In this document: piece by piece, positions 1 to 53,017 of the stretch | Numbering within the stretch: the stretch's first letter is position 1 | Layout of the letters: each line of letters opens with the position of its first letter | Assembly: GCA_964584545.1 (NCBI GenBank) | Contig: CAZPAG010000002.1 | Coordinates: 1 to 53,017 of the forward strand | Source of the DNA: an uncultured Candidatus Saccharibacteria bacterium | GTDB lineage: Bacteria; Patescibacteriota; Minisyncoccia; Minisyncoccales; CAZPAG01 | Direction: 5' to 3' | Length of the DNA stretch: 53,017 bases | The notes under the pieces: model-generated | Seen by the model: the letters and a program-made list of their open reading frames with translations, nothing else | Told to the model about the DNA's origin: nothing | Databases searched by the model: none | Program-made: the position numbers and the translations under genes

Positions 1-2507
1 TTCAACCCGAAATCCTGAGGGTTAATTTCTACCTTGTTCCCCCTTTTCAACTGATTAGATAATAAAGCCGAAGCCAGAGTATTTTCAATTTTGTCCTGAA
101 TAACCCTTCTCATCTGTCTTGCTCCGAAAACCGGGTCATATCCCAGCTCTACGATTTTTTCTTTCAGGGCAGTGGTTATAACAAACTCCACCTCTTTGCC
201 TTTTAAGTTCTTTTTCAATCCCTGAAGCAGCAACTCGGCGATATCCATTAAGTTTTCTTTGGTCAGAGAACGGAAAACAACCACTGAATCAAAACGATTA
301 ATGAATTCCGGCCTGAAAAGTCCCTGGCTGAAAACAAAGTCCAAGATTTTGCCTTTTACCTGAGACCATTCGGTGTTTTGTTTCAAACAATCCAGAATTA
401 TCTGGTAGCCGGCGTTGGAAGTGGCAATAATGATTGAATTTTTGAAATCAACCTTCCTGCCCATGCCGTCAGTCAAATGGCCTTCATCTAAAACCTGTAA
501 AAACAAATTCAAGATATTGGGATGAGCCTTTTCAATTTCATCGAGCAATATCAGAGAAAAAGGCCTTTCTCTGACTTTGGTGGTCAACAACCCTTCTTCC
601 CCCGGAGAGCCTATCAGCCTTGGTATATCCCCGACATTCTGGAACTCTGACATATCTATCCTTATCATTCTGCTCTCTGAGCCGAAATAAATCTCAGCTA
701 AAGCTTTTGAAGTCTCTGTTTTCCCTACTCCGGTCGGCCCTAAGAATAAGAAACAACCCATAGGTCCTTTTCTGACGGTAATATCAGCTCGGGCCCTTCT
801 TAAAGCAGAAGATATCTCTTTTACCGCTTCTTCCTGATTAATGATTTTCTGATGAATCAAATCTTCCAAATTAAGCAGTATCTCCTTTTCTTTGCTTTCC
901 ATCTCTCCTACCGGTATCTGGGTTTTTTCAGAAATGATTTTAGCCACGTGTTTCGGCAAAAGAACCTTGTCTTTCGTCTGGGCCAGATAAACCATCACTT
1001 CATCCATCAGCCCCATTGCTTTTTCCGGGAAAGGAATGGCCGGCATATATTTCCCCGAATAACTGATAATCTCGCGTATGGCCGGATAAGAAATGAATTT
1101 CTTGTATTTATACTCCAAAACAAAAGCTAAATCCTCCAAAATCATCAAAGTCTCACTTTCTGATATTTCAGACACCTCTACTTTGTCAAAAAGAGAAAGA
1201 ATAGAAGGATTCTGCTCGATATTCTTATGGAGTCCTTCAAAACTGGTGAGAACGATGGTCTGGAATCCTGACAAGGGAAGATAGGGAGACAAAACTCCGG
1301 AAATATCAACCATGCCAGGCTGGGATAACTTGCCTACGAAATTATGGAACTCATCAATTACTAAAATGATATTTCCGGCAGAAATAGTTTCTCTGAAAAT
1401 GGTGTCTAAAACATTCTCTGCCTCACCGGACGATTTAGTCTGAGCCAGAAGATTAGAAAGCTCCAATCTTACAAATTTCTTGAAATTAATTTCAGGCATG
1501 GTTTCCCCTAGAGCGCTTCTCTTAGCTAATTCTTCAATCATGCTTTTTCTGCCTGAACCCGGCTCCCCTACCACCAATACGTTATTCAGCTCTCTCCTGG
1601 CCAAAATTCTTTCCATGGCAGCAATTTCTTTCTGGTGCCCGATAGTTTCAGGATATCCCCTCCTTTTAACTAAAGCTGAAATATCCGTTGAAAATCTATC
1701 CAAAGTAAGAGTATACCCTGAAGTCCATTCCTTTGCCATAGACCCGGCTTTTACAAGGTTTTTCCATTCCCAGAATTTCTTTCTCTCTTCGCGTATTTTC
1801 TCCATATCTTCCAGCCACCAGGTCAGGTTCTCGATATCAGCAGTCTTTAAATTATATTCAAGCAGTATTTTCTTTAAATTAGGCTCATACTTAGACAGGG
1901 CCGTAAGAACATCCCCGATATCAACTTGCTGATGGCCTTCTTTCTTGGCATTCTTCAAAGACTCCACAATAATCTCCATAAAATCAGGGGAAGAAACTTC
2001 TTTTACCTCTTTTAAATAATTCCTTAGTGTCTTTTTGATGCCGGTTGAATCCAATAGCATTCTGTAGAATATGAAATTAAGTCTTGGATTATCGCAGAGC
2101 AGATGGTAGAGAAGGGCCGTAGAATTATTTTTTGCTTTCTGGCAGGCTTTTGCCACTTCAAAGCTTAAAAAGTCAGCCAAATTATACGGCTCTGGATCTG
2201 ATATGACTTCCTCTATCTTCGCTTTAATCCTAGGATTCTTTAATCTTATATTAAAGAACATCTCTGCCTGCCATAGAGCCAGAGAAAGAGTAAAAGACAT
2301 TAAAATCAATCCCAAAAAGACCGCGTCTTTATCCGGGATATCTTCTTTGGAAAAAGAGGGAGCTATAAAGATAGTGATAATGAACAAAACTACGAGAAGA
2401 AAAGACAGCAAAAGTAAAAGCTTCCTTATTATTCTAACCAGCTTTAAATTAAGCCTTCTCTCCCAGACTACTGCCCTAAAAATGTCAGATTTCTTTAAAT
2501 TAAACAT
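1..2507 (-). CDS. Clp/Hsp100-family double AAA+ ATPase (ClpB/ClpC-like) with N-terminal membrane anchor; 3' end runs off the window
   Basis: Absent from the ORF track because it has no stop in the window. My minus-strand translation from ATG 2507-2505 gives MFNLKKSDIF.... It shows two hydrophobic helices, Clp-N-like repeats, D1 VLVVGEPGSGRKSMIEEL / ILVIDEFH, and D2 CFLFLGPTGVGKTETSKALA / LILLDEIEKAHPNILNLFLQVLDEGHLTD / IIATSNAG. Confidence 0.85.
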   Translation of the reverse strand, partial: MFNLKKSDIFRAVVWERRLNLKLVRIIRKLLLLLSFLLVVLFIITIFIAPSFSKEDIPDKDAVFLGLILMSFTLSLALWQAEMFFNIRLKNPRIKAKIEEVISDPEPYNLADFLSFEVAKACQKAKNNSTALLYHLLCDNPRLNFIFYRMLLDSTGIKKTLRNYLKEVKEVSSPDFMEIIVESLKNAKKEGHQQVDIGDVLTALSKYEPNLKKILLEYNLKTADIENLTWWLEDMEKIREERKKFWEWKNLVKAGSMAKEWTSGYTLTLDRFSTDISALVKRRGYPETIGHQKEIAAMERILARRELNNVLVVGEPGSGRKSMIEELAKRSALGETMPEINFKKFVRLELSNLLAQTKSSGEAENVLDTIFRETISAGNIILVIDEFHNFVGKLSQPGMVDISGVLSPYLPLSGFQTIVLTSFEGLHKNIEQNPSILSLFDKVEVSEISESETLMILEDLAFVLEYKYKKFISYPAIREIISYSGKYMPAIPFPEKAMGLMDEVMVYLAQTKDKVLLPKHVAKIISEKTQIPVGEMESKEKEILLNLEDLIHQKIINQEEAVKEISSALRRARADITVRKGPMGCFLFLGPTGVGKTETSKALAEIYFGSESRMIRIDMSEFQNVGDIPRLIGSPGEEGLLTTKVRERPFSLILLDEIEKAHPNILNLFLQVLDEGHLTDGMGRKVDFKNSIIIATSNAGYQIILDCLKQNTEWSQVKGKILDFVFSQGLFRPEFINRFDSVVVFRSLTKENLMDIAELLLQGLKKNLKGKEVEFVITTALKEKIVELGYDPVFGARQMRRVIQDKIENTLASALLSNQLKRGNKVEINPQDFGL

Positions 2508-2881
2508 AATTTAATCCCCAAGATAAACCCGCTTACCAAAAGAAAAGGCAGGAATATCCAGCCCAAAATAATAATTAATCCGATGACTAGTATGAAAGCC
2601 TCTGCAATAATCCCGAATACTATCAGAAACGTCCTCATTAAAGCTCCCAGAATTCTGGATATGAGGTTAGAGAAAAGCGCCTCAAAGAATTTGCCTAGGT
2701 CAAATCCCCTTCCGCGGGACCAGGAATATCTCCTCCAGGGAGAAAAGAAGGTTTTCAAAAGAAGAGGGACTGAGAAATAATTCAGATTAAATTTCAGAAA
2801 ATTACCCCAGGCCTTCAGCAAGTTCTTGGGCACATCTAAAAACTGCCAGCTTAGATATTGGAAAAATATGTTCTTTCCCAT
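2495..2881 (-). CDS. hypothetical membrane protein
   Basis: 128-aa ORF with a hydrophobic C-terminal half (LIVFGIIAEAFILVIGLIIILGWIFLPFLLVSGFILGI). It overlaps the Clp gene start by 13 nt. Confidence 0.5.
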   Translation of the reverse strand: MGKNIFFQYLSWQFLDVPKNLLKAWGNFLKFNLNYFSVPLLLKTFFSPWRRYSWSRGRGFDLGKFFEALFSNLISRILGALMRTFLIVFGIIAEAFILVIGLIIILGWIFLPFLLVSGFILGIKLCLI

Positions 2882-2974
2882 TAGTCTAATATAACACGAA
2901 AAACAGATTGAGGAAAAAATTCCTCAATATATAATTTCTCACTTGGTCGTTTTCACTTCCGCGTTCAAAATTAG

Positions 2975-3002
2975 AAAAAAGCCGCGCTATTGGAAACGCG
3001 AC
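2975..3002 (-). terminator. intrinsic terminator candidate after the 3020-3382 gene
   Basis: Minus sense reads GUCGCG-loop-CGCGGC followed by UUUUUU. A second perfect 9-bp hairpin ATTGAGGAA/TTCCTCAAT lies at 2907-2928. Confidence 0.5.
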
Positions 3003-3019
3003 TTTTATATATACAATCT

Positions 3020-3382
3020 TTAACTTTTAACCATCTTTATCCCCAAACTGGAGATTTGAGCTCCTCCGGAAATCAGAATCCAAGCCAATAACGACCAGGC
3101 GGCTAAATTAATAGTTTTGGGCAGAAAATCGGCAGGAAGCAGGCTACTTGAACCGTTTGTTCCGCTTCCCACTTTTAATTCTCCCGTTATGCCTCCCAGT
3201 AAAGAATCAAAGAGGCCTTTTGTATCAGTAGTAGAAGCCTTTTCAGTCTTTTCAACTTTGAACAAACCAGGCCCCGGAGTATCAGATTTCCCGGTAAAAA
3301 TATTAAAAGAATAGTAAATCGTCCAGGTGATTAAAGCTACACCGGCTATTATCAATATCCAACCAAAAATTTTTGTAATCAT
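3020..3382 (-). CDS. hypothetical membrane protein
   Basis: 120-aa ORF with N- and C-terminal hydrophobic helices and a Gly/Ser/Thr-rich middle. Confidence 0.5.
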   Translation of the reverse strand: MITKIFGWILIIAGVALITWTIYYSFNIFTGKSDTPGPGLFKVEKTEKASTTDTKGLFDSLLGGITGELKVGSGTNGSSSLLPADFLPKTINLAAWSLLAWILISGGAQISSLGIKMVKS

Positions 3383-3428
3383 ATTTCTATTTATAAATAT
3401 TTACAAAAATTTATTTATAAGCATATTT

Positions 3429-3767
3429 TTAATCAATTGATAGATTTAATTCCCTAATAATGTCATCTGGTATTTTAGGCCTTTCATTTAACGGAGTCCT
3501 GCCGGGATATCTCCAGGTGCTGATGATTTTGATTTTTTTCGGCTTCTTTAAGGCTTCGTACATCAGCCAAGCCTCTGTCGGGTGTTTCTTAGTCCCCGTA
3601 ATCTGCATTGAGGCAATGGTGCCTGGAGCTATCCCCTCCTCTCTCCTTTCAGGTTTTCTCAGAATGCGCAATACCCGCTTTTCTGACAAGCGGTATTGCC
3701 GCATTTTTCTTTTAGAATGATTTGTCCAAAAAATCTTTTCCTTGCTGTCAGCGAACTTCAACAACAT
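3429..3767 (-). CDS. hypothetical protein, possibly DUF4258-like
   Basis: 112-aa ORF. WTNHSKRKMRQYRLSEKRVLRIL resembles the H..RM..R.I....V pattern of DUF4258. The match is weak. Confidence 0.4.
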   Translation of the reverse strand: MLLKFADSKEKIFWTNHSKRKMRQYRLSEKRVLRILRKPERREEGIAPGTIASMQITGTKKHPTEAWLMYEALKKPKKIKIISTWRYPGRTPLNERPKIPDDIIRELNLSID

Positions 3768-3768
3768 T

Positions 3769-4566
3769 TTATCTGAATTCGTAGGTAATGCTTACTGTTG
3801 CTTCTATTTTATTCTCTCCCGTCTGTATCTGAGGAACAGAATCTCCTCCTCCCATGCCGACTGCTTTTGCCGAATAAAGGGCCTCTGGATAATTATATGC
3901 TCCGCTTTCGCTGTAGCTCACTATTCTGACTATTTTTACCCCTAATTGCTTGGCCAATGCCTCAGCTTTAGCCTTTACCTTGTCAATTGCTTCTTCCCTG
4001 GCCTGACTCTTGAGGTCGTCTTCATTCTCAATTGTGAATTGCAAGTCTCCTACCTGATTCGCTCCGTTATCAGTAGCTCCCTGGATAATTTCTCCCACCT
4101 TTTCCAAATCCCTGATTTTAACTTGCAAAGACTGGGTTATTTGGTACCCCGTTAAAACCCTTTTACCGTCAGGACAAGGATAGTAGCCGCAGCTAACGGC
4201 GCTTTGATACTCATAAACCGGTGAGATATAAAAGTTAACCGTTTTCATGTCTTTATCCTCGACGCCGTTATCCCCAACCGATTTGATAATAGCGTTCATT
4301 TTTTCGGTATTGTCGCTCATGGCCTCTGCCACTGTTTTCTTTTCGCTTACCACAGAAAGAGTGGTTACGGCCAAATCAGGTTTTGAGTAGACTTCCCCCG
4401 TATCAGAAATGGTGAAAGCGTTCCTAATGTCCGAGGTTTCTCCTATATATCTGCTCTCCTTAATTTTGTTGAGGGTCAGCACTCCTATATATGCGGTTAA
4501 AACTATTAAAGGGATGGCAATTAGCCAACAACAGTATTTATTTTCCTTTAAACATTGAATATCCAT
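3769..4566 (-). CDS. SIMPL/DUF541-family secreted or membrane-anchored protein
   Basis: 265-aa ORF with an N-terminal TM helix. TGEVYSKPDLAVTTLSV...GYQITQSLQVKIRDLEKVGEII...QAREEAIDKVKAKAEALAKQLG is typical of the SIMPL domain. Confidence 0.7.
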   Translation of the reverse strand: MDIQCLKENKYCCWLIAIPLIVLTAYIGVLTLNKIKESRYIGETSDIRNAFTISDTGEVYSKPDLAVTTLSVVSEKKTVAEAMSDNTEKMNAIIKSVGDNGVEDKDMKTVNFYISPVYEYQSAVSCGYYPCPDGKRVLTGYQITQSLQVKIRDLEKVGEIIQGATDNGANQVGDLQFTIENEDDLKSQAREEAIDKVKAKAEALAKQLGVKIVRIVSYSESGAYNYPEALYSAKAVGMGGGDSVPQIQTGENKIEATVSITYEFR

Positions 4567-4587
4567 AGTATTTTTAATTAATTTATG

Positions 4588-5247
4588 TTATTTCTCGACC
4601 TTTATTTTTACCCACCTATATTTCTTAAACTGGTCCTTGAAAAATCTGAATCGTTTATATCCTAAAGAAACTAAAATATCTTCAACACCCTTTCTCTGCA
4701 GAGGGTCAATTTCAAGATATATTATACCATTATTTTTCAAAAAATTTCCACCCTCCTTCAAAAGTCTTCTAATGTAAAATAGTCCTTTTTCTCCTCCGAA
4801 TAACGCCCTGCCTGGTTCATATTTTAGGACGGACGGCTGGACCTCCTTTATCCTGTTTCTATCAACGTAAGGAGGATTGGCAAAAATATAGTCATACTTT
4901 CTGCCTTTTAATCCTTTAAACAGGTTTGATTTAATAACCCTGTATCTTGCAGGAGATATTTTGTTTAATTTCAAATTAATTTTTATCTGTTTTATCGCTT
5001 TTTCGTCAATATCAACAAAATCAACAGAGCTTTTTTTAGTTTTGATGTTCTTTAACAGAGAGACTCCTATACATCCAGACCCTGAAAAAACATCCAATAT
5101 TCTTATTGTCCGTCCATCCCCCATCTCTCTTCTGGTTTTCTTCACCCAAAATTCAGTCTCGGCCCTGGGAATAAAAGTTTTTTCTGACAAATCAATCTTG
5201 CAATTCAAAAATCTCGTTCTCCCTCTTTTGTACTCAACCGGAATCAT
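4588..5247 (-). CDS. prmC: HemK/PrmC-type protein N5-glutamine methyltransferase (short form)
   Basis: SAM-binding motif ILDVFSGSGCIG and the NPPY motif in FANPPYVD. It lacks the usual N-terminal helical domain. Confidence 0.7.
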   Translation of the reverse strand: MIPVEYKRGRTRFLNCKIDLSEKTFIPRAETEFWVKKTRREMGDGRTIRILDVFSGSGCIGVSLLKNIKTKKSSVDFVDIDEKAIKQIKINLKLNKISPARYRVIKSNLFKGLKGRKYDYIFANPPYVDRNRIKEVQPSVLKYEPGRALFGGEKGLFYIRRLLKEGGNFLKNNGIIYLEIDPLQRKGVEDILVSLGYKRFRFFKDQFKKYRWVKIKVEK

Positions 5248-5936
5248 ATATTAATTAAATTACTCAAATAATCCTTGACCTTAAGCTGCTCTTTGATGCT
5301 GTTTTCAAGTTCAATAGCCAGAAAAGAAGAAAAATATCTCTCAGGATATTTTTTTAAATAATCTAATTCGGAGAAATTATCATCAAAAGAATGGCTGTCA
5401 TAACGAGAATATCCATTTTCATCAATATGCGGAATCTTTTTAACCGGATTAATGTGGTTGGCAATCACGGGATATTTCTCCAATATTTTCACATTATGTT
5501 CAAAAATGTCCTTTGTTGAGATTCTTGCATTCTCCAAATGGGAGAAATCCAGACATACGCCCCCGAATTCCTTTATTTCTTTTTCGTCTAGAGGGAAATA
5601 CACATTTTCAATCCCTATAATATTACGATATTTGGAAAGGTCGTGTAAAAAAGGATATTCTCTCTTGGTATGGGTGCAAAAAACCTTAGTACCGTAGTTT
5701 TCAACAAAATAATCCAACTCTTCAACGGTCATATCGCTTCTCAGATGAACTAAAGGAATACTTTTGAGGCCTGACCCCCTGATAAGCCTGTAGAATTCCT
5801 TCCGACCTTCTTTATCGAGGCAGGTACAAAAAACAGCAGCTTCTTCTATCCCAAGTTCCCTTATCTCTTCCAGTTTCTTTCTCCAATCAGACCCACTCGT
5901 AACGGTGACTGAAACTAATATTTCTTTCTTTTCCAT
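5244..5936 (-). CDS. hypothetical protein
   Basis: 230-aa ORF with a 4-nt overlap onto prmC. I recognise no motif. Confidence 0.5.
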   Translation of the reverse strand: MEKKEILVSVTVTSGSDWRKKLEEIRELGIEEAAVFCTCLDKEGRKEFYRLIRGSGLKSIPLVHLRSDMTVEELDYFVENYGTKVFCTHTKREYPFLHDLSKYRNIIGIENVYFPLDEKEIKEFGGVCLDFSHLENARISTKDIFEHNVKILEKYPVIANHINPVKKIPHIDENGYSRYDSHSFDDNFSELDYLKKYPERYFSSFLAIELENSIKEQLKVKDYLSNLINI

Positions 5937-5962
5937 ATAAGGTATCTTACCACTTTTCTATC

Positions 5963-5994
5963 AAAAAAAAGAGAGCTGGACGAACACCAGCTCT
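5963..5994 (-). terminator. intrinsic terminator after the TraR/DksA-type gene
   Basis: Minus sense reads AGAGCTGG-tgttcgt-CCAGCTCT followed by a T8 run. Confidence 0.75.
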
Positions 5995-6010
5995 GGGGTT
6001 ATTGGCTTAT

Positions 6011-6418
6011 TTACCTATTGTTAATCTCTGCCTGACAGGAGCTACACAGTTTACGAGTTGGACTGGCGGGGATAGGAGGATTGCTATTCGGGTTACCGAG
6101 TAGCTCCTCTTCAGGAATAGGACGTTCACATTTATTGCAGATGCCGGTAAAGGTACTGTTATCCAGAGACCTTAATCCATCTTTAATCTTCTTTATGTCT
6201 CTGGAGTTACGTTCAATCCGGTCGATGATCCCGCGGCATTCTTCTGCATACTGACTGCCCTCTTTATCAAATTCTTCCTTTCCATCCCCTAGCTCATTCA
6301 GCGTTTTTAATAGAGCCCTCTCAGTATCTTCTTTCCCTGCCAGCGTGGTTTTCAACAGCTCTCTTATCCGCTGCTTGCATCCCTCGCTTACTGCCAAAGT
6401 CCCTATGCCTGCTGCCAT
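6011..6418 (-). CDS. TraR/DksA-family C4 zinc-finger protein
   Basis: CNKCERPI...(24 aa)...CSSCQ forms a four-Cys finger after a coiled-coil N-terminal part. AAGGAGG lies 9 nt upstream of the ATG. Confidence 0.65.
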   Translation of the reverse strand: MAAGIGTLAVSEGCKQRIRELLKTTLAGKEDTERALLKTLNELGDGKEEFDKEGSQYAEECRGIIDRIERNSRDIKKIKDGLRSLDNSTFTGICNKCERPIPEEELLGNPNSNPPIPASPTRKLCSSCQAEINNR

Positions 6419-6525
6419 TCTTCAATGCCTCCTTAATAAAATAGCCAAAATTGATTGATGTAAGGTGCCGTAATCACGTTCTCAACATATACCTCCTTAA
6501 ACAAATGTTATGTGAGATTAATTGA

Positions 6526-6554
6526 ATTATAAACAACCCCCCGAAATAAGTCAA
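6526..6554 (-). promoter_or_regulatory. sigma70-type promoter candidate for the TraR/DksA-type gene
   Basis: Minus sense reads TTGACT - 17 nt - TATAAT. Confidence 0.5.
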
Positions 6555-6555
6555 C

Positions 6556-7386
6556 TCAGGGTTGTAAAATATCCTCTGTTCTGCCGTCTATTGATATAAC
6601 CACGTTTTCAATCGTAGGAAATTGCTTTAAAGTCTGGATTATCTGGGATCTTATAGCTGAAACCCTGCAGGAACCCCCTGCTTGAAACTCCAGCTGTTCA
6701 TCGAAATCGACTTCAGCCGTTCCGTTCTCAATAACCAGCTTGTTGATTTTGACCCCAGCGTTAATACTTGTAAAATACCCTTGAGATTTCTCTTCTTCAG
6801 AAACCCCTTTCAGTAATTCATCCAAGGCAGCCATAGCTACCGCTTGAGTTTTATCAACAGCTCTTTCAACCGGGAAAACCTTATTACAGGAAGACTCAGG
6901 ATCCAGGTTGCTGTTATTAAAAAACGCTTTCACAACTATTTTTTCTCCTTGAGCAGCCAAATCCCTGAAAACAACCGGAATTCTGAACTCGTCAGCATTC
7001 TCTGGAAGTCCGGAAGGATTATCTTTTTCCAAAACAAGGGTTCCCTTCTTAGTTGTAGAAGTAGAAAATGCGAGAGAAACTTCAAAGGGCACAAAGCTTT
7101 CAGTCATCCAGTCTCCTTGAGCCTGAGTCGGGGCAACCCCTAAAAGATTATTATTCTCATCAAATATCTTAACCGGGAAGCTTCCTTCAAAATACCAAAA
7201 ACCCCGTGCCTCGCCCTTAATAACCAAGGGGCTATCAACTATTTGATTCAGTTCAAAATCTTTAACTTTTATTAAATCATCTTTGGCCAATTCGCTTGGC
7301 TGAGATGGGCTCAAAAAATACCAAACTCCGCCTATTGTCGCTAAAATGACTGCTCCAAAAATGATGGCTAATATTTTTTTAGACAT
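6556..7386 (-). CDS. secreted Gmad2 Ig-like plus GerMN domain protein
   Basis: Signal/TM helix, then IKGEARGFWYFEGSFPVKIFDENN (Gmad2-like), then a C-terminal GerMN-like VFPVERAV...ALDELLKG...GTAEVDF...QIIQTLKQFPTIENVVISIDG. Confidence 0.65.
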   Translation of the reverse strand: MSKKILAIIFGAVILATIGGVWYFLSPSQPSELAKDDLIKVKDFELNQIVDSPLVIKGEARGFWYFEGSFPVKIFDENNNLLGVAPTQAQGDWMTESFVPFEVSLAFSTSTTKKGTLVLEKDNPSGLPENADEFRIPVVFRDLAAQGEKIVVKAFFNNSNLDPESSCNKVFPVERAVDKTQAVAMAALDELLKGVSEEEKSQGYFTSINAGVKINKLVIENGTAEVDFDEQLEFQAGGSCRVSAIRSQIIQTLKQFPTIENVVISIDGRTEDILQP

Positions 7387-7391
7387 GAAGA

Positions 7392-7940
7392 TTACTTTTT
7401 ATTCAACCTCTCCTCCAACTCTTGGACTCTCTTTTTAAGTTCAACCATTTTCAACTCTCTTCCTACGGCCAGTTTATTAATCTTCTCCAGCTCTTCATTC
7501 CTTTTTTTAAGCTCTCCCTCTAATTTATTACGCCCGGTAATGTCACGGGCTATACCCAAAACCACTTTCTTCCCCTGCATTGTTACAGGATAAGTGCTTA
7601 CCTCCAGCAAGATCTTAGTGCCGTCTTTACGGTTAAAAATTAACTCGTCAGGCCCTGTTGGCAGTCCAAGAACGTTTTTACCCAGCAGTACGGCTGCTTT
7701 AGACATTTGATTCGACGCCAACAAATTCAATTTTAAAAAACTTTTCCCGATCAGTTCTTCTTTTTTATAGCCGCTGAGCTTCTCAGCCGCCTTGTTGCCG
7801 TCAATAAAAACGCCTTTGGAGTCGCTCAAGTAATATGCGTCTGGTGCATACTCAAACAGTATCTTCATTCTTTCCTCAGATTCCTTCTCTGAAATATCGG
7901 GAATATTATTTTTCTTTATCTCTCCCATTTTTTTTGCCAT
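7392..7940 (-). CDS. PAS-domain protein with C-terminal coiled coil
   Basis: FEYAPDAYYLSDSKGVFIDGNKAAEKLSGYKKEELIGKSF...GIARDITGRNKLE is a PAS S-box pattern. Confidence 0.7.
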   Translation of the reverse strand: MAKKMGEIKKNNIPDISEKESEERMKILFEYAPDAYYLSDSKGVFIDGNKAAEKLSGYKKEELIGKSFLKLNLLASNQMSKAAVLLGKNVLGLPTGPDELIFNRKDGTKILLEVSTYPVTMQGKKVVLGIARDITGRNKLEGELKKRNEELEKINKLAVGRELKMVELKKRVQELEERLNKK

Positions 7941-8032
7941 ATTGATATATTTTACTCCTTAAACCGATTAAGAACAAGAAAAAGTCCCCGTTCAGACGCG
8001 GAGGCAATTTTTATTAGCAAACAAATCCTTGT

Positions 8033-8509
8033 TTAAATATTTAGTTGCCAGATTGAAAAGTTAAGCAGGGCCGCAAAAGTAACCCAGGTTAAATACGGTA
8101 AAAGCAAATAGGCCGCTGCCCTATCAATTTTACGAAACTGAAGGATGGTCAGCGCTATTGCAAGCCACAAAAATAATATATCCAAGAAAGCTAAAAACGG
8201 GCTGTGGAGGTAGAAAAACAGGAATGACCACTTTACATTCAAAAGAAGCTGGACGATAAAAATTAGCAGTCCTTTCTTCACCTCTCTGTCATTTAAGTCC
8301 TTTTTTAGAATCAGATAGAGAGATATCCCCATCAAAAAGAACAGGGTTATCCAAACAGGAGCGAATATCCAGTTTGGAGGGCTAAAAACAGGCTTTTGGA
8401 GGGTTGTATACCATCCGCGAATAGAAGGGGCGGTGAATACAGAGCCTAGAACCCCGGCTAACTGGCAAAAGATAACAGCGAATAGAAATTTAAAAATATT
8501 GTTTTTCAT
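8033..8509 (-). CDS. tspO: TspO/MBR family tryptophan-rich sensory protein
   Basis: WYTTLQKPVFSPPNWIFAPVWITLFFLMG plus five hydrophobic helices. Confidence 0.85.
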   Translation of the reverse strand: MKNNIFKFLFAVIFCQLAGVLGSVFTAPSIRGWYTTLQKPVFSPPNWIFAPVWITLFFLMGISLYLILKKDLNDREVKKGLLIFIVQLLLNVKWSFLFFYLHSPFLAFLDILFLWLAIALTILQFRKIDRAAAYLLLPYLTWVTFAALLNFSIWQLNI

Positions 8510-8527
8510 ATATTTTATTATATAAGA

Positions 8528-8749
8528 CTAATTAATTATTTCAAAAATCTTATTTCTCTCTTTAAACCCTTTTATGAGCCTGACTTTTCCCTCTGAAATC
8601 TTAAAAAAGTCAGAAAGCAGTTTAACTACCGCCCTGTTTGCCATACCCATTACGGGTTTCTCTCTGACATAAACCTCAAAGGAATCTTCTGACTTCTTAA
8701 CTAAATCATTCTCTTTTGAACAAGGGAAAGCCTTAACTTTTATCAGCAT
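8528..8749 (-). CDS. DUF167 (YggU-like) protein
   Basis: 73-aa ORF. VKAFPCSKENDL...VYVREKPVMGMANRAVVKLLSDFFKISEGKVRLIKGFKERNKIFEI matches the DUF167 pattern. Confidence 0.7.
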   Translation of the reverse strand: MLIKVKAFPCSKENDLVKKSEDSFEVYVREKPVMGMANRAVVKLLSDFFKISEGKVRLIKGFKERNKIFEIIN

Positions 8750-9128
8750 GTTTTTTAATTCTTCTTTGCTCTAATAATTTTGCCCCTTTCTCGTTAAAAC
8801 CGAAGTGATGGGCTATCTCGTGCCAGACGACATTTCTTACCAAATCCTTAATCTCTCCCTGTGATCTGGCGATACTTTCAATTGATTGCTGAAATATGGT
8901 GATTTTATCAGGCAAATTCCCGCCAAAGCCCTTGCCCCATCTCGTTTGAGGGACTCCCTCGTAAAGCCCCAATAAAACATCGTTATATCTTACCCCAACA
9001 CTTTTCAATTGCACTCTTGTGGGATTATCTTCAACAACAATAGCCACGTTTTCCATGATTTTACGTATTTTTTCAGGTAAATCCCGGATAGCCTCATCAA
9101 CTAGTTTTTCAAAACTTTCCAATTCCAT
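8733..9128 (-). CDS. zincin-like metallopeptidase family protein (DUF1025-like)
   Basis: HEXXH motif in VVWHEIAHHFGF. The start is moved to ATG 9128 (MELESFEKLV). The TTG-started extension in the ORF track translates a repeat element. Confidence 0.7.
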   Translation of the reverse strand: MELESFEKLVDEAIRDLPEKIRKIMENVAIVVEDNPTRVQLKSVGVRYNDVLLGLYEGVPQTRWGKGFGGNLPDKITIFQQSIESIARSQGEIKDLVRNVVWHEIAHHFGFNEKGAKLLEQRRIKKHADKS

Positions 9129-9143
9129 AAATTTAATAAAATT

Positions 9144-9171
9144 TACAGGGTCCCATCTCAATGGGAATCAT
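9144..9171 (-). repeat. family-1 element: GC hairpin plus GGGACCCTG box
   Basis: Minus sense reads ATGATTCCCAT-TGAG-ATGGGACCCTGTAAATTTTATTAAATTT-ATG. It is near-identical in layout to the copy at 45619-45643. Confidence 0.6.
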
Positions 9172-9260
9172 ACTTTGATTATATCATTTAAAAATGAATC
9201 TCCCACGGGCTTGCGCCGCGGTATCTCCTTTTCCCGCTCTCAACAAAATTAATAGTGAAA

Positions 9261-9300
9261 AAATAAAAAAGCACGGTGGAATCTAAATAAACAACCGTGC
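9261..9300 (-). terminator. intrinsic terminator after the 9283-9615 ORF
   Basis: Minus sense reads GCACGGT-16 nt-ACCGTGC followed by TTTTTTATTTTTT. The stop codon lies in the loop. Confidence 0.6.
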
Positions 9301-9615
9301 CGTGCCCTGAAGAGCTTTTTCTTTTTTACGGCGGGCGACTCTCCTGTCCTCAAAAGCCGACTCTGCCAATTGGCGATGTTTATTGTATTCTTCGTCAGGG
9401 ACCCGAAGACACTCTTGGGAATATAGCCGGGTTTTATTCACCAGCTTCCCTGCTGAGCATACGCCTTTGAGTGTATCTACCCAAGATAGTATATAGAAAC
9501 TTGATTCAGTCACTAAAATTCCTTCATTTTCCTCCGGGCTTTTAGTAATTTTTACGCACGATTCACTCTTTTCTTTTTCCGACCAGCCTAACAAAGCTAA
9601 TTGTCTTTCTTTCAT
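9283..9615 (-). CDS. hypothetical protein
   Basis: 110-aa ORF preceded by a near-consensus promoter and followed by a terminator. I recognise no motif. Confidence 0.45.
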   Translation of the reverse strand: MKERQLALLGWSEKEKSESCVKITKSPEENEGILVTESSFYILSWVDTLKGVCSAGKLVNKTRLYSQECLRVPDEEYNKHRQLAESAFEDRRVARRKKEKALQGTARLFI

Positions 9616-9674
9616 TATTATCGTCCTTATTATTCTATTTTTAATTTGAGATATTTCTATCTCGCAGTTTATTG

Positions 9675-9702
9675 ATTATAATAAATAAATACAAAAAGTC
9701 AA
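9675..9702 (-). promoter_or_regulatory. sigma70-type promoter candidate
   Basis: Minus sense reads TTGACT - 16 nt - TATAAT. Confidence 0.5.
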
Positions 9703-9706
9703 TAGT

Positions 9707-10840
9707 TCAAATTTTTCCCTCTTTAATTTTTTTACGTATATCCTCTATAAAAGCATTGAAGAAATATATATTGTGGAAGGTCAATAATTTTAAAGCTGTG
9801 ATTTCTTTGGCCCGAAAAAGATGAGAAATATATCCCCGGGTATAATTTTGGCAGACAAAGCAGGAACATTTTTTATCCAAAGGCTTTTTATCTTTCAAGA
9901 AGACGGATTTCTGCACATTTAACTCTCCGAAAGAAGTGAAAGAAATCCCCCTTCTTGCATAGTGAGTGGGAACTATGCAGTCAAAAGTATCCACCCCTCT
10001 TTTTATAATCTTTGGGATGTCTTCCAGATATCCTATCCCCAAAAGATGTCTTGGCTTTTCATCAGGTAATTCATTCATCACCCAAGTCAACATTTCCATC
10101 ATTTTATTCTTATTATCTCCGAATTCCCCACCGATACCGAATCCGTCAAAAGGCAGCTTAGCCGTAAATTTAGCGCTTTCAATCCTTAAATCCTTATATC
10201 TTCCGCCTTGGACAATTCCAAAAAGAGCTTGGTTTGATTTTTTCGAATCTAAACAAACCCCTGCCCACCTATTGGTTCTTGAAAGAGAATTTTTGGTATA
10301 TCCGTAATCAGCTGCCGGGGAAGTAGGCTCATCAAAAGAAAATATTATATCGGCTCCCAAGCTTTCCTGGATTTTGATGGATTCCTTGGGCCCCAAGAAT
10401 ATCTTCTGGCCGTCAATAAAAGATCTGAAATATACTCCGTCCGAAGCAATTTTTAAAAGTTTTGGCTGCTGTCCATCTTTAATATTGATATCAGATCTTT
10501 CTTTAAGAATTTTACCAATTCCTAAATCTTTGCCAAACCCTAAGCTAAAAACCTGAAAGCCTCCAGAGTCTGTCATTAAGGGCTTATCCCAATTCATAAA
10601 TTTATGGAGCCCTCCGGCTGATTTAATTATTTTCTCTCCTGGTTTTAAATGCAGATGAAAAGTATTGGCAATCAGTATTTGGCTTTTAGTGGCTTTTACC
10701 TCTTCTGAGTTAAGAGTTTTAATGACTGCCTGGGTGGCAACCGGAACCAAACAGGGAGTTTCAACAACGCCATGGCTAGTTTCTAACAGGCCCAGCCTCG
10801 CTTGGCTTATCTTTGACTTTTTAACTACTTTAAATCTCAT
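9707..10840 (-). CDS. tgt: queuine tRNA-ribosyltransferase (tRNA-guanine transglycosylase)
   Basis: TPCLVPVATQAVIKT, MTDSGGFQVFSL, LFGIVQGG, GFGIGGEFG, and the zinc site CSCFVCQNYTRGYISHL. Confidence 0.95.
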   Translation of the reverse strand: MRFKVVKKSKISQARLGLLETSHGVVETPCLVPVATQAVIKTLNSEEVKATKSQILIANTFHLHLKPGEKIIKSAGGLHKFMNWDKPLMTDSGGFQVFSLGFGKDLGIGKILKERSDINIKDGQQPKLLKIASDGVYFRSFIDGQKIFLGPKESIKIQESLGADIIFSFDEPTSPAADYGYTKNSLSRTNRWAGVCLDSKKSNQALFGIVQGGRYKDLRIESAKFTAKLPFDGFGIGGEFGDNKNKMMEMLTWVMNELPDEKPRHLLGIGYLEDIPKIIKRGVDTFDCIVPTHYARRGISFTSFGELNVQKSVFLKDKKPLDKKCSCFVCQNYTRGYISHLFRAKEITALKLLTFHNIYFFNAFIEDIRKKIKEGKI

Positions 10841-11117
10841 ATTTTATTTCAAAACTGCTGGATTCTCCCCTATCCTCTTCCCAGAAAACCTCGATATTAT
10901 TGACCTTGGCGAATATGGGGCCGTTCTTTGCCCAATTAGCCAGTTTTTGAACATTTTCTTTATCCCCTTCAGAAACTATCTCCACCCTGCCGTCAGCAAG
11001 GTTCTTCACCCAACCAAAAACGCCCAGTTTCTGGGCTTTTTTACAGGTGCTTTCCCGGAACCTGACTCCCTGGACTCTTCCCGATACGAAAATATGAGCT
11101 CTGGCTTTATTCTCCAT
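10830..11117 (-). CDS. acyP: acylphosphatase
   Basis: VSGRVQGVRFRESTCKKAQKLGVFGWVKNLADGRVEIVSEG. Confidence 0.9.
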   Translation of the reverse strand: MENKARAHIFVSGRVQGVRFRESTCKKAQKLGVFGWVKNLADGRVEIVSEGDKENVQKLANWAKNGPIFAKVNNIEVFWEEDRGESSSFEIKYEI

Positions 11118-11122
11118 CTGGA

Positions 11123-11215
11123 TTAACGCAAAAGAGTCGGTAAAACTTTTGTCACTGTGTAAAAAGCCGCAAAAAGCATAAATAAGATTACACAGATTAC
11201 TTCAAATTTAAGCAT
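11123..11215 (-). CDS. possible 30-aa hydrophobic micro-protein
   Basis: ATG 11215-11213 gives MLKFEVICVILFMLFAAFYTVTKVLPTLLR. It lies between tRNA-Val and acyP. There is no SD and the call is speculative. Confidence 0.25.
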   Translation of the reverse strand: MLKFEVICVILFMLFAAFYTVTKVLPTLLR

Positions 11216-11238
11216 ATTTTTATATGTAAGATTAACCT

Positions 11239-11311
11239 TGGGCAACACAGGATTCGAACCTGTAGCCTCATGCGTGTGATGCATGCGCTCTAACCATTGA
11301 GCTAGTTGCCC
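11239..11311 (-). tRNA. tRNA-Val (anticodon CAC)
   Basis: Hand-folded cloverleaf: acceptor GGGCAAC/GTTGCCC, D arm GCTC-AATGGTTA-GAGC, anticodon stem CATGC/GCATG with loop ATCACAC, T arm ACAGG-TTCGAAT-CCTGT. No CCA is encoded. Confidence 0.9.
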
Positions 11312-11705
11312 CCAAGCTATTTTCCATCTTATCATCTTCAAGAAAAAATAAAAAGAAGCGCACGAAGACGCTCCTATGCTGTGGTTATTTGCTCGCCCAA
11401 CAAGAACAACCTGCTTTTTTTCCATCTCTGCCCCCGGCAGAAACTATTTTTATTTCTCTGCATAAGGAGCAGTAAATGAGACAAAATTTCATGGGGGCAG
11501 AGTACCCCTCTGGCTGAAACCGCCCTATTGGAATACTTCCCCACTCTATAAATAATAAAAGCTTCTGCCACCATTTGATTTTGTCAAGGGTCTCTTTAAC
11601 TCCTGGCAATTTGGTCGGTATTTTTACCAATTCGTACCTCCGAAAGTTATCTTATGAATCGAGAGTATTTTACAACAAACGAAATAAAAAGTAAAATAAA
11701 CGAAC

Positions 11706-13703
11706 ATGCAGGTTTTCGAATTTCGTTTCAGTCCCAAAAAACAATCCGACTCGGTCTTCGACGGTTTTTGTTATACTCCAAAAACCGCTTACGAAAAAAG
11801 AGCAGGAAATTTATATATGGTCGGCGCCTTAAGAAACGCTTTACCTCAAAACGAGCGCCTGCTGGAAAAAACTGCCAGAGTCATAAAGGAAAAATATTAC
11901 CGCTCTTCCTCAAACAGTCCTGAAAAATCATTGAAAGATAGTTTAAAGGAAGCTAACATCTTTTTGCAGGGAGTGGGTAAAAAAGGAGACGTCAGCTGGT
12001 TGGGAAATTTGAGTTTTGCCACCCTTTCTCTTAAAAACTACGAATTAAATTTTACCAAGGTTAATGATATAAAAATCATCCTAATGAGACAGGGGCAGAT
12101 TATAGATATTGACCGAAAATTAAAATTTACCGATGTCAGTCCTTGGCCCTTAAAGGTTTTTGGCAATATCATTTCCGGGAAATTGGCAGAAAACGACGTA
12201 GTCATGGTTCTGAACGAAGAGGTTCTTGAGAAATTCAAATCAGAAAATTTGCTGAATATAATATCGAAGATCCGTCCATTCAACTGGAAAAACCTGAAAT
12301 CCGTTCTTGATAAAAAGAATGAAAGGCTTTTGAATATTTCAGGGATCTGTTTGATGATATTCCTAACCAAAGAAATCCTTTCAGGCAAAAAAGAGACCAT
12401 TTCTCCTAAAATACCGAAAAAGGAATTTAGTTTTAAAGAGGTTTTCAGCCCGATTACAGAACTGTTTAAAAAAATCTTTAAGAAACCGAAATTCTTGACT
12501 CCCGTAAAAAAAACGCGGACCAAACCGGCTAAATTTTCGAAAATAAAAGTCCGGACGCCAAAATTAAAATTTAGCAGAAACCTTGTTCTAGTTTCCATTT
12601 TCCTTTTATTCTTAATAGGAGGCTTTTCCGTTTTTGAAAAACAGCAGAAAAAGCAGATGGAGATATATAAGAGCGACCTGGAAAAGATAGAAGAGAACAT
12701 CTTGAAGGCAGAGAATTATCTGGTTTTAATAGAAACAAGGCCTCAGGCAGCCAGAAATGCCAATTTTCTGCTGAAAGAAAGTTGGGAAAAACTCTCCCCT
12801 TATTTGGAGATATTAGCCACTCTGCCAAAAAATATTGCCGACCAAGTCAATTCCATATATGATAAAATCTCTGAAGACTTCTCCAAACTTAATAACGTCA
12901 TAGAGATACCCGACCCTCAGCAAATTTTTGAATTCTCCGCCAAACCGGACGGAGAAACCCAGGGATTCATCGCCCAAAAAATAATCTTATCAGACGGCAA
13001 TCTATACTTTTACAGCCCTTACTCACAGAATTTATTTGAATTGAATCTTTCAAACAACGACAGCAAGGCATATACGGCTCCGATGGCCAAAGGAAATACG
13101 ATAAACTCAGCTGGTCTGCTGAACGGTTCAATAATTTTGTTCTCAAAATCAGAAAACTTAGTAACCTTCAAAGACGGGAAGTTCGGGGACGTAATAACTC
13201 TTAAAAATCCTTTCAGCGAATTCGGTTTCAGTAATTTTTTTCCGTATAAAGGAAATTTTTACTTCTTGGACAAAGCGACCGGGGAAATAATAAAATATCC
13301 TTACTTGGGCGGAATGAAATGGGGGCCTCCCGAAACCTGGCTGGCTGAAAACGCCAAAAAACCAATTGAAGGCCGGTCTATGGCAGTTGACGGGTCAATT
13401 TGGGTTATTAACAAAGACAGGTCTATCGCCCAATACTACTCCAAATATCTCCAAAAAACCCTGAATATAGACGTCTTCCCTGAGCCTACAGACCTATCCA
13501 AGATTATAACCTCTAACAACCTGTCTTATCTCTATTTACTGGAGCCTGCTCAAAAAAGAATAATTATCACCGATAAATTGGGATTGGTAATAAAACAGTA
13601 CAGGAGCGATAAGTTTGATAATCTTTTAGATTTCGCCGTTTCAAACAACGGAAAAGAAATATATTTACTCAACGGTCTGAGGGTATATAAGATAACTGAC
13701 TAA
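11706..13703 (+). CDS. hypothetical single-pass membrane protein (cytoplasmic N-domain, extracytoplasmic repeat/propeller-like C-domain)
   Basis: 665-aa ORF with a central TM helix LVLVSIFLLFLIGGFSVF. The N-terminal and C-terminal domains are not recognisable by eye. Confidence 0.6.
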   Translation: MQVFEFRFSPKKQSDSVFDGFCYTPKTAYEKRAGNLYMVGALRNALPQNERLLEKTARVIKEKYYRSSSNSPEKSLKDSLKEANIFLQGVGKKGDVSWLGNLSFATLSLKNYELNFTKVNDIKIILMRQGQIIDIDRKLKFTDVSPWPLKVFGNIISGKLAENDVVMVLNEEVLEKFKSENLLNIISKIRPFNWKNLKSVLDKKNERLLNISGICLMIFLTKEILSGKKETISPKIPKKEFSFKEVFSPITELFKKIFKKPKFLTPVKKTRTKPAKFSKIKVRTPKLKFSRNLVLVSIFLLFLIGGFSVFEKQQKKQMEIYKSDLEKIEENILKAENYLVLIETRPQAARNANFLLKESWEKLSPYLEILATLPKNIADQVNSIYDKISEDFSKLNNVIEIPDPQQIFEFSAKPDGETQGFIAQKIILSDGNLYFYSPYSQNLFELNLSNNDSKAYTAPMAKGNTINSAGLLNGSIILFSKSENLVTFKDGKFGDVITLKNPFSEFGFSNFFPYKGNFYFLDKATGEIIKYPYLGGMKWGPPETWLAENAKKPIEGRSMAVDGSIWVINKDRSIAQYYSKYLQKTLNIDVFPEPTDLSKIITSNNLSYLYLLEPAQKRIIITDKLGLVIKQYRSDKFDNLLDFAVSNNGKEIYLLNGLRVYKITD

Positions 13704-13782
13704 TAAAAAAACCAGGTTTTGGGGAACCCGGGTTTAAAGGCCTTTTGGCCGTTTTTAGTTTTCAAGGTACAGTTTTGGTGGG

Positions 13783-13823
13783 TGTTCGCCCCCGAATCAC
13801 GTTGAGACGGAAACGGGGGCGAA
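13783..13823. repeat. GC-rich 11-bp hairpin at the edge of the GC-rich insert
   Basis: GTTCGCCCCCG - 19 nt - CGGGGGCGAAC, a perfect inverted repeat. Confidence 0.6.
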
Positions 13824-13850
13824 CAACGCACGGGATGGTAATTAAGCCCT

Positions 13851-14447
13851 TCAGGTTTTGAAGATGAGGACGAGGGCTATATTACTGATGTAGGCGTTGG
13901 CGAACGTCGCTGTCCCTGGGTGGGAGCATATACAAGAGGCGACGGGCGCCGTGTTGGTGGCTGCTGAAACTGCGGGCCTGGTGGCGGTGTTAATGCTAAA
14001 ATGTTGTACACCGCCGGCAAGCATCTCTCCTTGCGTGGAAAAACCGGCCAGCAAGACAGACGTCTCCCGTTGGCAAACAGTGGAGGGAAATGCGGACGCA
14101 ACCTGTATTAGCCCGGCACAATTGATCTGTTGCGTGGAGGTGTAAATTAAGGCCGGGATATCCAGGGTAGCCAATCCAAGGGCCAGGTAGGACCTGGCTG
14201 GCGCGACTGTGGCGATGGTGAAGCCGTCGTGCTGCATGGCCGCCGTATGCGTCGAACTGATCATCGTATCCAAGCCGTTGGATAGCCTGAGAGCCGGCAA
14301 TGACGCGATGCTTTCGTAGTCGTTGGCAGCCCAGGAACTTGAATTCGTAGGAGGGCTATTGGCCAGCTGAAGCGGGGCTGCCACGAGCAACGCTACGAGC
14401 AGCAAGAGGAAGAAAACGCCGAGCGCTGATGGGAACTTAGTTTTCAA
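13851..14447 (-). CDS. secreted hypothetical protein encoded in a GC-rich insert
   Basis: 198-aa ORF with a TTG start 9 nt after AAGGAG. Signal-peptide-like MKTKFPSALGVFFLLLLVALLVAAPLQLA. Ala/Thr/Ser-rich, with GC far above the flanks. Confidence 0.55.
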   Translation of the reverse strand: MKTKFPSALGVFFLLLLVALLVAAPLQLANSPPTNSSSWAANDYESIASLPALRLSNGLDTMISSTHTAAMQHDGFTIATVAPARSYLALGLATLDIPALIYTSTQQINCAGLIQVASAFPSTVCQRETSVLLAGFSTQGEMLAGGVQHFSINTATRPAVSAATNTAPVASCICSHPGTATFANAYISNIALVLIFKT

Positions 14448-14568
14448 CTAAATCTACTCCTTACTTTATTTCCGGCCTTTCCCGGATGGTCAGCCATTGT
14501 ACATTTATTCATAACCCCACATATAACGTGTCACCTCCTCGAATATTATTTAGAAGCCTATTAAGAAC

Positions 14569-14593
14569 AAAAAACCAGGAGAATAGCTTCTGG
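14569..14593 (-). terminator. intrinsic terminator after rplL
   Basis: Minus sense reads CCAGAAG-CTATT-CTCCTGG followed by TTTTTT. Confidence 0.65.
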
Positions 14594-14641
14594 CTTTTTG
14601 ATAACATATTATTTATTTTTTTTCAATAAGTTGTGGAAAAC

Positions 14642-15070
14642 TTACTTCAATTCAACCTTGGCTCCGGCTGCTTCAAATTTCTTCTTCAATTCCTCTGCCT
14701 CCTCTTTCTTAGCCCCCTCCTTCACTATTTGAGGAGAAGAAGCTGATGCGTCAACCATATCTTTGGCTTCCTTTAATCCCTTCTGGGTAACATCCCTGAC
14801 CACCTTTATAACTTCAATTTTCTTGTCTCCGGGGGCGGTCAAGAGCACATTAAAGATACTCTTTTCCTCGTCAGCAGGAGCTGCGCCTTGAGCTGCTACG
14901 GGAGCTGCCATGACGGGAGCTGCGGCTGAGACGCCGAACTTTTCTTCTAAAACTTTCACCAACTCGGCTAAATCCAGAACGCTCATTTTCTCGATCTCTT
15001 TAACTAATTTTTCGAACTTTTCCGGGACTTCAACTTTCTGCGTGTGAACAGTGGGTTTTTCTTCTGACAT
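14642..15070 (-). CDS. rplL: ribosomal protein L7/L12
   Basis: [24 protein letters not shown]...[24 protein letters not shown]...[18 protein letters not shown], with a short N-terminal extension. Confidence 0.95.
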
Positions 15071-15086
15071 ATGTTTTTGATTTAAA

Positions 15087-15605
15087 TTATTTTGTTTTAC
15101 TTATGGCATTTAACGCCACGATCAGACCTTTAATGTTTCCTTGTAAAACACTTACAAAGTTTGAAACTGGGGCAGAGACCGTCCCTACGAATCTGGCCAG
15201 CAATTCCTTTCTGCCAGGAAGCTTGGCTAATTCAATCATTCTGTCTGTCTCAAAAAACTTGTTCTCTAAAAATCCACCTAAAATTTTAACGTTTTTATTC
15301 TCCTGTGAAAACTGCCAGACGGTTTTTGCCGGAGCTATTTCATCTTTATAACCAAAGACTATGGCTATCTCTCCTGCCATCTTTTTAAAATCAATGTCTA
15401 TCCCCTCTTTTTTGAAAGCTAAACTGAGTAAGGTTTTCTTAGCCACTTTTAAACTATCACCGGCTGCTTTTATCTTCTTCCTTAAATTGGAAAAATCCTT
15501 TACTTTTAGTCCGGTAAAGTCAAAGAAGACCACCGCCTTTTGGCTCTTCATTTTTTCTTTTAAATCCTCTACTATTTCTTGTTTTTGCTGTTTTGTTTGC
15601 GGCAT
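15087..15605 (-). CDS. rplJ: ribosomal protein L10
   Basis: [52 protein letters not shown]. It lies immediately upstream of rplL. Confidence 0.95.
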
Positions 15606-15606
15606 A

Positions 15607-15737
15607 CCCCGTTAGAAGTCTGTCTTAGAGTAATATATTTCTAATTAAACTTTAAACAGATCTTCTTATTATTGCCCTGTTATTCCCGAAGCATTAAATT
15701 TTTCCTGAAAATTTTATGCCAAGGACTTCTAACGGGG
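15607..15737 (-). promoter_or_regulatory. structured rplJ leader (long-range helix ending 1 nt before the start codon)
   Basis: Perfect 14-bp inverted repeat ccccgttagaagtc (15607-15620) / gacttctaacgggg (15724-15737) enclosing 103 nt. Confidence 0.45.
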
Positions 15738-15892
15738 CATATTTATGTAAATTAAACAAAAAACGGCTGCTTATGCAGACGAATACAACAAAAAGTATAA
15801 CCTTTTTATTTTATCCTCGGCAGGGCTTACAGAATGCCTGCTGTCTGCAGATGTACTAAGTATATATTCTTTAAATTTTATGTCAAGAGCTG

Positions 15893-16063
15893 TCATTCTG
15901 AAGGAGTGGTAAACTGCATAATTCCTCCCCTGTCAGGCACCTGGTTTGCTGACGGGACCGTCTGTTTTTCCTTGTTATCCTTGTCCCCTATATATCTTTT
16001 GGAAGCAAAGAGACCGACAGACAACAAAGCAATAAACAAGACAAAAAACAGGGTCTTCTTCAT
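15893..16063 (-). CDS. possible 56-aa secreted micro-protein translationally coupled to mltG
   Basis: ATGA overlap with the mltG stop. MKKTLFFVLFIALLSVGLFASKRYIGDKDNKEKQTVPSANQVPDRGGIMQFTTPSE. It falls below the ORF-track length cutoff. Confidence 0.4.
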   Translation of the reverse strand: MKKTLFFVLFIALLSVGLFASKRYIGDKDNKEKQTVPSANQVPDRGGIMQFTTPSE

Positions 16064-17037
16064 TTGAGATATTTAGCTTTATTCATATTATGCTCTGCAA
16101 GCGTTTTGCTGAAAATAGTCCTGCCCTCGGGGGTAGATAAATAATAGAGATAATCACTTTCTTCGGGGTATAAGGCAGCCTGGATACTTTCAAGACCGGG
16201 ATTACAGATAGGGCCTGCCGGCAAACCTCGATTCAAGTAAGTATTATAGGGCGAAACGATCCTGGTATCGTCGTAGGAATAAATCCATTTATCAACATTC
16301 AAAATATAGGCAATTGTGGCACATGACTGCAACGGCTGGCCTATCTCTATTCTTTTCCAAAAAATACCTGAAACAACCTTTTTATCTTCTTCCGTCTTAA
16401 CTTCTTTTTCAATTAGAGAAGCCATAATCACAATGTCAGATATTTCTTTATCCTGTTTTGAGACCTCGTCTCTCAGGCCTTTAGAAAACCTTTTATCAAA
16501 ATTTTGAAGAAAAACTTCTACGATCTCCTTTTCTTTAACGTTTGGAGCAAAGAAATAGGTGTCCGGAAACAGGTACCCCTCCAGGCTTGCGCTGTCAGGA
16601 ATGTTTTCCAAAATAGAGAAATCTTTCTTAAAATCCTTTGCAAAGAAATCCCCCAATTCCAGTGGCAATCCGGAGCTCCCCAGTCGACTCTCCGTTTCTT
16701 TTAAATTAAACCCTTCCGGAAAAGTTATCTTTATCTTATAGGTATCCCCTTTTATTATCTTGTCAGCGACATCTATAAAATCATCTTTTGGAGAGAAGGA
16801 ATATTCGCCTGTTTTTAGATAGTTTGCTTTCCCAAAAACCAAAACATAGAGATAAAAGGGATATTTGTTGTTTAGAACCTTTTGACTCGCCAAATTCCCG
16901 CTTATCTCTCCGAGCGACTGGCCGGATTTCACTTCAAAAAAACCGGCGTAATCAGCCGGTCTGCCGGTGACATACAGCAAGATAGCTAAAACAAAGACGA
17001 ATAAAGAAAATAATATTGAATAAAATTTTTTGTTCAT
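16060..17037 (-). CDS. mltG: endolytic murein transglycosylase MltG (YceG-like)
   Basis: N-terminal TM helix, then FPEGF, LEGYLFPDTYFF, IMASLIEKEV, PYNTYLNRGLPAGPICNPG. Confidence 0.9.
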   Translation of the reverse strand: MNKKFYSILFSLFVFVLAILLYVTGRPADYAGFFEVKSGQSLGEISGNLASQKVLNNKYPFYLYVLVFGKANYLKTGEYSFSPKDDFIDVADKIIKGDTYKIKITFPEGFNLKETESRLGSSGLPLELGDFFAKDFKKDFSILENIPDSASLEGYLFPDTYFFAPNVKEKEIVEVFLQNFDKRFSKGLRDEVSKQDKEISDIVIMASLIEKEVKTEEDKKVVSGIFWKRIEIGQPLQSCATIAYILNVDKWIYSYDDTRIVSPYNTYLNRGLPAGPICNPGLESIQAALYPEESDYLYYLSTPEGRTIFSKTLAEHNMNKAKYLK

Positions 17038-17660
17038 TTTGTTATTAAGGGTACGAAAACGAACCCCGGATATTCTTTCTCTTCAAAAACATTCTCTGAC
17101 TTTTTGACAATAAGACAGATGGAGTTGTCTTTTGGGGCAACAATTCTTCCGCCGACCTTAAGCTGCTCTTTCCAGGCCTCTGGAATCTTTCTAGCCGAAG
17201 CTGAGGCCAAAATCCTGTCGTAGGGCATATATTTCTTGTACCTCTTTGACCCGTCGGCGCAAACAGACTCTATGTTTTTAAAATCGTATTTGGAAATATT
17301 CTCCTTCCCAAATTCCATCAGTTCGGGAATGATTTCAAGGGAAACCACTTTTCCTCCTTCGCCGACTATTTCGGCTAATAAAGCGGTAGTCCAGCCGGAA
17401 CCCGACCCCACATCTAGGATTTTATCTCCTTTATTGGGTTCTAAAAGCTCCAGCATAAAAGCCACTACTAGTGGCTGGGAAATCGTCTGGCCGTAGCCTA
17501 TAGGCAGAGCCCTGTTTAACTCCGATAAATCCTTTGAATCTTCGGGCCCGCCTGCCGGCGAGGCAGGCAGAAAATCTTCTCTTTTGATTTTATTGAAGGC
17601 CGAGATAATTCGCGGCGTCTTCAGCCAACCCTCTCCGATTAAATCATTTATCAAAGCCAT
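17034..17660 (-). CDS. pcm: protein-L-isoaspartate O-methyltransferase
   Basis: GYGQTISQPLVVAFMLELL...ILDVGSGSGWTTALLAEIVG. Confidence 0.9.
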   Translation of the reverse strand: MALINDLIGEGWLKTPRIISAFNKIKREDFLPASPAGGPEDSKDLSELNRALPIGYGQTISQPLVVAFMLELLEPNKGDKILDVGSGSGWTTALLAEIVGEGGKVVSLEIIPELMEFGKENISKYDFKNIESVCADGSKRYKKYMPYDRILASASARKIPEAWKEQLKVGGRIVAPKDNSICLIVKKSENVFEEKEYPGFVFVPLITK

Positions 17661-18135
17661 GCTGTTTTAATTCCTTCTTTAATCTTAATCTCTGCCACAA
17701 GCTGATCCTGTCTATAAACAGAGTGCCATCCAAATGGTCTATCTCGTGCTGAAAAATTCTGGCTGCGAAACTGTCTGCCAAAATCTTAACCTCTTCTCCT
17801 TTTCTATTTAAAGCAACAACTTCCGCTTTCTTCGGTCTTTTGATGTTTATAAACAATTCGGGGAAGCTTAAACATCCCTCTTCTTTGGACTCTGCCTCTT
17901 TTGATTTCTTAACAATCCTGGGATTAATGAAGGCTATAAATTCATCTCCGGGTTTGATAACGATTATCCTTTTTGACTCACCAACCTGGGTAGCGGCCAA
18001 ACCAACCCCCTTACTTAGAGCCAAAGTTTCTATCATATCGTCAATCAGCTTTTGGATCTCTTCTGAAATTTCTTTAACCTTCTCTGCTTTTTTCTTCAAA
18101 ACAGGAGCCGGATATTTTTTTATTTCTAAAATCAT
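17644..18135 (-). CDS. def: peptide deformylase
   Basis: GVGLAATQVG, EGCLSFP and QHEIDHLDG motifs. Confidence 0.95.
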   Translation of the reverse strand: MILEIKKYPAPVLKKKAEKVKEISEEIQKLIDDMIETLALSKGVGLAATQVGESKRIIVIKPGDEFIAFINPRIVKKSKEAESKEEGCLSFPELFINIKRPKKAEVVALNRKGEEVKILADSFAARIFQHEIDHLDGTLFIDRISLWQRLRLKKELKQHGFDK

Positions 18136-18181
18136 TTTATTAAAAGAAAATGGTTTATAGCGGAACGTTTAAATGGTAATT

Positions 18182-18481
18182 TTATTGACCCAGAGATGAC
18201 TTTTTAATAATAATCTTGTAAATATTTTCCAGGAAATCGCCGCCGGCATACCCCACGATAAAACTCAAAGCCGGACTAAAAACACCTCCCAGAGTAAGCC
18301 CGACTTCTTTAACGGCTAAAGCCGCTACTAATCCGATAATTCCCGAGAGAGAAGCCATTCCTAAAAAATAAGGCAGTTTGAAACCGACATTTTTATAAGA
18401 AAACTGGTGTTTGATAAAACCGACCAGCCCTCTTACTGCCCCGCCTGAAAATCCGGCGAGAAGAATGTAAATATATTGCAT
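18182..18481 (-). CDS. hypothetical membrane protein
   Basis: 99-aa ORF with three hydrophobic Gly-rich helices. Confidence 0.5.
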   Translation of the reverse strand: MQYIYILLAGFSGGAVRGLVGFIKHQFSYKNVGFKLPYFLGMASLSGIIGLVAALAVKEVGLTLGGVFSPALSFIVGYAGGDFLENIYKIIIKKSSLGQ

Positions 18482-18490
18482 AAAATTGAT

Positions 18491-19744
18491 TTATTCAAAT
18501 CTTCTTAATGCTTCAACCGGCTTCATACTCGCCGCCTGTTTTGCGGGAAGAAGCCCTGCTATGCATCCGACAAAGAACGGAAACACCAGTCCGAATATGA
18601 CCAAACCCGGCGATATTGAAGCCGCAAAATAAAATATAGGATAAATTTGTCCGTATATTTCAATAATCTTGGCAAAAAGGACTCCCAATAAAGTCCCTCC
18701 TACTCCGCCTATCGAACCTATGATCCCGGCTTCCATCAAAAAAATAGTCAGGATAGCCGAATTTTTAGCGCCTATTGCCTTCATAATGCCTATTTCTTTG
18801 GTTCTTTCCCTGACCGAAGTGAACATCGTGTTGGTTATGCCGATTCCCCCGACAATAATGGCAATGCTGGCAAAAGCCACAATGACTATCTGAATTACCC
18901 CTAAAATATTGCCGGCTATATCTCCCATTTTTTCCGAAGTAATGACGCTGAAATCAACCGAATCTGTCCCCGCCCTTCTTTTCCTGGTTTCCTGCAGGCT
19001 CTCTTCTATATTCTCAGCCACCTGATCAAGATTACTTCCGTCTTCTATTTTGACCATAACCTGCTGAGCTGTCCCTTTTTTCTCACCGGTAAGCCATTCA
19101 TACAAAGACATATCCATATAAATGTATGAGTCATCGCTCTTGCTTCCTAAAGAATTAAGTATCCCCACGACCTCAAACCTCCTTCCCTTGATAGTGATCT
19201 CCGTATTTACCCCAACATCTTCTTTGAATATTTCATTTGCGACCTGCTGACCGATGATAACCTCTCTTTTGCCGGTATTAGGCCATCTTCCCTTTTCCAA
19301 GCTCCATCCCTGGAATTTTTCCAAAACTTCTATCCCTATTTTTATGGGGATTCCGGCCAGGAATATTGTTTTGCTTTCTTCTCCGTACCTGGCAACGCCG
19401 CTTTGGTAGGACATGGTCAAAACCTTGTCTACTCCCTCCGCCTTTCCAATCGCATCTACGTCTTGCCTTTCAAACTTGCTCCCCCCCATAAACATGGATA
19501 AGGGGTTAGACATGTCTCCGGGCATGACAAAAATCATCTCTCCCCCCAGAGACTTCAACTGCTTTGTGATGGTCTGCTTTAGCCCTTCACTCAGAGAAAG
19601 AAGACTAATTATCAAAAACACCCCGATAACAATCCCTAAAATAGTCAGCCAGCTCCTCAAGGACCTTGTTTTGATGTTCCTTAAGGCAATGCCGAAATAT
19701 TCTTTTGTTTCCCCTTTAAAAAGAGACCCTCCTATTTCTGCCAT
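18491..19744 (-). CDS. ABC transporter permease, MacB/FtsX type
   Basis: 417-aa ORF with an N-terminal TM helix, a large periplasmic domain and a C-terminal FtsX-like 3-TM bundle (TKEIGIMKAIGAKNSAI). Confidence 0.85.
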   Translation of the reverse strand: MAEIGGSLFKGETKEYFGIALRNIKTRSLRSWLTILGIVIGVFLIISLLSLSEGLKQTITKQLKSLGGEMIFVMPGDMSNPLSMFMGGSKFERQDVDAIGKAEGVDKVLTMSYQSGVARYGEESKTIFLAGIPIKIGIEVLEKFQGWSLEKGRWPNTGKREVIIGQQVANEIFKEDVGVNTEITIKGRRFEVVGILNSLGSKSDDSYIYMDMSLYEWLTGEKKGTAQQVMVKIEDGSNLDQVAENIEESLQETRKRRAGTDSVDFSVITSEKMGDIAGNILGVIQIVIVAFASIAIIVGGIGITNTMFTSVRERTKEIGIMKAIGAKNSAILTIFLMEAGIIGSIGGVGGTLLGVLFAKIIEIYGQIYPIFYFAASISPGLVIFGLVFPFFVGCIAGLLPAKQAASMKPVEALRRFE

Positions 19745-20445
19745 AAAATTTCGCTTGACTGATGATGATTAACCACGACCTCGCCGTCTTTTATATTCAC
19801 TATCTTTTCGCTATAGCCCGCGATATTCGGATCGTGGGTAACAACCACTATAGTTTTCTTTTTCTCTCTATGGAATTTCTCTAAGATTTCCATTATCATT
19901 TTGCCGGTTTTTGAATCAAGATTCCCTGTAGGTTCGTCGGCTATTACCATTTCCGGATCGTTGGCAAAAGACCGGGCTATAGCCACCCTTTGGCGTTCTC
20001 CTCCGGAAAGCTCGGCCGGCTGGTGTAGAGTCCTGTCTTCCAGGCCGACAGACATGAGCAATGTTTTAGCCTTCTCTTCCCTCTCTTTTTCCGGCACTCC
20101 TTGAAAAATCATCGGCAGCATTACGTTTTGTAAGGCGTTAAGATTAGGCAACAGGTTGAACTCCTGGAAAATAAACCCGACTGTTTTCCCGCGAAGCTTA
20201 GCCAATTCATTCTCAGAAAGAAGAGAGACGTCTTTGCCGTTTAGAAACAGCTTTCCTTTTGTCGGAAAATCCAAGGCCCCGATCATATTCAAAAGAGTGG
20301 ACTTCCCAGAGCCTGAAGGACCCATAACAGTAACAAAATCACCCGGATTAATTTCTAAGCTCACTCCTCTCAAAGCAGTCAGTTCTACTTTATCAAACAG
20401 ATAGATCTTCCAAACGTCCTCTAATTTTATAATCGTATCACTCAT
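19732..20445 (-). CDS. ABC transporter ATP-binding protein (MacB/LolD type)
   Basis: Walker A GPSGSGKST, signature LSGGERQRVAIARS, Walker B VIADEPTGNLD. Confidence 0.95.
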   Translation of the reverse strand: MSDTIIKLEDVWKIYLFDKVELTALRGVSLEINPGDFVTVMGPSGSGKSTLLNMIGALDFPTKGKLFLNGKDVSLLSENELAKLRGKTVGFIFQEFNLLPNLNALQNVMLPMIFQGVPEKEREEKAKTLLMSVGLEDRTLHQPAELSGGERQRVAIARSFANDPEMVIADEPTGNLDSKTGKMIMEILEKFHREKKKTIVVVTHDPNIAGYSEKIVNIKDGEVVVNHHQSSEILWQK

Positions 20446-22053
20446 TTATTTTATAACTATTTTTTCTCCCTCTTGAAGACCGGAAACCACTTCCACTAAA
20501 TTATCTATTCCTTCAAGTCCTATTGTTATTTCCCTGTCTTCGGTTTTATCGTCTTTAAAAACCTGGACTATGTCTTTTCCGTTTTTGCTTTGTAAAGTTG
20601 AACTGGAAATTATAATCACATTTTCTCTTTCAGCTGTCTTTACGACAATGTCAGCCGTCATCTCAGGCCTTACGCCTTCTGGGATATTATCAAAATCGAT
20701 CGTCGTCTCGTAATACACGACTCCATCCACCAGTTTTCCGGCAGGGTCTATCTCAACCACTTTACCAGTAAAAAGCTGATCTGGGAAAGCAACTAAGGAA
20801 ATCTCAACAGGATTCCCAACCTTCATTTTTACCACATCTTCTTCGTAAATATCTGCTTTTATTTCAAAAGGGCTGGCTGGCAAAAGAGTGATCATTACTC
20901 CCTGGACTATTTCCCCTTCTCTTTTTTCAATACTCGCTATTTGTCCGTTAGTGGGGCTTCTCAAAGTGGTGTCCCCAATCTGACTTTCCAAAAGAGAAAC
21001 TCTGGCCTCGGCCTGATTTACCTGGGCGCTGTATAAATCAACGTCTTCCTGCCTCGGGTCAGCCGTAATTCTTGTGTACTCGTCCTGGGCCGCCTTTAAA
21101 GCTCCTGCTGTAGCAGAAACGTTTGCCTGAGCAACGTTTACGTTATAATCATTGGTTATTTTGACAGAGGAAATTGTTTGCTGGGAAGTGGAGATACTGG
21201 TCAGAGCGGTATTGATATATCCTCGATGTGTGTCCAGAGAGGTCTTTTCTGTAGAAGTAACTCTGTCCCGATAGCCTGTTGTTTCGCAGTTATCCCGGAT
21301 AATCTTCAAAGCTCCCGAAACATCATTTAAATAATCTTTCATTTTAGAGAGGGCAGAATCTATGTTAGCTCTTTTTGAGCTTGCTTTAGCTATATCCAAA
21401 TAGGATTTAGCTCCAGACAGGGCGGTGGATATTACTCCTACGCTTTCTCTTACCTTAAGACCCTCCTGATCGTTAGCGATGAAATAAGCCCTTTGGACAG
21501 AGTCTGCGCTGCTGAAAGAGTTATATATCTTTAAATACGCATCATCTAAAGCACTAAGCGCATTTTCGTAAACAGAAGCCAAAGAATCCTCAGCCTGTAA
21601 TTTTACATCCGTTAAAGACTGCTGTGCGGCGGCTGAACTTGCCTCGGCATTGTCTACTACGGTCTTGGCAATCTGTGTTTCCTGGAGGCTGGCTCCAGCC
21701 AATAATTTATTGAGTTGAGCTCTGTATAAATCAAGACTGGCTTTGGACTCTTCAAGTTGAATATATAGCTGTCTGGAATCCAATTTAGCCAAGGGATCCC
21801 CCGTTTTCACCTCTTCTCCCACTTCAACATAGACCTTTTCAACTTTTCCCGCACTCTTAAAAGACAGATTGATTTTATCTCCTTTTTTGACGGTGCCTGT
21901 TTCGGAAACTTCCTGGATAACCGCTCCTCTGGAAACCGTGTACAGGTTAAGAACTGGTCCGTTTTTCTTGAAAAAAATCTGGTAGATCAAGATGATCGCC
22001 AAAATAACGCCGGTGATTATTATTATCTTTTTATACTTATTAAAGAATACCAT
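20446..22053 (-). CDS. HlyD/MacA-family periplasmic adaptor with extended coiled coil
   Basis: N-terminal TM helix, lipoyl-like GDPLAKLD, a long Ala/Gln-rich coiled coil, and a beta-barrel C-terminus. It sits directly upstream of the ABC ATPase and permease. Confidence 0.8.
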   Translation of the reverse strand: MVFFNKYKKIIIITGVILAIILIYQIFFKKNGPVLNLYTVSRGAVIQEVSETGTVKKGDKINLSFKSAGKVEKVYVEVGEEVKTGDPLAKLDSRQLYIQLEESKASLDLYRAQLNKLLAGASLQETQIAKTVVDNAEASSAAAQQSLTDVKLQAEDSLASVYENALSALDDAYLKIYNSFSSADSVQRAYFIANDQEGLKVRESVGVISTALSGAKSYLDIAKASSKRANIDSALSKMKDYLNDVSGALKIIRDNCETTGYRDRVTSTEKTSLDTHRGYINTALTSISTSQQTISSVKITNDYNVNVAQANVSATAGALKAAQDEYTRITADPRQEDVDLYSAQVNQAEARVSLLESQIGDTTLRSPTNGQIASIEKREGEIVQGVMITLLPASPFEIKADIYEEDVVKMKVGNPVEISLVAFPDQLFTGKVVEIDPAGKLVDGVVYYETTIDFDNIPEGVRPEMTADIVVKTAERENVIIISSSTLQSKNGKDIVQVFKDDKTEDREITIGLEGIDNLVEVVSGLQEGEKIVIK

Positions 22054-22075
22054 AGTTTTTATTTATTTTATTTGA

Positions 22076-22384
22076 TTATATTTTTTTGAATAATATTTTA
22101 TGCCAGTCGTCGTAAGCGAATAGTCCTTGGAGAATCAAACCGCCCAAAAGACCGATTGAGAAATAGAAAAACGCAGGATTAATATTATATCTCTTCCTTA
22201 AGAAAAACAAGGCAAAAACTAAAATTAAAGCAGCTATTAGCCAATGATGCATGTGAAGCTGCCAGCTTCCCAGGTTTAAAACGAGAGAATTGATTATCCC
22301 CTGCTGGCCTGTGGAGTTGCCAGCGAAAATATTACCCGCTAAATAACCCGCTGGCGCACCTGAAAGAAATGCTATTTTTTTCAT
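22076..22384 (-). CDS. hypothetical membrane protein
   Basis: 102-aa ORF with three hydrophobic helices. Confidence 0.45.
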   Translation of the reverse strand: MKKIAFLSGAPAGYLAGNIFAGNSTGQQGIINSLVLNLGSWQLHMHHWLIAALILVFALFFLRKRYNINPAFFYFSIGLLGGLILQGLFAYDDWHKILFKKI

Positions 22385-22390
22385 AATCTG

Positions 22391-22462
22391 CGGGGACGCT
22401 AGGATTCGAACCTAGAACAGAAATTTTGGAGATTCCTATGATAGCCATTTCACCACGTCCCC
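22391..22462 (-). tRNA. tRNA-Trp (anticodon CCA)
   Basis: Acceptor GGGGACG/CGTCCCC, anticodon loop CTCCAAA, T arm CTAGG-TTCGAAT-CCTAG, D loop with GG. No CCA is encoded. Confidence 0.9.
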
Positions 22463-22469
22463 CTCTTTC

Positions 22470-22631
22470 TTATCTCTTTGATTCCTTATGGATAGTGTGT
22501 TTTTTACAGAATTTGCAGAACTTCTTAAATTCTAACTTCTTGTCTCCCATCTTCTTTGATTTACGGGAAAAATAATTAGCTCTTTTGCATTCCTGACATA
22601 CGATTTTAAGATATGATTTTTTTGTTGCCAT
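22470..22631 (-). CDS. rpmG: ribosomal protein L33
   Basis: MATKKSYLKIVCQECKRANYFSRKSKKMGDKKLEFKKFCKFCKKHTIHKESKR (CxxC...CxxC). The start is moved to ATG 22631. The upstream ORF-track extension translates a repeat element. Confidence 0.9.
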   Translation of the reverse strand: MATKKSYLKIVCQECKRANYFSRKSKKMGDKKLEFKKFCKFCKKHTIHKESKR

Positions 22632-22662
22632 ATTTTTATAATTTTTAATTTTAATTAAAAAC

Positions 22663-22705
22663 TGACAGGGTTCCCGCGCATACATCACATTTGAAGCGCG
22701 GGATG
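22663..22705 (-). repeat. family-1 element: GC hairpin plus GGGAACCCTG box
   Basis: Minus sense reads CATCCCGCGC-16 nt-GCGCGGGAACCCTGTCA, then 30 nt of A/T, then the ATG of rpmG. Confidence 0.6.
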
Positions 22706-22713
22706 TATATATG

Positions 22714-22787
22714 AGCCTGAGAGTGGAATTGCACCACCGACCTCGTCATTACCAATGACGTGCTCTAACTAACTGAGCTACCCAGGC
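22714..22787 (-). tRNA. tRNA-Thr (anticodon GGT) with non-canonical D and T loops
   Basis: Acceptor GCCTGGG/CTCAGGC, anticodon loop TTGGTAA. The D loop is AGTTAGTTA (A at position 18) and the T loop is TGCAATT (G at position 55). Confidence 0.85.
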
Positions 22788-22792
22788 GAATG

Positions 22793-22875
22793 TGGGCGCG
22801 GTAGGACTTGCACCTACGAAGGTCAGTGACCGCCAGATTTACAGTCTGGTGCGTTTGCTGCTCCGCCACACGCCC
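22793..22875 (-). tRNA. tRNA-Tyr (anticodon GTA), long variable arm, non-canonical D and T loops
   Basis: Acceptor GGGCGTG/CGCGCCC, anticodon loop CTGTAAA, 15-nt variable arm. The D loop is AGCAGCAAA (A18) and the T loop is TGCAAGT (G55). Confidence 0.85.
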
Positions 22876-22908
22876 ATATTATTTATCAATTATAGTATCA
22901 CAAAACCG

Positions 22909-23577
22909 TTATTTTTCAATGGCTTTCCCCCGTTTTCCTCTCCATTCCTGAATATTCTTATGATGCCCGGAAATCAGCAATTTGGGCACTTTCCAATAAA
23001 CTCCTTTTTTCGGGGAAAAAACTTCCGGCCTGGTATAATGCGGATATTCGATAAAACCCTTGTTTTTGGTTATTCTTTCTTTTAAAAGCTGAGGTTTGCC
23101 CAAGACTCCGGGAACCAATCTTGCCACTGTTTCAATAACAATCATTGAAGGCAATTCTCCGCCCATCAAATCATATTCCCCTATTGATAATTCCATATCG
23201 GCTACATTCTTTGCCACTCTTTCATCAACCCCTTCGTATCTGCCGCAAACCATAACGACTTTATCCAATTTTGAAAGATTATAGGCTATTTGTTGATTAA
23301 ATTTCTTACCCCGCGGAGTAAATAGAATAACTTTAGCCTTTTTGCCCTTTTTTATCTCTTTAACTGCCTTATATATCGGTTCAACCTTCAAAACCATACC
23401 TAATCCCCCTCCATAAGGCCTGTCATCAACCGTCTTGTGCCTGTCTTTGGTCCATTTTCTCAGATTATGGACGTTAATCTTAACCAGCTTCTTTTTCTGG
23501 GCCCGGGCAATAAGACTCTCCTTCAGATAAGAGCTGAACATCTCCGGGAATATGGTAATAATATCGAAATTTAACAT
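22909..23577 (-). CDS. trmD: tRNA (guanine37-N1)-methyltransferase
   Basis: MLNFDIITIFPEMF..., DDRPYGGGLGMV, MVCGRYEGVDERV, SIGEYDLMGGELP. The start is moved to ATG 23577. Confidence 0.95.
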   Translation of the reverse strand: MLNFDIITIFPEMFSSYLKESLIARAQKKKLVKINVHNLRKWTKDRHKTVDDRPYGGGLGMVLKVEPIYKAVKEIKKGKKAKVILFTPRGKKFNQQIAYNLSKLDKVVMVCGRYEGVDERVAKNVADMELSIGEYDLMGGELPSMIVIETVARLVPGVLGKPQLLKERITKNKGFIEYPHYTRPEVFSPKKGVYWKVPKLLISGHHKNIQEWRGKRGKAIEK

Positions 23578-23650
23578 GCAAATGTAGTGAGCACCCCGCC
23601 CTCTAAGCATAAGTAAAATAATACATTTAGCATAGAGGGCGGGGTTTCGT
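23578..23650 (-). repeat. family-2 element, miniature (ORF-less) copy
   Basis: Minus sense reads cgaaACCCCGCCCTCTATGC-taaATGTATTATtttacttat-GCTTAGAGGGCGGGGTGCTCACTACATTTGC, then the ATG of trmD. Confidence 0.8.
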
Positions 23651-23661
23651 TCCTCAAAACG

Positions 23662-23695
23662 AAAACCGCGCTACCAGTAATGATAGCACGGTTTT
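23662..23695 (-). terminator. terminator-like hairpin after the KH-protein gene
   Basis: Minus sense reads AAAACCGTGCTATCA-TTAC-TGGTAGCGCGGTTTT, followed by CGTTTTG. Confidence 0.5.
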
Positions 23696-23712
23696 CTGAT
23701 TTCTGTAAAATC

Positions 23713-24027
23713 TTACAGTTTTAACTCTTCGAGATCTTCTCCTTGAGAAACTCTTGCTCTCGGGGCTCTTCCGCCTTCCGGCTCTTCGATCTTCAAATTC
23801 ACGCGAGCGTGATTCTTAAGACCGACGATTCTGACCAAAGATCTTATAGATCTGGCAGTAGAACCGGCTTTGCCGATAATCTGACCCATGTCTTCTGGGT
23901 TTACTTTCAGAGAAAGCAATACTCCCATTTCATCAACCTTGCGGTCGATTTTGACATCTTCAGGATGATCGACAAGAGCTTTTATGATAAACTCAAGGAA
24001 ATCTTGATCGCTGGATGCTTTTGACAT
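23713..24027 (-). CDS. KH-domain RNA-binding protein (YlqC/UPF0109-like)
   Basis: DFLEFIIKALVDHPEDVKI...GQIIGKAGSTARSIRSLV (GxxG KH motif). Confidence 0.85.
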   Translation of the reverse strand: MSKASSDQDFLEFIIKALVDHPEDVKIDRKVDEMGVLLSLKVNPEDMGQIIGKAGSTARSIRSLVRIVGLKNHARVNLKIEEPEGGRAPRARVSQGEDLEELKL

Positions 24028-24131
24028 ATTCTTTCAGTATATATTCATTTCTAGTAGCCCGACCTTTCAGCGACTCTCTCAAACAATAATCAATAATGCG
24101 GGAGAATCTGATAAAGTTGCTACTAATTAAT

Positions 24132-24159
24132 ATTCTATTAATTATTGGGTCTTTGTCAA
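24132..24159 (-). promoter_or_regulatory. sigma70-type promoter candidate for the KH-protein gene
   Basis: Minus sense reads TTGACA - 16 nt - TAGAAT. It is preceded by a long imperfect hairpin at 24164-24225 (CCCAATAAG/CTTATTGGG outer stem, CAAGGAAAAC/GTTTCCTTG inner stem). Confidence 0.45.
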
Positions 24160-24269
24160 GCTGCCCAATAAGCTGCCAAGGAAACAAGGAGAGAGATTTA
24201 TGTTTTCCTTGACAACTTATTGGGTAGGAACGAGGGATCATTAAGTCATAGACTCTCCCCCTCGCTCCT

Positions 24270-24470
24270 TTACTTTTCAGTAAGCTTTTCAAAAGCTTCT
24301 CTGAATACGGACTCATACCAAGGGCGGTAACAAACCAGTATCTGGTCTTCGCCAAGCACTAATTTTGTTGGCTTTACGCCAAGCTCTTTTTCGACTGCGT
24401 CGATGGCTTGGTTCATTTTATCGAAATCCGCCCTTTCTAAAGTAATTACCGCATCTGGTTGGATTCCCAT
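24270..24470 (-). CDS. hypothetical 66-aa protein (island gene)
   Basis: AGGAGG lies 7 nt upstream of the ATG. MGIQPDAVITLERADFDKMNQAIDAVEKELG.... I recognise no family. Confidence 0.55.
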   Translation of the reverse strand: MGIQPDAVITLERADFDKMNQAIDAVEKELGVKPTKLVLGEDQILVCYRPWYESVFREAFEKLTEK

Positions 24471-24630
24471 CCGTTTGCCTCCTTTGGATTCATTCTTTTC
24501 ATGACGCCGAACTGGCTATAATTTATTTGATTAACACTAATACGTCTAATCTACATAAAATAAATGTTTAATTATAACCACTTCGTCGCCATGAAATCCC
24601 ATATTTAATTTTTAAAATTATTAAGTAGAT

Positions 24631-24651
24631 TGTTGAGGCCAGGCCTCAACA
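24631..24651. repeat. island hairpin H1 (TGTTGAGG...CCTCAACA)
   Basis: tgttgaggcc-a-ggcctcaaca. It belongs to the same family as H2 at 25528-25550. Confidence 0.6.
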
Positions 24652-24690
24652 GATCCTCAAAGAATTCTCAAAGAGCCAATTATCCATTTA

Positions 24691-24771
24691 TTAGCTAATA
24701 ACTTTTTTACAAACTAGTAAATGGAAGGTAAGTAAAAATATAATGATACGATCGTTAATTATTGCAATCAT
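24691..24771 (-). CDS. possible 26-aa hydrophobic peptide
   Basis: MIAIINDRIIIFLLTFHLLVCKKVIS. The start codon lies inside the 44-nt loop of a perfect 9-bp stem GAAGGTAAG/CTTACCTTC (24724-24732 / 24776-24784). The call is speculative. Confidence 0.25.
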   Translation of the reverse strand: MIAIINDRIIIFLLTFHLLVCKKVIS

Positions 24772-24801
24772 ATCTCTTACCTTCTTTGAAAGTCTCTATG
24801 C

Positions 24802-24987
24802 CTAGGCCCAGATTAAGGTTTTGACCTGCTTGAGATGCTCGACTGCTTGGTCGAATTGTCCGAGCCGAAAATGATGCCGAGCTTTCTTAAACTCGTCTGA
24901 CAGATAAAAATTTAACTTTTCATCTGCTTTTTCGATCTCTTTTTGAAAAAAATCTTCCAATTTTCTTTCCCTCTCTTCGGTCTTCAT
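24802..24987 (-). CDS. hypothetical 61-aa helical protein (single TPR-like hairpin?)
   Basis: AAGGAGG lies 4 nt upstream of the ATG. ...FKKARHHFRLGQFDQAVEHLKQV. Confidence 0.55.
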   Translation of the reverse strand: MKTEERERKLEDFFQKEIEKADEKLNFYLSDEFKKARHHFRLGQFDQAVEHLKQVKTLIWA

Positions 24988-25002
24988 GATACCTCCTTAA
25001 TT

Positions 25003-25088
25003 TACTCGCTTTTCATAGCGGCGAGATGCCCTCCTGCTGTAGAATGCTACCGAAGGACATTTCGCCGTTATGAAAACTATGAAAAGAA
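25003..25088 (-). repeat. 86-nt structured leader R1
   Basis: 84/86 identical to R2. Minus sense has a 10-bp stem CTTTTCATAG/CTATGAAAAG, an inner stem CGGCGA/TCGCCG and an apical hairpin GTAG-CATT-CTAC. It ends 8 nt before the SD. Confidence 0.8.
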
Positions 25089-25151
25089 TTTCTTTCTACT
25101 TCCACAAATTTCATCCTGAGCTTGTCGAATGGATAAAACCTCTGGAAGTAT

Positions 25152-25173
25152 GGGAAGTCGAAACCGACTTCCC
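25152..25173 (-). terminator. hairpin after the zinc-ribbon gene
   Basis: GGGAAGTCG-GTTT-CGACTTCCC (9 bp). No clear U-run follows. Confidence 0.4.
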
Positions 25174-25193
25174 CTCGAGTAGTGAGGAGGTGG

Positions 25194-25391
25194 CTACTGT
25201 TCAGGGCAACCCTGCCGATTACCGCAGTTACCGCAGAACTTGGCACCGATAGGGATTTCTACCCTACAGGCCTCGCATTCCTTGGTGCCGTACAACGGCT
25301 TTCCACATGTTCGACACGTAACCCTATTCTCGTGGTTAAAAGTCCCGCAGGCGACGCATTGGACAAACTTATCTGGCTTAATTTCAGGCAT
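25194..25391 (-). CDS. double zinc-ribbon protein (65 aa)
   Basis: Four CxxC pairs: CVAC..CRTC..CEAC..CGNC. AAGGAGG lies 8 nt upstream of ATG 25391. Confidence 0.65.
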   Translation of the reverse strand: MPEIKPDKFVQCVACGTFNHENRVTCRTCGKPLYGTKECEACRVEIPIGAKFCGNCGNRQGCPEQ

Positions 25392-25411
25392 GAACAATGC
25401 CTCCTTGCTAA

Positions 25412-25497
25412 TACTCGCTTTTCATAGCGGCGAGATGCCCTCCTGATGTAGAATACTACCGAAGGACATTTCGCCGTTATGAAAACTATGAAAAGAA
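25412..25497 (-). repeat. 86-nt structured leader R2
   Basis: See R1. The two differences fall in the apical loop and in an unpaired segment. Confidence 0.8.
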
Positions 25498-25527
25498 CTT
25501 TTTTACGCCTTAATTTATAAATATAGC

Positions 25528-25550
25528 TTGTTGAGGTCAATCCTCAACAA
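25528..25550. repeat. island hairpin H2
   Basis: TTGTTGAGG-tcaat-CCTCAACAA. Confidence 0.6.
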
Positions 25551-25687
25551 ATCTACAACGAATCTATTACTCTTATAAACTAAGGAGTAAAGGAGATGGA
25601 TGAATGCGTAGATTTTATTTCCACCCATCTCCTATAATGGACGAGATTTTTATAGCGGTGCTCATCCCACCGCTTCTCCCGAGGGTT

Positions 25688-25816
25688 TTAATTATCTTCT
25701 GGAGATTTTTTCCCCGCATCTTCTGCTGACTGACATACGGTGCCAGTTACCCCAGGGCAGAAGACCGGATTGGATCTTCGCCAGAAAACTGGCAGAACCT
25801 CTTTAAAATTTTCCAT
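25688..25816 (-). CDS. hypothetical 42-aa Cys-containing peptide
   Basis: GAGGAGG lies 8 nt upstream of ATG 25816. MENFKEVLPVFWRRSNPVFCPGVTGTVCQSAEDAGKKSPEDN. The longer ORF-track start is rejected. Confidence 0.45.
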   Translation of the reverse strand: MENFKEVLPVFWRRSNPVFCPGVTGTVCQSAEDAGKKSPEDN

Positions 25817-25991
25817 CTTATTTACCTCCTCAGAGACGATAGCACTCTCTGGTCTCTGAGAAGGTAAAATATTACTTAAAGAACTTTTTGAATTTCCCAT
25901 CTTTCAGCTCACAATCTCTTATGAGCTGGAATATAGGGGGAAGAGTCAAACTTCTCCCCGTTATGCTCCCGGTTTTACCCGGGAACCTGAT

Positions 25992-26099
25992 TTAGATGAT
26001 AGTGATGATACCCATCACGATAAGCATTGACGCAGTGAACATGATTCCAGTGACTGCCAGTCCAAACGCGCAGAATCCCGTGATAAGATTGTTTTTCAT
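25992..26099 (-). CDS. possible 35-aa hydrophobic membrane peptide
   Basis: MKNNLITGFCAFGLAVTGIMFTASMLIVMGIITII. GGGAG lies 4 nt upstream of the ATG. It sits at the end of a roughly 145-nt structured leader from a near-consensus promoter. Confidence 0.4.
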   Translation of the reverse strand: MKNNLITGFCAFGLAVTGIMFTASMLIVMGIITII

Positions 26100-26140
26100 T
26101 AAACTCCCTCTTTTTAATAAAATGTGCTTATATAAAGCCG

Positions 26141-26169
26141 AAAAGGCAACTCCCTTGGAGAGAGTTGCC
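26141..26169 (-). terminator. attenuator-like terminator hairpin inside the leader
   Basis: Minus sense reads GGCAACTCTC-TCCAA-GGGAGTTGCC followed by TTTTCGGCTTT. Confidence 0.5.
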
Positions 26170-26187
26170 TAACGGCATATATTTCTT

Positions 26188-26231
26188 GAAAATATCGATA
26201 TCTTCTCTCCTGTTAAAATATCGACATTTTC
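26188..26231. promoter_or_regulatory. two 18-bp near-palindromic operator-like sites
   Basis: GAAAATATCGATATCTTC (26188-26205) and TAAAATATCGACATTTTC (26214-26231). They share 15/18 positions, their centres are 26 bp apart, and they lie downstream of the -10 element. Confidence 0.5.
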
Positions 26232-26251
26232 TCTCTCTCCTCTATGCCCGT

Positions 26252-26279
26252 ATTATAGCATATATCAAAGATTTGTCAA
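26252..26279 (-). promoter_or_regulatory. near-consensus sigma70 promoter with extended -10
   Basis: Minus sense reads TTGACA - 16 nt (ending in TGC) - TATAAT. Confidence 0.6.
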
Positions 26280-26292
26280 GTATTTAGAACAT

Positions 26293-26323
26293 AAAAACGA
26301 AATCCCGCGGTTTTAGCGCGAAA
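26293..26323 (-). terminator. terminator candidate after rpsP
   Basis: Minus sense reads TTTCGCG-CTAAAAC-CGCGGGA, then TTTCGTTTTT. Confidence 0.45.
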
Positions 26324-26348
26324 TCCATAAAACGAGATCTAATTTGGC

Positions 26349-26777
26349 CTATTTCGGTTCTTCAGCCTTAACCTCTTCGCTTTTTACCTCCTCTGCCGGC
26401 TTTGCTTCCTCGGGAGTCGCTTCAATTTTTACCTCTTCTTCCGGTTTTTCCTCTACAGGCTTAGCTGCCACCGGAGCTGCTTCAACCGGCTTTGCTTCTG
26501 CTTTCTTCTTTGATTTCTTTTGTTTTGGTATCTTTTTCCCCTCAACTATTTTCTCTGAAACCAATAAATTAAAAACCGTGGGAGAAGGTTTAGCTCCAAC
26601 TGACATCCAGTATTTAATTCTGTCCTGCTTCAAAACCTTTTCTTTTGTGGTGGGATTCCAAAAACCAACCTCTTCCGTAAAGCGGCCCGCTCTTGTCGGA
26701 TTTCTTTTATCAGCAACAACTATTTTGAAAGAAGGCTGATTTGTTTTACCTACGCGAAAAAATCTGATTACTAACAT
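26349..26777 (-). CDS. rpsP: ribosomal protein S16 with Lys/Glu/Ala/Pro-rich C-terminal tail
   Basis: MLVIRFFRVGKTNQPSFKIVVADKRNPTRAGRFTEEVGFWNP. Confidence 0.95.
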   Translation of the reverse strand: MLVIRFFRVGKTNQPSFKIVVADKRNPTRAGRFTEEVGFWNPTTKEKVLKQDRIKYWMSVGAKPSPTVFNLLVSEKIVEGKKIPKQKKSKKKAEAKPVEAAPVAAKPVEEKPEEEVKIEATPEEAKPAEEVKSEEVKAEEPK

Positions 26778-27050
26778 GCGAATGTAATGAGCACCCCGCC
26801 CTCTAAGCTATAATTCTTTTCTTGAGGGCACGCCAGGCGCTCCCATAATATTTTAATTTTCTTTCTCTCGACCTTGCTAATTTCTCTAAGGAATAAGATT
26901 CGTAATAAACTATTTGAAATTTATTCTTAGATTTATGTTGTTTTATTCTTTTTACTAAGTCTTTGGTGCATCCAATATAAAATTCATTATTCCTTTCCAG
27001 TTTTAAAATGTAGACATAATACATAGCTGCATAGAGGGCGGGGGTTTTCG
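26778..27050 (-). mobile_element. family-2 element, full-length copy: GIY-YIG ORF framed by inverted repeats
   Basis: Arms gcaccccgccctctaagc (26791-26808) and gcatagagggcggggg (27029-44). The same flanks occur in the 73-nt copy at 23578-23650. Confidence 0.7.
26803..27024 (-). CDS. GIY-YIG nuclease family protein (73 aa)
   Basis: MYYVYILKLERNNEFYIGCTKDLVKRIKQH...RERKLK carries the GIY / YIG / R..H / E pattern. The start is moved to ATG 27024. The TAG stop lies inside the inverted repeat. Confidence 0.8.
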   Translation of the reverse strand: MYYVYILKLERNNEFYIGCTKDLVKRIKQHKSKNKFQIVYYESYSLEKLARSRERKLKYYGSAWRALKKRIIA

Positions 27051-27067
27051 CCTGTCGGCTCAAAATT

Positions 27068-27757
27068 TTACCATCCTTTTGTTTTTAATGCATTCTTGGC
27101 TGCTTCGACTTCTCCTTCCTGCTTTGAAGAGCCCTCTCCTTTAGCTATTAACGTTTTACCAAGAAATACGCCGATAATGAAGTTTTTGGCATGATCCGGC
27201 CCCCATTCTTCCAAAACCTGGTAAGTGGGGGTTATCCCTACTCTTTCCTGGGCCTCTTCCTGAAAAGCGGATTTGGCATCTCTGAAAAGCCCGTTTTCAA
27301 TAATTTTAGGCAATTCTGACAATAAATATTTTTCAATGAATTTCTGGCATTCTTTTATTCCTCTGTCCAGATACAGAGAGCCGATAAAAGCCTCTATAGT
27401 GTTGGCCAGGATATATTGGCGGGATTTGCCGGTTTCTTTCATCTCTCCTTTGGAAAGAAGCAAGAAATCGTTAAAGCCCGCTCCCTTTGCCACTTCGGCC
27501 AGCATTCTGGCGTTAACCAAGGCCGCTCTCCAGTTAGTTAACTCCCCTTCTGACTTATCGGGATATTTCTGATAAAGATACTGAGTAACTGCTAATTCCA
27601 GAACCGCGTCTCCCAAGAATTCCAACCTTTCGTTATTCTTTAAGTAAAAACCCGGATTCTCGTTCAGATAAGACCTGTGGCAAAAAGCCTGTATAAGCAA
27701 ATCTTTCTTTTTAAACTTTACTCCTAATTTTTTTTCTAATTTAGAAAAATCTATCAT
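27068..27757 (-). CDS. rnc: ribonuclease III
   Basis: NERLEFLGDAVLEL signature and a C-terminal dsRBD (...GEGSSKQEGEVEAAKNAL). Confidence 0.95.
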   Translation of the reverse strand: MIDFSKLEKKLGVKFKKKDLLIQAFCHRSYLNENPGFYLKNNERLEFLGDAVLELAVTQYLYQKYPDKSEGELTNWRAALVNARMLAEVAKGAGFNDFLLLSKGEMKETGKSRQYILANTIEAFIGSLYLDRGIKECQKFIEKYLLSELPKIIENGLFRDAKSAFQEEAQERVGITPTYQVLEEWGPDHAKNFIIGVFLGKTLIAKGEGSSKQEGEVEAAKNALKTKGW

Positions 27758-27796
27758 AATTTGAACACCAGTGAAAATTATATAGCCCTAACGAAG

Positions 27797-28231
27797 CTAT
27801 GGTTTATATTGTTTTTTCTCAATTTCCTTGTATACCGTCCCTAAAACTCCGTTTATGAACTTACCAGAGCTTTCCCCTCCGAAAGACTTTCCCAGTTCAA
27901 TAGCTTCGTTAATGGCTACTTTAGGAGGTACGGCTTCTTTATCTCCGTATATCAATTCGTACAGCCCTATTCTTAAAACATTCCTATCAACAATGCTTAT
28001 CTGGTCTAAGGGCCATTCGGGGGCCGACGTCTCAATAATCTTGTCTATGGATAAAAGATGTTCTACCGTGCCTGTCACCAGCTGCCAGACAAAACTCGGA
28101 TCTTCCAGACCGGGACCGAACTCCTTAAGGTTCTTCTCTACGGTCTTTTCTAAATCAACTTTTTTGCCGGAGAAATCCCATTCATATAGGCTTTGCATTG
28201 CGATTGAACGCGATAAATGCCTTGATGACAT
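27797..28231 (-). CDS. nusB: transcription antitermination factor NusB
   Basis: [18 protein letters not shown]...[12 protein letters not shown]...[26 protein letters not shown]. Confidence 0.9.
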
Positions 28232-28242
28232 ATATTATGAAA

Positions 28243-28527
28243 TTACTTCTTTGATAACCCTTCGAAGCTTAGGCCTTTTTCTTTTTTTGACTCTGCTTCG
28301 TTCTGGGCTATCTCCTTTTGTTTTAACTTCTTTTCCTTCTTAGTCAGCTTTTTCAAAACATCAATCACTTCAACTCCTTTATAATACCCGCAGTTTTGAC
28401 AGATGATATGGGGCATAATGAAATGGCCGCATTTCTGGCATTTAACCAAATTCGGCTTCTTGATAAAAATATGCATTCTCCTGTTATCCCTTCTCCCGCT
28501 GGTTTTCCGTTGTTTTGGAACTGACAT
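28243..28527 (-). CDS. rpmF: ribosomal protein L32 with Lys-rich C-terminal tail
   Basis: MSVPKQRKTSGRRDNRRMH...CQKCGHFIMPHIICQNCGYYKG. Confidence 0.9.
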   Translation of the reverse strand: MSVPKQRKTSGRRDNRRMHIFIKKPNLVKCQKCGHFIMPHIICQNCGYYKGVEVIDVLKKLTKKEKKLKQKEIAQNEAESKKEKGLSFEGLSKK

Positions 28528-28570
28528 AGTTTTTTAATAGTAGCAGATATATAAAAATATTTCAATACTC

Positions 28571-28595
28571 AAAATAAAATGCGGGACAAACCCGC
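28571..28595 (-). terminator. intrinsic terminator after the 28627-28965 gene
   Basis: Minus sense reads GCGGG-TTTGT-CCCGC followed by ATTTTATTTT. Confidence 0.55.
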
Positions 28596-28626
28596 TCAAT
28601 GGCCAAGGCCTTTAACGGATAATCTA

Positions 28627-28965
28627 TCAGCCAAGCCCCCTCAAAACGTTGATGACAATATATATCAAAGCCTTGGCTAAAAACACCGCGGCTAATCCTA
28701 CTAAAGTATAAATAATTATCTTTTTTCCTGTTTCGGCCTGCTCCGGATTCTGACCGGCGGCAGCTAAAACAACAGCCCCTATTACTATCAAAAGAGGACC
28801 TATGCCCAGAGAGATATAGAAAATAAAGCTTACTATCTTGTCTATGGCAGTTTTCAGAATATCCGAATTCAAAGGATTGTTGAAAGTTATTTCAAAAGCA
28901 GAAACAAAAATAGGCAAAATCAGCGATACAAAAATTAAAACGAATAAAATCTTTTTCATAAACAT
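28627..28965 (-). CDS. hypothetical membrane protein (signal peptide plus two TM helices; pilin/VirB2-like topology)
   Basis: 112-aa ORF. MFMKKILFVLIFVSLILPIFVSA, then two long hydrophobic helices. Confidence 0.5.
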   Translation of the reverse strand: MFMKKILFVLIFVSLILPIFVSAFEITFNNPLNSDILKTAIDKIVSFIFYISLGIGPLLIVIGAVVLAAAGQNPEQAETGKKIIIYTLVGLAAVFLAKALIYIVINVLRGLG

Positions 28966-28976
28966 ATTCTACCAGC

Positions 28977-29597
28977 TTATTTATGCAAAACAAAGCTTTT
29001 ACGATGGATTTTACAAGGGCCCTGCTTTTTTATCATCCTGTAATGTAGTTTTGTAGGGTAGCCTTTATGAAGATCGAATCTGTATTTGGGATATTTCTTG
29101 TGGAACTTAATCATTATTCTGTCCCTTTTGACCTTGGCCAAAATGGAAGCTGCAGCACAGGAAAAAACTTTCGAATCCCCTTTCACTATCAGTTTATGCT
29201 CCGTATTTTTCAATTTACGATTTTTGATATTGTTTCCATCGATTATTAAAAAATCAGGTTTCTTTTTCAATTTTATAATTGCTTTTTCCATGGCCAGCTC
29301 TGAAGCGTTTTTAATATTAATCCTGTCAATCACTTTTTCTGGAACTATACCTATCCCCCATTTTATTGCCCGATGGCTTGTTAAGATTTTATAAAACTCA
29401 TCCCGTTTTTTGGGAGATAATTTTTTAGAATCGTTTACTCCCAGAAATTTTAAATCAGAAACCGAGGATCTTTTAACTAAAACTGCCGCAGCCACCACGG
29501 GGCCGGCCAAAGGCCCTCTTCCTGCTTCGTCCAGGCCGATAACGTTTCTATATCCCCTGCCCCAACATTTTTTTTCTTCGCTGAAATTAGGCTTCAT
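28977..29597 (-). CDS. rnhB: ribonuclease HII
   Basis: VIGLDEAGRGPLAGPVVAAAV, DSKKLSPKKR, and IIDG...GDSKVFSCAAASILAKV. The start ATG 29597 is preferred over 29645. Confidence 0.9.
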   Translation of the reverse strand: MKPNFSEEKKCWGRGYRNVIGLDEAGRGPLAGPVVAAAVLVKRSSVSDLKFLGVNDSKKLSPKKRDEFYKILTSHRAIKWGIGIVPEKVIDRINIKNASELAMEKAIIKLKKKPDFLIIDGNNIKNRKLKNTEHKLIVKGDSKVFSCAAASILAKVKRDRIMIKFHKKYPKYRFDLHKGYPTKLHYRMIKKQGPCKIHRKSFVLHK

Positions 29598-29677
29598 TAG
29601 ATAATTATACCTTTCCCTTTTCTTTTTACAAAAAAGTGTATACAATGAGATAATCCATTAGGAGGGATTTTTATTGT

Positions 29678-32600
29678 ATGCCAAAATTTACCCACCTGCA
29701 TGTCCACTCCCATTACTCGCTTTTAGACGGCCTTCCCAAGATTGACGAACTTTTGGATTATGTCCAAAAACTGGGAATGGATTCTGTGGCTGTTACCGAC
29801 CACGGAGTTTTATACGGAGCAGTGGAATTATATAAGAAAGCAAAGGCAAAAGGGATAAAACCCATTTTTGGTTGCGAGGTATATATGGCTCTTGAGAGCA
29901 TGACCCAGGAAAGACCGAATATAGACCAAAAAAGATACCACTTGGTGCTCCTGGTTAAAAACGAGGAGGGATATAAGAATCTGGTAAAAATGGTCACCAA
30001 AGCCCACCTGGAAGGGTTTTACTACAAACCGAGAATAGACGAAGACCTTCTCAGACAACACAGCAAAGGGTTAATAGGGCTATCTGCCTGTATCCAGGGA
30101 AAGATCCCCCAGCTGATTATAGCCAAGAGATTAAAAGATGCTGAAGAATTAGCCAAAAAATACCAGGAGATTTTCGGCAAGGATAATTTTTATCTGGAGA
30201 TTCAAAGCCACCCCAATATAAAAGAGCAGAAAAACGTAAATGATGCTTTAATATCCATTTCCAAAAAAACAGGCATACCTCTGGTCGCCACCTGTGACAC
30301 CCATTATTTGAAACCAGACGATGCCGAAGCTCAGGATATTTTAATGCTTATCAACACCGGAGCAGACCCCAACGATCCAGAAAGGCTGACGATGAAAAAA
30401 GACGATTTCTCTCTGAAAAGCCCCGAAGAAATGGAAAGACTTTTTAAAAACACTCCCGAAGCCATAAAAAATACTCAAAAGATAAAAGACTCCTGCAATT
30501 TTGAGTTTGAACTCAAAAAAACAAAACTCCCCTACTTCCCGGTACCCGATAAAAAAACAGCTGATGATTATTTAAGAGAGCTTTGCTATTTACGACTCGG
30601 GGAAAGATATCCAAAAAAAGAAAAAGAGATAATTGACCGCTTGGAATTCGAACTTTCTGTCATAAAACAGACTGGCTTTGCCGGCTACTTTCTAATCGTC
30701 CAGGATTTTGTCCGTTGGGCAAAAGACAACAGGATTGTGGTAGGGCCCGGCAGAGGATCAGCCTCGGGGTCTTTAGCTTCTTATGTCCTTGGAATAACCA
30801 ACGTTGATCCTTTGAAATACAATCTTTTGTTTGAAAGGTTTTTGAACCCCGAAAGAGTGGCCGGTCTTCCTGATATTGATCTCGATTTTACCGACCGCAG
30901 GAGAGACGAGGTTATAAACTATGTAGCTAATAAATACGGCCGGGATAAAGTCGCCCAGATAATAACCTTTGGGACTATGGCTGCCAGAGCGGCAGTAAGG
31001 GATGTGGGACGGGCCATGTCCATGCCTTACAGCTTCTGCGATAAATTGGCTAAAATGATTCCCATGCAGTTTACTCTTGATCAAACTTTGAGCCAGGTAA
31101 AAGAATTCAAAGACGTTTACAAGCAGGATGAAAACGCAAAAAAGCTTATTGATCTGGCCAGAAAGCTTGAAGGCTGTGCCCGTCACGCCTCAACCCATGC
31201 CTGCGGAGTGGTGATTTCAAAAACTCCTTTGGACGAGATAGTTCCTCTCCAGCATCCCACCCAGGGAGACGAAAACATTGTCACCCAATACGAGATGCAT
31301 TCCATTGAAGACTTAGGGCTTTTGAAAATGGACTTTCTGGGATTAAAAAACCTGACAATCATTGAAGACACTTTAGCCAGGGTTTACGTGGTCAGGGGAG
31401 AAAAGATAGACATTGAGAAACTACCCCAAGACGACAAAGATACCTATAAGCTCCTGCAAGAAGGAAAGACAGCCGGCGTCTTCCAACTGGAAGGAGGAGG
31501 AATGACAAGATATCTGATGGAGCTGAAACCAACCGAGTTTGAAGACATTATAGCCATGGTCGCCCTTTTCAGACCAGGCCCCATGGAACTTATACCCGAA
31601 TATATTGCCAGGAAGCATAAAAAGAAAAGGGTTGAATATTTACACCCCAAATTAAAAACCATCCTTGAGAATACCTACGGCATTATGATTTACCAGGAAC
31701 AATTAATGCAGATAGCCAGAGAACTGGGAGGTTTTAGCATGGGAGAAGCTGATATCTTAAGGAAAGCCGTCGGTAAAAAGATAAAAGAACTGCTGCTGGA
31801 GCAAGAGGAAAAATTAGTTGCCGGAATGGCAAAAAATGAAATAAAAAAGGAAGTGGCTGAAAAAATATGGGAGTGGATCCTGCCTTTCGCCAGCTATGGA
31901 TTTAACAGAAGCCATGCTGCAGCTTACGCCACCATAGCCTACCAGACCGCCTATTTAAAAACCCACTACTCAGTTGAATTTATGGCCTCTCTTTTAACCT
32001 CGGAAAAGAATGACGTGGAAAGGATTGGATTTCTTATAGGAGAATGTAAAAAAATGGGAATAGAAGTTTTGCCACCCGACGTCAACGAAAGCTTGCAGAA
32101 CTTTACCGTGGTCCCGAAAGAGAATAAAATACGCTTCGGACTGACGGCGATAAAGAATGTCGGGGCAAACATCGTAGAAGCCATAGTCCACGAAAGAAAA
32201 GCCAACGGTCCCTACAAATCTCTCACTGACTTCATATCAAGAATAAACTCCAAGGATTTCAATAAAAAATCTTTTGAAAGCATGGTGAAATCCGGCGTCT
32301 TTGATAAGCTCGGAGAAAGGAACCAGCTTCTTCAAAATATGGAAAAGATCCTGGAATTTAACAGAGAGCATCAAAAAACCAAGTCAAACGGCCAAAAGAG
32401 CCTATTTGCAGAAACCGTCAGTTTCAATAATAATGAAATAAGGCTGGATGTCTCACCTCCCATATCCAAAATAGAGAGATTAAGCTGGGAAAAGGAACTG
32501 TTGGGATTATTTGTCACTTCCCATCCCTTAGAAGACTACAAGAAAATATTTGAAAGAAAAGTTTCTCCTTTAAGCGCTCTGCCTAGGGCAATGTCAGGAA

Positions 32601-32851
32601 CAAGAGTAAGAGCAGGCGGAATAATAGCCGGAATCAAAAAAATAATCACCAAAAAGGGCAGACCGATGATGTTTATGAATCTTGAGGATTTAACCGGCCG
32701 AACCGAAGTGGTCGTCTTCCCTTCAATCATTGAAAAGAATCCTGTCATATTCCAGGAAAATAAAATTGTATTTGTCGTAGGCAGAGTCGATCACCGCGAC
32801 AATGTTGCGAAAATAATCTGCGACGAAATAGAAGAAATAAAAGAAATTTGA
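29678..32851 (+). CDS. dnaE: DNA polymerase III alpha subunit
   Basis: PHP domain FTHLHVHSHYSLLDG, palm GPGRGSASGSLASYVLGIT..DP and LPDIDLDF, FRPGPM, and a C-terminal OB fold. Confidence 0.95.
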   Translation: MPKFTHLHVHSHYSLLDGLPKIDELLDYVQKLGMDSVAVTDHGVLYGAVELYKKAKAKGIKPIFGCEVYMALESMTQERPNIDQKRYHLVLLVKNEEGYKNLVKMVTKAHLEGFYYKPRIDEDLLRQHSKGLIGLSACIQGKIPQLIIAKRLKDAEELAKKYQEIFGKDNFYLEIQSHPNIKEQKNVNDALISISKKTGIPLVATCDTHYLKPDDAEAQDILMLINTGADPNDPERLTMKKDDFSLKSPEEMERLFKNTPEAIKNTQKIKDSCNFEFELKKTKLPYFPVPDKKTADDYLRELCYLRLGERYPKKEKEIIDRLEFELSVIKQTGFAGYFLIVQDFVRWAKDNRIVVGPGRGSASGSLASYVLGITNVDPLKYNLLFERFLNPERVAGLPDIDLDFTDRRRDEVINYVANKYGRDKVAQIITFGTMAARAAVRDVGRAMSMPYSFCDKLAKMIPMQFTLDQTLSQVKEFKDVYKQDENAKKLIDLARKLEGCARHASTHACGVVISKTPLDEIVPLQHPTQGDENIVTQYEMHSIEDLGLLKMDFLGLKNLTIIEDTLARVYVVRGEKIDIEKLPQDDKDTYKLLQEGKTAGVFQLEGGGMTRYLMELKPTEFEDIIAMVALFRPGPMELIPEYIARKHKKKRVEYLHPKLKTILENTYGIMIYQEQLMQIARELGGFSMGEADILRKAVGKKIKELLLEQEEKLVAGMAKNEIKKEVAEKIWEWILPFASYGFNRSHAAAYATIAYQTAYLKTHYSVEFMASLLTSEKNDVERIGFLIGECKKMGIEVLPPDVNESLQNFTVVPKENKIRFGLTAIKNVGANIVEAIVHERKANGPYKSLTDFISRINSKDFNKKSFESMVKSGVFDKLGERNQLLQNMEKILEFNREHQKTKSNGQKSLFAETVSFNNNEIRLDVSPPISKIERLSWEKELLGLFVTSHPLEDYKKIFERKVSPLSALPRAMSGTRVRAGGIIAGIKKIITKKGRPMMFMNLEDLTGRTEVVVFPSIIEKNPVIFQENKIVFVVGRVDHRDNVAKIICDEIEEIKEI

Positions 32852-32857
32852 AAAAAT

Positions 32858-32903
32858 ATGCATCCCGCGCGATTAAGATGATTTATGCGCGGGAGCCCTG
32901 TCT
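32858..32903 (+). repeat. family-1 element: GC hairpin plus GGGAGCCCTG box
   Basis: ATGCATCCCGCGC-16 nt-GCGCGGGAGCCCTGTCT, then 26 nt of A/T, then the ATG of thrS. Confidence 0.6.
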
Positions 32904-32926
32904 ATTTGATTTTATTTCATAAAATT

Positions 32927-34666
32927 ATGAAAGAACAAAATAAAAACACTGTGGATTTAAATATTTTACGTCATTCTCTCTCTCATATAATGGCCCATGC
33001 CGTCCAGGATTTATACCCTGGCACAAAATTCGGAATAGGGCCTGCTATTGAAAACGGTTTTTACTATGACTTCGGACTGGACAAAAACTTTACCCCCGAA
33101 GACCTGCCCAAAATAGAATCGAAAATGCGGGAATTAATAAGAAAGGATCTCCCATTTGAAAAAGAAGTTATCCCAAAAGAAAAGGCTCAGGAAATATTTA
33201 AAAACCAGCCATATAAATTAGAACTTATAAAAGAACTGCCTGAAAAAGAGATAACGGTTTATAAAAGCGGAAATTTCTTAGATTTGTGCGGCGGACCGCA
33301 CATAAAATCTACAAAAGAGATCCCTACTGACGCCTTTAAGCTTCAAAAAACTGCCGGCGCCTACTGGAGAGGGTCGGAAAAGAATCCTATGCTCCAAAGG
33401 ATTTACGGTTTGGCTTTTGAAAACAAAAAGGCTTTGGAAGATTATCTCAAGCTCCAGCAGGAAGCAGAAAAAAGAGACCATAGAATTTTGGGTCAAAAAT
33501 TAGACTTATTCTTTATAGATGAGGAAGTCGGGGCAGGCCTCCCTATTTGGCAACACAACGGAACAATTCTCAGGAAAGTTATAACGGACTATTTGTACGA
33601 AGAACTTTCCCGCCAAAAATATCTCTGGATAATCAGCCCTCACATCGGAAGACTTCAACTCTGGAAAACCTCCGGCCACTGGGAAAATTATCGGGAAAAC
33701 ATGTATTCCCCAATCAAGATAGAAGAGGAAGAATATATGATAAAACCCATGAATTGCCCTTTCCATGTCAAGGTCTACAAAACGAAAATAAGGAGCTATA
33801 GAGACCTGCCGATAAAATATGCCGAATTCGGAACTGTTTATCGCTACGAAAGGTCGGGAACCTTACATGGCCTGACAAGAGTCAGGGGTTTCACCCAAGA
33901 TGACGCCCATATCATTTGCCGAACAAAACAACTTCAGGAAGAAGTGGAAAAACTTTTAAAGACCGGATTTAAAATCATGAAAGCTTTCGGATTTAAGGAT
34001 TACGATATTTATCTTTCCACCAGGCCGGAAAAATATGCCGGTACGCTACAGGGATGGGAAAAAGCCACGAATACTCTGAAGAGTATCTTAGAAAAGTTAA
34101 AATTGGACTTCCAAGAAGATCAGGGCGGTGGTGTTTTCTATGGGCCTAAAATAGATATAAAGATAAAAGACTCTCTGGGCAGGCCTTGGCAGTGTACGAC
34201 AATCCAAGTAGATTTTAATCTGCCGGATAAATTCAAAATGGAATACGTGAACGAAAAAGGAGAAAAAGAAAAACCTTTGATGATTCACCGCGCCCTGATA
34301 GGTTCGTTGGAAAGATTCATCGGAGTTTTATTGGAGCACTACGCCGGAAATCTGCCTTTTTGGATTTCCCCGGTTCAAATTCAGGTAATCCCGATAAGTA
34401 TTAAACATAAAAAATATGCTAAAGAGATAGCCGATAAACTTACCGAAAATAGCTTACGTTGCGAATTAAAGGACAATAACGAAACTATTTCAAAGAAAAT
34501 CAGGGAAGGAGAAATGCAAAAAATCCCCTATTTACTGGTAGTCGGAGATAAGGAAAAGAAGGCTAAGGCGGTAGCCGTAAGAAAAAGAGGCAAAGGGGAC
34601 CTGGGAATGATGAAATTGAACAAATTCATAGAAAAGGTTAAAATAGAGTCAGGTCGAAAATCCTAA
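32927..34666 (+). CDS. thrS: threonyl-tRNA synthetase lacking the N-terminal TGS domain
   Basis: Starts at the editing domain (RHSLSHIMAHAV, GFYYDF, TAGAYWRG). Class II core RDHRILGQKLDLF, FGTVYRYERSG and GFTQDDAHIIC. The start is moved to ATG 32927. Confidence 0.95.
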   Translation: MKEQNKNTVDLNILRHSLSHIMAHAVQDLYPGTKFGIGPAIENGFYYDFGLDKNFTPEDLPKIESKMRELIRKDLPFEKEVIPKEKAQEIFKNQPYKLELIKELPEKEITVYKSGNFLDLCGGPHIKSTKEIPTDAFKLQKTAGAYWRGSEKNPMLQRIYGLAFENKKALEDYLKLQQEAEKRDHRILGQKLDLFFIDEEVGAGLPIWQHNGTILRKVITDYLYEELSRQKYLWIISPHIGRLQLWKTSGHWENYRENMYSPIKIEEEEYMIKPMNCPFHVKVYKTKIRSYRDLPIKYAEFGTVYRYERSGTLHGLTRVRGFTQDDAHIICRTKQLQEEVEKLLKTGFKIMKAFGFKDYDIYLSTRPEKYAGTLQGWEKATNTLKSILEKLKLDFQEDQGGGVFYGPKIDIKIKDSLGRPWQCTTIQVDFNLPDKFKMEYVNEKGEKEKPLMIHRALIGSLERFIGVLLEHYAGNLPFWISPVQIQVIPISIKHKKYAKEIADKLTENSLRCELKDNNETISKKIREGEMQKIPYLLVVGDKEKKAKAVAVRKRGKGDLGMMKLNKFIEKVKIESGRKS

Positions 34667-34669
34667 TAT

Positions 34670-36253
34670 ATGCCTGAATTATCTCAATCTACACAAAAAT
34701 TAATCCAAAAATACCAGAGTTGGTACAGTTCTTTGCAGCCGAAAGAAGGAGTTTCGACTATCCACGTTGACGAAGTAGCCTCAAAAGTGGCCACTTTTTA
34801 TGAAAAATTGAGAGGAGTGGTTGACTGGAGAGAGGAACACTTGATGAGAAGGGCTACTATTGAAAGGATTTTAAAGAGGAGGCTATTGCTTCAAAAAAAC
34901 GAAGAAGATTTGGCTTCTCCTTTTATTTTTGAACTTATAAGGAGCGGATACTTCCCGAATGACAAGATTGATGAAAGGAAGATCGGTACCGTCCAGAATC
35001 TGCTTGAAAAATACATCTTTATCATCCAAAACAGCCCTTCACCGCCGGTAGAAAAGATAAAAGCCCAGCTTTATGACTGGCTGATGTCTATTGCCGCCTG
35101 CGAAGTGGAAGAGATATTGGATCCGCCCCGCCGGGAAAGAGCTTTGATTGAATACATGGAAGATATAATGCAGGAAAGGATATCCGTTGAGAGCATCAAC
35201 GAAGCAGAAAGAGATACCCAGATTTCAATCGCTGTCCAGGAATCCCTTTTTAAGCTCGATAAACCGATAATAAACTACCACTTGCTCAAAAAGCAGTACG
35301 GCGACTGGCTGCAATTATCCCAGCCACGCCTTGAAGAAATAACGGGTAATATCTATTCCATCTGGAAAAATATAGAAAATTCTCTTCATCACCCGCTGTC
35401 TAAAAAATTCTACCGTATCTGCGAAAGATACGACACTCCCTATTTGATTCTGGGAGACGTCCTTTCTGAAGAGCCTTTGAAAATAGAAGAAAATATAAAA
35501 AGCGGAGAATTCCTGGAAAATAGAATAAGGCAGGCTTATCAAGCCAGACTTGGAACCTTGAAAAAAAGGATGAGCAGGGCCGCCATTTATTCAACCGTGT
35601 CCATTTTTGTCACTAAAATGCTCTTGGCTTTTGCTATAGAGATACCTTTTGACAGATATGTGGTCAACCAATTTAATCCCCTAGCTATGGCTTTGAGCAT
35701 AATAATCCCTCCCCTTTTAATGTTTATTATAGTGCTGACTATAAAGCCTCCTGAAAGCGACAATCTCAACGCGGTAATAATGGAAACGATGAAAATTGCC
35801 TATACGCACGAAGGAAGCGACGCATATAAAATCAAAAATCCGAAGAAAAGAGGATTTATAATGGCGGCCATAATAACCTCTTTCTACTTTTTGAGCTTCT
35901 GCCTTTCTTTCGGCTTAATTATCTGGGGACTTGAAAAACTAAACTTTGGCATTCTTTCCATCATCATATTTTTGATATTCGTCTCATTAATCTCCTTTGC
36001 CGGAGTCAAGATAAGAGAAAGGTCCCGAGAATTAAACGTTACCGAAGAGAAAGAAGGATTCTTGGGCTTAATAATCGATCTATTCTCAATGCCGATTATA
36101 CAAGTCGGCAAATGGCTGTCTGGCCAGTGGGCAAAATACAATGTAATACTCGTGTTGATGACCGCCATAATCGACATGCCTTTCCAGGTTTTCACCGAAT
36201 TCCTGGAACAATGGAGGTATTTCTTAAAAGAGAAAAAAGAGGAAATACATTAG
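34670..36253 (+). CDS. hypothetical polytopic membrane protein
   Basis: 527-aa ORF with a soluble N-terminal roughly 300 aa, then at least 5 hydrophobic helices. Confidence 0.6.
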   Translation: MPELSQSTQKLIQKYQSWYSSLQPKEGVSTIHVDEVASKVATFYEKLRGVVDWREEHLMRRATIERILKRRLLLQKNEEDLASPFIFELIRSGYFPNDKIDERKIGTVQNLLEKYIFIIQNSPSPPVEKIKAQLYDWLMSIAACEVEEILDPPRRERALIEYMEDIMQERISVESINEAERDTQISIAVQESLFKLDKPIINYHLLKKQYGDWLQLSQPRLEEITGNIYSIWKNIENSLHHPLSKKFYRICERYDTPYLILGDVLSEEPLKIEENIKSGEFLENRIRQAYQARLGTLKKRMSRAAIYSTVSIFVTKMLLAFAIEIPFDRYVVNQFNPLAMALSIIIPPLLMFIIVLTIKPPESDNLNAVIMETMKIAYTHEGSDAYKIKNPKKRGFIMAAIITSFYFLSFCLSFGLIIWGLEKLNFGILSIIIFLIFVSLISFAGVKIRERSRELNVTEEKEGFLGLIIDLFSMPIIQVGKWLSGQWAKYNVILVLMTAIIDMPFQVFTEFLEQWRYFLKEKKEEIH

Positions 36254-36279
36254 CAGAGGGTCAATTAATATATAACAAT

Positions 36280-37188
36280 ATGAAAAAAACATTAATCGTA
36301 TTGCTCTTTTCAATTTTCATAGCAGGTTCCAACGCCGGAGCTGTTTTAGCCGAAGAAGCGGCTACAACCTCCCAAGACAATCAAACAACCGCCCAAGAAG
36401 AAACCGTTACGCCAGAGGATCTTGGAGTGGGAGAACCGACTATCCTGCCCGACAGCCCCCTTTATTTCCTTAAAAGCTGGGCGAGAAGTATCCAACTGGT
36501 TTTGACTTTTGATCCTATCAAAAAGGCGGAATTACAGCTGAAATTTTCTAACGAAAAAATCATTGAAACAGAAAAGATGGTCACATTAAAAAAGACCCAG
36601 GAAAAAGTCCAAAGTGCCCTCAAGAATTATCAGGAAACGATCTTGGATGTGGCAACAGCCACGAAAAAAATAAAAGAAAAAGTCGAAGAAAGCCAAGAGG
36701 TCGAAAAATTTATGGAGAAATTCACGAACCAAAGCGCTCTTCAGCAAAAAATACTTGAAAAATTGGAGACCCAAGTCCCGACCGCAACTGCAGAAAAAAT
36801 AATAGAAATGAGACAGACTCACTTAGAAAAATTCGGAGAGGTGATGCAAAAACTGGAAAATCGAGAGGAACAGCAAATAAAAATTTTAGAGAATTTCGAG
36901 AACAAATTGGAAAATACCACTACGATAAATATAGATACGCAGCAAATACAAAATTTCCAGCAAAAGATGGAGAGCATAAAGAGCAATATCTCGAACAAAG
37001 TAATGACAGGCCTAAATGTCACGCCCTCAAACACGTCACAAACGGCAGGGTGCGACAGCCTATGGTGGTTTGATAGCTCCACTAAAATCTGCCAGCAAAA
37101 ACAATTCTGCGGAATGTATATGTATTTCGGACTACAAACTTTTGACTCCAAAGAAGAATGCGAAAAAGGGCTTCTGGAAGTTGAATAA
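36280..37188 (+). CDS. secreted coiled-coil protein (DUF5667-like) with Cys-rich C-terminus
   Basis: Signal peptide MKKTLIVLLFSIFIAGSNAGAVLA, then LPDSPLYFLKSWARSIQLVL, then C-terminal CDSLWWFD..CQQKQFCG..C. The start is moved to ATG 36280. Confidence 0.65.
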   Translation: MKKTLIVLLFSIFIAGSNAGAVLAEEAATTSQDNQTTAQEETVTPEDLGVGEPTILPDSPLYFLKSWARSIQLVLTFDPIKKAELQLKFSNEKIIETEKMVTLKKTQEKVQSALKNYQETILDVATATKKIKEKVEESQEVEKFMEKFTNQSALQQKILEKLETQVPTATAEKIIEMRQTHLEKFGEVMQKLENREEQQIKILENFENKLENTTTINIDTQQIQNFQQKMESIKSNISNKVMTGLNVTPSNTSQTAGCDSLWWFDSSTKICQQKQFCGMYMYFGLQTFDSKEECEKGLLEVE

Positions 37189-37206
37189 CGGAAATATTAG
37201 AAAAAG

Positions 37207-37232
37207 CAGCTCCTTTACGGAGCTGTTTTTTT
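37207..37232 (+). terminator. intrinsic terminator
   Basis: CAGCTCC-TTTAC-GGAGCTG followed by T7. Confidence 0.75.
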
Positions 37233-37323
37233 ATCTTAAAATCAAGGGAGATTATTATAAAATATTTTATCGTTACCTACGGTTGCCACCCCGCACCAAA
37301 GCAAAGCTTGATACGGGGCAAGA

Positions 37324-38343
37324 ATGAATAAGCAAATGACAAAAAAATACTTTTTAATTACATATGGATGCCAGATGAATAAAGCTGACAGTGAACGAAT
37401 TGCCACTATTTTAGAAAAAAAAGGATATAAAGAGGCAAAAAACATTGAAGCCGCCGATTTGGTAGTTGTTAATATGTGCTCTGTCAGACAGCCGGCAGTT
37501 GACAGAGTCTACGGGCTGATTGAAAAATTAAAAGGAAAAAAGAAAACGATACTAACCGGCTGCATTCTAAAAAGAGACAGGATTAAATTTGCCAAAAGCT
37601 TTGACAGGATTTTAAAATTTGGAGATTTATTCAAGCTAAAACCAATAAGACAGAACGGGCTCATAGCATATGTCCCCATTTCAAACGGCTGTAATAACGC
37701 CTGTACTTATTGCGCCGTCCCCTATACCAGGGGCCGGCTTATCTGCCGCAGCCATAAAGAGGTTGTTGGAGAGGTAAAAGAAGCCGTTAAAAATGGGTTT
37801 AGAGAAATATGGCTCTTGGGCCAGAATGTGAACGATTACCAATCCCCTGCCGATTCGCGTATAAACTTCGCCAGATTATTAAAATCTGCTTCCAATCTTC
37901 CAGGAGACTTTATAATCCATTTTACTTCGCCCCATCCGAAAGACTTCACCGACGAATTGATAGACGTTATGGCCGGATCAAAGAAGATAAAGAAATACCT
38001 GAACCTGCCCGTTCAGTCCGGAGATAATAAAATCCTAAAAGCTATGAACCGACCGTATACCGTAGAAAAATATAAAAAACTTGTTAAAAAGATAAGAAAG
38101 GAAATGCCCAATATCAACTTATCAACGGATGTAATAGTCGGCTTCCCGGGAGAGACAAAAAAACAATTTGAAAATACGGCAAAACTGTTTAGGGAGCTAA
38201 AATTCAACATCGCCTATATTTCCAAATTTTCACCACGCCCAGGCACCTCGGCGGCCAAGCTGAAAAATAACGTTCCATATCAAGAAAAGCAAAGAAGGTG
38301 GAGAATATTAAACGATATTATTTTAAATAAAAATCGTGCATAA
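37324..38343 (+). CDS. miaB: MiaB-type radical-SAM methylthiotransferase lacking the TRAM domain
   Basis: YFLITYGCQMNKADSE (MTTase N-domain) and the radical-SAM CNNACTYCAVP. It ends right after the radical-SAM core. Confidence 0.8.
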   Translation: MNKQMTKKYFLITYGCQMNKADSERIATILEKKGYKEAKNIEAADLVVVNMCSVRQPAVDRVYGLIEKLKGKKKTILTGCILKRDRIKFAKSFDRILKFGDLFKLKPIRQNGLIAYVPISNGCNNACTYCAVPYTRGRLICRSHKEVVGEVKEAVKNGFREIWLLGQNVNDYQSPADSRINFARLLKSASNLPGDFIIHFTSPHPKDFTDELIDVMAGSKKIKKYLNLPVQSGDNKILKAMNRPYTVEKYKKLVKKIRKEMPNINLSTDVIVGFPGETKKQFENTAKLFRELKFNIAYISKFSPRPGTSAAKLKNNVPYQEKQRRWRILNDIILNKNRA

Positions 38344-39238
38344 AAAACTAATCGTCATCTTGGGCCCTACTGCTTCAGGGAAAACTTCTCTATCTTTAAA
38401 ATTGGCTAAAAAGTTAAACGGCGAAATAGTCTCGGCTGATTCAAGGCAAATCTACAGAGAATTGGATATAGGGACGGCCAAACCCGCTAAAAAACAATTG
38501 AAACAGGTTAAGCACTATCTGATTAATATAAAAAAGCCTAACCAACACTATACGGCGGGTCAATACAAGAGAGATTCCATAAAGGTAATTAATAAAATAA
38601 TCAAATCAGGGAAAGTCCCCTTCTTAGTAGGTGGGACCGGACTCTATATTAAATCCCTGGCCGACAATCTGGAGATACCGGAAGTAAAACCAGACCGGAA
38701 ATTAAGGAATAAATTAGAGTCAGAAATTAAGAATAAAGGGCTAAAAAGCGTCTATAACAAACTCATTAAGCTGGACCCAGAAGCAGCTTATATTATAGAC
38801 GAAAACAACCCCCGCCGAGTCATACGAGCCCTGGAAATAGCAATAAAAACCAAAAAACCCTTTTCCCAACAGAGAAAAAAAGGCAAACCCCTTTTTGATA
38901 TTTTGGAAATAGGCTTAAACCCCGGTGAGAAAAAACTAACTAAGATTATAGACAAAAGAGTTAATAAAATGATCGGAGCGGGGCTGTTAAAAGAGGTAAA
39001 ACGATTAATTAAAAAATATAATAAAAGACTGCGCACCTTTGACGCTATCGGCTACCGGGAAATGATAGATTTATTAGACAAAAAAATATCTCTTAAGGAT
39101 GCTTTAAAAAGAATCAAAATAAATACTTGGCATTTTGCAAAGCGCCAAATGACTTGGTTTAGAAAGGATAAAAATATTAATTGGATAAAAAATCAGAGGG
39201 AAGCCGAAAAATTAATAAAAAATTTCCTAAAAAAATAG
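38336..39238 (+). CDS. miaA: tRNA dimethylallyltransferase
   Basis: GTG start overlapping the miaB stop. ILGPTASGKTSLSLKLAKKLNGEIVSADSRQIYRELDIGTAKP. Confidence 0.9.
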   Translation: MHKKLIVILGPTASGKTSLSLKLAKKLNGEIVSADSRQIYRELDIGTAKPAKKQLKQVKHYLINIKKPNQHYTAGQYKRDSIKVINKIIKSGKVPFLVGGTGLYIKSLADNLEIPEVKPDRKLRNKLESEIKNKGLKSVYNKLIKLDPEAAYIIDENNPRRVIRALEIAIKTKKPFSQQRKKGKPLFDILEIGLNPGEKKLTKIIDKRVNKMIGAGLLKEVKRLIKKYNKRLRTFDAIGYREMIDLLDKKISLKDALKRIKINTWHFAKRQMTWFRKDKNINWIKNQREAEKLIKNFLKK

Positions 39239-39495
39239 AGCGGTTTAACAGCCGCTCTTCTTGCCATAAAACAGGCAAGTTTGAGGATTTCCGAATGAGT
39301 GAAAATCATCTCGCCATTAACGCGGAACGGAGCTATATCAAGCGAGCTGACTTTCTCTATTTCTGCCTGGACACCCCGGGATTTTAAAAAAGCTGCTACC
39401 TCTTCCGCGAGGTTTACCTTTCCTGACGTGTCAGAATGGTATATATTGTATCCGCTGATTAACAGGTAATGGCCATCTGGAAAATTGATTCTCAC
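39193..39495 (-). CDS. hypothetical protein
   Basis: 100-aa ORF with a GTG start 10 nt after AGGAG. Its 3' end overlaps miaA convergently by 46 nt and crosses a hairpin at 39238-39257, so the end is uncertain. Confidence 0.35.
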   Translation of the reverse strand: MRINFPDGHYLLISGYNIYHSDTSGKVNLAEEVAAFLKSRGVQAEIEKVSSLDIAPFRVNGEMIFTHSEILKLACFMARRAAVKPLYFFRKFFINFSASL

Positions 39496-39548
39496 CTTTA
39501 TTATTCTCCTATATGCGATATAAAATGTTACCTAGATAGGATAACTCT

Positions 39549-41003
39549 CTATTTTGATTTTGTCAATATCCGCTTTAACAGCTTGTTTGCTATCTGAGGA
39601 TCGGCTTTGCCTTTTGTTTGGGTCATTATCTGGCCGACTAAGTATTGAGCAACAGTTTCCTTTCCCCTTTTATAATCCTCAACGACCTTAGGATTCTTAA
39701 ACAAAACCTCCTTTATCACTTTTTCTATTTCTGATTCGTCGCTAATCTGGGTCAATCCTTTATCCCGTATAATATCAGACGGATCCCCTCCTGTTTTAAA
39801 CATCTCTTCTAAAACCATCTTGGCTATCTTTGAGGAGATATTCCCGTCATAAACCAGCTTAATAAACTCTGCGAAATTTTCAGGAGTTATTAGAAACTTA
39901 CTGCCAGATACCGAGCCTCCTTCCAAGAGCCCCTGCAAATCCGTAATCAAATAGTTTGAAGATAATTTTATCAGGTCTAAAATCTTCTTTTTGGCCAACC
40001 CCGGCTCAAACTCGCTTATCACCTTCTCGAAATATTCTCCCAGGTCTTTTTCCCGAACAAAGATCTCAGTAAATTCTCCGTCCAATCCAAACTCTTTCTT
40101 AAATCTTTCCCTCTTTTGCTGGGGAAGCTCTGGGATTTCAGCACGAATCTTATCAATATCCTCCTTTTTAAAATGGAGCAAGGGCAAATCAGGCTCTGGG
40201 AAATACCTGTAATCATGGGCTTCTTCCTTTTCTCTTTGGCTAACCGTTATCCCTTTTGCGTCATCCCATCCCCGAGTCTCTTGAACTATTTTCTCTCCCT
40301 TCTCTATCGCCTCTGTCTGTCTTTTTATTTCGTAATCAATAGAACGCTCCACCGACCTGAAAGAGTTGAGATTCTTAATTTCAACCTTGGTGCCTAGCTC
40401 TCCTTTCTTTTTGCCTAAAGAAAGGTTAACTTCAACTCTCATTTCTCCTTTTTCCATGTCGGCATCTGAAATATCAAGATATTGGAAAATACGATGCAAT
40501 TCTTCTGCAAATGACTTCGCTTCCTTGGCCGAATCAATATCCGGCTCTGTGACTAACTCCATCAAAGGAACTCCTGCCCGATTAAAATCCACTAAGGAAT
40601 AATTTTCTCCTGCAGGATGAATTAGACGCCCCGTATCTTCCTCCAAATGAACTCTACGGATTCTTACTTTTTTGCCGCCTGTCTCAAGAAAACCGTCCAA
40701 GCATAAAGGCTTATCATATTGACTTATTTGGTACCCCTTAGGCAAATCAGGATAAAAATAATTCTTCCTATCAAACTTAGAATATTCGGGAATCTTGCAG
40801 TCCAAAGCTAACCCGGTTTTAATCACCTTGTTTATTGCTTCCTGATTTATAACAGGAAGAGTTCCGGGTTGAGCGGTACAAACAGGGCAAATATTAAAAT
40901 TAGCCCTTCTTTCGCCAGAATCGTTCAAACAAGAGCAAAACATTTTGCTCTTTGTATTTAATTCTATATGAATTTCCAAACCTATAACGGTTTTGTAAGA
41001 CAT
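39549..41003 (-). CDS. gatB: Asp-tRNA(Asn)/Glu-tRNA(Gln) amidotransferase subunit B
   Basis: VIGLEIHIELNTKSKMFC, NFNICPVCTAQPGTLP, DRKNYFYPDLPKGYQISQ, and a C-terminal YqeY-like tail. Confidence 0.95.
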   Translation of the reverse strand: MSYKTVIGLEIHIELNTKSKMFCSCLNDSGERRANFNICPVCTAQPGTLPVINQEAINKVIKTGLALDCKIPEYSKFDRKNYFYPDLPKGYQISQYDKPLCLDGFLETGGKKVRIRRVHLEEDTGRLIHPAGENYSLVDFNRAGVPLMELVTEPDIDSAKEAKSFAEELHRIFQYLDISDADMEKGEMRVEVNLSLGKKKGELGTKVEIKNLNSFRSVERSIDYEIKRQTEAIEKGEKIVQETRGWDDAKGITVSQREKEEAHDYRYFPEPDLPLLHFKKEDIDKIRAEIPELPQQKRERFKKEFGLDGEFTEIFVREKDLGEYFEKVISEFEPGLAKKKILDLIKLSSNYLITDLQGLLEGGSVSGSKFLITPENFAEFIKLVYDGNISSKIAKMVLEEMFKTGGDPSDIIRDKGLTQISDESEIEKVIKEVLFKNPKVVEDYKRGKETVAQYLVGQIMTQTKGKADPQIANKLLKRILTKSK

Positions 41004-41032
41004 ATTTTTATTTCTGAGTGATAGCGAAGAAA

Positions 41033-41068
41033 CAAGGTTCTTAAGAGCGAAGCGACGAATGGTTCTTA
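41033..41068 (-). repeat. family-3 short repeat (AAGGTTCT / GGTTCTTA) upstream of gatB
   Basis: Plus strand reads caaggttcttaagagcgaagcgacgaatggttctta. Confidence 0.4.
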
Positions 41069-41758
41069 TTCAACTTTTCTCCATTCTTCTTCTGGTTCTA
41101 CCTCTTCCCCCATCACCTCTTTCATAATTTCCACTCCAGAGCTGGTACCAATAATATCAGCTCCGGCCTCAAGCATCATTTTCAAATCGTTTAAACTCCT
41201 TATTAAGCCCGCTGCCTTCACCAGAATCCCTGGGGCCGATTCTCTCATAATTTTCACGTGTTTTGCCTTCTCTCTTAATTCAGAATGGTCCAGAGGATCT
41301 CCCAGCGTGGCTGTTTTCACGCAAATAGCCCCTGCCCTCTTCACCATTTCAGAGGCTTTTTTAATTTCTTCATCGGCCAAATACCCCGACCCGATAATCA
41401 CCTTTGCAGGTAAAATCTTGCAGATTTCTTCCAAATCTTTAGAAACTTCCTCACATTTTCCGTTCTTAAAATCATCTATCTTCATTACCACGTCTATCTC
41501 TTCAGACCCGTCTTTTTTGGCCCGTTCTGCCATTCTAAGCCTTTCCTCATGGGAACTAGCTCCCGTAGGTTCATCTATTAAGGTCGTCACTTTAACGCCG
41601 CTGCCTTCTAACAATTTCTTAGCCAACCTGGCGTCTTTCGGAAAAACGCAAAATCCCCGGAATCCGTATTTTTTCGCTTCCTCGCAAGCCATTCTTAGCT
41701 CTTCTTCGCTGGAGTCTTTCTTTAAAAATGTCTGATCGATTATCTCAGCGTAATTCAT
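41066..41758 (-). CDS. deoC: DeoC/LacD-family aldolase (deoxyribose-phosphate aldolase-like)
   Basis: IIDQTFLK..., VTTLIDEPTG, ICVKTAT, and GADIIGTSSG. The start is moved to ATG 41758. Confidence 0.7.
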   Translation of the reverse strand: MNYAEIIDQTFLKKDSSEEELRMACEEAKKYGFRGFCVFPKDARLAKKLLEGSGVKVTTLIDEPTGASSHEERLRMAERAKKDGSEEIDVVMKIDDFKNGKCEEVSKDLEEICKILPAKVIIGSGYLADEEIKKASEMVKRAGAICVKTATLGDPLDHSELREKAKHVKIMRESAPGILVKAAGLIRSLNDLKMMLEAGADIIGTSSGVEIMKEVMGEEVEPEEEWRKVE

Positions 41759-41772
41759 AATATTATGAAAAT

Positions 41773-41863
41773 TGACAGGGCTCCCGCGCATATATGCCGA
41801 AAGCATTCAAGGTTCTCGCCGAAGGAGAGGTTCTTATATTACATTAATTGCACGGGATGCATA
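41773..41863 (-). repeat. family-1 element with a 60-nt insertion in the hairpin loop
   Basis: Minus sense reads ATGCATCCCGTGC-[60 nt containing a family-3 repeat]-GCGCGGGAGCCCTGTCAATTTTCATAATATT-ATG. Confidence 0.6.
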
Positions 41864-41934
41864 ATTTAATTCTAACAAATTATATTATAAATAAAAAGAA
41901 GCCCTTAGGCTTCACAATTTTATATATTATAAAT

Positions 41935-42429
41935 CTACACTTTCTTTTTTCTCTGTAAAACCAAGAAAGTACATTGATGAGAATTTTTATCATCAGCCGG
42001 ACGCAAAACACGCTCTGTCTCATCCCAATCGTTATAATCAAACTCAGGGAAAAAAGCATCCCCCTTAAAATCGCCTTCCACCAAAGTTAAATACATCCTG
42101 TCAGCCAAAGGCAGAAACTGAGCATATATTGAAACGCCTCCGGCTATAATTACCTCGTCAGACCCCTTAGCCGCATATAAGGCTTCTTCTATAGAATGAG
42201 CCACAATGCATCCTTCTGGCTTAAAATTCTGGTCTCGGGTCAGAATAATATTGGTTCTGCCTGACAAAGGCTTTCCTATAGACTCAAAAGTTTTTTGGCC
42301 CATTATTACGGGTTTTCCCAAGGTTAGCTGCTTGAAATGCTCCATGTCTGCCGGCAGCTTCCAAGGTAAAGAGTTGTTTATCCCGACTACCCTGTTGTTC
42401 CCGATAGCTACGATAATTGATATAATCAT
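41935..42429 (-). CDS. folA: dihydrofolate reductase
   Basis: MIISIIVAIGNNRVVGINNSLPWKLPADMEHFKQLTLGKPVIMGQKTFESIG. Confidence 0.95.
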   Translation of the reverse strand: MIISIIVAIGNNRVVGINNSLPWKLPADMEHFKQLTLGKPVIMGQKTFESIGKPLSGRTNIILTRDQNFKPEGCIVAHSIEEALYAAKGSDEVIIAGGVSIYAQFLPLADRMYLTLVEGDFKGDAFFPEFDYNDWDETERVLRPADDKNSHQCTFLVLQRKKKV

Positions 42430-42492
42430 TTCAAAAAAATAATTTGAATTTTTTACCCGTTATGATAATATTACATAATAACAAAAAAACAC

Positions 42493-43038
42493 ATGAAAGT
42501 ATATAAAAACTCCATAGTCCAAGACTACGAGGAACTTAAAAAAATATCCGAGGCCCACAAAGCCCTAGGGCACAAAGTCGTATGCACCGTTGGTTCCTGG
42601 GATATGCTCCATATAGGACATTTACGCTACCTAATAAAGGCCAAAGAGCATGGAGACGTGCTTATCGTCGGAGTAGACAGCGACCGTGGCGTAAAGCTAT
42701 ATAAAAAGAACGAATTGAGGCCGGTAATCCCGCAGGAAGAAAGAATGGAAATGTTAAAATACCAGGAATGCGTAGATTATATCACTTTAGTGGACGACAT
42801 AGACGACGATGGAAAATGGCAGTACAAACTGATAGAAATTATCAAACCCGATGTTTTTGTCACAACCGTCGACAGTTATCCTGACGAACAAATTAAACAA
42901 ATAAAATTGCATTCTAACGATGTTTTAGTTTTCCCAAGACAAGCAGAAAAAACATCTACAACAGATATTATAGAAAGGATGATTAAAAAACACCTCGAGG
43001 CTTTGCTTAAAAATGTAACTAAAAAAGGACAAGCATAA
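42493..43038 (+). CDS. cytidylyl/adenylyltransferase-family protein (RfaE-II/TagD-like)
   Basis: GSWDMLHIGHLRYL (HxGH motif) and LIVGVDSD. Confidence 0.7.
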   Translation: MKVYKNSIVQDYEELKKISEAHKALGHKVVCTVGSWDMLHIGHLRYLIKAKEHGDVLIVGVDSDRGVKLYKKNELRPVIPQEERMEMLKYQECVDYITLVDDIDDDGKWQYKLIEIIKPDVFVTTVDSYPDEQIKQIKLHSNDVLVFPRQAEKTSTTDIIERMIKKHLEALLKNVTKKGQA

Positions 43039-43041
43039 TCT

Positions 43042-43485
43042 ATGACAAGCAGGTTCGTTAATGCAAAAAACGCCAGAAAGGGAGAGTATAAAAAAGTCAT
43101 CGAAGAAATAGCCAGAACAAAAAAATGCCCTTTCTGTAAAGAGAATTTCAAATATCATAAAAAACCCATCTATAAGAAGATGGGTGGCTGGTTTTTAACC
43201 AACAACAGCTGGCCATACAAAAACGCTAAAAATCACCTCATTATCCTCGGATACAAGCATAAAGAAAACTTTGACGAGCTGACCGGCAAGGACTTCAAAG
43301 ATATTTCCTTTTTGACCAATTGGGCCATTAAAAATTTCAAAATAAAAGGAGGAGGGTTGGCCATTAGATTTGGCGATACAAACTTTACCGGAGCCTCCGT
43401 ATCCCACCTCCACTTTCACATAATCTCTCCGAAAATAGACAAAAAAACAAAACGGGCCAGGCCCGTCAGTTTCCCTATAGGGTAA
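43042..43485 (+). CDS. HIT-family nucleotide hydrolase/transferase
   Basis: Histidine triad HLHFHI near the C-terminus. There is also an N-terminal CPFC. Confidence 0.7.
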   Translation: MTSRFVNAKNARKGEYKKVIEEIARTKKCPFCKENFKYHKKPIYKKMGGWFLTNNSWPYKNAKNHLIILGYKHKENFDELTGKDFKDISFLTNWAIKNFKIKGGGLAIRFGDTNFTGASVSHLHFHIISPKIDKKTKRARPVSFPIG

Positions 43486-43486
43486 A

Positions 43487-44308
43487 TTATATCCCTATAT
43501 CCGCCTTAATGGACGGATAAGGGTCATACCCTTCAAGTTTAAAGTCTTCGTAATCAAAATCGAAGATATTTTTTATTTTCGGGTTAAGATTCATTTTCGG
43601 CAAGGATTTGGGAACGCGCTCTAACTGAGTCTTTGCCTGCTCTATATGATTTAAATAAATATGAGCATCGGACAAGGTATGAACGAATTCATGAGATTTT
43701 AAACCTGTAACCTGGGCTGCCATCATCAACAGCAAAGAATAGGAAGCGATATTGAAAGGCACCCCTAAAAATATATCGCAGCTCCTCTGGAAAAGGTGAA
43801 GAGACAATTTTCCTTGGGCGTGGAAAAACTTGAAAAAACAATGACAGGGAGCGACAAAAACCTTGTCCACGTCTTCAGGATCCCAGGAAGAAACAACCAA
43901 GCGGCGCGAATCTGGGTTTCTTTTAACGTCTTCTATTACGTCTGATATCTGATCGATAACTCCTCCGTCTCTTTTCTTCCACCTACGCCATTTCTCCCCG
44001 TAAATAGGCCCTAATTCCCCTGGAGGCAGGTCATATCTGGCGGTAGCCTCAGGAGTAGCCCATTCATCCCAAATAGTGACTCCGTGGTCCTGGAGGTATT
44101 TTACGTTGGTATCTCCCCTTAAAAACCATAAAAGCTCGTAAATAATCGATTTCAAAGGCATTTTCTTGGTTGTAAGCAATGGGAAACCATCATCCATCTT
44201 AAACCTCATCTGGTAGCCGCAAACGGCAATATTCCCTATTCCTTGGGGATCGCCTTTTCTCTCCCCATTTTCTAAAACGTGTTTTAATAAATCCAGATAT
44301 TGTTTCAT
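43487..44308 (-). CDS. thyA: thymidylate synthase (ThyA)
   Basis: [32 protein letters not shown], and the catalytic PCH in [10 protein letters not shown]. Confidence 0.95.
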
Positions 44309-44329
44309 ATGGTGTTATATTAACAAATT

Positions 44330-45166
44330 TTATTTATTCTTGGCAATACGAAATATTTTTACGCCAGACAATTTCATTATCTTTTCACCATCCAAATTTG
44401 AAGCTCCTTCTGAAAAATAGAGTTTCTTAATCCCTGAATAAGCAACGAGTTTTGCGCATAAAGGGCAGGGATAATGAGTTAAATAGAGAGAAGCACCCAA
44501 AAGCTTTATGCCTTTTTTGGCAGCTTCTGATATAAGAGCCTGCTCTGCGTGTATGGTCGGAGACAGTTCCTGCTTTTCCCCGGCTTTAAAAAGATCCCTT
44601 ATAGAGCCCAATTGGTAAGGGGTATTATCGTTTGGCACGCCCATGTTATAGGAACGAATGACTATTTTCCCGCCTTTTACCAAAACCGCCCCTATCTGTC
44701 TCCACCAGTCTCCGCTCTTTTCAGATTCTTTATAAGCCTCTTTCATCATTTTCAAGTCAAAAGGTTTTTTAGAAACAATGACGTTCTTTGCCGGGAACTC
44801 AGCTAAAACGCGGCTCCTATCCCACCTCAAGAAGGCAGATTCCCACTCTACTTTTTTCCCTTTGAGATATTTATTATATAAATTACGGGAAATTTCATCC
44901 TGAACAAGAATAATCTTTTCATTTTTTATCTTTCTGATATTTTTTTTAAAAAGAATCGACACGTTCTGAAACCCCATTTTATTCAGCAATTCTTTGATAA
45001 CCTTAGAATCTATCGAGGCAATATCTCTCTTTACATCAGACAGCTCTTCCTGCAGTTTTTCATCTATAAGATAAATGGAAGAAACTCCTCCTCTGATTTT
45101 ATTGAAGAAATCTAAATATCCCTTGTGAATGACAGGGATATGTAAAATTAGAATCTTTTTGACCAT
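44330..45166 (-). CDS. dCMP deaminase with an uncharacterised N-terminal domain of roughly 130 aa
   Basis: C-terminal CMP/dCMP deaminase zinc motifs HAEQALI and PCPLCA. The N-terminal half has no motif I recognise. Confidence 0.75.
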   Translation of the reverse strand: MVKKILILHIPVIHKGYLDFFNKIRGGVSSIYLIDEKLQEELSDVKRDIASIDSKVIKELLNKMGFQNVSILFKKNIRKIKNEKIILVQDEISRNLYNKYLKGKKVEWESAFLRWDRSRVLAEFPAKNVIVSKKPFDLKMMKEAYKESEKSGDWWRQIGAVLVKGGKIVIRSYNMGVPNDNTPYQLGSIRDLFKAGEKQELSPTIHAEQALISEAAKKGIKLLGASLYLTHYPCPLCAKLVAYSGIKKLYFSEGASNLDGEKIMKLSGVKIFRIAKNK

Positions 45167-45176
45167 AGAAATTTAA

Positions 45177-45599
45177 TTATTCAACGGTAACGCCCATATT
45201 TCTGGCGGTACCCTCGATAATTTTCATTGCCGCCTCGATATTGTCAGCGTTCAAATCAGACATTTTCTTTAAGGCTATTTCTTTAATCTGAGCCTTGGTA
45301 ATTTTACCCACTTTTGTCTTATTAGGCTCGCCTGACCCCTTCTCAATGCCGATAGTCTTCTTGATAAGCTCTGAAGCTGGCGGCTGCTTTGTTGTGAAGG
45401 TATACGTCCTGTCTTCATAAACCGTAACCACAACCGGGATGGTAAACCCTACCATGTCTTTAGTGACTGCATTAAACTTTTGACAAAACTCGGACATATT
45501 TAAACCGTGAGGAGCCAATGCCGGTCCCACTGGCGGAGCCGGGGTTGCTGCCCCAGCGGATATTTGTAATTTTACGACTGCTTTTATTTTTTTTGCCAT
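45177..45599 (-). CDS. rplK: ribosomal protein L11
   Basis: [34 protein letters not shown]. Confidence 0.95.
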
Positions 45600-45618
45600 A
45601 AATTTTTATTAAAAATTT

Positions 45619-45643
45619 CCAGGGTCCCGCTATCGGGAATCAT
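45619..45643 (-). repeat. family-1 element: hairpin plus GGGACCCTG box
   Basis: Minus sense reads ATGATTCCCG-ATAG-CGGGACCCTGGAAATTTTTAATAAAAATTT-ATG(rplK). Confidence 0.6.
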
Positions 45644-45647
45644 ATTA

Positions 45648-46193
45648 TTAAATCTTTTTTATTTGCAATGAATCAAGCTCTACCGGAGTGTCCCTGCCAA
45701 ACATATTGACTAAAACCTTTATTCTGCCTTTTTCCTCGTCAATTTCAGAGACTTTGCCGTCAAAATCCTTGAACGGGCCGTCGGTGATCTTGACCAAATC
45801 CCCGATCTGAACTTCAATTTTGTACTGCGGAGCCTCAACCCCCATTCTCTTCATCAAGCTGTTGATCTCTCCTTCTGAAACAGGGACAGGAGTGGTTCCG
45901 GCCCCGACAAACCCGGTAACGTTAGGAGTGTTCCTGACAACATACCAGGAGTCGTCCGTAACTATCATTTCCACCAAAACATAGCCCGGATAGATTTTTT
46001 CTTCGGTGGTTTTTCTCTTCCCGTCTCTTATCTTAATCTTTTTTTCCTTCGGCACAATGACATTGAATATCTTGTCATCCATTCCCAAAGACTCGATACG
46101 CTGCTTCAAGTTCTTGGCAACGGCATCCTCATACCCCGAATAAGTATGGATAACATACCAATGTTTTTCCTGGGACAGTTGTTGTTTTGGCAT
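45648..46193 (-). CDS. nusG: transcription termination/antitermination factor NusG
   Basis: HWYVIHTYSGYEDAV (NGN) and the KOW motif GDLVKITDGPFKDFDGKVSEI. Confidence 0.95.
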   Translation of the reverse strand: MPKQQLSQEKHWYVIHTYSGYEDAVAKNLKQRIESLGMDDKIFNVIVPKEKKIKIRDGKRKTTEEKIYPGYVLVEMIVTDDSWYVVRNTPNVTGFVGAGTTPVPVSEGEINSLMKRMGVEAPQYKIEVQIGDLVKITDGPFKDFDGKVSEIDEEKGRIKVLVNMFGRDTPVELDSLQIKKI

Positions 46194-46194
46194 T

Positions 46195-46389
46195 TTACTT
46201 AATAAGGAATTTATTTATAAAGGTGGTGAAACCGAAATCTATCCCGCCCAAGAATATGGCCACGGCCACAGATATGCCAATGACAATCAAGGTATATCTC
46301 AAGGTCTCCTGCCTTGTCGGCCAGTTAACTTTTTTAATTTCCAAGCGAACTTCTCCAAGAAAGCTCGCAATTTTGTCAAAAATATTCAT
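46195..46389 (-). CDS. secE: preprotein translocase subunit SecE
   Basis: 64 aa with EIKKVNWPTRQE followed by a single TM helix. It lies directly upstream of nusG. Confidence 0.9.
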   Translation of the reverse strand: MNIFDKIASFLGEVRLEIKKVNWPTRQETLRYTLIVIGISVAVAIFLGGIDFGFTTFINKFLIK

Positions 46390-46467
46390 ATAATTCTATT
46401 CTGATTAAATGCTGTGATAGAAATCCGTTACACGGATTTTAAAACGGCCTCGGCGGCCATCGCCCTC

Positions 46468-46495
46468 ATAATACCAGAGAGGAATCAGATGTCAA
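46468..46495 (-). promoter_or_regulatory. near-consensus sigma70 promoter with extended -10, upstream of secE
   Basis: Minus sense reads TTGACA - 16 nt (ending in TGG) - TATTAT. Confidence 0.55.
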
Positions 46496-46607
46496 CCCCG
46501 CACCACTTTTACTTGCAAAGTCAATCATAGAAAGAAAAAATTATTTGAAAAAGATTTTTTACAAAATAAATACGCTTTTGGTGAAAGTGGTGTAGGGGTC
46601 AAGGTTT

Positions 46608-49600
46608 TCAAATATCTAAATTTTTGGCCTTCTTGGCGTAAGTCTGGATAAACTTCTTTCTGGGAAAAACCTCGTCTCCCATCAGAACATCAAATATCCT
46701 GTCAGCTTCCTTGGCGTTATCAATATTAACCTGCAACAAAATCCTATTCTGGGGATTCATTGTCGTATCCCATAGTTGTTCCGGATTCATCTCTCCCAAA
46801 CCTTTATACCTCTGTATGGAGGTCCCGAAAGACCTTTTCATGGACTTTAAAACCGAATCTTTCTGATCTTCGGTGTAAGCGTATTTGATCTCTTTCCCCG
46901 ACTGTATTCTGTATAAAGGAGGCTGGGCAATATATAAACAACCCGCTTCAATAATGGGCTGGAAATAGCGATAAAACAGAGTTAATAGCAATGTCCTGAT
47001 GTGGTTCCCGTCGCTGTCTGCATCAGACATTATGACTATGCGATGATACCTTAGCTTGTCCAAATTGAAATCGCTGGCCACAGCCGTTCCCAAAGCAATA
47101 ATCAAAGATTTAATTTCTTTTGAAGCAAGCATTTTATCCAAGCGTGCCCGCTCAACATTCAATATCTTTCCCCTCAAAGGCAGTATAGCCTGGAATCTCC
47201 TGTCGCGCGCTCCTTTCGCGCTATTATGCACAAACACGCCTGCCGCTAAGGCAAAATTATGCGTCCCTTCAACCTCAATATCGTAAACATCAGCTCTCTT
47301 TTTTAATCTTACTATCTTCTTTATTTTATGGTTATAATTTGAGACGGCCTGTTCTAATTCTTCTTTACTGCCATTGAAAAAACGCTGACTAATGGTACTA
47401 TATCTCAAAACACTTTTATCTTTTGAGGTCATTCTCTCTTGATTATATTCCCCCTCATCCACTCTACCGTAGCTGTCGAAAATCTTCTTCATTAATTTTA
47501 AAGCCTTTTCCTTATACGTTTGATTGTATGTTGCTTTTCTTTCTTCCCTAAATGCCCGAGTCCACTGCTCTCTGGTTTTTTGGCTTCTCCACGCTAGCAA
47601 TTCTTGGTTCTTCCATTCGAGTTTTGCCTTCAAAGCCAATTTCTCTTTTGCTTCCGGATGTTCTCTAAAGTAATTTCGGGCCCTTTCTGCTTGTTTATTC
47701 CTGTTTGCCCCATCAGACCAATATTTCTTCTGATTTTCGTATAAAATTTTAATATTTTTCTCGCGATAATCCTTATTCTTCCGATAAAACTCAAAGAATT
47801 TCTGAGTCATATATTCCTTATATTCTTTATTCTCCCATTGCTTCTTCGCTCTTTCGCTTAGCATTTTCCGCATTTCTGGTTTCAGCATGGAATTTCTAAT
47901 TTTTTCTCTAAATTCCTTGGATTGTCTTATTTTTCTTAACTTCTCCTTTATCTCCGGCCTAGACATAAGTTGGCTTATCAACCTGCTATGCAATTTTCTA
48001 TGCTCTTTGGAATCCATCCTTATTATATTGTCAGGATGGTTATTAAGCTTATTTAGATCAGAATGGTGAATCGCCTGCCCCTCTTTTTTCGCATATTTTC
48101 TTTTCTCAATATTATATCCGTCCGCTAAAAGATGACTAAATATATATTGATATTTTTTAGGGTCAAACACCATTTCATATCCTTTAATTGTGATTCCTCC
48201 GCCTATTTCTGAAAATTTACGATATAACGGATTCAAAGAATCTTTAACTGTTAATTCCTCAGCCGCCTTATAATCTCCGCTTCGTAACATAAACTTGTGG
48301 TCCGGAGTGCAGAGTATTTCCTTTCTATTGTCAAGAATAATTTTAATTACTTCTGTTTTTCTCTTGGTCAGTCGTGGACTCCTAATATGTCCTATTCCAA
48401 TAAAACCATCCTCTTTGATGGTATAGCAATAATTTTTCTTACCTATTTTATCCTCCTCTATCAACTCTCTGAAAGTCAAATTCCTCCCGTCTATTAAAGC
48501 GACTTCCGTATCTCCGGTAAAACAGCCTCCGGCCGATTCTCCCTCCACAATATATAATTCTGATTCTTCCGGTTTATTCGAAGAGCAGTCTGCCAGTTTG
48601 CCCGGCAAAGCTAATCCATCCAATATCCCCTTTCTTAAAACGGTTTCTCTGGCTGATTTGGCAGCCACTCTCGCTTTCTGAGAAATAATACATTTTTCAA
48701 TAATGGCTTTCGCGTCCTGAGGGTTCCTTTCCAAAAAGTCTGCCAAAGCCTCTGAGACAACCGCTTCCACCGCAGGCTTAGCTTCCTGGTTACCCAGCTT
48801 TGCCTTTGTCTGCCCCTCAAACTGAGGTTCCCGTATTTTCACAGACACTACCGAGGTTAAGCCTTCCCTGATATCCTCTCCGCTCAAGTTTTCATCGTTT
48901 CCCCTTATATATCCGTTCTTCTTTGCAAAATCGTTAAATGTTCTTGTTAAAGCCGTCCTGAACCCTGTCAAATGGGTTCCTCCTTCCCCGGTATATATAT
49001 TATTGGCGAAACTCTCTTCATAACACTCGTACTCCTCGGTGTATTGAAAAGCTCCTTCAACCAAAATCCCGTCCTTTTCCGCAGTTCCATAAAAAACATT
49101 GGGATGTCTGGGGGCTGACCCGCGAGTCAGATATTTAACGTAGGAGTTGATCCCTCCTTCGAAATAAAAGGAGTAGGATTTAGTCGCTTTCTCGGTCTGA
49201 TCAATAATAGTTATTCTTGTTCCTTTTGTAAGATAGGCCTGCTGGCGAAGATGATTCAAAACCTTTTTTAAATCAAATCTGATTTCCTTGAAAATTTCCG
49301 TATCTGGCTCAAAAATAATGGTGGTTCCCGTTTTCTTACACTTTCCGTCTTTCTTTACTTTGGTTTTAGGCTTCCCTTTTGAATATTCCTGGGTATATAA
49401 AAATCCGTCCCGGCACACTTCAGCTTTCATCCAGATGGACAAAGCGCAAACCACAGAAACTCCTACCCCGTGAAGACCTCCCGAAACCTTATAGGCTTCC
49501 CCTCCGAACTTTCCTCCGGCATGCAGGGTAGTTAATACCGTTTCCAAGGCTGACTTTTTGGTTTGTTTATGAATATCCACCGGGATTCCTCTACCGTCAT

Positions 49601-49841
49601 CTGTAACCTTTACCCTGTTGTTAGGCAACAAAACAACCTCAATATTTTTTGCGTAACCTCCCATCGCCTCATCCAAAGAGTTGTCCACCACCTCCCAAAT
49701 CAAATGGTGAACTCCCTCGGGACCGGTTGAGCCGATATACATAGCCGGTCTTTTCCTGACCGGGTCTAATCCTTCCAATACATAAATATCTTTTGCCGTA
49801 TACTCCCCTTCTGTTTTTTGCTGTTTTGATTTCTTTGACAT
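46608..49841 (-). CDS. gyrB: DNA gyrase subunit B interrupted by an intein
   Basis: GLDPVRKRPAMYIG, GLHGVG, EGESAGG | intein | SAKGARDRRFQAILPLRGKILNVE, and IMSDADSDGNHI. ATG 49841 is preferred over the TTG at 49880. Confidence 0.95.
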   Translation of the reverse strand: MSKKSKQQKTEGEYTAKDIYVLEGLDPVRKRPAMYIGSTGPEGVHHLIWEVVDNSLDEAMGGYAKNIEVVLLPNNRVKVTDDGRGIPVDIHKQTKKSALETVLTTLHAGGKFGGEAYKVSGGLHGVGVSVVCALSIWMKAEVCRDGFLYTQEYSKGKPKTKVKKDGKCKKTGTTIIFEPDTEIFKEIRFDLKKVLNHLRQQAYLTKGTRITIIDQTEKATKSYSFYFEGGINSYVKYLTRGSAPRHPNVFYGTAEKDGILVEGAFQYTEEYECYEESFANNIYTGEGGTHLTGFRTALTRTFNDFAKKNGYIRGNDENLSGEDIREGLTSVVSVKIREPQFEGQTKAKLGNQEAKPAVEAVVSEALADFLERNPQDAKAIIEKCIISQKARVAAKSARETVLRKGILDGLALPGKLADCSSNKPEESELYIVEGESAGGCFTGDTEVALIDGRNLTFRELIEEDKIGKKNYCYTIKEDGFIGIGHIRSPRLTKRKTEVIKIILDNRKEILCTPDHKFMLRSGDYKAAEELTVKDSLNPLYRKFSEIGGGITIKGYEMVFDPKKYQYIFSHLLADGYNIEKRKYAKKEGQAIHHSDLNKLNNHPDNIIRMDSKEHRKLHSRLISQLMSRPEIKEKLRKIRQSKEFREKIRNSMLKPEMRKMLSERAKKQWENKEYKEYMTQKFFEFYRKNKDYREKNIKILYENQKKYWSDGANRNKQAERARNYFREHPEAKEKLALKAKLEWKNQELLAWRSQKTREQWTRAFREERKATYNQTYKEKALKLMKKIFDSYGRVDEGEYNQERMTSKDKSVLRYSTISQRFFNGSKEELEQAVSNYNHKIKKIVRLKKRADVYDIEVEGTHNFALAAGVFVHNSAKGARDRRFQAILPLRGKILNVERARLDKMLASKEIKSLIIALGTAVASDFNLDKLRYHRIVIMSDADSDGNHIRTLLLTLFYRYFQPIIEAGCLYIAQPPLYRIQSGKEIKYAYTEDQKDSVLKSMKRSFGTSIQRYKGLGEMNPEQLWDTTMNPQNRILLQVNIDNAKEADRIFDVLMGDEVFPRKKFIQTYAKKAKNLDI
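47223..48524 (-). mobile_element. GyrB intein (434 aa) with HNH endonuclease and NUMOD-like repeats
   Basis: Block A CFTGDTEVALIDG, block B CTPDH, HNH IHHSDLNKLNNHPDNIIRMDSKEHRKLH, block F VYDIEVEGTHNFALAAG, block G VFVHN with +1 Ser. Confidence 0.9.
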
Positions 49842-49888
49842 AATTTGTAAAATTTTTGTAAGCGTATTTTTATTTATCAATAAAAATT

Positions 49889-49916
49889 TACAGGGTCTCC
49901 GCTGAAAGCGGGAATT
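49889..49916 (-). repeat. family-1 element (divergent): hairpin plus GGAGACCCTG box
   Basis: Minus sense reads TTCCCGC-TTTCA-GCGGAGACCCTGTAAATTTTTA. It overlaps the pheT stop and lies 48 nt upstream of the gyrB ATG. Confidence 0.5.
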
Positions 49917-51960
49917 ACTGTTTTCTTACTTGCCACTCCGGATTTTCCTCCAGAGCTTTAATTATTTTATTCTGCAATGAATCTATCTCTTGAGAAGATA
50001 GAGTTTTGTCTTCGGACTGAAATATAATATGAAAAGCCAAATTTTTCTTTCCTTCCTCAATGGCTTCTCCTTCATAAATATCGAAAAGATCGACATCTTT
50101 TACCAGATTGCCTCCGGCCCTATCAATCTTTCTTAAAACCTCTTCCACCTTAGTGAAGCGCGGTATCAAAACTGCGATATCCCTGACAGCCGCTGGGAAA
50201 CGGGAAACCGGCCTGTACTCGCTTTCTTCCGAAGCTAAGCCGGATAATTTTCCGAAATCCAGATCAAAAACGGCTATTTTCTTTTCAACCTTGAAGCTAT
50301 TGGCAACCCGAGAAGAAATCTCTCCTAAAAATCCTATCTCTTCCCTACCGACTTTAATCTCAGCGCATTTCTTCAGGTGCCAAAGGCAGGACTTTGACTC
50401 TTCTGGCGTAGGATTATACTCGTTATACCAAATGTCGCTGATACACAACTTGTTCAAAAGAGAATCTATAACTCCTTTTGTCTGATAAAATGAGTCTCCG
50501 GTTAATACTCCTGCAAGCATTATTTTTTCAGACGGCTTTTGATGCTTCTTAGTTGCGGATTGTCTGAAAACCTTTCCGAGCTCAAAGATATTGATTTCCT
50601 GGAAATTCTTTTGGTTATTAGCTATATTCTTTAATAAATTAGGAATCAGGCTCGGCCTGAAATATTGGCAGTCAGAGCTCAATGGGTTCTCCAACTCAAC
50701 CAATTCTCCTTTGCCGTAGTTTAAATTCTCCGCATCTTTCTCGGAAATAAAAGAATAGTTATATACTTCGTTAAAACCCATTTCTTTCAAAATATCTTTT
50801 GTCTTGTCTTCCCAGAAAATATTAAGATTTCTCTTCGGAGGAATCAATGAGGCTAACGGAAAAACTGTCGGAATCTTTTGATAGCCGAAAACTCTGCCGA
50901 TATCTTCTATCAAATCTTCCTGTGTCAAAACATCCAATCTCCTTGTCGGTACTTCTACATTCAGGATTTTTGATCCGGAAACTTTAAATCCCAATCTTTC
51001 TAAAATATTTTTAACCTCCTTCTCAGGGATCAAAACTCCGAGCAAATTCTTAACATAATCTAAATCCAATTTTATTTTAATAGGTAAGGCCTTTCTGGGA
51101 TAAATATCAATCTTACCCTTTAAAACCTTGCCTTTAGCAATTTTCTGTATCAGAAAAGCAGCTCTGTTAATGGCTATTTCCGTCAGGTTAGGATCAACTC
51201 CGTGCTCAAACCTCAAAGAAGCGTCCGTCTTCAAATCTATACTTTTGGAGCTGGCTCGTACGGTCTTTGGATTGAAATTAGCCGATTCCAAAACCACGGT
51301 ATCAGTTTTTTCATCAATTTCGGGAAGCTTTCCCCCTTTGATGCCGGCTATGGCTACCGGTTTTTCCGCATCGGCAATCACCAATACCTCTTTGTCTAAA
51401 TCATACTTTTCGCTGTCCAAAGTGACGATCCTTTCTCCCTTTTTAGCGAACCTGACAACTATTTTTTTACCCTCCAATTTATCCCCGTCAAATGTATGCA
51501 GGGGCTGACCTGTTTCCAGCATCACATAATTTGCGATATCAACAATATTATTAATAGGCCTTAGACCGCAAACCTTTAACGCCTTCCTGATATGCTGGGG
51601 TGAAGGGCCGACTTTAACTCCTGTAACGACCCTGGCCGTGTATCTCCGACAATCACTAGGATTTTTTACCTCAACCTTAACGAAATCTTTAGCTTTCAGC
51701 TCTTTATCCTCCTCTATTTTAAAAACCGGCTCTAAAAGCTTGGAATTTGTTATTGCCGCTATTTCCCTGGCTACCCCGACATGAGAAAAACAGTCTGCTG
51801 ATCTGTTCGGCCTTACGTCAATATCCAAAGAAAAATCTTTCCCCTCCCTTTTTAGATCCTCCACTTCGGCAAAATGCATAGTCAAAACCTCTGCCAGCTT
51901 TTCCGGTTTCAACAACTTTTTCTTGAAAAAAGATTGTAGCCAGTTATAGGAAAAAATCAT
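49915..51960 (-). CDS. pheT: phenylalanyl-tRNA synthetase beta subunit (short form without the N-terminal OB tRNA-binding domain)
   Basis: MIFSYNWLQSF..., DIDVRPNRSADCFSHVGVAREIAA, B3/4 and B5 regions, and a C-terminal FDX-ACB-like domain. Confidence 0.9.
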   Translation of the reverse strand: MIFSYNWLQSFFKKKLLKPEKLAEVLTMHFAEVEDLKREGKDFSLDIDVRPNRSADCFSHVGVAREIAAITNSKLLEPVFKIEEDKELKAKDFVKVEVKNPSDCRRYTARVVTGVKVGPSPQHIRKALKVCGLRPINNIVDIANYVMLETGQPLHTFDGDKLEGKKIVVRFAKKGERIVTLDSEKYDLDKEVLVIADAEKPVAIAGIKGGKLPEIDEKTDTVVLESANFNPKTVRASSKSIDLKTDASLRFEHGVDPNLTEIAINRAAFLIQKIAKGKVLKGKIDIYPRKALPIKIKLDLDYVKNLLGVLIPEKEVKNILERLGFKVSGSKILNVEVPTRRLDVLTQEDLIEDIGRVFGYQKIPTVFPLASLIPPKRNLNIFWEDKTKDILKEMGFNEVYNYSFISEKDAENLNYGKGELVELENPLSSDCQYFRPSLIPNLLKNIANNQKNFQEINIFELGKVFRQSATKKHQKPSEKIMLAGVLTGDSFYQTKGVIDSLLNKLCISDIWYNEYNPTPEESKSCLWHLKKCAEIKVGREEIGFLGEISSRVANSFKVEKKIAVFDLDFGKLSGLASEESEYRPVSRFPAAVRDIAVLIPRFTKVEEVLRKIDRAGGNLVKDVDLFDIYEGEAIEEGKKNLAFHIIFQSEDKTLSSQEIDSLQNKIIKALEENPEWQVRKQ

Positions 51961-51961
51961 A

Positions 51962-52969
51962 TCAAAACTGATTTAAAAATCTTAAATCTCCTGAGCGGAA
52001 TAATCTTATATCGTTAATCCTGTATTTCATCATGGTTAATCTTTCCAATCCAAACCCGAAAGCCCATCCCTGCCATTTGCCTCGAATATAGCCTGAATTC
52101 TTAAAAACATTCTGGTTGACCATGCCGGCTCCGGCCACTTCAACCCAGCCCGTTCCTTTGCAAACAGAACATCCTTTTCCTCCGCAAACAACGCAGGTAA
52201 TGCTTATATCAAAAGACGGCTCGGTGAAAGGAAAAAAATCCGGCCTTAATCTGAATTTAACTTCTTTCTGAAAAAATCTCCTGAAAAATTCCCCTACTAC
52301 CGCCTTGAAATTAGGAACTGAAATTCCCTTATCAACCATCAGTCCTTCAACCTGATAAAGCTGAAATTCATGGGAGGCGTCGGTAGCTTCATGACGAAAG
52401 ACATTCCCTGGCGCTATTATCCTCAGAGGAGGATTATTTTTTTCCATGTAGCGCACCTGGACCGGCGAAGTATGAGTCCTCAGTAATAACCTGAGATTTT
52501 CCGGCTTCAACCAAAAAGTGTCCCACAGGTCCCTGGCCGGATGATTTTTCGGGATATTTAAAGCGTCGAAATTATACCACTCTGTTTCAATTTCCGGCCC
52601 TTCAACAACAGAGAATCCCATTGATCGAAAAATTTCCTCAACCTTTCTTTTTGTTTGAGTCAAAGGATGCAAATGGCCCAACCTTGGTCTCTTCCCGGGA
52701 GCTGTAATATCGATCCAATCTTTTGCCTCCTGGCTCTTCCTAATTTTAAACTTAATCTCCTCTGATTTTTTTTCAAAACCTGCCTTTAAAAATTCTTTAA
52801 CTTTGTTAGCGGCTTTGCCTACCTTTGCCCTTTTATCTTTTGGAAGCTTTTCCAAGGAGCCTAAAACCTGGCCAATCTTACCTTCTTTGCCCAAATATTT
52901 ATTGAAAACATCGTTCAATTCTTTTAAATCTTTAGCTTTATCCAACTCTATTTTAGCCTGTATTCTCAC
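51962..52969 (-). CDS. pheS: phenylalanyl-tRNA synthetase alpha subunit
   Basis: HPLTQ, HPARDLWDTF, LRTHTSPVQVR, FRHEATDASH, FPFTEPS and GFGLERL. GTG start. Confidence 0.95.
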   Translation of the reverse strand: MRIQAKIELDKAKDLKELNDVFNKYLGKEGKIGQVLGSLEKLPKDKRAKVGKAANKVKEFLKAGFEKKSEEIKFKIRKSQEAKDWIDITAPGKRPRLGHLHPLTQTKRKVEEIFRSMGFSVVEGPEIETEWYNFDALNIPKNHPARDLWDTFWLKPENLRLLLRTHTSPVQVRYMEKNNPPLRIIAPGNVFRHEATDASHEFQLYQVEGLMVDKGISVPNFKAVVGEFFRRFFQKEVKFRLRPDFFPFTEPSFDISITCVVCGGKGCSVCKGTGWVEVAGAGMVNQNVFKNSGYIRGKWQGWAFGFGLERLTMMKYRINDIRLFRSGDLRFLNQF

Positions 52970-52974
52970 AGAAT

Positions 52975-53017
52975 CAAGGTTTTTACCGAAAGCAAGGTTC
53001 TTGCCGTAGGCAAGGTT
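52975..53017 (-). repeat. family-3 repeat: CAAGGTT at an exact 18-nt period, three units, running off the window
   Basis: Plus strand reads caaggtttttaccgaaag / caaggttcttgccgtagg / caaggtt at 52975, 52993 and 53011, immediately upstream of pheS. Confidence 0.55.

Follow-up and report, generated by a model that had tools for sequence, protein, structure and literature searches.

A short hairpin element in front of trmD in a Patescibacteria genome as a probable non-autonomous member of a small selfish mobile element family

Several described systems resemble in part the locus reported here. Free-standing GIY-YIG homing endonuclease genes, such as Seg of phage T4, with I-TevI as an intron-borne relative, are selfish nuclease genes that are distributed patchily at one fixed site between conserved genes, with occupied and empty alleles in related genomes; they are more similar between genomes than their flanks are, and degenerate copies exist. 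REP/REPIN-RAYT systems consist of multicopy GC-rich extragenic palindromes with a GTAG/CGTC tag, of which inverted copies flank an associated gene for an HUH/Y1 transposase; their non-autonomous copies presumably need this protein in trans, and a family stays in one host lineage. Neisseria Correia elements are bacterial MITEs, that is, short non-coding elements with inverted repeats, and often lie in 5′ leaders, where they are co-transcribed with the gene and form hairpins in the mRNA. Among proteins, the best matches to the encoded nuclease by sequence and fold are the UPF0213 family (BH0048, 1ZG2; EF2693, 1YWL) and the nuclease domain of Slx1, an enzyme that cleaves branched and stem-loop DNA. 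Finally, the part of PMC11270868 that deals with GIY-YIG ORFs in CPR bacteria places them in insertions of rRNA genes that belong to neither intron group (I or II) and occur dispersed at sites of poor conservation, in many cases at the top or the base of a stem-loop.

The window analysed here is the whole stretch of 53,017 nucleotides from an uncultured Candidatus Saccharibacteria bacterium (Patescibacteriota). In this window, a short stretch directly in front of trmD is probably a non-autonomous copy of a family of small selfish mobile elements of CPR/Patescibacteria, and a full copy with a GIY-YIG nuclease gene lies in front of rpsP; no further copies were found in the window beyond these two. 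An initial annotation of the short stretch had described it as a miniature derivative of the full element. Its letters are exactly as quoted there, and the two downstream genes were named correctly, with trmD starting at 23577 (tRNA_m1G_MT) and rpsP at 26777 (Ribosomal_S16). The features of the short copy and its surroundings are as follows.

23578-23656, minus strand: short ORF-less element, whole unit, 79 nt, delimited by homology breakpoints against relatives
23646-23656, minus strand: left module with TGA, a degenerate P1 (G-GAA-C) and a GAA linker, matching the family motif TTGA-(P1 hairpin)-GAAA
23633-23645, minus strand: P2 left arm ACCCCGCCCTCTA, exact inverted repeat of 23593-23605
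23606-23632, minus strand: P2 loop of 27 nt (tgc taa ATGTATTAT tttactt at gct)
23618-23626, minus strand: ATGTATTAT, matching the start of the GIY-YIG ORF over three codons (Met-Tyr-Tyr), as judged by a shuffling P value and a family-level test
23593-23605, minus strand: P2 right arm TAGAGGGCGGGGT, inverted repeat
23578-23592, minus strand: P3 right module GCTCACTACATTTGC, ending at position -1 of trmD
22909-23577, minus strand: trmD, the host gene directly downstream (Pfam tRNA_m1G_MT, 5.7e-52)
23680-23709, minus strand: promoter-like site upstream of the short element, TTTACA-18-TATCAT with TG, by consensus match only

The corresponding features of the full copy are these.

26778-27062, minus strand: full element of 285 nt as a whole; the relatives cease to align at 27063 and align again from 26777
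26803-27024, minus strand: GIY-YIG ORF, 73 aa plus stop (Pfam PF01541, 3.7e-11)
27032-27045, minus strand: P2 left arm ACCCCCGCCCTCTA, with one extra C
26793-26805, minus strand: P2 right arm TAGAGGGCGGGGT
26778-26792, minus strand: P3 module GCTCATTACATTCGC, ending at position -1 of rpsP
26349-26777, minus strand: rpsP, the downstream host gene (Pfam Ribosomal_S16)

The left end of the short copy had been put at 23650, but BLAST comparison with L116, L117 and L205, close relatives whose homology stops at 23657 and restarts at 23577, places the true end at 23656. The hairpin consists of 13 bp, a T.T mismatch and then 2 bp, the stem being prolonged across the mismatch by the loop ends tgc and gct, and has an MFE of -35.6 kcal/mol (z = -5.9). 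Nuclease coding is absent from the 27-nt loop, where ATGTATTAT is the sole residue of the ORF. The short copy is likewise present in L202/L203, which represent the same strain.

Between the two copies, the right block GCTTAGAGGGCGGGGTGCTCAYTACATTYGCATGTTA is identical at 35 of 37 positions, which confirms the conservation first claimed for it, and a 20-nt pattern taken from this block matches twice in the window against 0.00 expected in shuffles. The count of 29/31 given for the left block is right in substance (about 29-30 identical positions) and only rough as a figure, as the alignment needs two small indels; the left arm region shares an exact run of 15 nt. With P1, P2 and P3 modules in common and the T.T mismatch as a shared orientation marker, the short copy is supported as an ORF-less relative of the GIY-YIG element. 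A chance likeness of two GC-rich hairpins in an AT-rich genome, for example terminators, could appeal to the AT-rich loops, in which short matches, TTAT for example, are no more than chance would give (P = 0.61 for the similarity of the short loop to the ORF 3′ end outside the stem). However, the agreement of the two blocks and about 95 more copies in other genomes already refute this explanation, which retains practically no probability; the hairpin, moreover, has a 27-nt loop and no T-run and is absent from the terminator scan.

What the short loop keeps of the ORF is less than had been proposed. The match of ATGTATTAT to the ORF start is genuine and stands as a likely remnant, although it is modest alone: the 9-mer has P = 0.013 under loop shuffling and P = 0.0026 when a similar offset is required. 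GCTTAG, which had been taken as the last codon plus the stop, fails as a remnant. Its GC pairs with the left-hand GC, and the right arm opens with its TAG; in the full copy, the ORF stop TAG (26803-26805) opens the right arm there. Because these bases belong to the stem, GCTTAG carries no weight.

The nuclease of the full copy scores 43.6 bits against PF01541 (cut-off, 22.6). Assignment to the GIY-YIG superfamily was made on GIY and YIG motifs about 10-11 residues apart together with a profile match, and the Y(V)Y and YIG columns of the alignment show little or no variation. R26, H30 and E42 of the 73-aa protein (R27, H31 and E43 in the alignment, which starts one residue before Met) are invariant across 46 homologues and, by homology, are the putative catalytic residues. 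An AF2 model with a pLDDT of 94 has the order beta-beta-alpha-beta-alpha-alpha, and Foldseek matched this model to 1ZG2 (E = 7e-4), Slx1 (TM 0.65-0.71) and I-TevI; sequence matches in the PDB are the UPF0213 proteins 1ZG2 and 1YWL, I-TevI and Slx1, the best at 7.9e-8. The protein is a GIY-YIG catalytic domain only, of the UPF0213/Slx1 type. It has 73 residues against about 95-105 in UPF0213 proteins and, unlike Slx1, no RING or partner domain, and searches of Pfam, PDB sequences and Foldseek detected only the catalytic domain and no DNA-binding domain for a long asymmetric target. The gene has a dN/dS of about 0.2 with saturated synonymous sites (pS 0.69), which indicates purifying selection on it, and the P2 arms, invariant over the same comparison, are far more conserved than the gene.

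Comparison with close relatives supplies direct evidence of insertion. The trmD site is empty in four of them (L116, L117/118, L204 and L205/206), in which TrmD is 94-96% identical and the flanks are 85-97% identical at the nucleotide level; the KH-trmD spacer measures 62-65 nt in these four against 135 nt in the window. The rnc-rpsP spacer is 12 nt in L116, L117/118 and L205 against 290 nt in the window, L204 beginning too near trmD to cover this junction. This second site is empty in L116, L117 and L205 and occupied in the window, L122-L130, L162, L174 and others. In place of the element, the relatives have 6-7 nt at trmD and 7 nt at rpsP. Both copies in the window are thus insertions, and the whole unit is gained or lost in one piece. 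The initial annotation was also right that conservation runs up to the host ATG at both copies: the element's own 3′ module takes the place of the host spacer, an AT-rich stretch of 6-7 nt just before the ATG. No target-site duplication, as a direct repeat of at least 3 nt, was found at either occupied site in comparison with the empty relatives, nor was a common target sequence found that would account for the flush placement at ATG.

The full copy is 93% identical to the copies of L122 and L125 at the same rnc-rpsP junction, whereas the flanking rnc and rpsP are only 71-77% identical, which indicates that the element moves horizontally into the same site of diverged genomes. A recent arrival in the trmD leader of this strain is the best explanation for the short copy. 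It did not arise from the neighbouring full copy by simple deletion, as its loop recurs with 27/27 identity in other genomes and in both orientations (L079, and flipped in L104 and L168), where it precedes other genes, rpsF being one of two.

Across genomes, the family has a layout in which TTGA, a variable hairpin P1, GAAA, hairpin P2 and P3 are followed by the host ATG. P2 has a near-invariant GC-rich stem of 13 bp and a loop of variable length, with size classes of 22-27, 37-40, 69-81 or about 225 nt, and P3, which may be short or long, runs up to position -1 of the host start codon. In autonomous copies, a nuclease gene of 71-75 aa exactly fills the P2 loop, its stop codon, and in some copies also its start codon, lying in the P2 stem. 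The 18-mer TAGAGGGCGGGGTGCTCA matched 114 genome loci; about 95 of these belong to AT-rich CPR genomes and all of the 95 have a left arm at fitting distance. A DNA-based scan of these 114 loci and the window gave about 84 ORF-less copies against 9 with an ORF, plus 3 cut by contig ends. From the protein side, the ORF sits in the P2 hairpin and ends in the arm at 74 of the 80 ORF-homologue loci, where one compensatory A>G/T>C stem change was seen. Part of the apparent invariance of P2 is ascertainment, since a locus could be found only through the exact 18-mer or through a conserved peptide. Many of the loci come from metagenome-assembled genomes, and some taxon labels are unreliable.

Loops are flipped in 24 of the 84 ORF-less copies, whereas in 52/52 distinct ORF-bearing loops the strand of the ORF is the one that the T.T marker dictates; L186 is the only ORF copy that is flipped relative to the outer modules, and L109 carries a frameshifted ORF. 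A same-strand ORF starts within 115 nt of 141 of the 157 oriented copies, with a modal distance of 15 nt after P2, and the host genes include those for ribosomal proteins, mraZ, mreB and recA. The same P2 core occurs with different P1 and P3 modules.

Origins of the ORF-less copies appear to differ by loop class. As a group, the 22-27-nt loops match the ORF 5′ end at 10.5 of 14 positions against 8.9 for their reverse complements (P = 0.008). Since this group resembles the ORF 5′ end, descent from an ORF-bearing ancestor is the more economical reading for this class, with only modest support from the sequences. The lineage with the 27-nt loop most likely arose once from an ORF-bearing copy and, judged from its distribution, is a non-autonomous lineage that spreads independently. 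An end-anchored test found no ORF remnant in the 37-40- and 69-81-nt loops, and short loops searched by nhmmer with a profile built from full copies scored no better than shuffles. The 69-81-nt loops are the commonest ORF-less class, and as they show no remnant, internal deletion fails to explain most of the short copies.

The numbers just given also bear on the order of events. It has to be considered that the P1-P2-P3 hairpin cassette is primary, the GIY-YIG gene being a later invader that homed into P2 loops, so that short loops are simply uninvaded. The excess of ORF-less copies, the lack of remnants in the two longer short-loop classes, the exact fit of the ORF in its loop, and the combination of one P2 core with differing P1 and P3 modules, as core exchange between scaffolds would give, all agree with such an order. 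However, the 22-27-nt loops start like the ORF (ATGTAYTAT), at the same offset and only in the orientation of the T.T marker, and these bases are unlikely to have pre-existed by chance because they encode the first strand of the GIY motif. Moreover, the whole unit is missing from the relatives at both window sites, and a search through about 1 Mb of CPR loci revealed no scaffold lacking P2. We consider a cassette that preceded its nuclease unlikely.

That the element is instead a host cis-acting 5′-leader RNA for processing, stability or translation, selected by the host and only incidentally linked to a nuclease, would fit its strict sense orientation at position -1 of ribosomal-protein, mraZ, mreB and recA start codons, the extreme conservation of P2, and the covariation of its hairpins. 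Indeed, P1 stems covary with a closing-stem length of 2.5 against 0.5 in shuffles, and the first two and last two bases of P3 form covarying closing pairs (GC/GC 28, AC/GT 4, GT/AC 1; P = 0.003), data that also support the hairpin modules of the mobile element. Against it stand presence and absence among close relatives at two sites, a similarity between genomes much higher than that of surrounding genes, loop content that flips and varies freely, and downstream genes without a common function that would call for joint regulation. Rfam, whose self-cleaving ribozymes were covered, gave no match on the elements either at the gathering threshold (window and 18 loci) or at E up to 10 over 23500-27150. 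A host regulatory RNA is accordingly quite improbable, more so than a cassette that came first. G.U-tolerant substitutions, counted by eye as a sign of RNA rather than DNA pairing, gave no information, as the left arm consists almost entirely of C.

Other candidate functions were rejected one after another. A hammerhead-like core, GA-(hairpin)-GAAA-(hairpin), was compared by eye, but the CUGANGA box is absent, and P2 is preceded by a varying number of A residues and followed in most cases by G. Long-range pairing of the flanks (TGAGC/GCTCA and GCGAA/TTCGC) was rejected, as the left flank is unchanged when the right one changes and local hairpins better explain the covariation of P1 and P3; in the 69-81-nt loops, no extra structure was found (mean z -0.27). 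These loops hold no promoter either, with gene-facing sigma70-like sites in 6 of 63 against 7.9 expected from shuffles, TAYRTT in P3 is too close to the ATG (3 nt) for a -10 box, and the promoter/terminator scan listed nothing in P2 or P3. Nor is the hairpin an intrinsic terminator, its tail GCTCACTAC being devoid of a T-run. The right arm contains a Shine-Dalgarno-like GGGGTG, but this is 14 nt away from the ATG and locked within the stem, and the genome largely does without such signals, an SD-like motif being present in only 9 of 47 window genes and the 16S rRNA 3′ end in L003 being without CCUCC. A phage origin was dismissed, since the single viral-contig match was a chance one in GC-rich coding DNA. 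Upstream of the element, the promoter-like stretch at 23680-23709 is kept in relatives.

A selfish mobile family thus remains the probable reading, and its likeness to the known systems is only partial. With homing endonuclease genes it shares patchy occupation of fixed sites, greater similarity of the element than of its flanks (93% against 71-77%) and a degenerate copy in L109; unlike these genes, it has its nuclease gene nested in the loop of a conserved palindrome, its ORF-less copies are spread over many unrelated sites, its copies are flush with start codons, and its 73-aa enzyme differs from known sequence-specific homing endonucleases in consisting of the catalytic domain without a DNA-binding domain. 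Like REP/REPIN-RAYT systems, it combines multicopy palindromes, an associated gene between inverted repeats and presumably dependent copies. Its enzyme is a GIY-YIG nuclease and not an HUH/Y1 transposase, however, the tag is missing, copies lie in sense orientation upstream of start codons, and the family crosses many CPR lineages. In its brevity (79 nt), lack of an ORF and copy number, the short copy resembles MITEs such as Correia elements; like these, it contains an inverted repeat, lies in a 5′ leader and would form hairpins in the mRNA. It differs from them in that the two occupied and empty comparisons show no target-site duplication, the inverted repeat is internal (P2) with asymmetric P1 and P3 outside, the ends TGAG... 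and ...TTCGC not being inverted copies of each other, and the autonomous partner, which does exist, encodes a GIY-YIG nuclease and no known transposase class. The CPR insertions sit inside rRNA genes, unlike this family, and the part of PMC11270868 that describes them includes no flanking palindrome, ORF-less derivatives or start-codon placement. No description of the element was found in the full-text literature searched.

For the mobile family, a mechanism can be outlined. The nuclease may act on the P2 palindrome, as a hairpin or a cruciform, or on the unoccupied site, and the cut would be repaired by copying an occupied copy, through homing or gene conversion; ORF-less copies could be mobilised in trans. 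By analogy, the activity of Slx1 would fit an enzyme acting on a palindrome. ORF-bearing copies may stay in sense orientation because they depend on read-through transcription from the host. Once transcribed, the element would be compact because every GC-rich base pairs inside its own hairpins, so that the host AUG may remain usable in a largely Shine-Dalgarno-less genome, which would explain the persistence of insertions flush with the start codons of essential genes. In a broader form, the family could be an unrecognised mobile class in which a minimal Slx1-like nuclease, encoded in the loop of its own palindrome, recognises structure (an extruded hairpin or cruciform) and not sequence, and drives the copying of cassettes, with or without the gene, into the few bases before start codons, replacing native leaders of essential genes in bacteria that do without Shine-Dalgarno pairing, with loop inversion and P2-core exchange as by-products of nicking and repair. 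This broader proposal is put forward tentatively and is open to considerable doubt.

The family has practical consequences for annotation and assembly. Gene callers stretch trmD-like genes into the element, as in the window, where a 233-aa ORF starts inside the hairpin, and give the nuclease the name 'excinuclease ABC subunit C'. Assemblies may also break at the repeats, several loci ending inside or beside a copy. With 73 aa, the nuclease domain is among the smallest self-contained ones linked to mobility, and the 13-bp palindrome is its presumed substrate, so that a minimal nuclease and a well-defined palindrome would together make a compact system for studies of structure-specific DNA cleavage. 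The placement of the copies is a natural test of translation start in bacteria without Shine-Dalgarno signals. CPR genomes are very small and tightly packed, the spacers between genes at these sites measuring 6-12 nt, and an element that fits exactly into the gap from one gene's stop codon to the start codon of the next is an example of how a genetic parasite can persist in them.

Two copies of the element stand in the window immediately before host genes, as described in the initial annotation, and the match between their right blocks, the fold and the Pfam assignments of the genes confirm this observation.

The two element copies and their genes, as read from the sequence (element limits from BLAST breakpoints)
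23578-23656, minus: short copy, 79 nt, ...cgtttTGAGGAACGAA-ACCCCGCCCTCTA-tgctaaATGTATTATtttacttatgct-TAGAGGGCGGGGT-GCTCACTACATTTGC-ATG
23577, minus: ATG start of trmD (Pfam tRNA_m1G_MT, 5.7e-52)
26778-27062, minus: full copy, 285 nt, ...aatttTGAGCCGACAGGCGAAA-ACCCCCGCCCTCTA-tgcagct-ATG...(73 codons)...gct-TAGAGGGCGGGGT-GCTCATTACATTCGC-ATG, the final ATG being the rpsP start
27024..26803, minus: nuclease ORF of the full copy (Pfam GIY-YIG, 3.7e-11)

The right blocks of the short and full copies are identical at 35/37 positions, ATGTTA included, and a 20-nt pattern taken from this block has two hits in the window where 0.00 are expected. Scanning the window with as many as 3 mismatches allowed gave no additional copy of the element. 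In the fold of the short copy, a 13-bp stem is followed by a T.T mismatch and 2 further bp (-35.6 kcal/mol, z = -5.9). A short way 5′ of this copy lies a promoter-like site, TTTACA-18-TATCAT with TG, which is conserved in relatives; if this site is real, the short copy would belong to the trmD leader RNA. The longest trmD ORF (22909-23610, 233 aa) begins at an ATG within the short element (ATGCTTAGAGGG...), so that automatic gene calling can append 11 spurious residues, and the nuclease is likewise called as an 86-aa protein (P0121) from a TTG further upstream.

Relatives were found via TrmD homologues (94-96% identity) on contigs sharing the gene order nusB-rnc-rpsP-...-KH-trmD, and their spacers were compared in alignments A2 and A3. 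The rnc-rpsP spacing is 12 nt in the related loci L116, L117 and L205 (GGTAAAATTT-AAAACAT-ATGTTAG) against 290 nt in the window, and the KH-trmD spacing is 62-65 nt in all four relatives (L116, L117/118, L204 and L205/206; ...CGTTT-ATTTCT-ATG) against 135 nt. The short element stands in place of 6 nt and the full element in place of 7 nt, with no target-site duplication seen at the two sites in comparison with the relatives. Both window copies are insertions; all four examinable related lineages lack them, which makes a gain in the lineage of the window the simpler account. The same-strain contigs L202 and L203 also carry the short copy. Between the window and two further loci, L122 and L125, the full element at the rnc-rpsP site is 93% identical in nucleotides, whereas the adjoining rnc and rpsP are just 71-77% identical; in the nearest relatives, 85-90% identical in these genes, the site is unoccupied. 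A 2.3-kb island of small ORFs, one of them a double zinc ribbon, separates rpsP from the KH gene (24030-26350) and contains a direct repeat of 93 nt (25003-25095 and 25412-25504, 96% identity); the island aligns just partly with close relatives and is therefore a variable region within a conserved operon.

A search for the 18-mer TAGAGGGCGGGGTGCTCA in 596 Gb of one-genome-per-species contigs gave 114 stretches. About 17 of these, approximately the chance number by our estimate, lie in GC-rich non-CPR genomes without a partner arm; the others are from Patescibacteria (Saccharibacteria, Staskawicz-, Nealson-, Jorgensen-, Wolfe-, Yanofsky-, Kuenen- and Brennerbacteria), and every one has the left arm upstream. 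Several genomes hold 3-7 copies each, on separate contigs. Loop lengths are quantised: the 128 distinct loops from loci L001-L201 fall into classes of 22-27 nt (13 loops), 37-40 nt (8), 69-81 nt (63, mode 75) and 215-228 nt (43), with 0 between classes and one outlier of 382 nt. The 69-81-nt loops are AT-rich and show no structure, ORF remnant or promoter signal. The 215-228-nt loops encode GIY-YIG proteins of 71-75 aa (C-terminus ...KLKYYGSAWRALKKRI.A*), whose TAG stop lies within the right arm and whose start ATG lies, in some copies, at the arm junction (TCTATGC). In a protein-side scan of metagenome contigs with an alignment of eight loop-encoded proteins (A4), the ORF stop within TAG(A/G)GGGCGGGGT and the left arm were both in place at 74/80 kept loci. 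A right-arm A>G change is compensated by a left-arm T>C change in L139, L155 and L156, and the 50 distinct ORFs compared have saturated synonymous sites (median pS 0.69) and a dN/dS of ~0.2, while the P2 arms are nearly unchanged. The full-length copy in L109 (about 4730-5010) has a frameshifted ORF with the C-terminal 50 residues alone in frame, and its nuclease gene looks like a decaying one. In a Jorgensenbacteria locus (L003, 4181-7331), the 16S rRNA gene contains a group I intron (Rfam RF00028, 76.9 bits), and a full GIY-YIG hairpin element lies ~600 nt downstream of this gene.

The element has three parts: a variable left hairpin (P1), the 13-bp GC-rich stem with its variable loop (P2), and a right module ending at the host ATG (P3). 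P1 lies in the context TTGA-[P1]-GAAA, and its stem of 2 to 12 bp covaries (GC/GC, GT/AC, GCC/GGC, GCT/AGC, GCCCGC/GCGGGC, GTCCCGC/GCGGGAC and others), with a closing-stem length of 2.5 against 0.5 in shuffles. P3 takes two forms, one a long AT-rich hairpin ending in ...TGGC and the other short (GCTCAYTWYRTTCGC or GCTTCA...TTCAGC). The two opening bases of the short form pair with its two closing bases, those directly before the ATG (GC/GC 28, AC/GT 4, GT/AC 1; P = 0.003). The P2-ATG distance is 14-19 nt in 67/113 distinct copies (mode 15), and is greater only with the long-hairpin P3. The orientation of the loop can be read from the T.T mismatch at the inner end of P2: the ORF is on the 'tgc...gct' strand in 52/52 distinct ORF-bearing loops, and with respect to P1 and P3 only the one in L186 is inverted, against 24/84 of the ORF-less loops. 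Such inversion is rare among ORF copies, probably because an antisense ORF would not be expressed.

The closest sequence neighbours of the nuclease are the UPF0213 proteins BH0048 (1ZG2, 7.9e-8) and EF2693, followed by the I-TevI catalytic domain and Slx1. An AlphaFold model built from 46 homologues (pLDDT 94) matched 1ZG2 (E = 7e-4), Slx1 (TM 0.65-0.71, rmsd 1.5-2.1 A for the best-fitting chains) and I-TevI in Foldseek. NCBIfam gave a sub-threshold group I intron endonuclease match and nothing else, and public annotation labels these proteins 'excinuclease ABC subunit C' or 'GIY-YIG nuclease family protein'.

A same-strand ORF starts within 115 nt of 141/157 oriented copies. The downstream genes, classed by Pfam (108 distinct proteins), include those for MraZ and S16 (10 each), L11 and S18 (5 each), MreB and S6 (4 each), RecA, L21 and FtsX (3 each), and L16 and Fpg (2 each); rpsP and mraZ are the main sites of ORF-bearing copies. 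Shine-Dalgarno-like motifs precede 9/47 window genes, typical leaders being short and AT-rich, and the 16S rRNA gene of the related CPR genome in L003 (4150-4260) ends in ...GGAUUAAUUAAA, without the CCUCC anti-SD. Local hairpins reaching position -1 would keep the element from disturbing initiation at the host AUG.

The initial annotation derived the short copy from a full copy by internal deletion, with the first and last nuclease codons left as remnants. The 5′ remnant holds up as modest evidence: ATGTATTAT is an exact 9-nt match to the ORF start (P = 0.013; P = 0.0026 if the stem offset must be similar). GCTTAG at the 3′ end carries no weight, as its GC is base-paired to the left-hand GC and its TAG opens the right arm; for the remaining 3′ loop end, similarity to the ORF end is at the level of shuffles (P = 0.61). 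The 13 distinct 22-27-nt loops are closer to the 5′ ends of ORF-bearing loops than are their reverse complements (10.5 vs 8.9 of 14; Wilcoxon P = 0.008) and also exceed shuffles in this likeness (P = 0.016). The same comparison gave no signal in the 37-40-nt and 69-81-nt loops, and an nhmmer profile search for ORF remnants gave no match. In general terms, the view that the short copy is an ORF-less derivative of the GIY-YIG element stands. A local internal deletion of the neighbouring copy is not borne out, as the identical 27-nt loop (27/27) occurs elsewhere: upstream of rpsF in L079, and inverted at rpsF in L104 and at another gene in L168. In P1 and P3, these three copies differ from the one in the window at several positions, so the 27-nt-loop core is a lineage of its own, present at several sites and in several genomes. 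Identical P2 cores are also combined, within genomes, with different P3 modules (e.g. L014 and L029).

Other palindromes are also present in the window. A second GC-rich family is found at 15606-15739, minus (CCCCGTTAGAAG, a loop of ~107 nt, then CTTCTAACGGGG), where the right arm stops one base short of the ATG at 15605 and TATG stands on each side of the hairpin; a relative occupies the KH-trmD site of a Nealsonbacteria contig (L119, 4167-4305), immediately 3′ of the same ...CGTTTTCGTTT. A third family (22659-22710, 32853-32907 and 41768-41867; CATCCCGCGC...GCGCGGGA(G/A)CCCTGTC, loops ~14 to ~75 nt) lies close to gene starts, e.g. 5′ of an L33-like ORF and where a 593-aa ORF begins (32885).

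The comparisons show the element to be a mobile, horizontally transferred cassette whose autonomous form encodes the nuclease. The nuclease may act on the P2 palindrome or the empty site, after which the element would be copied by repair. Overall, the element is similar to GIY-YIG homing genes of the free-standing type, to REPIN/RAYT systems and to MITEs borne in leaders, but its protein lacks the DNA-binding domain of the first, and the element lacks the HUH transposase of the second and the terminal repeats and target duplication of the third. GIY-YIG ORFs have been reported in non-intron insertions of CPR rRNA genes (PMC11270868); these insertions may be related to the hairpin element, although its architecture is not among the features described in the accessible part of that paper, and full-text searching of the literature found no description of it. 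ORF-less forms occupy many start-codon-proximal sites, the 79-nt stretch of the window among them, and we place the element among selfish nuclease cassettes having non-autonomous derivatives.

Follow-up and report, generated by a model that had tools for sequence, protein, structure and literature searches.

A probable hyperplastic cassette region with conserved leader RNA modules between rpsP and khpA in Nealsonbacteria-like Parcubacteria

RNase III processing hairpins are found in the rnc leader and, in the early mRNA of phage T7, between the cistrons. In integrons, the core of the attC site follows the consensus RYYYAAC for R'' and GTTRRRY for R', and integron cassette arrays without an integrase are known as CALINs. 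The folded bottom strand of attC carries conserved extrahelical bases (PMC2727003). In the hyperplastic regions of T4-type phages, modular shuffling is driven by PeSL mobile regulatory cassettes (Arbiol et al. 2010, PMC2839356; Comeau et al. 2014, PMC4122927). A limited literature search on cellular genomes found nothing comparable to the locus described here, which belongs to Nealsonbacteria-like Parcubacteria, ultra-small bacteria of the CPR. It is probably a hyperplastic cassette region at a fixed rpsP-khpA hot spot, in which conserved regulatory RNA modules double as recombination junctions.

The window, i.e., the whole stretch of 53,017 nucleotides that was analysed, contains a 2.3 kb insert in minus sense at 24028-26348, and all features given below lie on the minus strand. 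The upstream boundary is rpsP (26349-26777; Pfam Ribosomal_S16, 1.5e-19), whose product, ribosomal protein S16, has a tail rich in Lys, Glu and Pro, and the downstream boundary is khpA (23713-24027), encoding a KH-domain RNA-binding protein (Pfam KH_KhpA-B, 6.7e-21). The claim of a preliminary description that an island parts rpsP from the KH gene was thus confirmed on both flanks, as was its mention of GC-richer parts, with GC content peaking at 0.46-0.50 (24950-25400) against about 0.36-0.44 in the flanks. Comparison with relatives revealed that the insertion is polymorphic and the rpsP-khpA-trmD operon otherwise contiguous: rpsP and khpA are adjacent in about half of 74 related loci. Measured over these loci from residue 80, where the conserved S16 domain ends, to the first position of khpA, the interval is 150-5,600 nt; it takes in the variable S16 C-terminal tail.

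Directly 3' of rpsP, a terminator-like hairpin with a 10-bp stem and a CGTTTTTATG tail (26300-26326) is followed by the island promoter (26252-26279), in which TTGACA, a 16-nt spacer and a TG-extended TATAAT give a 12/12 consensus match. A consensus promoter occupies the same post-rpsP site in most mapped island-bearing relatives. Repeat search and folding located two 16-bp palindromes of the AAAATATCGATATTTT type, 26 bp apart (26189-26235), which may be a DNA operator pair, or a 17-bp hairpin if RNA; the region is nearly identical in locus L015, with two changes, both outside the palindrome cores. Between the promoter and the first ORF, an attenuator-like element (26137-26170) consists of a 12-bp GC-rich hairpin (26144-26170) and then UUUUCGGC, resembling an intrinsic terminator, and the 141-nt leader ahead of this ORF folds with a z-score of -6.1. 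The near-consensus promoter, twin operators and attenuator noticed earlier all have their counterparts in these elements. At the other end, the KH gene has, as proposed, its own promoter (TTGACA-16-TAGAAT, 24159-24132), abutted by an inverted repeat with 24-nt arms (24161-24227). This 3' flank (24132-24227) is 91-96% conserved among strains and recurs in relatives where the island ends. Inside the island, canonical promoters are for the most part lacking, and none is present at the leaders. Because of the 12/12 promoter, the terminator-like hairpins, and a layout with this promoter first and the khpA promoter last in most islands mapped, the island would form a separate transcription unit, running from the rpsP terminator through consensus promoter, operator/attenuator and small SD-dependent genes to an end just before the khpA promoter.

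Five credible small ORFs were found in the island, each with an AGGAGG-type SD. The first gene encodes a 35-aa hydrophobic peptide (25992-26099; SD GAGGGAG), for which positional homologues of 34-39 aa, all hydrophobic, are present in L015 and L012, with a dN/dS of 0.53. The 42-aa ORF (25688-25816) has a C-terminal SPEDN motif and an SD duplex of -12.9 kcal/mol, and its 53-aa homologue in L015 gives a dN/dS of 0.24; it had been called a Cys peptide, of which the ORF stands but the Cys character does not, since just two Cys are present and neither is conserved. The 65-aa protein (25194-25391) is indeed a double zinc ribbon (Pfam DZR, 2e-8), and in L004 and L012 related zinc-ribbon ORFs follow the leader that precedes it here. 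The 61-aa protein (24802-24987), described earlier as helical, was modeled by AF2 as a hairpin of two helices at pLDDT 91, and its homologues in L015 and L164 give a dN/dS of 0.23-0.35. For the last, a 66-aa orphan (24270-24470), AF2 gave a beta-alpha-beta-beta-alpha model at pLDDT 73, and a search of 1.84 billion representatives yielded no more than three small homologues; its dN/dS is 0.40. A sixth candidate, a hydrophobic 26-aa ORF earlier given as possible (24691-24771), was rejected: it lacks an SD, and in L015 the start codon is missing and a 10-nt indel is present, with the DNA conserved, leaving a conserved non-coding stretch.

Anti-SD duplex energies of the island ORFs range from -8.5 to -12.9 kcal/mol, and most core genes are weaker than -6. 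The medians are -8.6 kcal/mol for islands and -1.0 for core genes (p = 2.5e-23), a contrast that holds across species. The earlier assertion that every island ORF has a strong SD in the midst of genes without one therefore holds for the five ORFs, the core genes being almost without SD, but fails for the 26-aa ORF. Because dN/dS is 0.23-0.53 in the four micro-ORF families with homologues (61, 66, 42 and 35 aa), indicating purifying selection, and because the SDs are strong relative to the core, the island ORFs were taken as coding, against a non-coding origin of the micro-ORFs.

The view that the island matches no catalogued system was borne out by searches of its ORFs, which gave nothing in Pfam but the zinc ribbon and sub-threshold TPR matches, nothing in PHROGs, and in PADLOC one weak match only, of the 61-aa ORF to a CARF_HEPN model (E 5e-4). 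A likeness to toxin-antitoxin, bacteriocin/immunity or phage-derived modules had also been seen, and a single insertion of such a module into the operon would account for the small hydrophobic peptides and palindromic operators, for a leader of the family described below that precedes a HicA/HicB-like pair in another organism, and for strong SDs in an SD-poor genome, which suggest foreign origin. Nevertheless, the island ORFs show neither a recognisable domain of these systems nor a conserved gene pair, the island has no DNA match among phage records, the leader motif has none among IMG/VR viral contigs, and no integrase turned up among the ORFs scanned. The gene set changes from strain to strain without fixed two-gene logic, and the hot spot is lineage-wide, so that this origin is very improbable.

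Several structured elements lie between the genes. An intergenic module (25877-25985) consists of three short hairpins, then CUGAAAGAUGGGAA and a AGUUCUUU box, and CTGAAAG and AGTTCTTT motifs reappear at cassette junctions of other species. An SD-sequestering hairpin ahead of the 42-aa ORF (25821-25868) has a conserved 14-nt loop, CAGnGAGUGCUAUC, which is also found in L004, L015, L022 and L164 with compensatory stem changes. The place of the 42-aa ORF is taken by a zinc-ribbon peptide in L004, where it follows this loop hairpin, and in L012. Hairpin H2 (25524-25563) is a terminator-like stem overlapping a weak 9/12 promoter-like site, and H1 (24626-24665), identified by repeat search and folding, is its repeat; both hairpins of the preliminary description are present and 80% identical. 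Another small inverted-repeat element, unlike the leaders, was observed near the island.

Leader R2, of type A (25398-25504), is composed 5' to 3' of the AGUUCUUU box, an invariant P1 stem (25423-25481), P2 with an internal AGGAGGG, a downstream GCGAGUA box and the SD. Leader R1, also of type A (24989-25095; P1 25014-25072), forms with R2 a 93-nt direct repeat of 96% identity (25003-25095 and 25412-25504). Covariance model scores on the minus strand are 50.3 bits for R2 and 50.8 bits for R1, and fold z-scores range from -3.6 (R2) through -4.0 (R1) to -4.2 (hairpin H2). The repeated leaders had been recognised correctly, but a third family copy (24500-24593) ahead of the 66-aa ORF had been missed. 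This leader R3, of type B (24473-24622), has P1 arms at 24582-24593 and 24500-24511 that close a 67-nt AU-rich branched apical domain, followed by the SD, and folds at -31.9 kcal/mol in sense versus -17.9 in antisense.

The hallmark of the family is its basal stem, 11-12 bp long, invariant, and interrupted by a fixed A·C mismatch. Built on this conserved base are a second stem, which covaries, and apical domains of about 26 to >130 nt, which are exchangeable. The basal stem consensus, UCAUrGCGGCGAArUG...CAkCUCGCCGCUAUG, runs in register into the second stem, and the SD follows about 15-30 nt 3' of the leader helix. Over the 23-bp in-register helix, 92.8% of positions are paired, versus 81% when shuffled and 31-55% when slid. 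Double-sided changes occur in ten pairs, namely eight of nine apical pairs and two of the basal stem, in which columns 1-3, 7 and 9-11 are invariant or nearly so. Of 63 leaders, 56 fold more stably in sense than in antisense orientation, and the mean difference is -6.6 kcal/mol. In the predicted folds, the apical domain of type B forms a three-way junction whose loop nucleotides are invariant, and in type A an anti-SD-like UCCUUC is paired with the internal AGGAGGG. Covariation is weak inside type B, where most pairs are invariant; support for the structure comes from between-type comparison, fold energies and strand asymmetry among phylogenetically related sequences. The family is new and without Rfam match: with Rfam 15 only tRNAs of the window reach the gathering threshold, the best island matches scoring 18-26 bits against gathering scores of 43-95, and 10 other islands gave no match.

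A pattern scan of metagenomic contigs returned 81 stretches, about 65 of them genuine leaders, which are invariably sense to the genes and upstream of SD-led ORFs unrelated in sequence. Of the leader contigs, 33 include rpsP, khpA or genes that adjoin them, and in 31 of these the leader lies between or beside such genes (the exceptions are L141 and L152), and a few leaders are in other contexts (L141, L144, L156, L160 and L166). By regex, the leader is absent from many islands of related species. Non-functional clutter, in which MITE-like palindromic repeats and chance ORFs pile up in a tolerant intergenic region, might be suspected from the different inverted-repeat element nearby, the singletons that make up most island ORFs, and the spurious 26-aa ORF. 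It is nonetheless extremely improbable, as the tested ORF families are under purifying selection, the strong SDs are systematic and at a defined distance from the leaders, leader orientation is fixed, leaders are strictly conserved across species whose KhpA is merely 70-88% identical, and only three copies exist in the 53-kb window, all within the island.

The position of the leaders immediately 5' of the SD would also fit an alternative of modular riboswitch-like or protein-binding sensors, in which the apical types would be distinct ligand or protein domains on a shared switching basal stem, and the 3' arm would alternate between this stem and a hairpin with a downstream (C)AUAGCG copy to control translation of the adjacent SD-led ORF. 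As in riboswitch leaders, a structured 5'-UTR domain sits on a basal helix, and the 3' strand of this helix can pair instead with a sequence further downstream; the two pairings are mutually exclusive in most leaders, and the type B junction with its invariant loops, the type A pairing of the anti-SD-like sequence, and the separate SD-sequestering hairpin with its conserved loop fit the same idea. However, the alternative hairpin neither occludes the SD nor forms a terminator, unrelated genes follow one leader type without the gene-function association typical of riboswitches, and no Rfam family matches. Moreover, unlike in known riboswitches, the invariant part is the basal helix, the same across the "aptamer" classes, rather than the sensor domain. 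Such sensors are considered unlikely.

For the cassette region favoured here, the sequences suggest that the island would be transcribed into a polycistronic mRNA on which the leaders may act, with the ~23-bp helix most likely as a double-strand-specific processing and stabilising site. RNase III sites consist of ~20-22 bp of largely regular dsRNA with an optional internal loop, and the 23-bp helix of the leaders is interrupted by an internal loop of 1x1 or 2x2. As in the T7 and rnc hairpins, about two helical turns with a small internal loop are predicted to separate the cistrons of one polycistronic mRNA, variation is tolerated in the apical part, and by analogy the cleavage products would have stabilising terminal hairpins: the 3' arm may re-pair with the downstream 5'-arm copy (C)AUAGCG(A/G), placing a 5'-terminal hairpin before an exposed SD. 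In contrast to those hairpins, the leaders keep their basal-stem sequence much more strictly than RNase III needs in its known substrates, and the apical domain of type B is branched and itself conserved. The strictness of the basal stem and type B loops, which exceeds the needs of RNase III-type processing or of homology, hints at a specific partner.

Rather than one gene set shared across the clade, the islands hold sets that differ between strains, and the supposed one-off module is one case of a widespread modular cassette hot spot. KhpA of L003/L004 is 100% identical to that of the window, yet the island genes differ; L012 and L015/L016, with KhpA at least 90% identical, carry other gene sets. 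Between the window and L004, khpA has a dS of 0.12 and the 66-aa gene a pS of 0.93. Clustering of 158 SD-led ORFs from the islands gave 127 groups, of which 103 have a single member, and most of the ORFs are orphans. The zinc-ribbon cassette lies between the direct leader copies R2 and R1, whereas in L015 the zinc-ribbon gene is absent and there is a single leader; an extra L015 cassette is inserted at the AGTTCTTT box. L102 and L050 share 94% identity across the leader and as far as the SD; beyond it the ORF is replaced, and homology is back at the next CTGAAAG module. Since unrelated genes have the same ~100-nt modules on their flanks, these modules may recombine homologously and thereby add, delete and swap cassettes, as with PeSL in T4-type phages; homology breaks at conserved modules would also be expected if the modules were merely more constrained than the genes.

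An integron-like mechanism was also considered, in which the leaders are attC analogues folding as ssDNA, an unlinked site-specific recombinase moves promoterless cassettes, and the post-rpsP promoter expresses them. Common to both are co-oriented, promoterless orphan cassettes behind one strong promoter, high turnover between strains, and imperfect palindromes between cassettes, with a conserved base, a variable terminal structure (here 20 to >130 nt) and a central mismatch (A·C or R·K) comparable to the unpaired central spacer between the attC R and L boxes (PMC2727003). Direct site repeats flank the zinc-ribbon cassette, and the 7-nt core CATAGCG appears a third time after each site. But no tyrosine recombinase or other Phage_integrase-type Pfam match, such as an IntI adjacent to the array, was found among the window ORFs of at least 150 aa that were scanned, several of which have no Pfam match at all, or a recombinase among 10 ORFs from other loci (nine being island ORFs of L015, L022 and L079), although an unlinked recombinase may lie elsewhere in the genome. 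The arms, CAUrGCGGCGAA and UUCGCCGCUAUG, show the AAC/GTT triplet of the attC core only sporadically, the spacing of the inverted 7-mers ranges from 4 to >15 nt, and 24 positions pair in register without bulges or extrahelical bases. Here the mRNA-sense strand gives the more stable fold, while attC sites act through their bottom strand; the site, at a fixed short distance 5' of the SD, is carried by just some cassettes; and the break between L102 and L050 falls after the SD, not within the stem. An integron-like origin is therefore decidedly unlikely.

PeSL cassettes share more with the island. In both, small and mostly orphan gene clusters lie between conserved core genes and vary in close relatives, genes are flanked by short conserved regulatory motifs with stem-loops, and motif-bounded indels or replacements, here the R2/R1 cassette, L102/L050 and L015, imply recombination between motifs. 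They differ in that PeSL belong to phages, while the island lies within a ribosome-biogenesis operon on a cellular chromosome, that of a CPR bacterium. The formation of excised mini-circles is a further mark of PeSL cassettes. The PeSL motif is a strong sigma-70 early promoter with a terminator stem-loop, to which H2 alone, with its promoter-like site over a terminator-like stem, comes near; the module here is instead a long 5'-UTR hairpin by the SD, with an invariant base and swappable apical domains. In conclusion, the best reading by analogy is neither an integron nor a toxin-antitoxin system, and the PeSL cassettes of T4-type phages would be the closest analogue.

On the minus strand the genes run in the order rnhB, a pilin-like gene, rpmF, nusB, rnc, a small GIY-YIG gene and rpsP (26349-26777), which forms the upstream flank of the 2.3 kb island; khpA (23713-24027) forms its downstream flank and is followed by trmD and tRNA genes. 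A terminator-like hairpin lies directly after rpsP. The island, also in minus sense, has a 12/12 promoter extended by TG (26279-26252), a pair of 16-bp palindromes (26189-26235) and a GC-rich 12-bp hairpin followed by a U-run (26144-26170), and its ORFs encode proteins of 35, 42, 65, 61 and 66 aa, the 65-aa product being a double zinc ribbon (Pfam DZR, 2e-8). Two leaders, R1 and R2, form a 93-nt direct repeat with 96% identity, the hairpins H1 and H2 are 80% identical, and a near-consensus promoter (24159-24132) serves khpA. Every hairpin, promoter, palindrome, ORF and repeat listed in the preliminary description was recovered. The 26-aa ORF was not retained as a gene, since it has no Shine-Dalgarno (SD) sequence and is broken in a sister strain while the DNA itself is conserved, and it is better regarded as a non-coding element. 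Two features were added to the list: a third leader, R3 (24500-24593), which shares its stem arms with R1/R2 and lies 5' of the 66-aa ORF, and an SD-sequestering hairpin (25821-25868) 5' of the 42-aa ORF. The pilin-like gene between rnhB and rpmF encodes a 112-aa T4SS-pilin-like membrane protein of the same operon (28627-28965), and farther along the window GyrB (1090 aa, 46608-49880) carries an intein between its GyrB and Toprim domains (Pfam Intein_splicing, 5e-19).

The nearest KhpA relatives come from Candidatus Nealsonbacteria and other Parcubacteria MAGs, at 86-88% identity. The stretch that separates khpA from the end of the conserved S16 domain, compared over 74 related loci in which rpsP and khpA both occur, varies continuously in length between 150 nt and 5.6 kb, and the two genes are adjacent in about half, adjacency meaning a gap under about 500 nt to allow for the variable S16 C-terminal tail. 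In most islands mapped, a consensus promoter stands just 3' of rpsP and a khpA promoter at the end. The gene content between them differs even among close relatives. Loci L003/L004, whose KhpA is 100% identical to that of the window, encode two zinc-ribbon proteins (one of 50 aa, and a double ribbon of 77 aa), an 89-aa membrane protein and a 64-aa protein homologous to the 66-aa one; two further islands beside KhpA at least 90% identical contain ORFs of 39, 37, 88, 83, 43 and 68 aa (L012) and of 34, 78, 53, 59, 117 and 79 aa (L015/L016). A single gene set common to the clade, which would have made the island an ordinary conserved locus, is therefore not what is found. As for the proposed insertion polymorphism, presence and length do vary, but the site is a hot spot rather than the scene of a single insertion. 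Since the 5.6-kb island of one species includes two alpha/beta-hydrolase genes (L022, 4243-5700), the cassettes are not confined to micro-proteins. A second variable region lies nearby in L015, where phage- or plasmid-like genes absent from the window are found 3' of trmD (7824-12243; a PDDEXK nuclease, Phage_rep_O and a second KH-domain gene).

Another element lies close to the island. A 12-nt inverted repeat, ACCCCGCCCTCT / AGAGGGCGGGGT, brackets the 86-aa GIY-YIG ORF between rnc and rpsP (26793-27063), which has weak homing-endonuclease-like matches in PHROGs and PADLOC and is absent from strains L012, L015 and L016. A gene-less copy of the repeat pair (23593-23645), absent in L004, lies directly 5' of trmD with a duplicated trmD 5' end, and from the repeat copies rpsP and trmD receive an identical 5' leader, AGAGGGCGGGGUGCUCAyUACAUUyGC-AUG. 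The GIY-YIG locus looks like a small mobile element, and the trmD copy like its solo remnant.

For the four island ORF families with homologues, dN/dS values (0.23-0.35 for the 61-aa family, 0.40 for the 66-aa, 0.24 for the 42-aa and 0.53 for the hydrophobic peptide; the zinc-ribbon ORF lies outside this set) show purifying selection. The proteins are nevertheless orphans: 158 SD-led island ORFs fall into 127 clusters, 103 of them singletons. An exhaustive HMMER search with the 66-aa protein returned three small homologues among 1.84 billion representatives, and a word-indexed search returned only the protein itself. AF2 models the 66-aa protein as a generic beta-alpha-beta-beta-alpha fold (pLDDT 73), for which Foldseek returned nothing from the PDB at E < 0.1, and the 61-aa protein as a plain helical hairpin (pLDDT 91). 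For the island ORFs, PHROGs gave no credible match, PADLOC a single weak one (the 61-aa ORF), and Pfam only sub-threshold TPR matches besides the zinc ribbon; phage blastn returned nothing for ORFs or leaders. The toxin-antitoxin, bacteriocin and prophage readings suggested earlier have gained no support for this island.

The island ORFs are set apart from the core genes by their translation signals. Anti-SD duplex energies range from -8.5 to -12.9 kcal/mol for island ORFs, while nearly all core genes of the 53-kb window are weaker than -6; the contrast drawn in the preliminary description is real and striking, with dnaE and the GIY-YIG gene as exceptions to a core essentially without SDs. It extends to many species: island ORFs sampled without bias (50 aa or longer, the first ATG taken as start) have a median of -8.6 kcal/mol with 46% at or below -9, against a median of -1.0 and 0.5% reaching -9 for 206 rpsP, khpA and rnc starts (Mann-Whitney p = 2.5e-23). 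Because the core genes, as examined in the window and as rpsP, khpA and rnc across relatives, are essentially without Shine-Dalgarno sequences, the comparison suggests that initiation in this lineage (the window and loci L017-L176) is largely SD-independent. Strong SDs beside a nearly SD-less core offer a natural system for studying how both initiation modes coexist.

The scaffold common to R1, R2 and R3 recurs in sister strains and other species. It begins with an upstream box, AGUUCUUU(n)AAAA, followed by an invariant basal stem, P1 (UCAUrGCGGCGAArUG...CAkCUCGCCGCUAUG, with a fixed A·C mismatch), a second stem continuing it in register, and an apical domain, of which at least four types (A to D) occur. 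Type A, to which R1 and R2 belong, is a short hairpin with AGGAGGG inside; type B, represented by R3, is AU-rich and branched with invariant GAUUAGAC/GUGUUAAUC. Most copies carry downstream a copy of the 5' arm, (C)AUAGCG(A/G), and in simple leaders the start codon follows P1 by about 15-35 nt with the SD between, the distance being longer where extra modules intervene. This design, in which the stem is fixed and the heads are swappable, is unusual. An initial loose arm-pairing scan was discarded as too noisy, and a trimmed-stem covariance model recovered R1 and R2 and missed the long type B R3. When metagenomes were scanned with a two-arm pattern, 81 stretches matched; about 15 of them are chance matches in GC-rich coding DNA and the others are genuine leaders. 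IMG/VR gave none with this pattern. Of the contigs with a leader, 33 also have rpsP, khpA or neighbouring genes, and on all but two of these (L141, L152) the leader lies between or beside those genes; its orientation is always sense. Leaders elsewhere were seen upstream of rnhB (L141, 5679-6138), adjoining dnaE/thrS (L156, 8514-8985), after rpsB-tsf (L166, 7065-7445), before a HicB-like/HicA pair (L144, 8349-9172) and, in a GC-richer genome, near dnaJ (L160, 4954-6680). Rfam, searched with gathering and E-value thresholds over the window and 10 other islands, yielded tRNAs and one L10 leader, all outside the islands, and nothing like the leaders, which form a new and widespread structured RNA family.

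Other structured modules accompany them. The SD-sequestering hairpin is a second conserved leader type, in which a 14-nt loop, CAGnGAGUGCUAUC, is kept and the stem covaries (CAGAGAC/GUCUCUG, CGUAAGC/GCUUACG, CGUUAGC/GCUGACG); it occurs also in L004 (1-60), L015 (about 4020-4075), L022 (about 2880-2935) and L164 (about 1315-1370), and leads various small peptides, some of them zinc ribbons. Other species (L099, L101, L104, L117, L122, L142, L143, L160 and others) have further recurrent modules between leader and SD, such as GACACUCUCACCGAAAGGGAGAGAAACAG..., AAUAGUGGUCCGAGUCAGCGGUUCAAGGGGAUCUUGGAGACUGGCA and UGAAGGAGCAUAGGGCAAAAAG...GGGGGAUUCUCCAACCUCC, for which Rfam has no entries.

Pairing in the 23-bp helix amounts to 92.8% over 50 distinct leaders, compared with 81% in column shuffles (0/500 reach 92.8%), and drops to 31-55% if one arm is shifted against the other by one to three columns. 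Double-sided changes occur in ten pairs, namely eight of nine apical pairs and two basal-stem pairs, the other basal-stem positions being largely invariant. Covariation in type B is weak because its sequence is so conserved, and is too little to prove the branched apical fold. In 56 of 63 leaders the sense strand forms the more stable fold, the mean advantage over the antisense being 6.6 kcal/mol, and this favours a function in the transcript. Two other candidates were rejected: a conserved upstream ORF from the AUG in the basal-stem 3' arm conserves neither length nor frame, and the AGTTCTTT box has no consistent -35/-10 pair of a sigma-70 promoter.

Cassette turnover has its breakpoints at these modules. 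ORFs that follow a given leader type need not be related: behind type A stand the double zinc ribbon and the 61-aa family, and behind type B the 66-aa family and the 89-aa and 79-aa proteins. The zinc-ribbon cassette of the window is bracketed by the direct copies R2 and R1, and in L015 a lone leader A lies immediately 5' of the 61-aa homologue, an arrangement as would be expected from recombination between leaders; the extra 78-aa cassette of L015 sits at the AGTTCTTT box. Two further loci, L102 and L050, share 94% identity over a 2.1-kb stretch that ends at the SD following a type B leader. From there one has an ORF of 64 aa and the other an unrelated ORF of 174 aa; homology returns at the next CTGAAAG module, a short motif recurring at cassette junctions, beyond which they differ further by one leader-led cassette. 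Synonymous divergence between the window and L004 amounts to a dS of 0.12 for khpA but has reached saturation for the 66-aa gene (pS 0.93), so the alleles have been exchanged rather than diverged in place. The locus is shown to hold an SD-dependent array of orphan genes under its own promoter, with conserved sense-folded modules at which the breakpoints of the turnover fall. An integron-like DNA role, in which the leaders themselves would serve as attC-like recombination sites, would fit this turnover but is less likely: no recombinase is present among the window ORFs scanned or the other-locus ORFs examined, the leaders have neither the AAC/GTT core nor the extrahelical bases of attC (defining features taken partly from PMC2727003), the better-folding strand is the wrong one, and the L102/L050 break falls 3' of the SD. 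A tyrosine-recombinase core site, CGCTATG-spacer-CATAGCG, was also considered; a spacer of such variable length (4 to more than 15 nt) suits an RNA loop rather than a crossover region.

It is proposed with moderate confidence that the leaders act on the mRNA. In the preferred reading, the helix, regular over about 23 bp apart from a small internal loop, would be a site of double-strand-specific (RNase III-type) processing and of stabilisation. Cleavage would leave the 3' arm free for pairing with the AUAGCG copy downstream, and each cistron would gain a protective 5' hairpin and an open SD. Such processing would explain why any apical domain is tolerated; it leaves the invariant basal stem and type B loops unexplained, which suggests a specific partner. 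The main alternative at the RNA level is a riboswitch-like or protein-sensing switch. On the boldest reading, which we consider rather improbable, the islands would form an unrecognised CPR gene-cassette system, in which a hot spot in a ribosome-biogenesis operon stockpiles orphan small-protein genes and a single conserved hairpin with an invariant base and interchangeable 'heads' governs their capture, shuffling and expression. That hairpin would serve both as an RNA gate for SD-dependent translation, in cells that otherwise initiate without an SD, and as the site of cassette recombination. If true, this system would be an analogue of integrons in function, assembled from different parts.

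CPR/Patescibacteria have tiny genomes that are regarded as streamlined and syntenic. A conserved hot spot at which orphan small-protein genes turn over, even where strains share identical flanking proteins, would rank among the main sources of their strain-level diversity and could bear on phage defence or host interaction. No prior description was found in the literature on integrons and hypervariable cassette regions in Patescibacteria/Parcubacteria. The nearest known system is the PeSL 'mobile regulatory cassette' of T4-type phages, in whose hyperplastic regions orphan genes lie between conserved promoter/stem-loop motifs through which modules are shuffled (PMC2839356, PMC4122927). The island shares this logic of conserved motifs, orphan genes and modular shuffling, but its host is a cellular CPR chromosome, its motif is an SD-adjacent 5'-UTR hairpin rather than a promoter-terminator, and it is located within a ribosome-biogenesis operon; the plasticity of mobile regulatory cassettes would thereby be extended from T4-type phages to cellular genomes.

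Follow-up and report, generated by a model that had tools for sequence, protein, structure and literature searches.

The window, by which we mean the whole 53,017-nt stretch of DNA that was analyzed, contains a gene cluster in the order nusB-rnc-(GIY-YIG)-rpsP-island-khpA-trmD, and synteny is kept with four other genomes (G096, G062, G073, and G065). The features of the island and its borders are collected in Table 1. A repeat search of the window identified a 93-nt repeat (25003-25095 and 25412-25504) with 96% identity. This pair, R1 and R2, had been described in the earlier note as structured leaders identical at 84 of 86 positions, and exactly two mismatches indeed fall within those 86 nt. 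Both lie where that note placed them when read in minus sense, one in the apical loop (C/U) and the other in an unpaired segment (AGCA/AUCA). Its statement that the ORFs behind R1 and R2 are unrelated also holds: the zinc ribbon is assigned to Pfam DZR (E 2e-8), and no family reaches the cut-off for the 61-aa protein. The 8-nt gap that it gave between each repeat and the AAGGAGG sequence was incorrect, as the distance is 4 nt for R1 and 5 nt for R2; the stem base of both hairpins ends ~10 nt 5' of this sequence. For the zinc-ribbon gene, ATG at 25391 (giving 65 aa and lying 8 nt past the SD) is a more likely start than TTG at 25397 (67 aa). The GC-rich hairpin that follows this gene was not scored as a terminator in the terminator scan.

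The island contains further elements. R3, the boxA-like motif with its upstream promoter, and the placement of nusB and rnc in the cluster are additions to the earlier note. R3 resembles loci L090, L007, and L046, and its apex belongs to a 100-nt three-way class that is the commonest in the order; its fold reaches -35.6 kcal/mol in the sense strand versus -20.6 kcal/mol in the antisense strand. Palindrome D3a stands between R3 and its upstream boxA-like motifs and, like D3b, belongs to a family with 34 dispersed copies in the genome. Palindromes H1 and H2 were considered as cassette ends and rejected because they are members of this same dispersed family. The 3' arm of the module 0 hairpin contains the SD of a 42-aa ORF (25688-25816), and this hairpin is conserved in G073 (locus L075, 6572-6617).

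Table 1. Features from nusB to khpA, given in positions of the window and listed in minus-strand order.
Feature	Position	Strand	Basis and remarks
nusB	27827..28213	-	PF01029, 118.9 bits, E 9.5e-35; first gene of the cluster
rnc (RNase III)	27068..27757	-	Pfam Ribonucleas_3_3, Ribonuclease_3, dsrm
rpsP (S16)	26349..26777	-	Pfam PF00886; upstream border of the island
Module 0	25821..25884	-	boxA-like GUUCUUUAAGUAA at 25872-25884, then a different hairpin at 25821-25868; CUGAAAGAUGGGAAA in front
Palindrome D3b	25529..25550	.	TGTTGAGG-N6-CCTCAACA; outside the leader family
Predicted promoter TTGACC-17-TAAATT	25512..25540	-	promoter scan; would serve one transcript with R2, the zinc-ribbon gene, R1, and the 61-aa gene
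boxA-like motif GUUCUUUUCAUAG of module R2	25486..25498	-	motif list and family alignment anchored on GYTCTTT
Hairpin R2	25420..25484	-	covariance-model match, 65 nt; 78.7 bits minus vs 57.4 plus (model R1)
Double-zinc-ribbon gene	25194..25391	-	Pfam DZR PF12773, E 2.2e-8; SD AAGGAGG at 25400-25406
GC-rich hairpin GGGAAGUCG-GUUU-CGACUUCCC	25152..25173	-	3' of the zinc-ribbon gene, without U tract; read from sequence
boxA-like motif AUUCUUUUCAUAG of module R1	25077..25089	-	A replaces G at position 1
Hairpin R1	25011..25075	-	covariance-model match, 65 nt; 78.6 bits minus vs 54.3 plus (model R1)
61-aa helical ORFan	24802..24987	-	SD AAGGAGG at 24992-24998; no Pfam above cut-off
Two overlapping boxA-like motifs GCUCUUUGAGAAU, AUUCUUUGAGGAU	24653..24676	-	upstream of R3; read from sequence
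Palindrome D3a	24630..24651	.	same dispersed family as D3b
Hairpin R3	24497..24596	-	third, diverged member; 57.9 bits (model R1)
66-aa ORFan behind R3	24270..24470	-	SD AAAGGAGG
Promoter of khpA, TTGACA-16-TAGAAT	24132..24159	-	promoter scan
khpA (KH-domain protein)	23713..24027	-	Pfam PF13083; downstream border of the island

Copies and distribution of the leader

The 20-nt core pattern of R1 and R2 has a chance expectation of 0 in the window, and the whole 654-kb genome contains only these two close copies. Within the order, a covariance model of the hairpin matched 45 of 401 genomes (37 of 246 genera), and the same layout was present on eight further metagenome contigs. When 401 genomes sampled from the whole phylum were scanned, the source genome and one other member of the order were the only ones matched, so that no match came from other orders. 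Two scans of viral contigs returned no true match. Their sole hit lies inside a coding sequence without the motif and was taken as chance, and a phage origin was therefore rejected. A loose palindrome scan of genome contigs (CATAGCGGCG...CGCCGCTATG) recovered mostly an unrelated repeat of Kiritimatiellae MAGs, together with five CPR loci that are real. The Rfam comparison proposed in the earlier note yielded no Rfam 15 family for the repeat, either at the gathering threshold or at E <=10. Four tRNAs and nothing else passed in the window, the best score on the repeat being that of SSRC34_1 (25.7 bits versus a threshold of 64). No literature on the leader family was found.

At half or more of the family loci, the host locus is a variable island between nusB-rnc-rpsP and khpA-trmD; rpsP and/or khpA-trmD lie at most 1.5 kb away at 15 of 30 loci. 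The genes behind the leader differ in nearly every genome, and ten downstream proteins had no Pfam family except for one weak STIV_B116-like match. A connection of the family with target genes of retroelements (DGRs) was considered and not seen. Given that the downstream gene changes from genome to genome, the tie between leader and zinc-ribbon protein entertained in the earlier note is not supported. The orientation of the leader to these genes is fixed: an SD-led ORF begins within 260 nt downstream in 38 of 41 copies (median 50 nt), versus 14 of 40 on the opposite strand.

We consider it very unlikely that the copies are selfish or neutral DNA, that is, a MITE/REP-like small hairpin repeat or a local duplication with no regulatory role. 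Copies within a genome are closer to each other than copies from different genomes, as for R1/R2 (96%) and the near-identical pairs in G189 and G062, and other hairpin repeats have been inserted into the module in G026 and G055, both of which would fit this explanation. However, low copy number (two close and one diverged copy here, 1-4 clustered copies per genome elsewhere, at one locus) and fixed orientation to the genes led us to reject a dispersed REP- or MITE-like repeat, and no target-site duplications were seen around the module. Moreover, when the core of R1/R2 is compared with a copy from another family, identity is 95%, whereas the flanking trmD, khpA, rpsP, and rnc genes of that genome reach only 72-84%. 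The confinement of G·U pairs to one strand, discussed below, is also unfavorable to this explanation. Integron attC sites are recognized by their R''/R' core sites (RYYYAAC ... GTTRRRY) and by extrahelical bases in the strand that folds. An attC assignment was rejected because both hallmarks are absent and the arms (UCAUAAC / GCUAUGA) have symmetric mismatches that are not bulged.

Fold, covariation, and strand of the hairpin

The rod that the earlier note had drawn on minus-sense RNA was recovered for both copies (-34.7 and -36.0 kcal/mol; z -4.1 and -4.4). The outer stem drawn there, CUUUUCAUAG/CUAUGAAAAG, differs from the pairing that is conserved: the proximal UUUCAUAACGGCG arm is paired by RNAfold and in all homologues, and the distal CUUUUCAUAG makes up the 3' half of the boxA-like motif GUUCUUUUCAUAG upstream. 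In hairpin R2, an A·C mismatch separates the conserved base of 13 bp from an upper stem of 9 bp, which is capped by the tip GUAG-UAUU-CUAC. Family hairpins range from 53 to 137 nt, with a conserved stem and a tip that varies in sequence and length. Their 13-bp base (CAUAGCGGCGA / UCGCCGCUAUG) is conserved in sequence and nearly invariant over 37 genera, the internal loop, in which A·C is joined by G·G, A·G, or A-U, is conserved, and the upper stem above it covaries. The stem spans 22-24 bp with a conserved 1x1 or 2x2 internal loop.

The covariation analysis likewise favors a conserved fold. In the homologue alignment, compensatory changes on both sides occur at 14 of 22 pairs, and 89.7% of cells are paired, versus 78% in shuffles and 33-53% in slid registers. 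The covariation score of 0.412 (0.187 for shuffles) was reached by 0 of 500 shuffles, and the non-pair at columns 15/40 is retained in 32 of 38 sequences. The earlier note had named neutral local duplication as the outcome that would undo its proposal; instead, the block evolves non-neutrally, and its stem is kept by compensatory changes. R1 and R2 are copies of a conserved folded leader, rather than a private duplication. The view in that note that the two genes share a structured cis-regulatory leader, formed in gene sense, is supported by these compensatory pairs, by a core more conserved than its flanks, and by the fixed orientation.

Strand preference is clear across the family. The sense RNA has the more stable fold in 37 of 41 copies (sums of -1604 kcal/mol for sense and -1312 kcal/mol for antisense), and G·U pairs are confined to the gene-sense strand, an asymmetry that indicates a single-strand fold. 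A cis-antisense RNA templated by the repeat, made from the plus strand and carrying CCCUCCUG, had also been suggested, and we find it the least probable of the explanations considered. The two copies in the window do fold slightly better on the plus strand (-37.4 and -35.9 versus -34.7 and -36.0 kcal/mol; z -6.3 versus -4.1 to -4.4), but the family-wide preference runs the other way, no plus-strand promoter is predicted beside R1/R2, and the anti-SD-like apex is restricted to one class. The same restriction bears on the SD-like CAGGAGGG of the apex, for which a role is not supported, since other apex classes have UGUAGCC or GUGUUC in its place. Two further readings of the hairpin were rejected. 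A leader peptide does not fit, as the NUG-opened frames of the 5' arm stop at differing places in each member and no ORF is conserved. For a riboswitch-like switch, pairing of the 3' arm with a downstream AUAGCGG is possible in ~10 members, and over the family as a whole the energy of this duplex does not surpass that of shuffled sequence (mean z -0.46, with no member under -2).

The geometry of the stem suggests that the element could be an RNase III processing or stability element that acts without Nus factors, cutting the island transcript into single-gene mRNAs and leaving a stabilizing stem at the new ends, in the manner of the T7 early-mRNA sites and the lambda N leader. This explanation is compatible with the one that we prefer below; standing alone, it is possible, if unlikely. 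A duplex of at least ~20 bp and an rnc gene in the genome make the hairpin a plausible substrate (cleavage itself being putative). In addition to the internal loop, every cistron is preceded by one hairpin, and rnc lies in the same cluster, two genes upstream. In G091, the hairpin comes immediately after a promoter (TTGACA-17-TATACT), boxA being absent, which indicates that the hairpin can stand alone at a 5' end. RNase III substrates, however, usually keep shape rather than sequence, whereas here the base is nearly invariant, and the GYUCUUU motif at fixed spacing is left unexplained.

Conservation of both stem sequence and internal loop might instead reflect a translation or stability operator, in which a sequence-specific RNA-binding protein of the core genome (KhpA, whose gene is the next one downstream of the island, a ribosomal protein, or NusA) would bind the base and loop and set expression of the island genes. 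The minimal islands of G044 and G026 have the common apex class between rpsP and khpA, which would agree with such an operator, as would the ~10-nt distance from hairpin end to SD in the window. We nevertheless judge it improbable: over the family the hairpin-SD distance varies from 1 to 255 nt, no candidate protein covaries with the element, and khpA has its own promoter and a different leader.

The boxA-like motif and its predicted promoters

The sequence GYTCTTT is present within 60 nt upstream of the hairpin at 35 of 42 sites, its commonest spacing being 14-17 nt. It starts at this distance in 22 of the 35 copies, leaving 1-4 nt between the 13-nt motif and the stem. At each of the seven core positions, 30-35 of the 35 sites agree with the consensus (position 2 being counted as Y), and positions 8-12 are A-rich and variable. 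GYTCTTT corresponds to the first seven letters of the gammaproteobacterial boxA consensus, GYTCTTTAANA (PMC5725501). In the window, the motif reads GTTCTTTTCATAG in R2 and ATTCTTTTCATAG in R1. Seven of the 42 copies have no motif within 60 nt; R3 is among them and has its boxA-like motifs ~80 nt upstream instead.

The R2 motif starts ~7 nt past the predicted transcription start. The -35 hexamer of this promoter sits in the loop of palindrome D3b, and G096 and G023 share the conserved promoter region TTATaAATTAAGGCGTAAAAnAGTTCTTT. For the R1 module, the promoter scan predicted no separate promoter, so the R1 motif is probably internal to the transcript. In G018, a strong predicted promoter (TTGACA-17-TGcTATACT) lies upstream of the motif and places it at about +12, which suggests that the motif is transcribed there.

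An explanation at the level of DNA would make GYTCTTT part of a promoter, covering spacer and -10 element, with the palindrome as the operator of a dimeric repressor. In roughly half of the copies, the sequence spanning the motif also fits TTGAGA/TTAAGG-17-TATAAA, which would make the motif promoter spacer and put the start of the hairpin at ~+1. The hexamers, however, are only ~50% conserved, versus 86-100% for the supposed spacer, and the geometry misfits in G018 and in the class with 37-38-nt spacers. Furthermore, a dimer operator needs no self-complementary, covarying center of variable length (9-93 nt), and the G·U asymmetry points to a single-strand fold. Only a very slight probability attaches to such DNA-level control.

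The motif resembles that of rRNA leaders. In eight genomes of the order, rRNA leaders carry a related motif, G[AU][AU]CNUUGA[AC]AAU; the 16S leader motifs of relatives (GAUCUUUGAAAAU, GAACCUUGAAAAU, and similar) are related to, and not identical with, the island motif. The rRNA leader motif of G073 is preceded by GAUGGGAAA, with GGGAA-like runs in several others, and a similar run stands before the motif in module 0 of the window (CUGAAAGAUGGGAAA) and in several other island copies. The organism's own 16S leader candidate, GAACAUUGAAAAA, on which the comparison with its own rRNA rests because the 16S-23S spacer and 23S rRNA are absent from the assembly, has 3 mismatches to the island motif in the first 7 positions. 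Among the features expected of a boxA, the core matches the gammaproteobacterial consensus and nusB is in the cluster, and the organism's own rRNA leader motif is not identical.

A proposed nut-like reading and known systems

Overall, each module consists of an rrn-type boxA (GYUCUUU...), a few nucleotides, a hairpin, and an SD-led small accessory gene, and the copies share sense-strand RNA structure, motif, orientation, and gene context. With about as much confidence as doubt, we propose that one Patescibacteria order has a conserved cis-acting RNA module in its 5' leaders, represented here by R1, R2, and the diverged R3, and that this module is nut-like, loading NusB/S10, with the hairpin as the site of a second protein or of RNase III. 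The Nus binding and regulatory outcome that we infer could proceed as follows. Transcription of R2 would start at the predicted promoter, just ahead of boxA; NusB-S10 would bind boxA of the nascent RNA and remain tethered to RNA polymerase. The adjacent hairpin, like lambda boxB or a structured N leader, may serve as a dock for a second factor, as an RNase III substrate, or both. The modified polymerase would then read through the hairpin-rich island (zinc-ribbon gene, R1, and 61-aa gene), with a site for reloading or processing at every cistron. A further or alternative possibility is that the hairpin, together with the loop formed between boxA and the polymerase, controls how ribosomes reach the SD, in the way known from suhB and lambda N. 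No Rho RNA-binding domain was found in the genome, so the classical anti-Rho role is inapplicable, and the terminator scan detected no clear intrinsic terminators inside the R2-R1 unit; both observations count against the proposal.

Nus-factor control outside rRNA is known in few cases: suhB, CRISPR leaders, and lambdoid phages. New here is a conserved, covarying RNA partner of boxA that is repeated before variable small genes in Rho-less bacteria. For boxA complexes in these bacteria, this suggests a role other than Rho blocking, such as faster elongation, translation coupling or gating, or processing. Tentatively, and with more doubt than confidence, we suggest a portable rRNA-style module in a Rho-less CPR order, in which boxA loads NusB/S10 and a sequence-specific hairpin recruits a further partner or RNase III; an N-independent, nut-like elongation/processing complex would be rebuilt before every island cistron, which may represent a new processive-antitermination or leader RNA class. 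In CPR genomes, the leader is also a marker for an island of small-protein genes that is hypervariable and occupies a fixed site in the chromosome, which helps ORFan annotation there, and it is a candidate family for RNA catalogues. Given the compact module of ~90 nt with NusB, S10, and RNase III, recombinant production is possible even though the hosts are uncultivated.

Phage T7 early mRNAs contain RNase III sites (R1.1 type), hairpins of about two turns with an internal loop between successive cistrons. The leader family is similar in hairpin geometry and in position between cistrons; unlike the T7 sites, it keeps its stem sequence from genus to genus and is accompanied by a boxA motif, and its cleavage is putative. 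In lambda, the boxB hairpin spans 15 nt and has a conserved, purine-rich loop to which N protein binds, whereas here the hairpin is far longer, its stem is conserved, and its tip varies. In the lambda nutL / N leader, which continues into a structured, RNase III-sensitive stretch ahead of the N gene, as here, boxA, a short spacer, a hairpin, and an SD follow in the same order, with boxA and hairpin within ~10 nt of each other. Nus factors and RNase III act there as host proteins, and nusB and rnc stand in the cluster here. NutL with N represses N translation over a highly structured spacer, with Wilson 2002 cited on RNase III (PMC5725501). In contrast to the lambda nut site, no N-like gene recurs in the islands, and the modules are chromosomal, lying between the core genes rpsP and khpA, with no true match on viral contigs.

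In the suhB 5' UTR of E. coli and Salmonella, Nus factors acting through boxA are able either to repress translation or to keep transcription from terminating (Baniulyte et al., 2017; PMC5725501). The present leader is similar in having a GYUCUUU-type boxA in the 5' UTR of a protein-coding gene, near the SD, and Nus-factor genes nearby. It differs in the large conserved hairpin behind the motif, repeated before each cistron of a variable island, in a host without the Rho RNA-binding domain, and in motif positions 8-11, which depart from AANA; NusB/S10 binding here would follow by analogy. The rrn operon leader combines boxB-boxA-boxC with an RNase III processing stem and is the site of the rrn antitermination complex. 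Compared with it, this element has a local hairpin and no leader-trailer helix around rRNA, has small protein genes as cargo, and places its hairpin 3' rather than 5' of boxA. It nonetheless shares with that leader a long duplex after boxA and a motif resembling the rRNA-leader motif of the order, including the GAUGGGAAA that precedes it in G073.

R1, R2 and the wider hairpin family

A repeat search of the window returned a direct repeat pair at 25003-25095 and 25412-25504 (93 nt, 96% identity), R1 and R2, with a 20-nt core whose chance expectation in the window is 0. The near-identity claimed in the earlier note is confirmed, with exactly two differences inside its 86 nt, and both copies fold as rods. 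The claimed gap of 8 nt to the AAGGAGG needs correction, as the repeats stop 4-5 nt short of it. R2 precedes a double zinc ribbon gene (Pfam DZR, E 2e-8) and R1 a 61-aa ORFan; by BLAST, they are the only close copies in the organism's own genome (654 kb, 36 contigs).

A 63-nt core was found by BLAST in other families among 401 genomes of the same order, often paired, including a 95% identical copy in G096, a Nealsonbacteria MAG. Further named MAGs from a pattern scan were Wildermuthbacteria, Nealsonbacteria and Paceibacterota. A covariance model built on the hairpin (model R1) matched 45 of the 401 genomes, covering 37 of the order's 246 genera. Each matching genome has 1-4 copies, mostly on a single contig. 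The model also detected a third, diverged copy in the window (R3; see table). Eight metagenome contigs hold additional copies in an identical layout. Across 401 genomes sampled from the whole phylum, the model matched nothing beyond the order; viral contigs gave no true match, and no Rfam 15 family fits the repeats.

A selfish repeat is one rival explanation for these copies. A same-strand, Shine-Dalgarno (SD)-led ORF of at least 30 aa lies within 260 nt downstream at 38/41 sites (median 50 nt), compared with 14/40 in the opposite orientation. These ORFs encode small proteins that, with few exceptions, are unrelated to one another (zinc ribbons, small membrane proteins, ORFans); Pfam assigned no family to ten of them, one weak match excepted. 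No retroelement target genes were seen behind the family hairpins.

Fold, covariation and strand

Structure statistics were computed on 38 distinct sense-strand sequences. Standard pairs occupy 89.7% of cells; shuffling the columns gives 78% and sliding the register 33-53%. Both-sided changes occur at 14 of 22 pairs, and the covariation score of 0.412 (0.187 in shuffles) was reached by none of 500 shuffles. The hairpin base comprises 13 bp of almost invariant sequence (CAUAGCGGCGA / UCGCCGCUAUG), a conserved pairing that differs from the outer stem proposed previously. Above it are two conserved non-pair positions, one A·C in 32/38 sequences and its neighbour G·G, A·G or A-U, followed by a freely covarying upper stem. 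The apex falls into three classes: the short tip of R1 and R2, a ~100-nt three-way form that is commonest and includes R3, and a third with the sequence GGACAUUAG....

All genes of the region are on the minus strand. G·U and U·G pairs are numerous and fall on the gene-sense strand. Sense RNA is the stabler fold in 37 of 41 copies (totals -1604 vs -1312 kcal/mol). R1 and R2 are among the 4 exceptions because a 5'-arm G-to-A change creates a second A·C mismatch, which also explains why the plus strand appeared attractive in the earlier note, where an antisense RNA, the rival reading on this point, was raised. We conclude that the leader RNA family to which R1 and R2 belong is real and conserved, lies on the sense strand and is absent from Rfam.

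In about ten members (e.g. L159, L179, L156 copy 2, L201), the 5'-arm sequence (AAAUAGCGG) recurs directly behind the 3' arm. This second copy could pair alternatively with the 3' arm, and the two co-vary in G018; family-wide, such pairing was not significant (mean z -0.46).

An upstream boxA-like motif

When sites are anchored on the hairpin, GYTCTTT occurs within 60 nt upstream at 35/42, its start mostly 14-17 nt ahead. Each of the seven core positions has the consensus base in 30-35 of the 35 sites, with an A-rich tract behind. The motif reads GUUCUUUUCAUAG in R2 and AUUCUUUUCAUAG in R1; in R3, GCUCUUUGAGAAU lies ~80 nt upstream, separated from the hairpin by an inserted palindrome. Judged by sequence, it is the core of boxA, the NusB-S10 (NusE) binding site, for which PMC5725501 gives GYTCTTTAANA as the consensus.

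One rival explanation places a promoter here, combined with a DNA operator: -35-like and -10-like hexamers are readable across the motif. Their conservation of only ~50%, the position of a G018 promoter (TTGACA-17-TGcTATACT) upstream of the motif, and the lack of a fitting -10 element in the 37-38-nt-spacer class favour a signal acting in RNA over a promoter spacer. The predicted R2 promoter (TTGACC-17-TAAATT, 25540-25512) puts the motif at ~+7. The scan predicted no promoter for R1, which probably lies inside the R2 transcript.

A related motif, G[AU][AU]CNUUGA[AC]AAU, is present in the 16S leaders of eight genomes, this one and seven relatives. GAUGGGAAA precedes it in the G073 16S leader, with GGGAA-like runs in several others, and also precedes the motif in module 0 (an island element with another hairpin) and in several copies in other genomes. 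Of the first 7 positions, 3 differ between the organism's own 16S-leader motif and the island motif; the leader and island motifs are similar, not identical.

Upstream of 16S (C7:44290-44450 in this genome; L186 in G062), a strong promoter leads to a tiny Lys-rich ORF (MAKKKAKKKKCGGGCE and MAKKKKRGRK, respectively); an intrinsic terminator separates this ORF from the rRNA-leader boxA-like motif further down. Separately, a ~70-nt hairpin repeat (CCCCGUAGUG...CUACUAUCGGGG) sits between boxA motif and family hairpin in L164 (G026) and L172 (G055), flanked in L164 by duplicated CTTCA, suggesting invasion of the leader by a mobile hairpin element. The palindrome TGTTGAGG-N5/6-CCTCAACA has 34 copies in the 654-kb genome (≤1 mismatch per arm) and is a dispersed REP-like or operator-like family. 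One copy is just upstream of the promoter region ahead of the 16S gene; in another, the -35 hexamer of the predicted R2 promoter falls within the loop.

The island and a proposed nut-like reading

Features of the region and dispersed palindrome copies
Feature	Position	Strand	Remarks
nusB	28213-27827	minus	heads cluster
rnc	27757-27068	minus	second in order
GIY-YIG gene		minus	between rnc and rpsP
rpsP	26777-26349	minus	
Island			2.3 kb, between rpsP and khpA
Module 0	25821-25884	minus	boxA-like GUUCUUUAAGUAA (25884); different 22-bp hairpin
Palindrome	25529-25550		at R2 promoter
Palindrome	24630-24651		
R3	24497-24596	minus	covariance model, 57.9 bits; 66-aa ORF downstream
khpA	24027-23713	minus	then trmD
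Palindrome	C7:44248		contig of own genome

The element occupies the same site, between rnc-rpsP and khpA-trmD, in G096, G062, G073 and G065, and the rpsP and/or khpA-trmD border genes are within 1.5 kb at 15 of 30 loci. A 42-aa ORF with Cys codons has its SD in the 3' arm of the module 0 hairpin; this hairpin is kept in G073 and the preceding CUGAAAGAUGGGAAA in G065.

Several other features were observed nearby. Immediately behind rpsP (26141-26279, minus) is a consensus promoter (TTGACA-16-TGcTATAAT), a piece kept in G062 and G065. Next come twin palindromes, then a canonical intrinsic terminator (GGCAACUCUCUCC..GGGAGUUGCC UUUU) and a 35-aa hydrophobic ORF. Within 25588-25729 (plus) is a short divergent ORF whose IFIAV...PP core is also encoded at the corresponding place in G096; the SD of this ORF (AAGGAGTAAAGGAG) is covered by a hairpin (25588-25602 / 25622-25636). 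At 24040-24159 (minus), khpA is preceded by a separate promoter (TTGACA-16-TAGAAT) and a leader in which UAGUAGC ... GCUGAAAGGUCGGGCUACUA form a long-range stem. The stem is also present in G044 and G026, so this leader is a candidate second conserved leader RNA. In contrast to the island genes, khpA has no strong SD.

A full-text literature search returned nothing on boxA or antitermination in Patescibacteria/CPR. NusB-S10 would be loaded at the boxA of R1 and R2; the hairpin may dock a second factor, serve RNase III as a target, or combine the two roles. Rival readings of the same hairpin are that it acts solely in RNase III processing or RNA stability, or that it is an operator for an RNA-binding protein. 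Since the organism's genome has no Rho RNA-binding domain, any benefit of NusB-S10 loading must differ from anti-Rho action.

With boxA first, then after a few nucleotides a protein-sized hairpin and finally an SD, the family leader parallels lambda nutL with the N leader, and also the suhB 5' UTR. In these systems, boxA-bound Nus factors keep the RNA looped to RNA polymerase, resulting in termination resistance or SD blockage, modulated by RNase III (PMC5725501). From this parallel in anatomy, we infer that R1 and R2 are putative nut-like leaders that load NusB-S10, and that the family would represent boxA/nut-type leaders in a new form.

Follow-up and report, generated by a model that had tools for sequence, protein, structure and literature searches.

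Directly behind rpsP, the window analysed here (a stretch of 53,017 nucleotides from an uncultured Candidatus Saccharibacteria bacterium) contains a consensus promoter, twin palindromes and a terminator hairpin in front of a 35-aa hydrophobic ORF, which raises the question of what such an arrangement controls. An earlier note on this DNA had proposed that a strong promoter is gated by two operator-like sites and by a leader terminator in order to keep a tiny toxic membrane peptide silent. The elements on which this proposal was built are all present on the minus strand (Table 1), including the extended -10 TG of the promoter, the TCCAA loop of the terminator and the GGGAG-TTTA-ATG start of the ORF. 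Comparison with related genomes leads to another account of what they do. As judged from aligned sequences, the promoter, the palindromes and the terminator would be parts of one leader RNA that is conserved in a single order of CPR/Patescibacteria and was previously undescribed.

Table 1. Features of the leader locus and its downstream segment (window coordinates unless a contig is named)
Feature	Position	Strand	Details and basis
rpsP terminator-like site	26300..26326	minus	10-bp stem, then CGTTTTTATG
Promoter TTGACA-16 nt-TGcTATAAT	26252..26279	minus	-35 TTGACA at 26279-26274, -10 at 26257-26252; 12/12 consensus match, extended -10 TG
P1 5' strand GGCATA	26243..26248	minus	Pairs with TATGCC at 26174-26179; MFE fold
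GA tract GAGGAGAGAGAG	26231..26242	minus	Core GGAGAGAG at 26240-26233; columns 84-94% conserved; nascent folds
Twin palindromes (insert P2)	26188..26231	minus	18-nt near-palindromes at 26214-26231 and 26188-26205 (+14 to +57); fold, tandem duplication, unalignable or absent in homologs
AU-rich spacer and P1 3' strand	26174..26187	minus	AAGAAATA-TATGCC; family consensus UUUUAAUAAU-NUGAC; alignment, column statistics
Intrinsic terminator (predicted)	26134..26169	minus	5' arm GGCAACTCTC at 26169-26160; loop TCCAA; 3' arm GGGAGTTGCC at 26154-26145; tail TTTTCGGCTTT at 26144-26134; CU tract CTCTCTCC at 26164-26157; terminator scan, family covariation
Window-specific insert	25950..26133	minus	35-aa ORF and hairpins 25983-25968 and 25959-25937; alignment
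35-aa hydrophobic orphan ORF MKNNLITGFCAFGLAVTGIMFTASMLIVMGIITII	25992..26099	minus	SD GAGGGAG at 26110-26104, TTTA, ATG
Second shared element	25894..25929	minus	Hairpin CCAGCTCA..TGAGCTG, then AAAGATGGGAA; alignment with G007 and L066
Leader copies in genome G088	L113 1018-1126; L113 3118-3223; L114 1030-1137

The promoter is the sole perfect one detected by a consensus scan of positions 23900-26800. Because rpsP, which ends at 26349, has its own terminator just upstream of it, the leader element is an independent transcription unit. The notion of a strong promoter followed by a gating leader terminator is supported. The promoter is kept in 29 of 32 aligned family members; the remaining three (L100, L091 and L105) have retained the leader RNA and lack the promoter at the aligned position, and conservation therefore acts at the RNA level. 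A second promoter of the type CTTGACAAAT...TAGAAT was observed elsewhere in the window's genome (G000:C5:17353-17461, L107, minus strand), where it drives an ORF-free, hairpin-rich stretch of about 200 nt ending in a T-run that may be an unannotated ncRNA. Since this promoter has the same form, TTGACAAAT is the general strong-promoter form of the lineage. On the other side of the boundary, the C-terminal tail of RpsP (26375-26448) is a Lys/Glu/Pro-rich extension with a 45-nt imperfect tandem repeat, and long RpsP tails of a similar kind are also found in relatives.

The family was delineated from the locus outwards. A DNA search in relatives identified a syntenic element directly after rpsP in genome G038, and pattern scans added G007 and two metagenome contigs. 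Scans of genome and metagenome collections with exact patterns brought no more than four additional close members. All of them display the same promoter, 5' GGCATAGAGGAGAGAG, spacer and terminator at the same place after rpsP, together with the AU-rich block TTTTAATAWTATGAC and a CTCTC...GAGAG terminator. A loose search with GGCATAGAGGAGAGAG (2 mismatches, 401 genomes) returned mostly noise, the reversed control being comparable, and a covariance model was used instead. At E<=0.01 (covariance-model E-values are rough), this model, R1, built on the window, G038, G007 and the two metagenome contigs, matched 87 of the 401 genomes, all of them sampled from the window's order, and about 30 of its matches scored 40-125 bits. 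A second model, R2, built on 33 matches, gave outside the order a match in 1 of about 285 genomes from other orders of the class. The window's own genome carries a single copy of the leader; the low-GC relative G088 carries five, two of them 2.1 kb apart. A search of the whole window against Rfam 15 recognized only tRNAs at gathering score, and the region 25990-26280 gave no match even at E<=10. In the same way, a limited literature search returned no description of this leader.

The leader element is 80-115 nt long. Its family layout consists of the consensus promoter, a 5' GGAGAGAG, a variable insert, the AU-rich UUUUAAUAAU-NUGAC and a terminator with CUCUCUC in its 5' arm. The consensus can be written in six parts: TTGACAAAT, N and TATGNTATAAT; about 6 nt; RGYRU(N)AAGAGGAGAGAGU; a variable insert of 0-80 nt; AUUUUAAUAAU-NUGAC(S)CC; and finally ACAGGCGGCUCUCUC, a loop and GAGAGCCGCCUGUU(N3)UU. 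The best-conserved columns are those of the GA tract, of UUUUAAUA (69-94%) and of C-UCUCUC (91-100%).

The genomic context of the leader is conserved on one side and variable on the other. Using the window's proteins in tblastn, 21 of the 32 aligned copies were placed between nusB-rnc-rpsP, which they directly follow, and the KH-protein and trmD genes. Four copies (L094, L097, L099 and L103) follow a gene that we take, from its translation, to be mnmA, and the gene after the island in L097 and L099 is presumably alaS on the same grounds; one copy follows a presumed map and one a presumed rplU, both names being read from translation. Behind every copy, small ORFs follow on the leader's strand in a set that varies between loci. 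The distance from the terminator to the start of an SD-led same-strand ORF is 26-36 nt in 11 of the 32 (36 nt in the window); this leaves no room for a promoter of its own, and read-through is therefore needed. The cargo genes belong to small orphan families that are shuffled between loci and reappear in differing combinations: 25-aa MAYYVVNG... peptides, MEYNSTDKYGCTHFGKTPEE-type peptides, zinc-ribbon proteins ending in FHxTPRLH, ...ARWLAIxRRD... proteins and 117-121-aa KFxLWTLSNSF proteins. Islands at the mnmA slot share some cargo families with the rpsP slot. Apart from the zinc ribbons, the cargo had no match in Pfam and PHROG, and the relatives of the one family tested in this respect, family D, are only annotated as 'hypothetical'. 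No phage DNA match to the locus was found either, and a phage or mobile origin was rejected on these grounds.

Other structured elements were observed within the window's island. Two 93-nt leaders, 96% identical to each other (25003-25095 and 25412-25504, minus strand), lie directly upstream of unrelated genes, one encoding 61 aa (24802-24987) and the other a 67-aa double zinc ribbon (25194-25397). Their best Rfam match was SSRC34 at chance level (E 0.96), and they look like a second, different type of leader within the same island. This module is bracketed by repeated hairpins TTGTTGAGG..CCTCAACA with shared flanks (24630-24651 and 25529-25550) that are probably reused terminators. At the far end, an inverted repeat with 24-nt arms (24161-24227, minus strand) is followed by an 11/12 promoter (24159-24132) ahead of the KH-protein gene. 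A similar sequence to 24132-24227 occurs at the island end in L066, and the far end of the island is thus conserved too.

Support for the terminator comes from covariation. In its lower stem, both sides have changed at all 9 of 9 pairs, with 94% of the cells paired; none of 500 shuffles reached the score, in a control that ignores phylogeny. RNAalifold recovered the same stem from an independent MAFFT alignment. In the upper stem (CUCUC/GAGAG) it is the sequence itself that is conserved, as expected if CUCUC is also paired with the upstream GGAGAGAG and must consequently stay fixed. The U-tract is interrupted in many members (UGUUGGUUU type).

The complementarity between the 5' GA tract and the CU tract of the terminator is a second shared property. 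When predicted transcripts were cut before the 3' arm of the terminator, 5 of 5 founder sequences paired the GA tract with the CU tract CUCUCUCC. The duplex amounts to -11 to -25 kcal/mol in 32 of 32 aligned members. GA tracts pair better with their own partner (mean -17.3 kcal/mol) than with swapped ones (-15.7 +/- 0.34), 0 of 5000 permutations being as low, although this permutation control ignores relatedness. In the alignment 92.5% of the cells are paired, and column-wise covariation is not significant because the core columns of the pairing are nearly invariant. The register of the pairing varies where it extends into the flanks and the terminator loop, and there the two strands co-vary. 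For instance, both strands are changed in L095 (GAGAGGGUC with GGCCCUCC, or in a longer form UUGAGAGGGUCA with GGCCCUCCAAC), in L103 (AGAAGAGAGA with UCUCUCUUCU), in L099 (UCAGAGAGAG with CUCUCUCUGA) and in L096 (AAGGAGAGAG with CUCUUUCCUU). In G088 (L113 1018-1126 and L114), the CU tract is located in the terminator loop and has no GAGAG 3' partner, and the upstream GA tract is kept.

A further helix, P1, joins the 5' end to NUGAC(C)CC, through GGCAUA and UAUGCC in the window. Double changes occur at 6 of 6 of its pairs in alignment A3, an alignment fitted to the covariance model. RNAalifold on the independent alignment called the terminator alone and not P1, and many members have a 5' domain with almost no structure. 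For these reasons P1 is likely present in the rpsP-linked subgroup and not universal, and a universal P1 acting as anti-antiterminator was discarded on the RNAalifold result. The strands follow each other in the order P1 5' strand, GA tract, P1 3' strand and CU tract, with linkers of 2 nt and about 9 nt, an order that would permit an H-type pseudoknot according to the modelled pairings.

The leader is probably a terminator/antiterminator attenuator acting in cis. According to this model, the constitutive near-perfect promoter would start a transcript of about 110 nt, in which the 5' GA tract GGAGAGAG would form an antiterminator by pairing with CUCUCUCC, the CU tract located in the terminator's 5' arm and loop, so that transcription could continue into the small genes behind it. 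Withholding of the GA tract, either through P1/P1b pairing with the AU-rich spacer or through a bound factor, would let the GC-rich terminator hairpin form and end the transcript. We infer that this alternative GA:CU pairing controls termination. More speculatively, if a factor contacts the leader or a pause occurs in it, the conserved, structurally idle UUUUAAUAAU block would be the best candidate site. A broader and less probable version of the model sees the leader as a portable 'expression port' that combines a promoter with a signal-responsive RNA switch, possibly an H-type pseudoknot of the GA tract with the CU tract of the terminator. The order would retain this port at fixed housekeeping slots (rpsP-khpA, apparently mnmA-alaS, and others) and insert rapidly exchanged cassettes of orphan small proteins behind it. 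If this were true, the whole accessory micro-proteome would answer to one signal.

Several candidates for the sensing step were considered. A leader peptide or a leaderless ORF was rejected: behind the SD-like tract no start codon is common to the members, minimal members lack one ahead of UAAUAA, and the frames opened from NUG of NUGAC shift by non-multiples of 3 between members. Hfq (PF17209) and CsrA (PF02599) were dismissed as binders of the GA tract, both genes being absent from the window's 100%-complete genome in searches whose positive controls were found. Finally, the mnmA-linked subgroup (L094, L099 and L103) has lost the SD-like GG and kept the complementarity to the terminator, which makes ribosome binding (30S/anti-SD) unlikely as the general sensor.

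The competing model of the earlier note, in which a repressor bound to two 18-bp operators would cooperate with the terminator to silence a toxic 35-aa membrane peptide, is highly improbable. It has in its favour that the palindromes are real, that they lie at +14 to +57 and that the ORF combines a good SD with a plausible single transmembrane peptide. Yet the palindromes are missing from 31 of 31 other aligned leaders, which have unrelated hairpins or nothing at that position. The window's palindromes occupy exactly the variable slot between the GA tract and the AU block, a segment that differs entirely between homologs and where each has its own short hairpin (TCAGC/GCTGA, CATCGG/CCGATG, etc.). 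The search for the palindrome elsewhere in the genome that had been suggested as a check covered 654 kb with <=2 mismatches and returned just the two local copies and control-level noise. DNA operators were thus rejected, being neither conserved in orthologous promoters nor repeated at other genomic sites. In addition, the centres of the two palindromes are 26 bp apart and out of helical phase. A duplication accounts for them: a 21-nt direct repeat, 90% identical and with 26-nt spacing, is found at 26189-26209 and 26215-26235, and the sequence identifies the palindromes as the apparent product of a local, lineage-specific 26-nt tandem duplication inside the variable part of the leader. In the RNA fold both palindromes pair together in one 17-bp hairpin (arms 26231-26215 and 26204-26188) that holds a second GA tract (26210-26201) in its loop, and the MFE of the 126-nt transcript is -46.2 kcal/mol, dinucleotide-shuffled versions giving -24.2 +/- 3.2 (z = -6.8) and none of the 200 being as good. 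As modelled, the palindromes are the two arms of one RNA hairpin and not DNA operators. No DNA-binding domain was detected among the island proteins either, Pfam giving zinc-ribbon and weak TPR matches only and no HTH/RHH, in a search that small novel binders could escape.

The toxic-peptide part of the same model is not supported either. No homolog of the 35-aa ORF turned up in 60 relatives, Pfam gave no match for it, and among 1.84 billion representative proteins it only returned two low-complexity matches, in proteins of more than 800 aa. The ORF sits in an inserted segment: between the terminator and the next shared element the window has about 185 extra nt that are missing in its two closest syntenic loci, G007 and metagenome contig L066, in which about 25 nt separate the terminator from that second shared element, CCAGCTCATAA..TTGTGRGCTGAAAGATGGGAA. 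The leader is accordingly conserved in relatives and the 35-aa frame is not, an outcome that the earlier note itself had set against a peptide gene. An ATG inside the element at 25894-25929 opens non-homologous or 3-codon frames, and for this reason the element is probably a further RNA element and not a start codon. A consensus scan gave no plus-strand promoter-like site over 25900-26110, the nearest one (26156-26183, 9/12) pointing away from the ORF, so that no antisense promoter over the ORF is seen. Because of its good SD the ORF may well be expressed. It is this genome's private first cargo gene, an orphan passenger and not the leader's reason to exist.

Two other explanations concern the leader itself. 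It is unlikely that the transcript is a trans-acting stand-alone sRNA of about 90-115 nt whose GA and CU tracts are target seeds, e.g. SD or anti-SD-like, and whose downstream genes are unrelated to it. Its own strong promoter and stable terminator, its strongly structured fold with conserved RNA blocks and the distance of more than 150 nt to the next ORF in some loci would suit such an sRNA, and it is general knowledge that terminated riboswitch leaders can act in trans; on the other hand, the SD-led ORFs that closely follow 11 of the 32 copies leave no space for a further promoter, the GA and CU tracts are mutually complementary and co-varying as a cis switch predicts, and the window's genome is without Hfq. 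The sRNA and attenuator readings are compatible with each other. An unregulated module, in which a leaky terminator would set a fixed low read-through or insulate rpsP and the GA:CU pairing would serve stability or folding, appears quite improbable. Three-way conservation involves the GA tract, the CU tract and the terminator 3' arm, and UUUUAAUAAU is conserved without a structural role, a constraint that exceeds what a passive terminator needs, even though no effector, aptamer-like core or leader peptide was identified in the leader and the 5' domain is weak in many members.

Among known terminator/antiterminator attenuators, the pyrG leader of B. subtilis would be the closest in design to the attenuator proposed here. 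In this leader, reportedly described by Meng, Turnbough and Switzer in 2004, the terminator has a pyrimidine-rich 5' arm with which a 5' purine tract base-pairs. Both systems have a short leader with a 5'-proximal purine run complementary to a CU-rich upstream terminator arm, and in both the downstream genes need read-through. On the contrary, the purine tract of pyrG arises by CTP-sensitive reiterative transcription, whereas here it is templated and located some 8-10 nt from the start; the two leaders are not homologous in sequence, and a metabolic gene lies behind pyrG where the window family has variable orphan cargo. The fluoride crcB and ZTP pfl motifs are pseudoknot-type 'ON' riboswitch expression platforms. 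The strand order of the window's leader would permit a comparable H-type pseudoknot with the terminator 5' arm as its 3' strand, but this leader has no Rfam match at E<=10 and no recognized ligand-pocket-like core, its P1 is weakly supported in the family, and the regulated genes give no metabolite hint.

The ribosome-mediated leader-peptide attenuators trpL, pheL and bmrB similarly combine a promoter, a short leader, alternative hairpins and a terminator; unlike them, the window family has no conserved leader ORF or consistent start codon. In the lambda pR'-tR' ('6S RNA') unit, Q antitermination overrides a short terminated transcript. This unit resembles the present one by its constitutive strong promoter, by a short terminated transcript unless overridden and by the late or cargo genes behind it, and differs in that no Q-like gene or phage context is seen here and that the putative RNA-RNA antiterminator is encoded in the leader itself. 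Finally, the type I toxin-antitoxin loci hok/sok, fst and tisB, of the class invoked in the earlier note, also place a small hydrophobic ORF behind a structured 5' leader. In the present locus no antisense RNA or promoter is seen, and conservation concerns not the ORF but the leader, which in relatives heads unrelated soluble proteins.

CPR/Patescibacteria account for a large share of bacterial diversity and, to our knowledge, almost nothing is known about their gene regulation. The tempting 'repressed toxin' annotation of this locus is unsupported and has been removed. In its place, the leader would be a lineage-wide RNA switch outside Rfam, governing the most variable part of these tiny genomes, namely the islands of orphan micro-proteins of unknown function at conserved slots. 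It would allow the islands of about 90 species to be annotated as one regulon-like system, and its short length would provide a handle on the signal and the factor that control the island genes.
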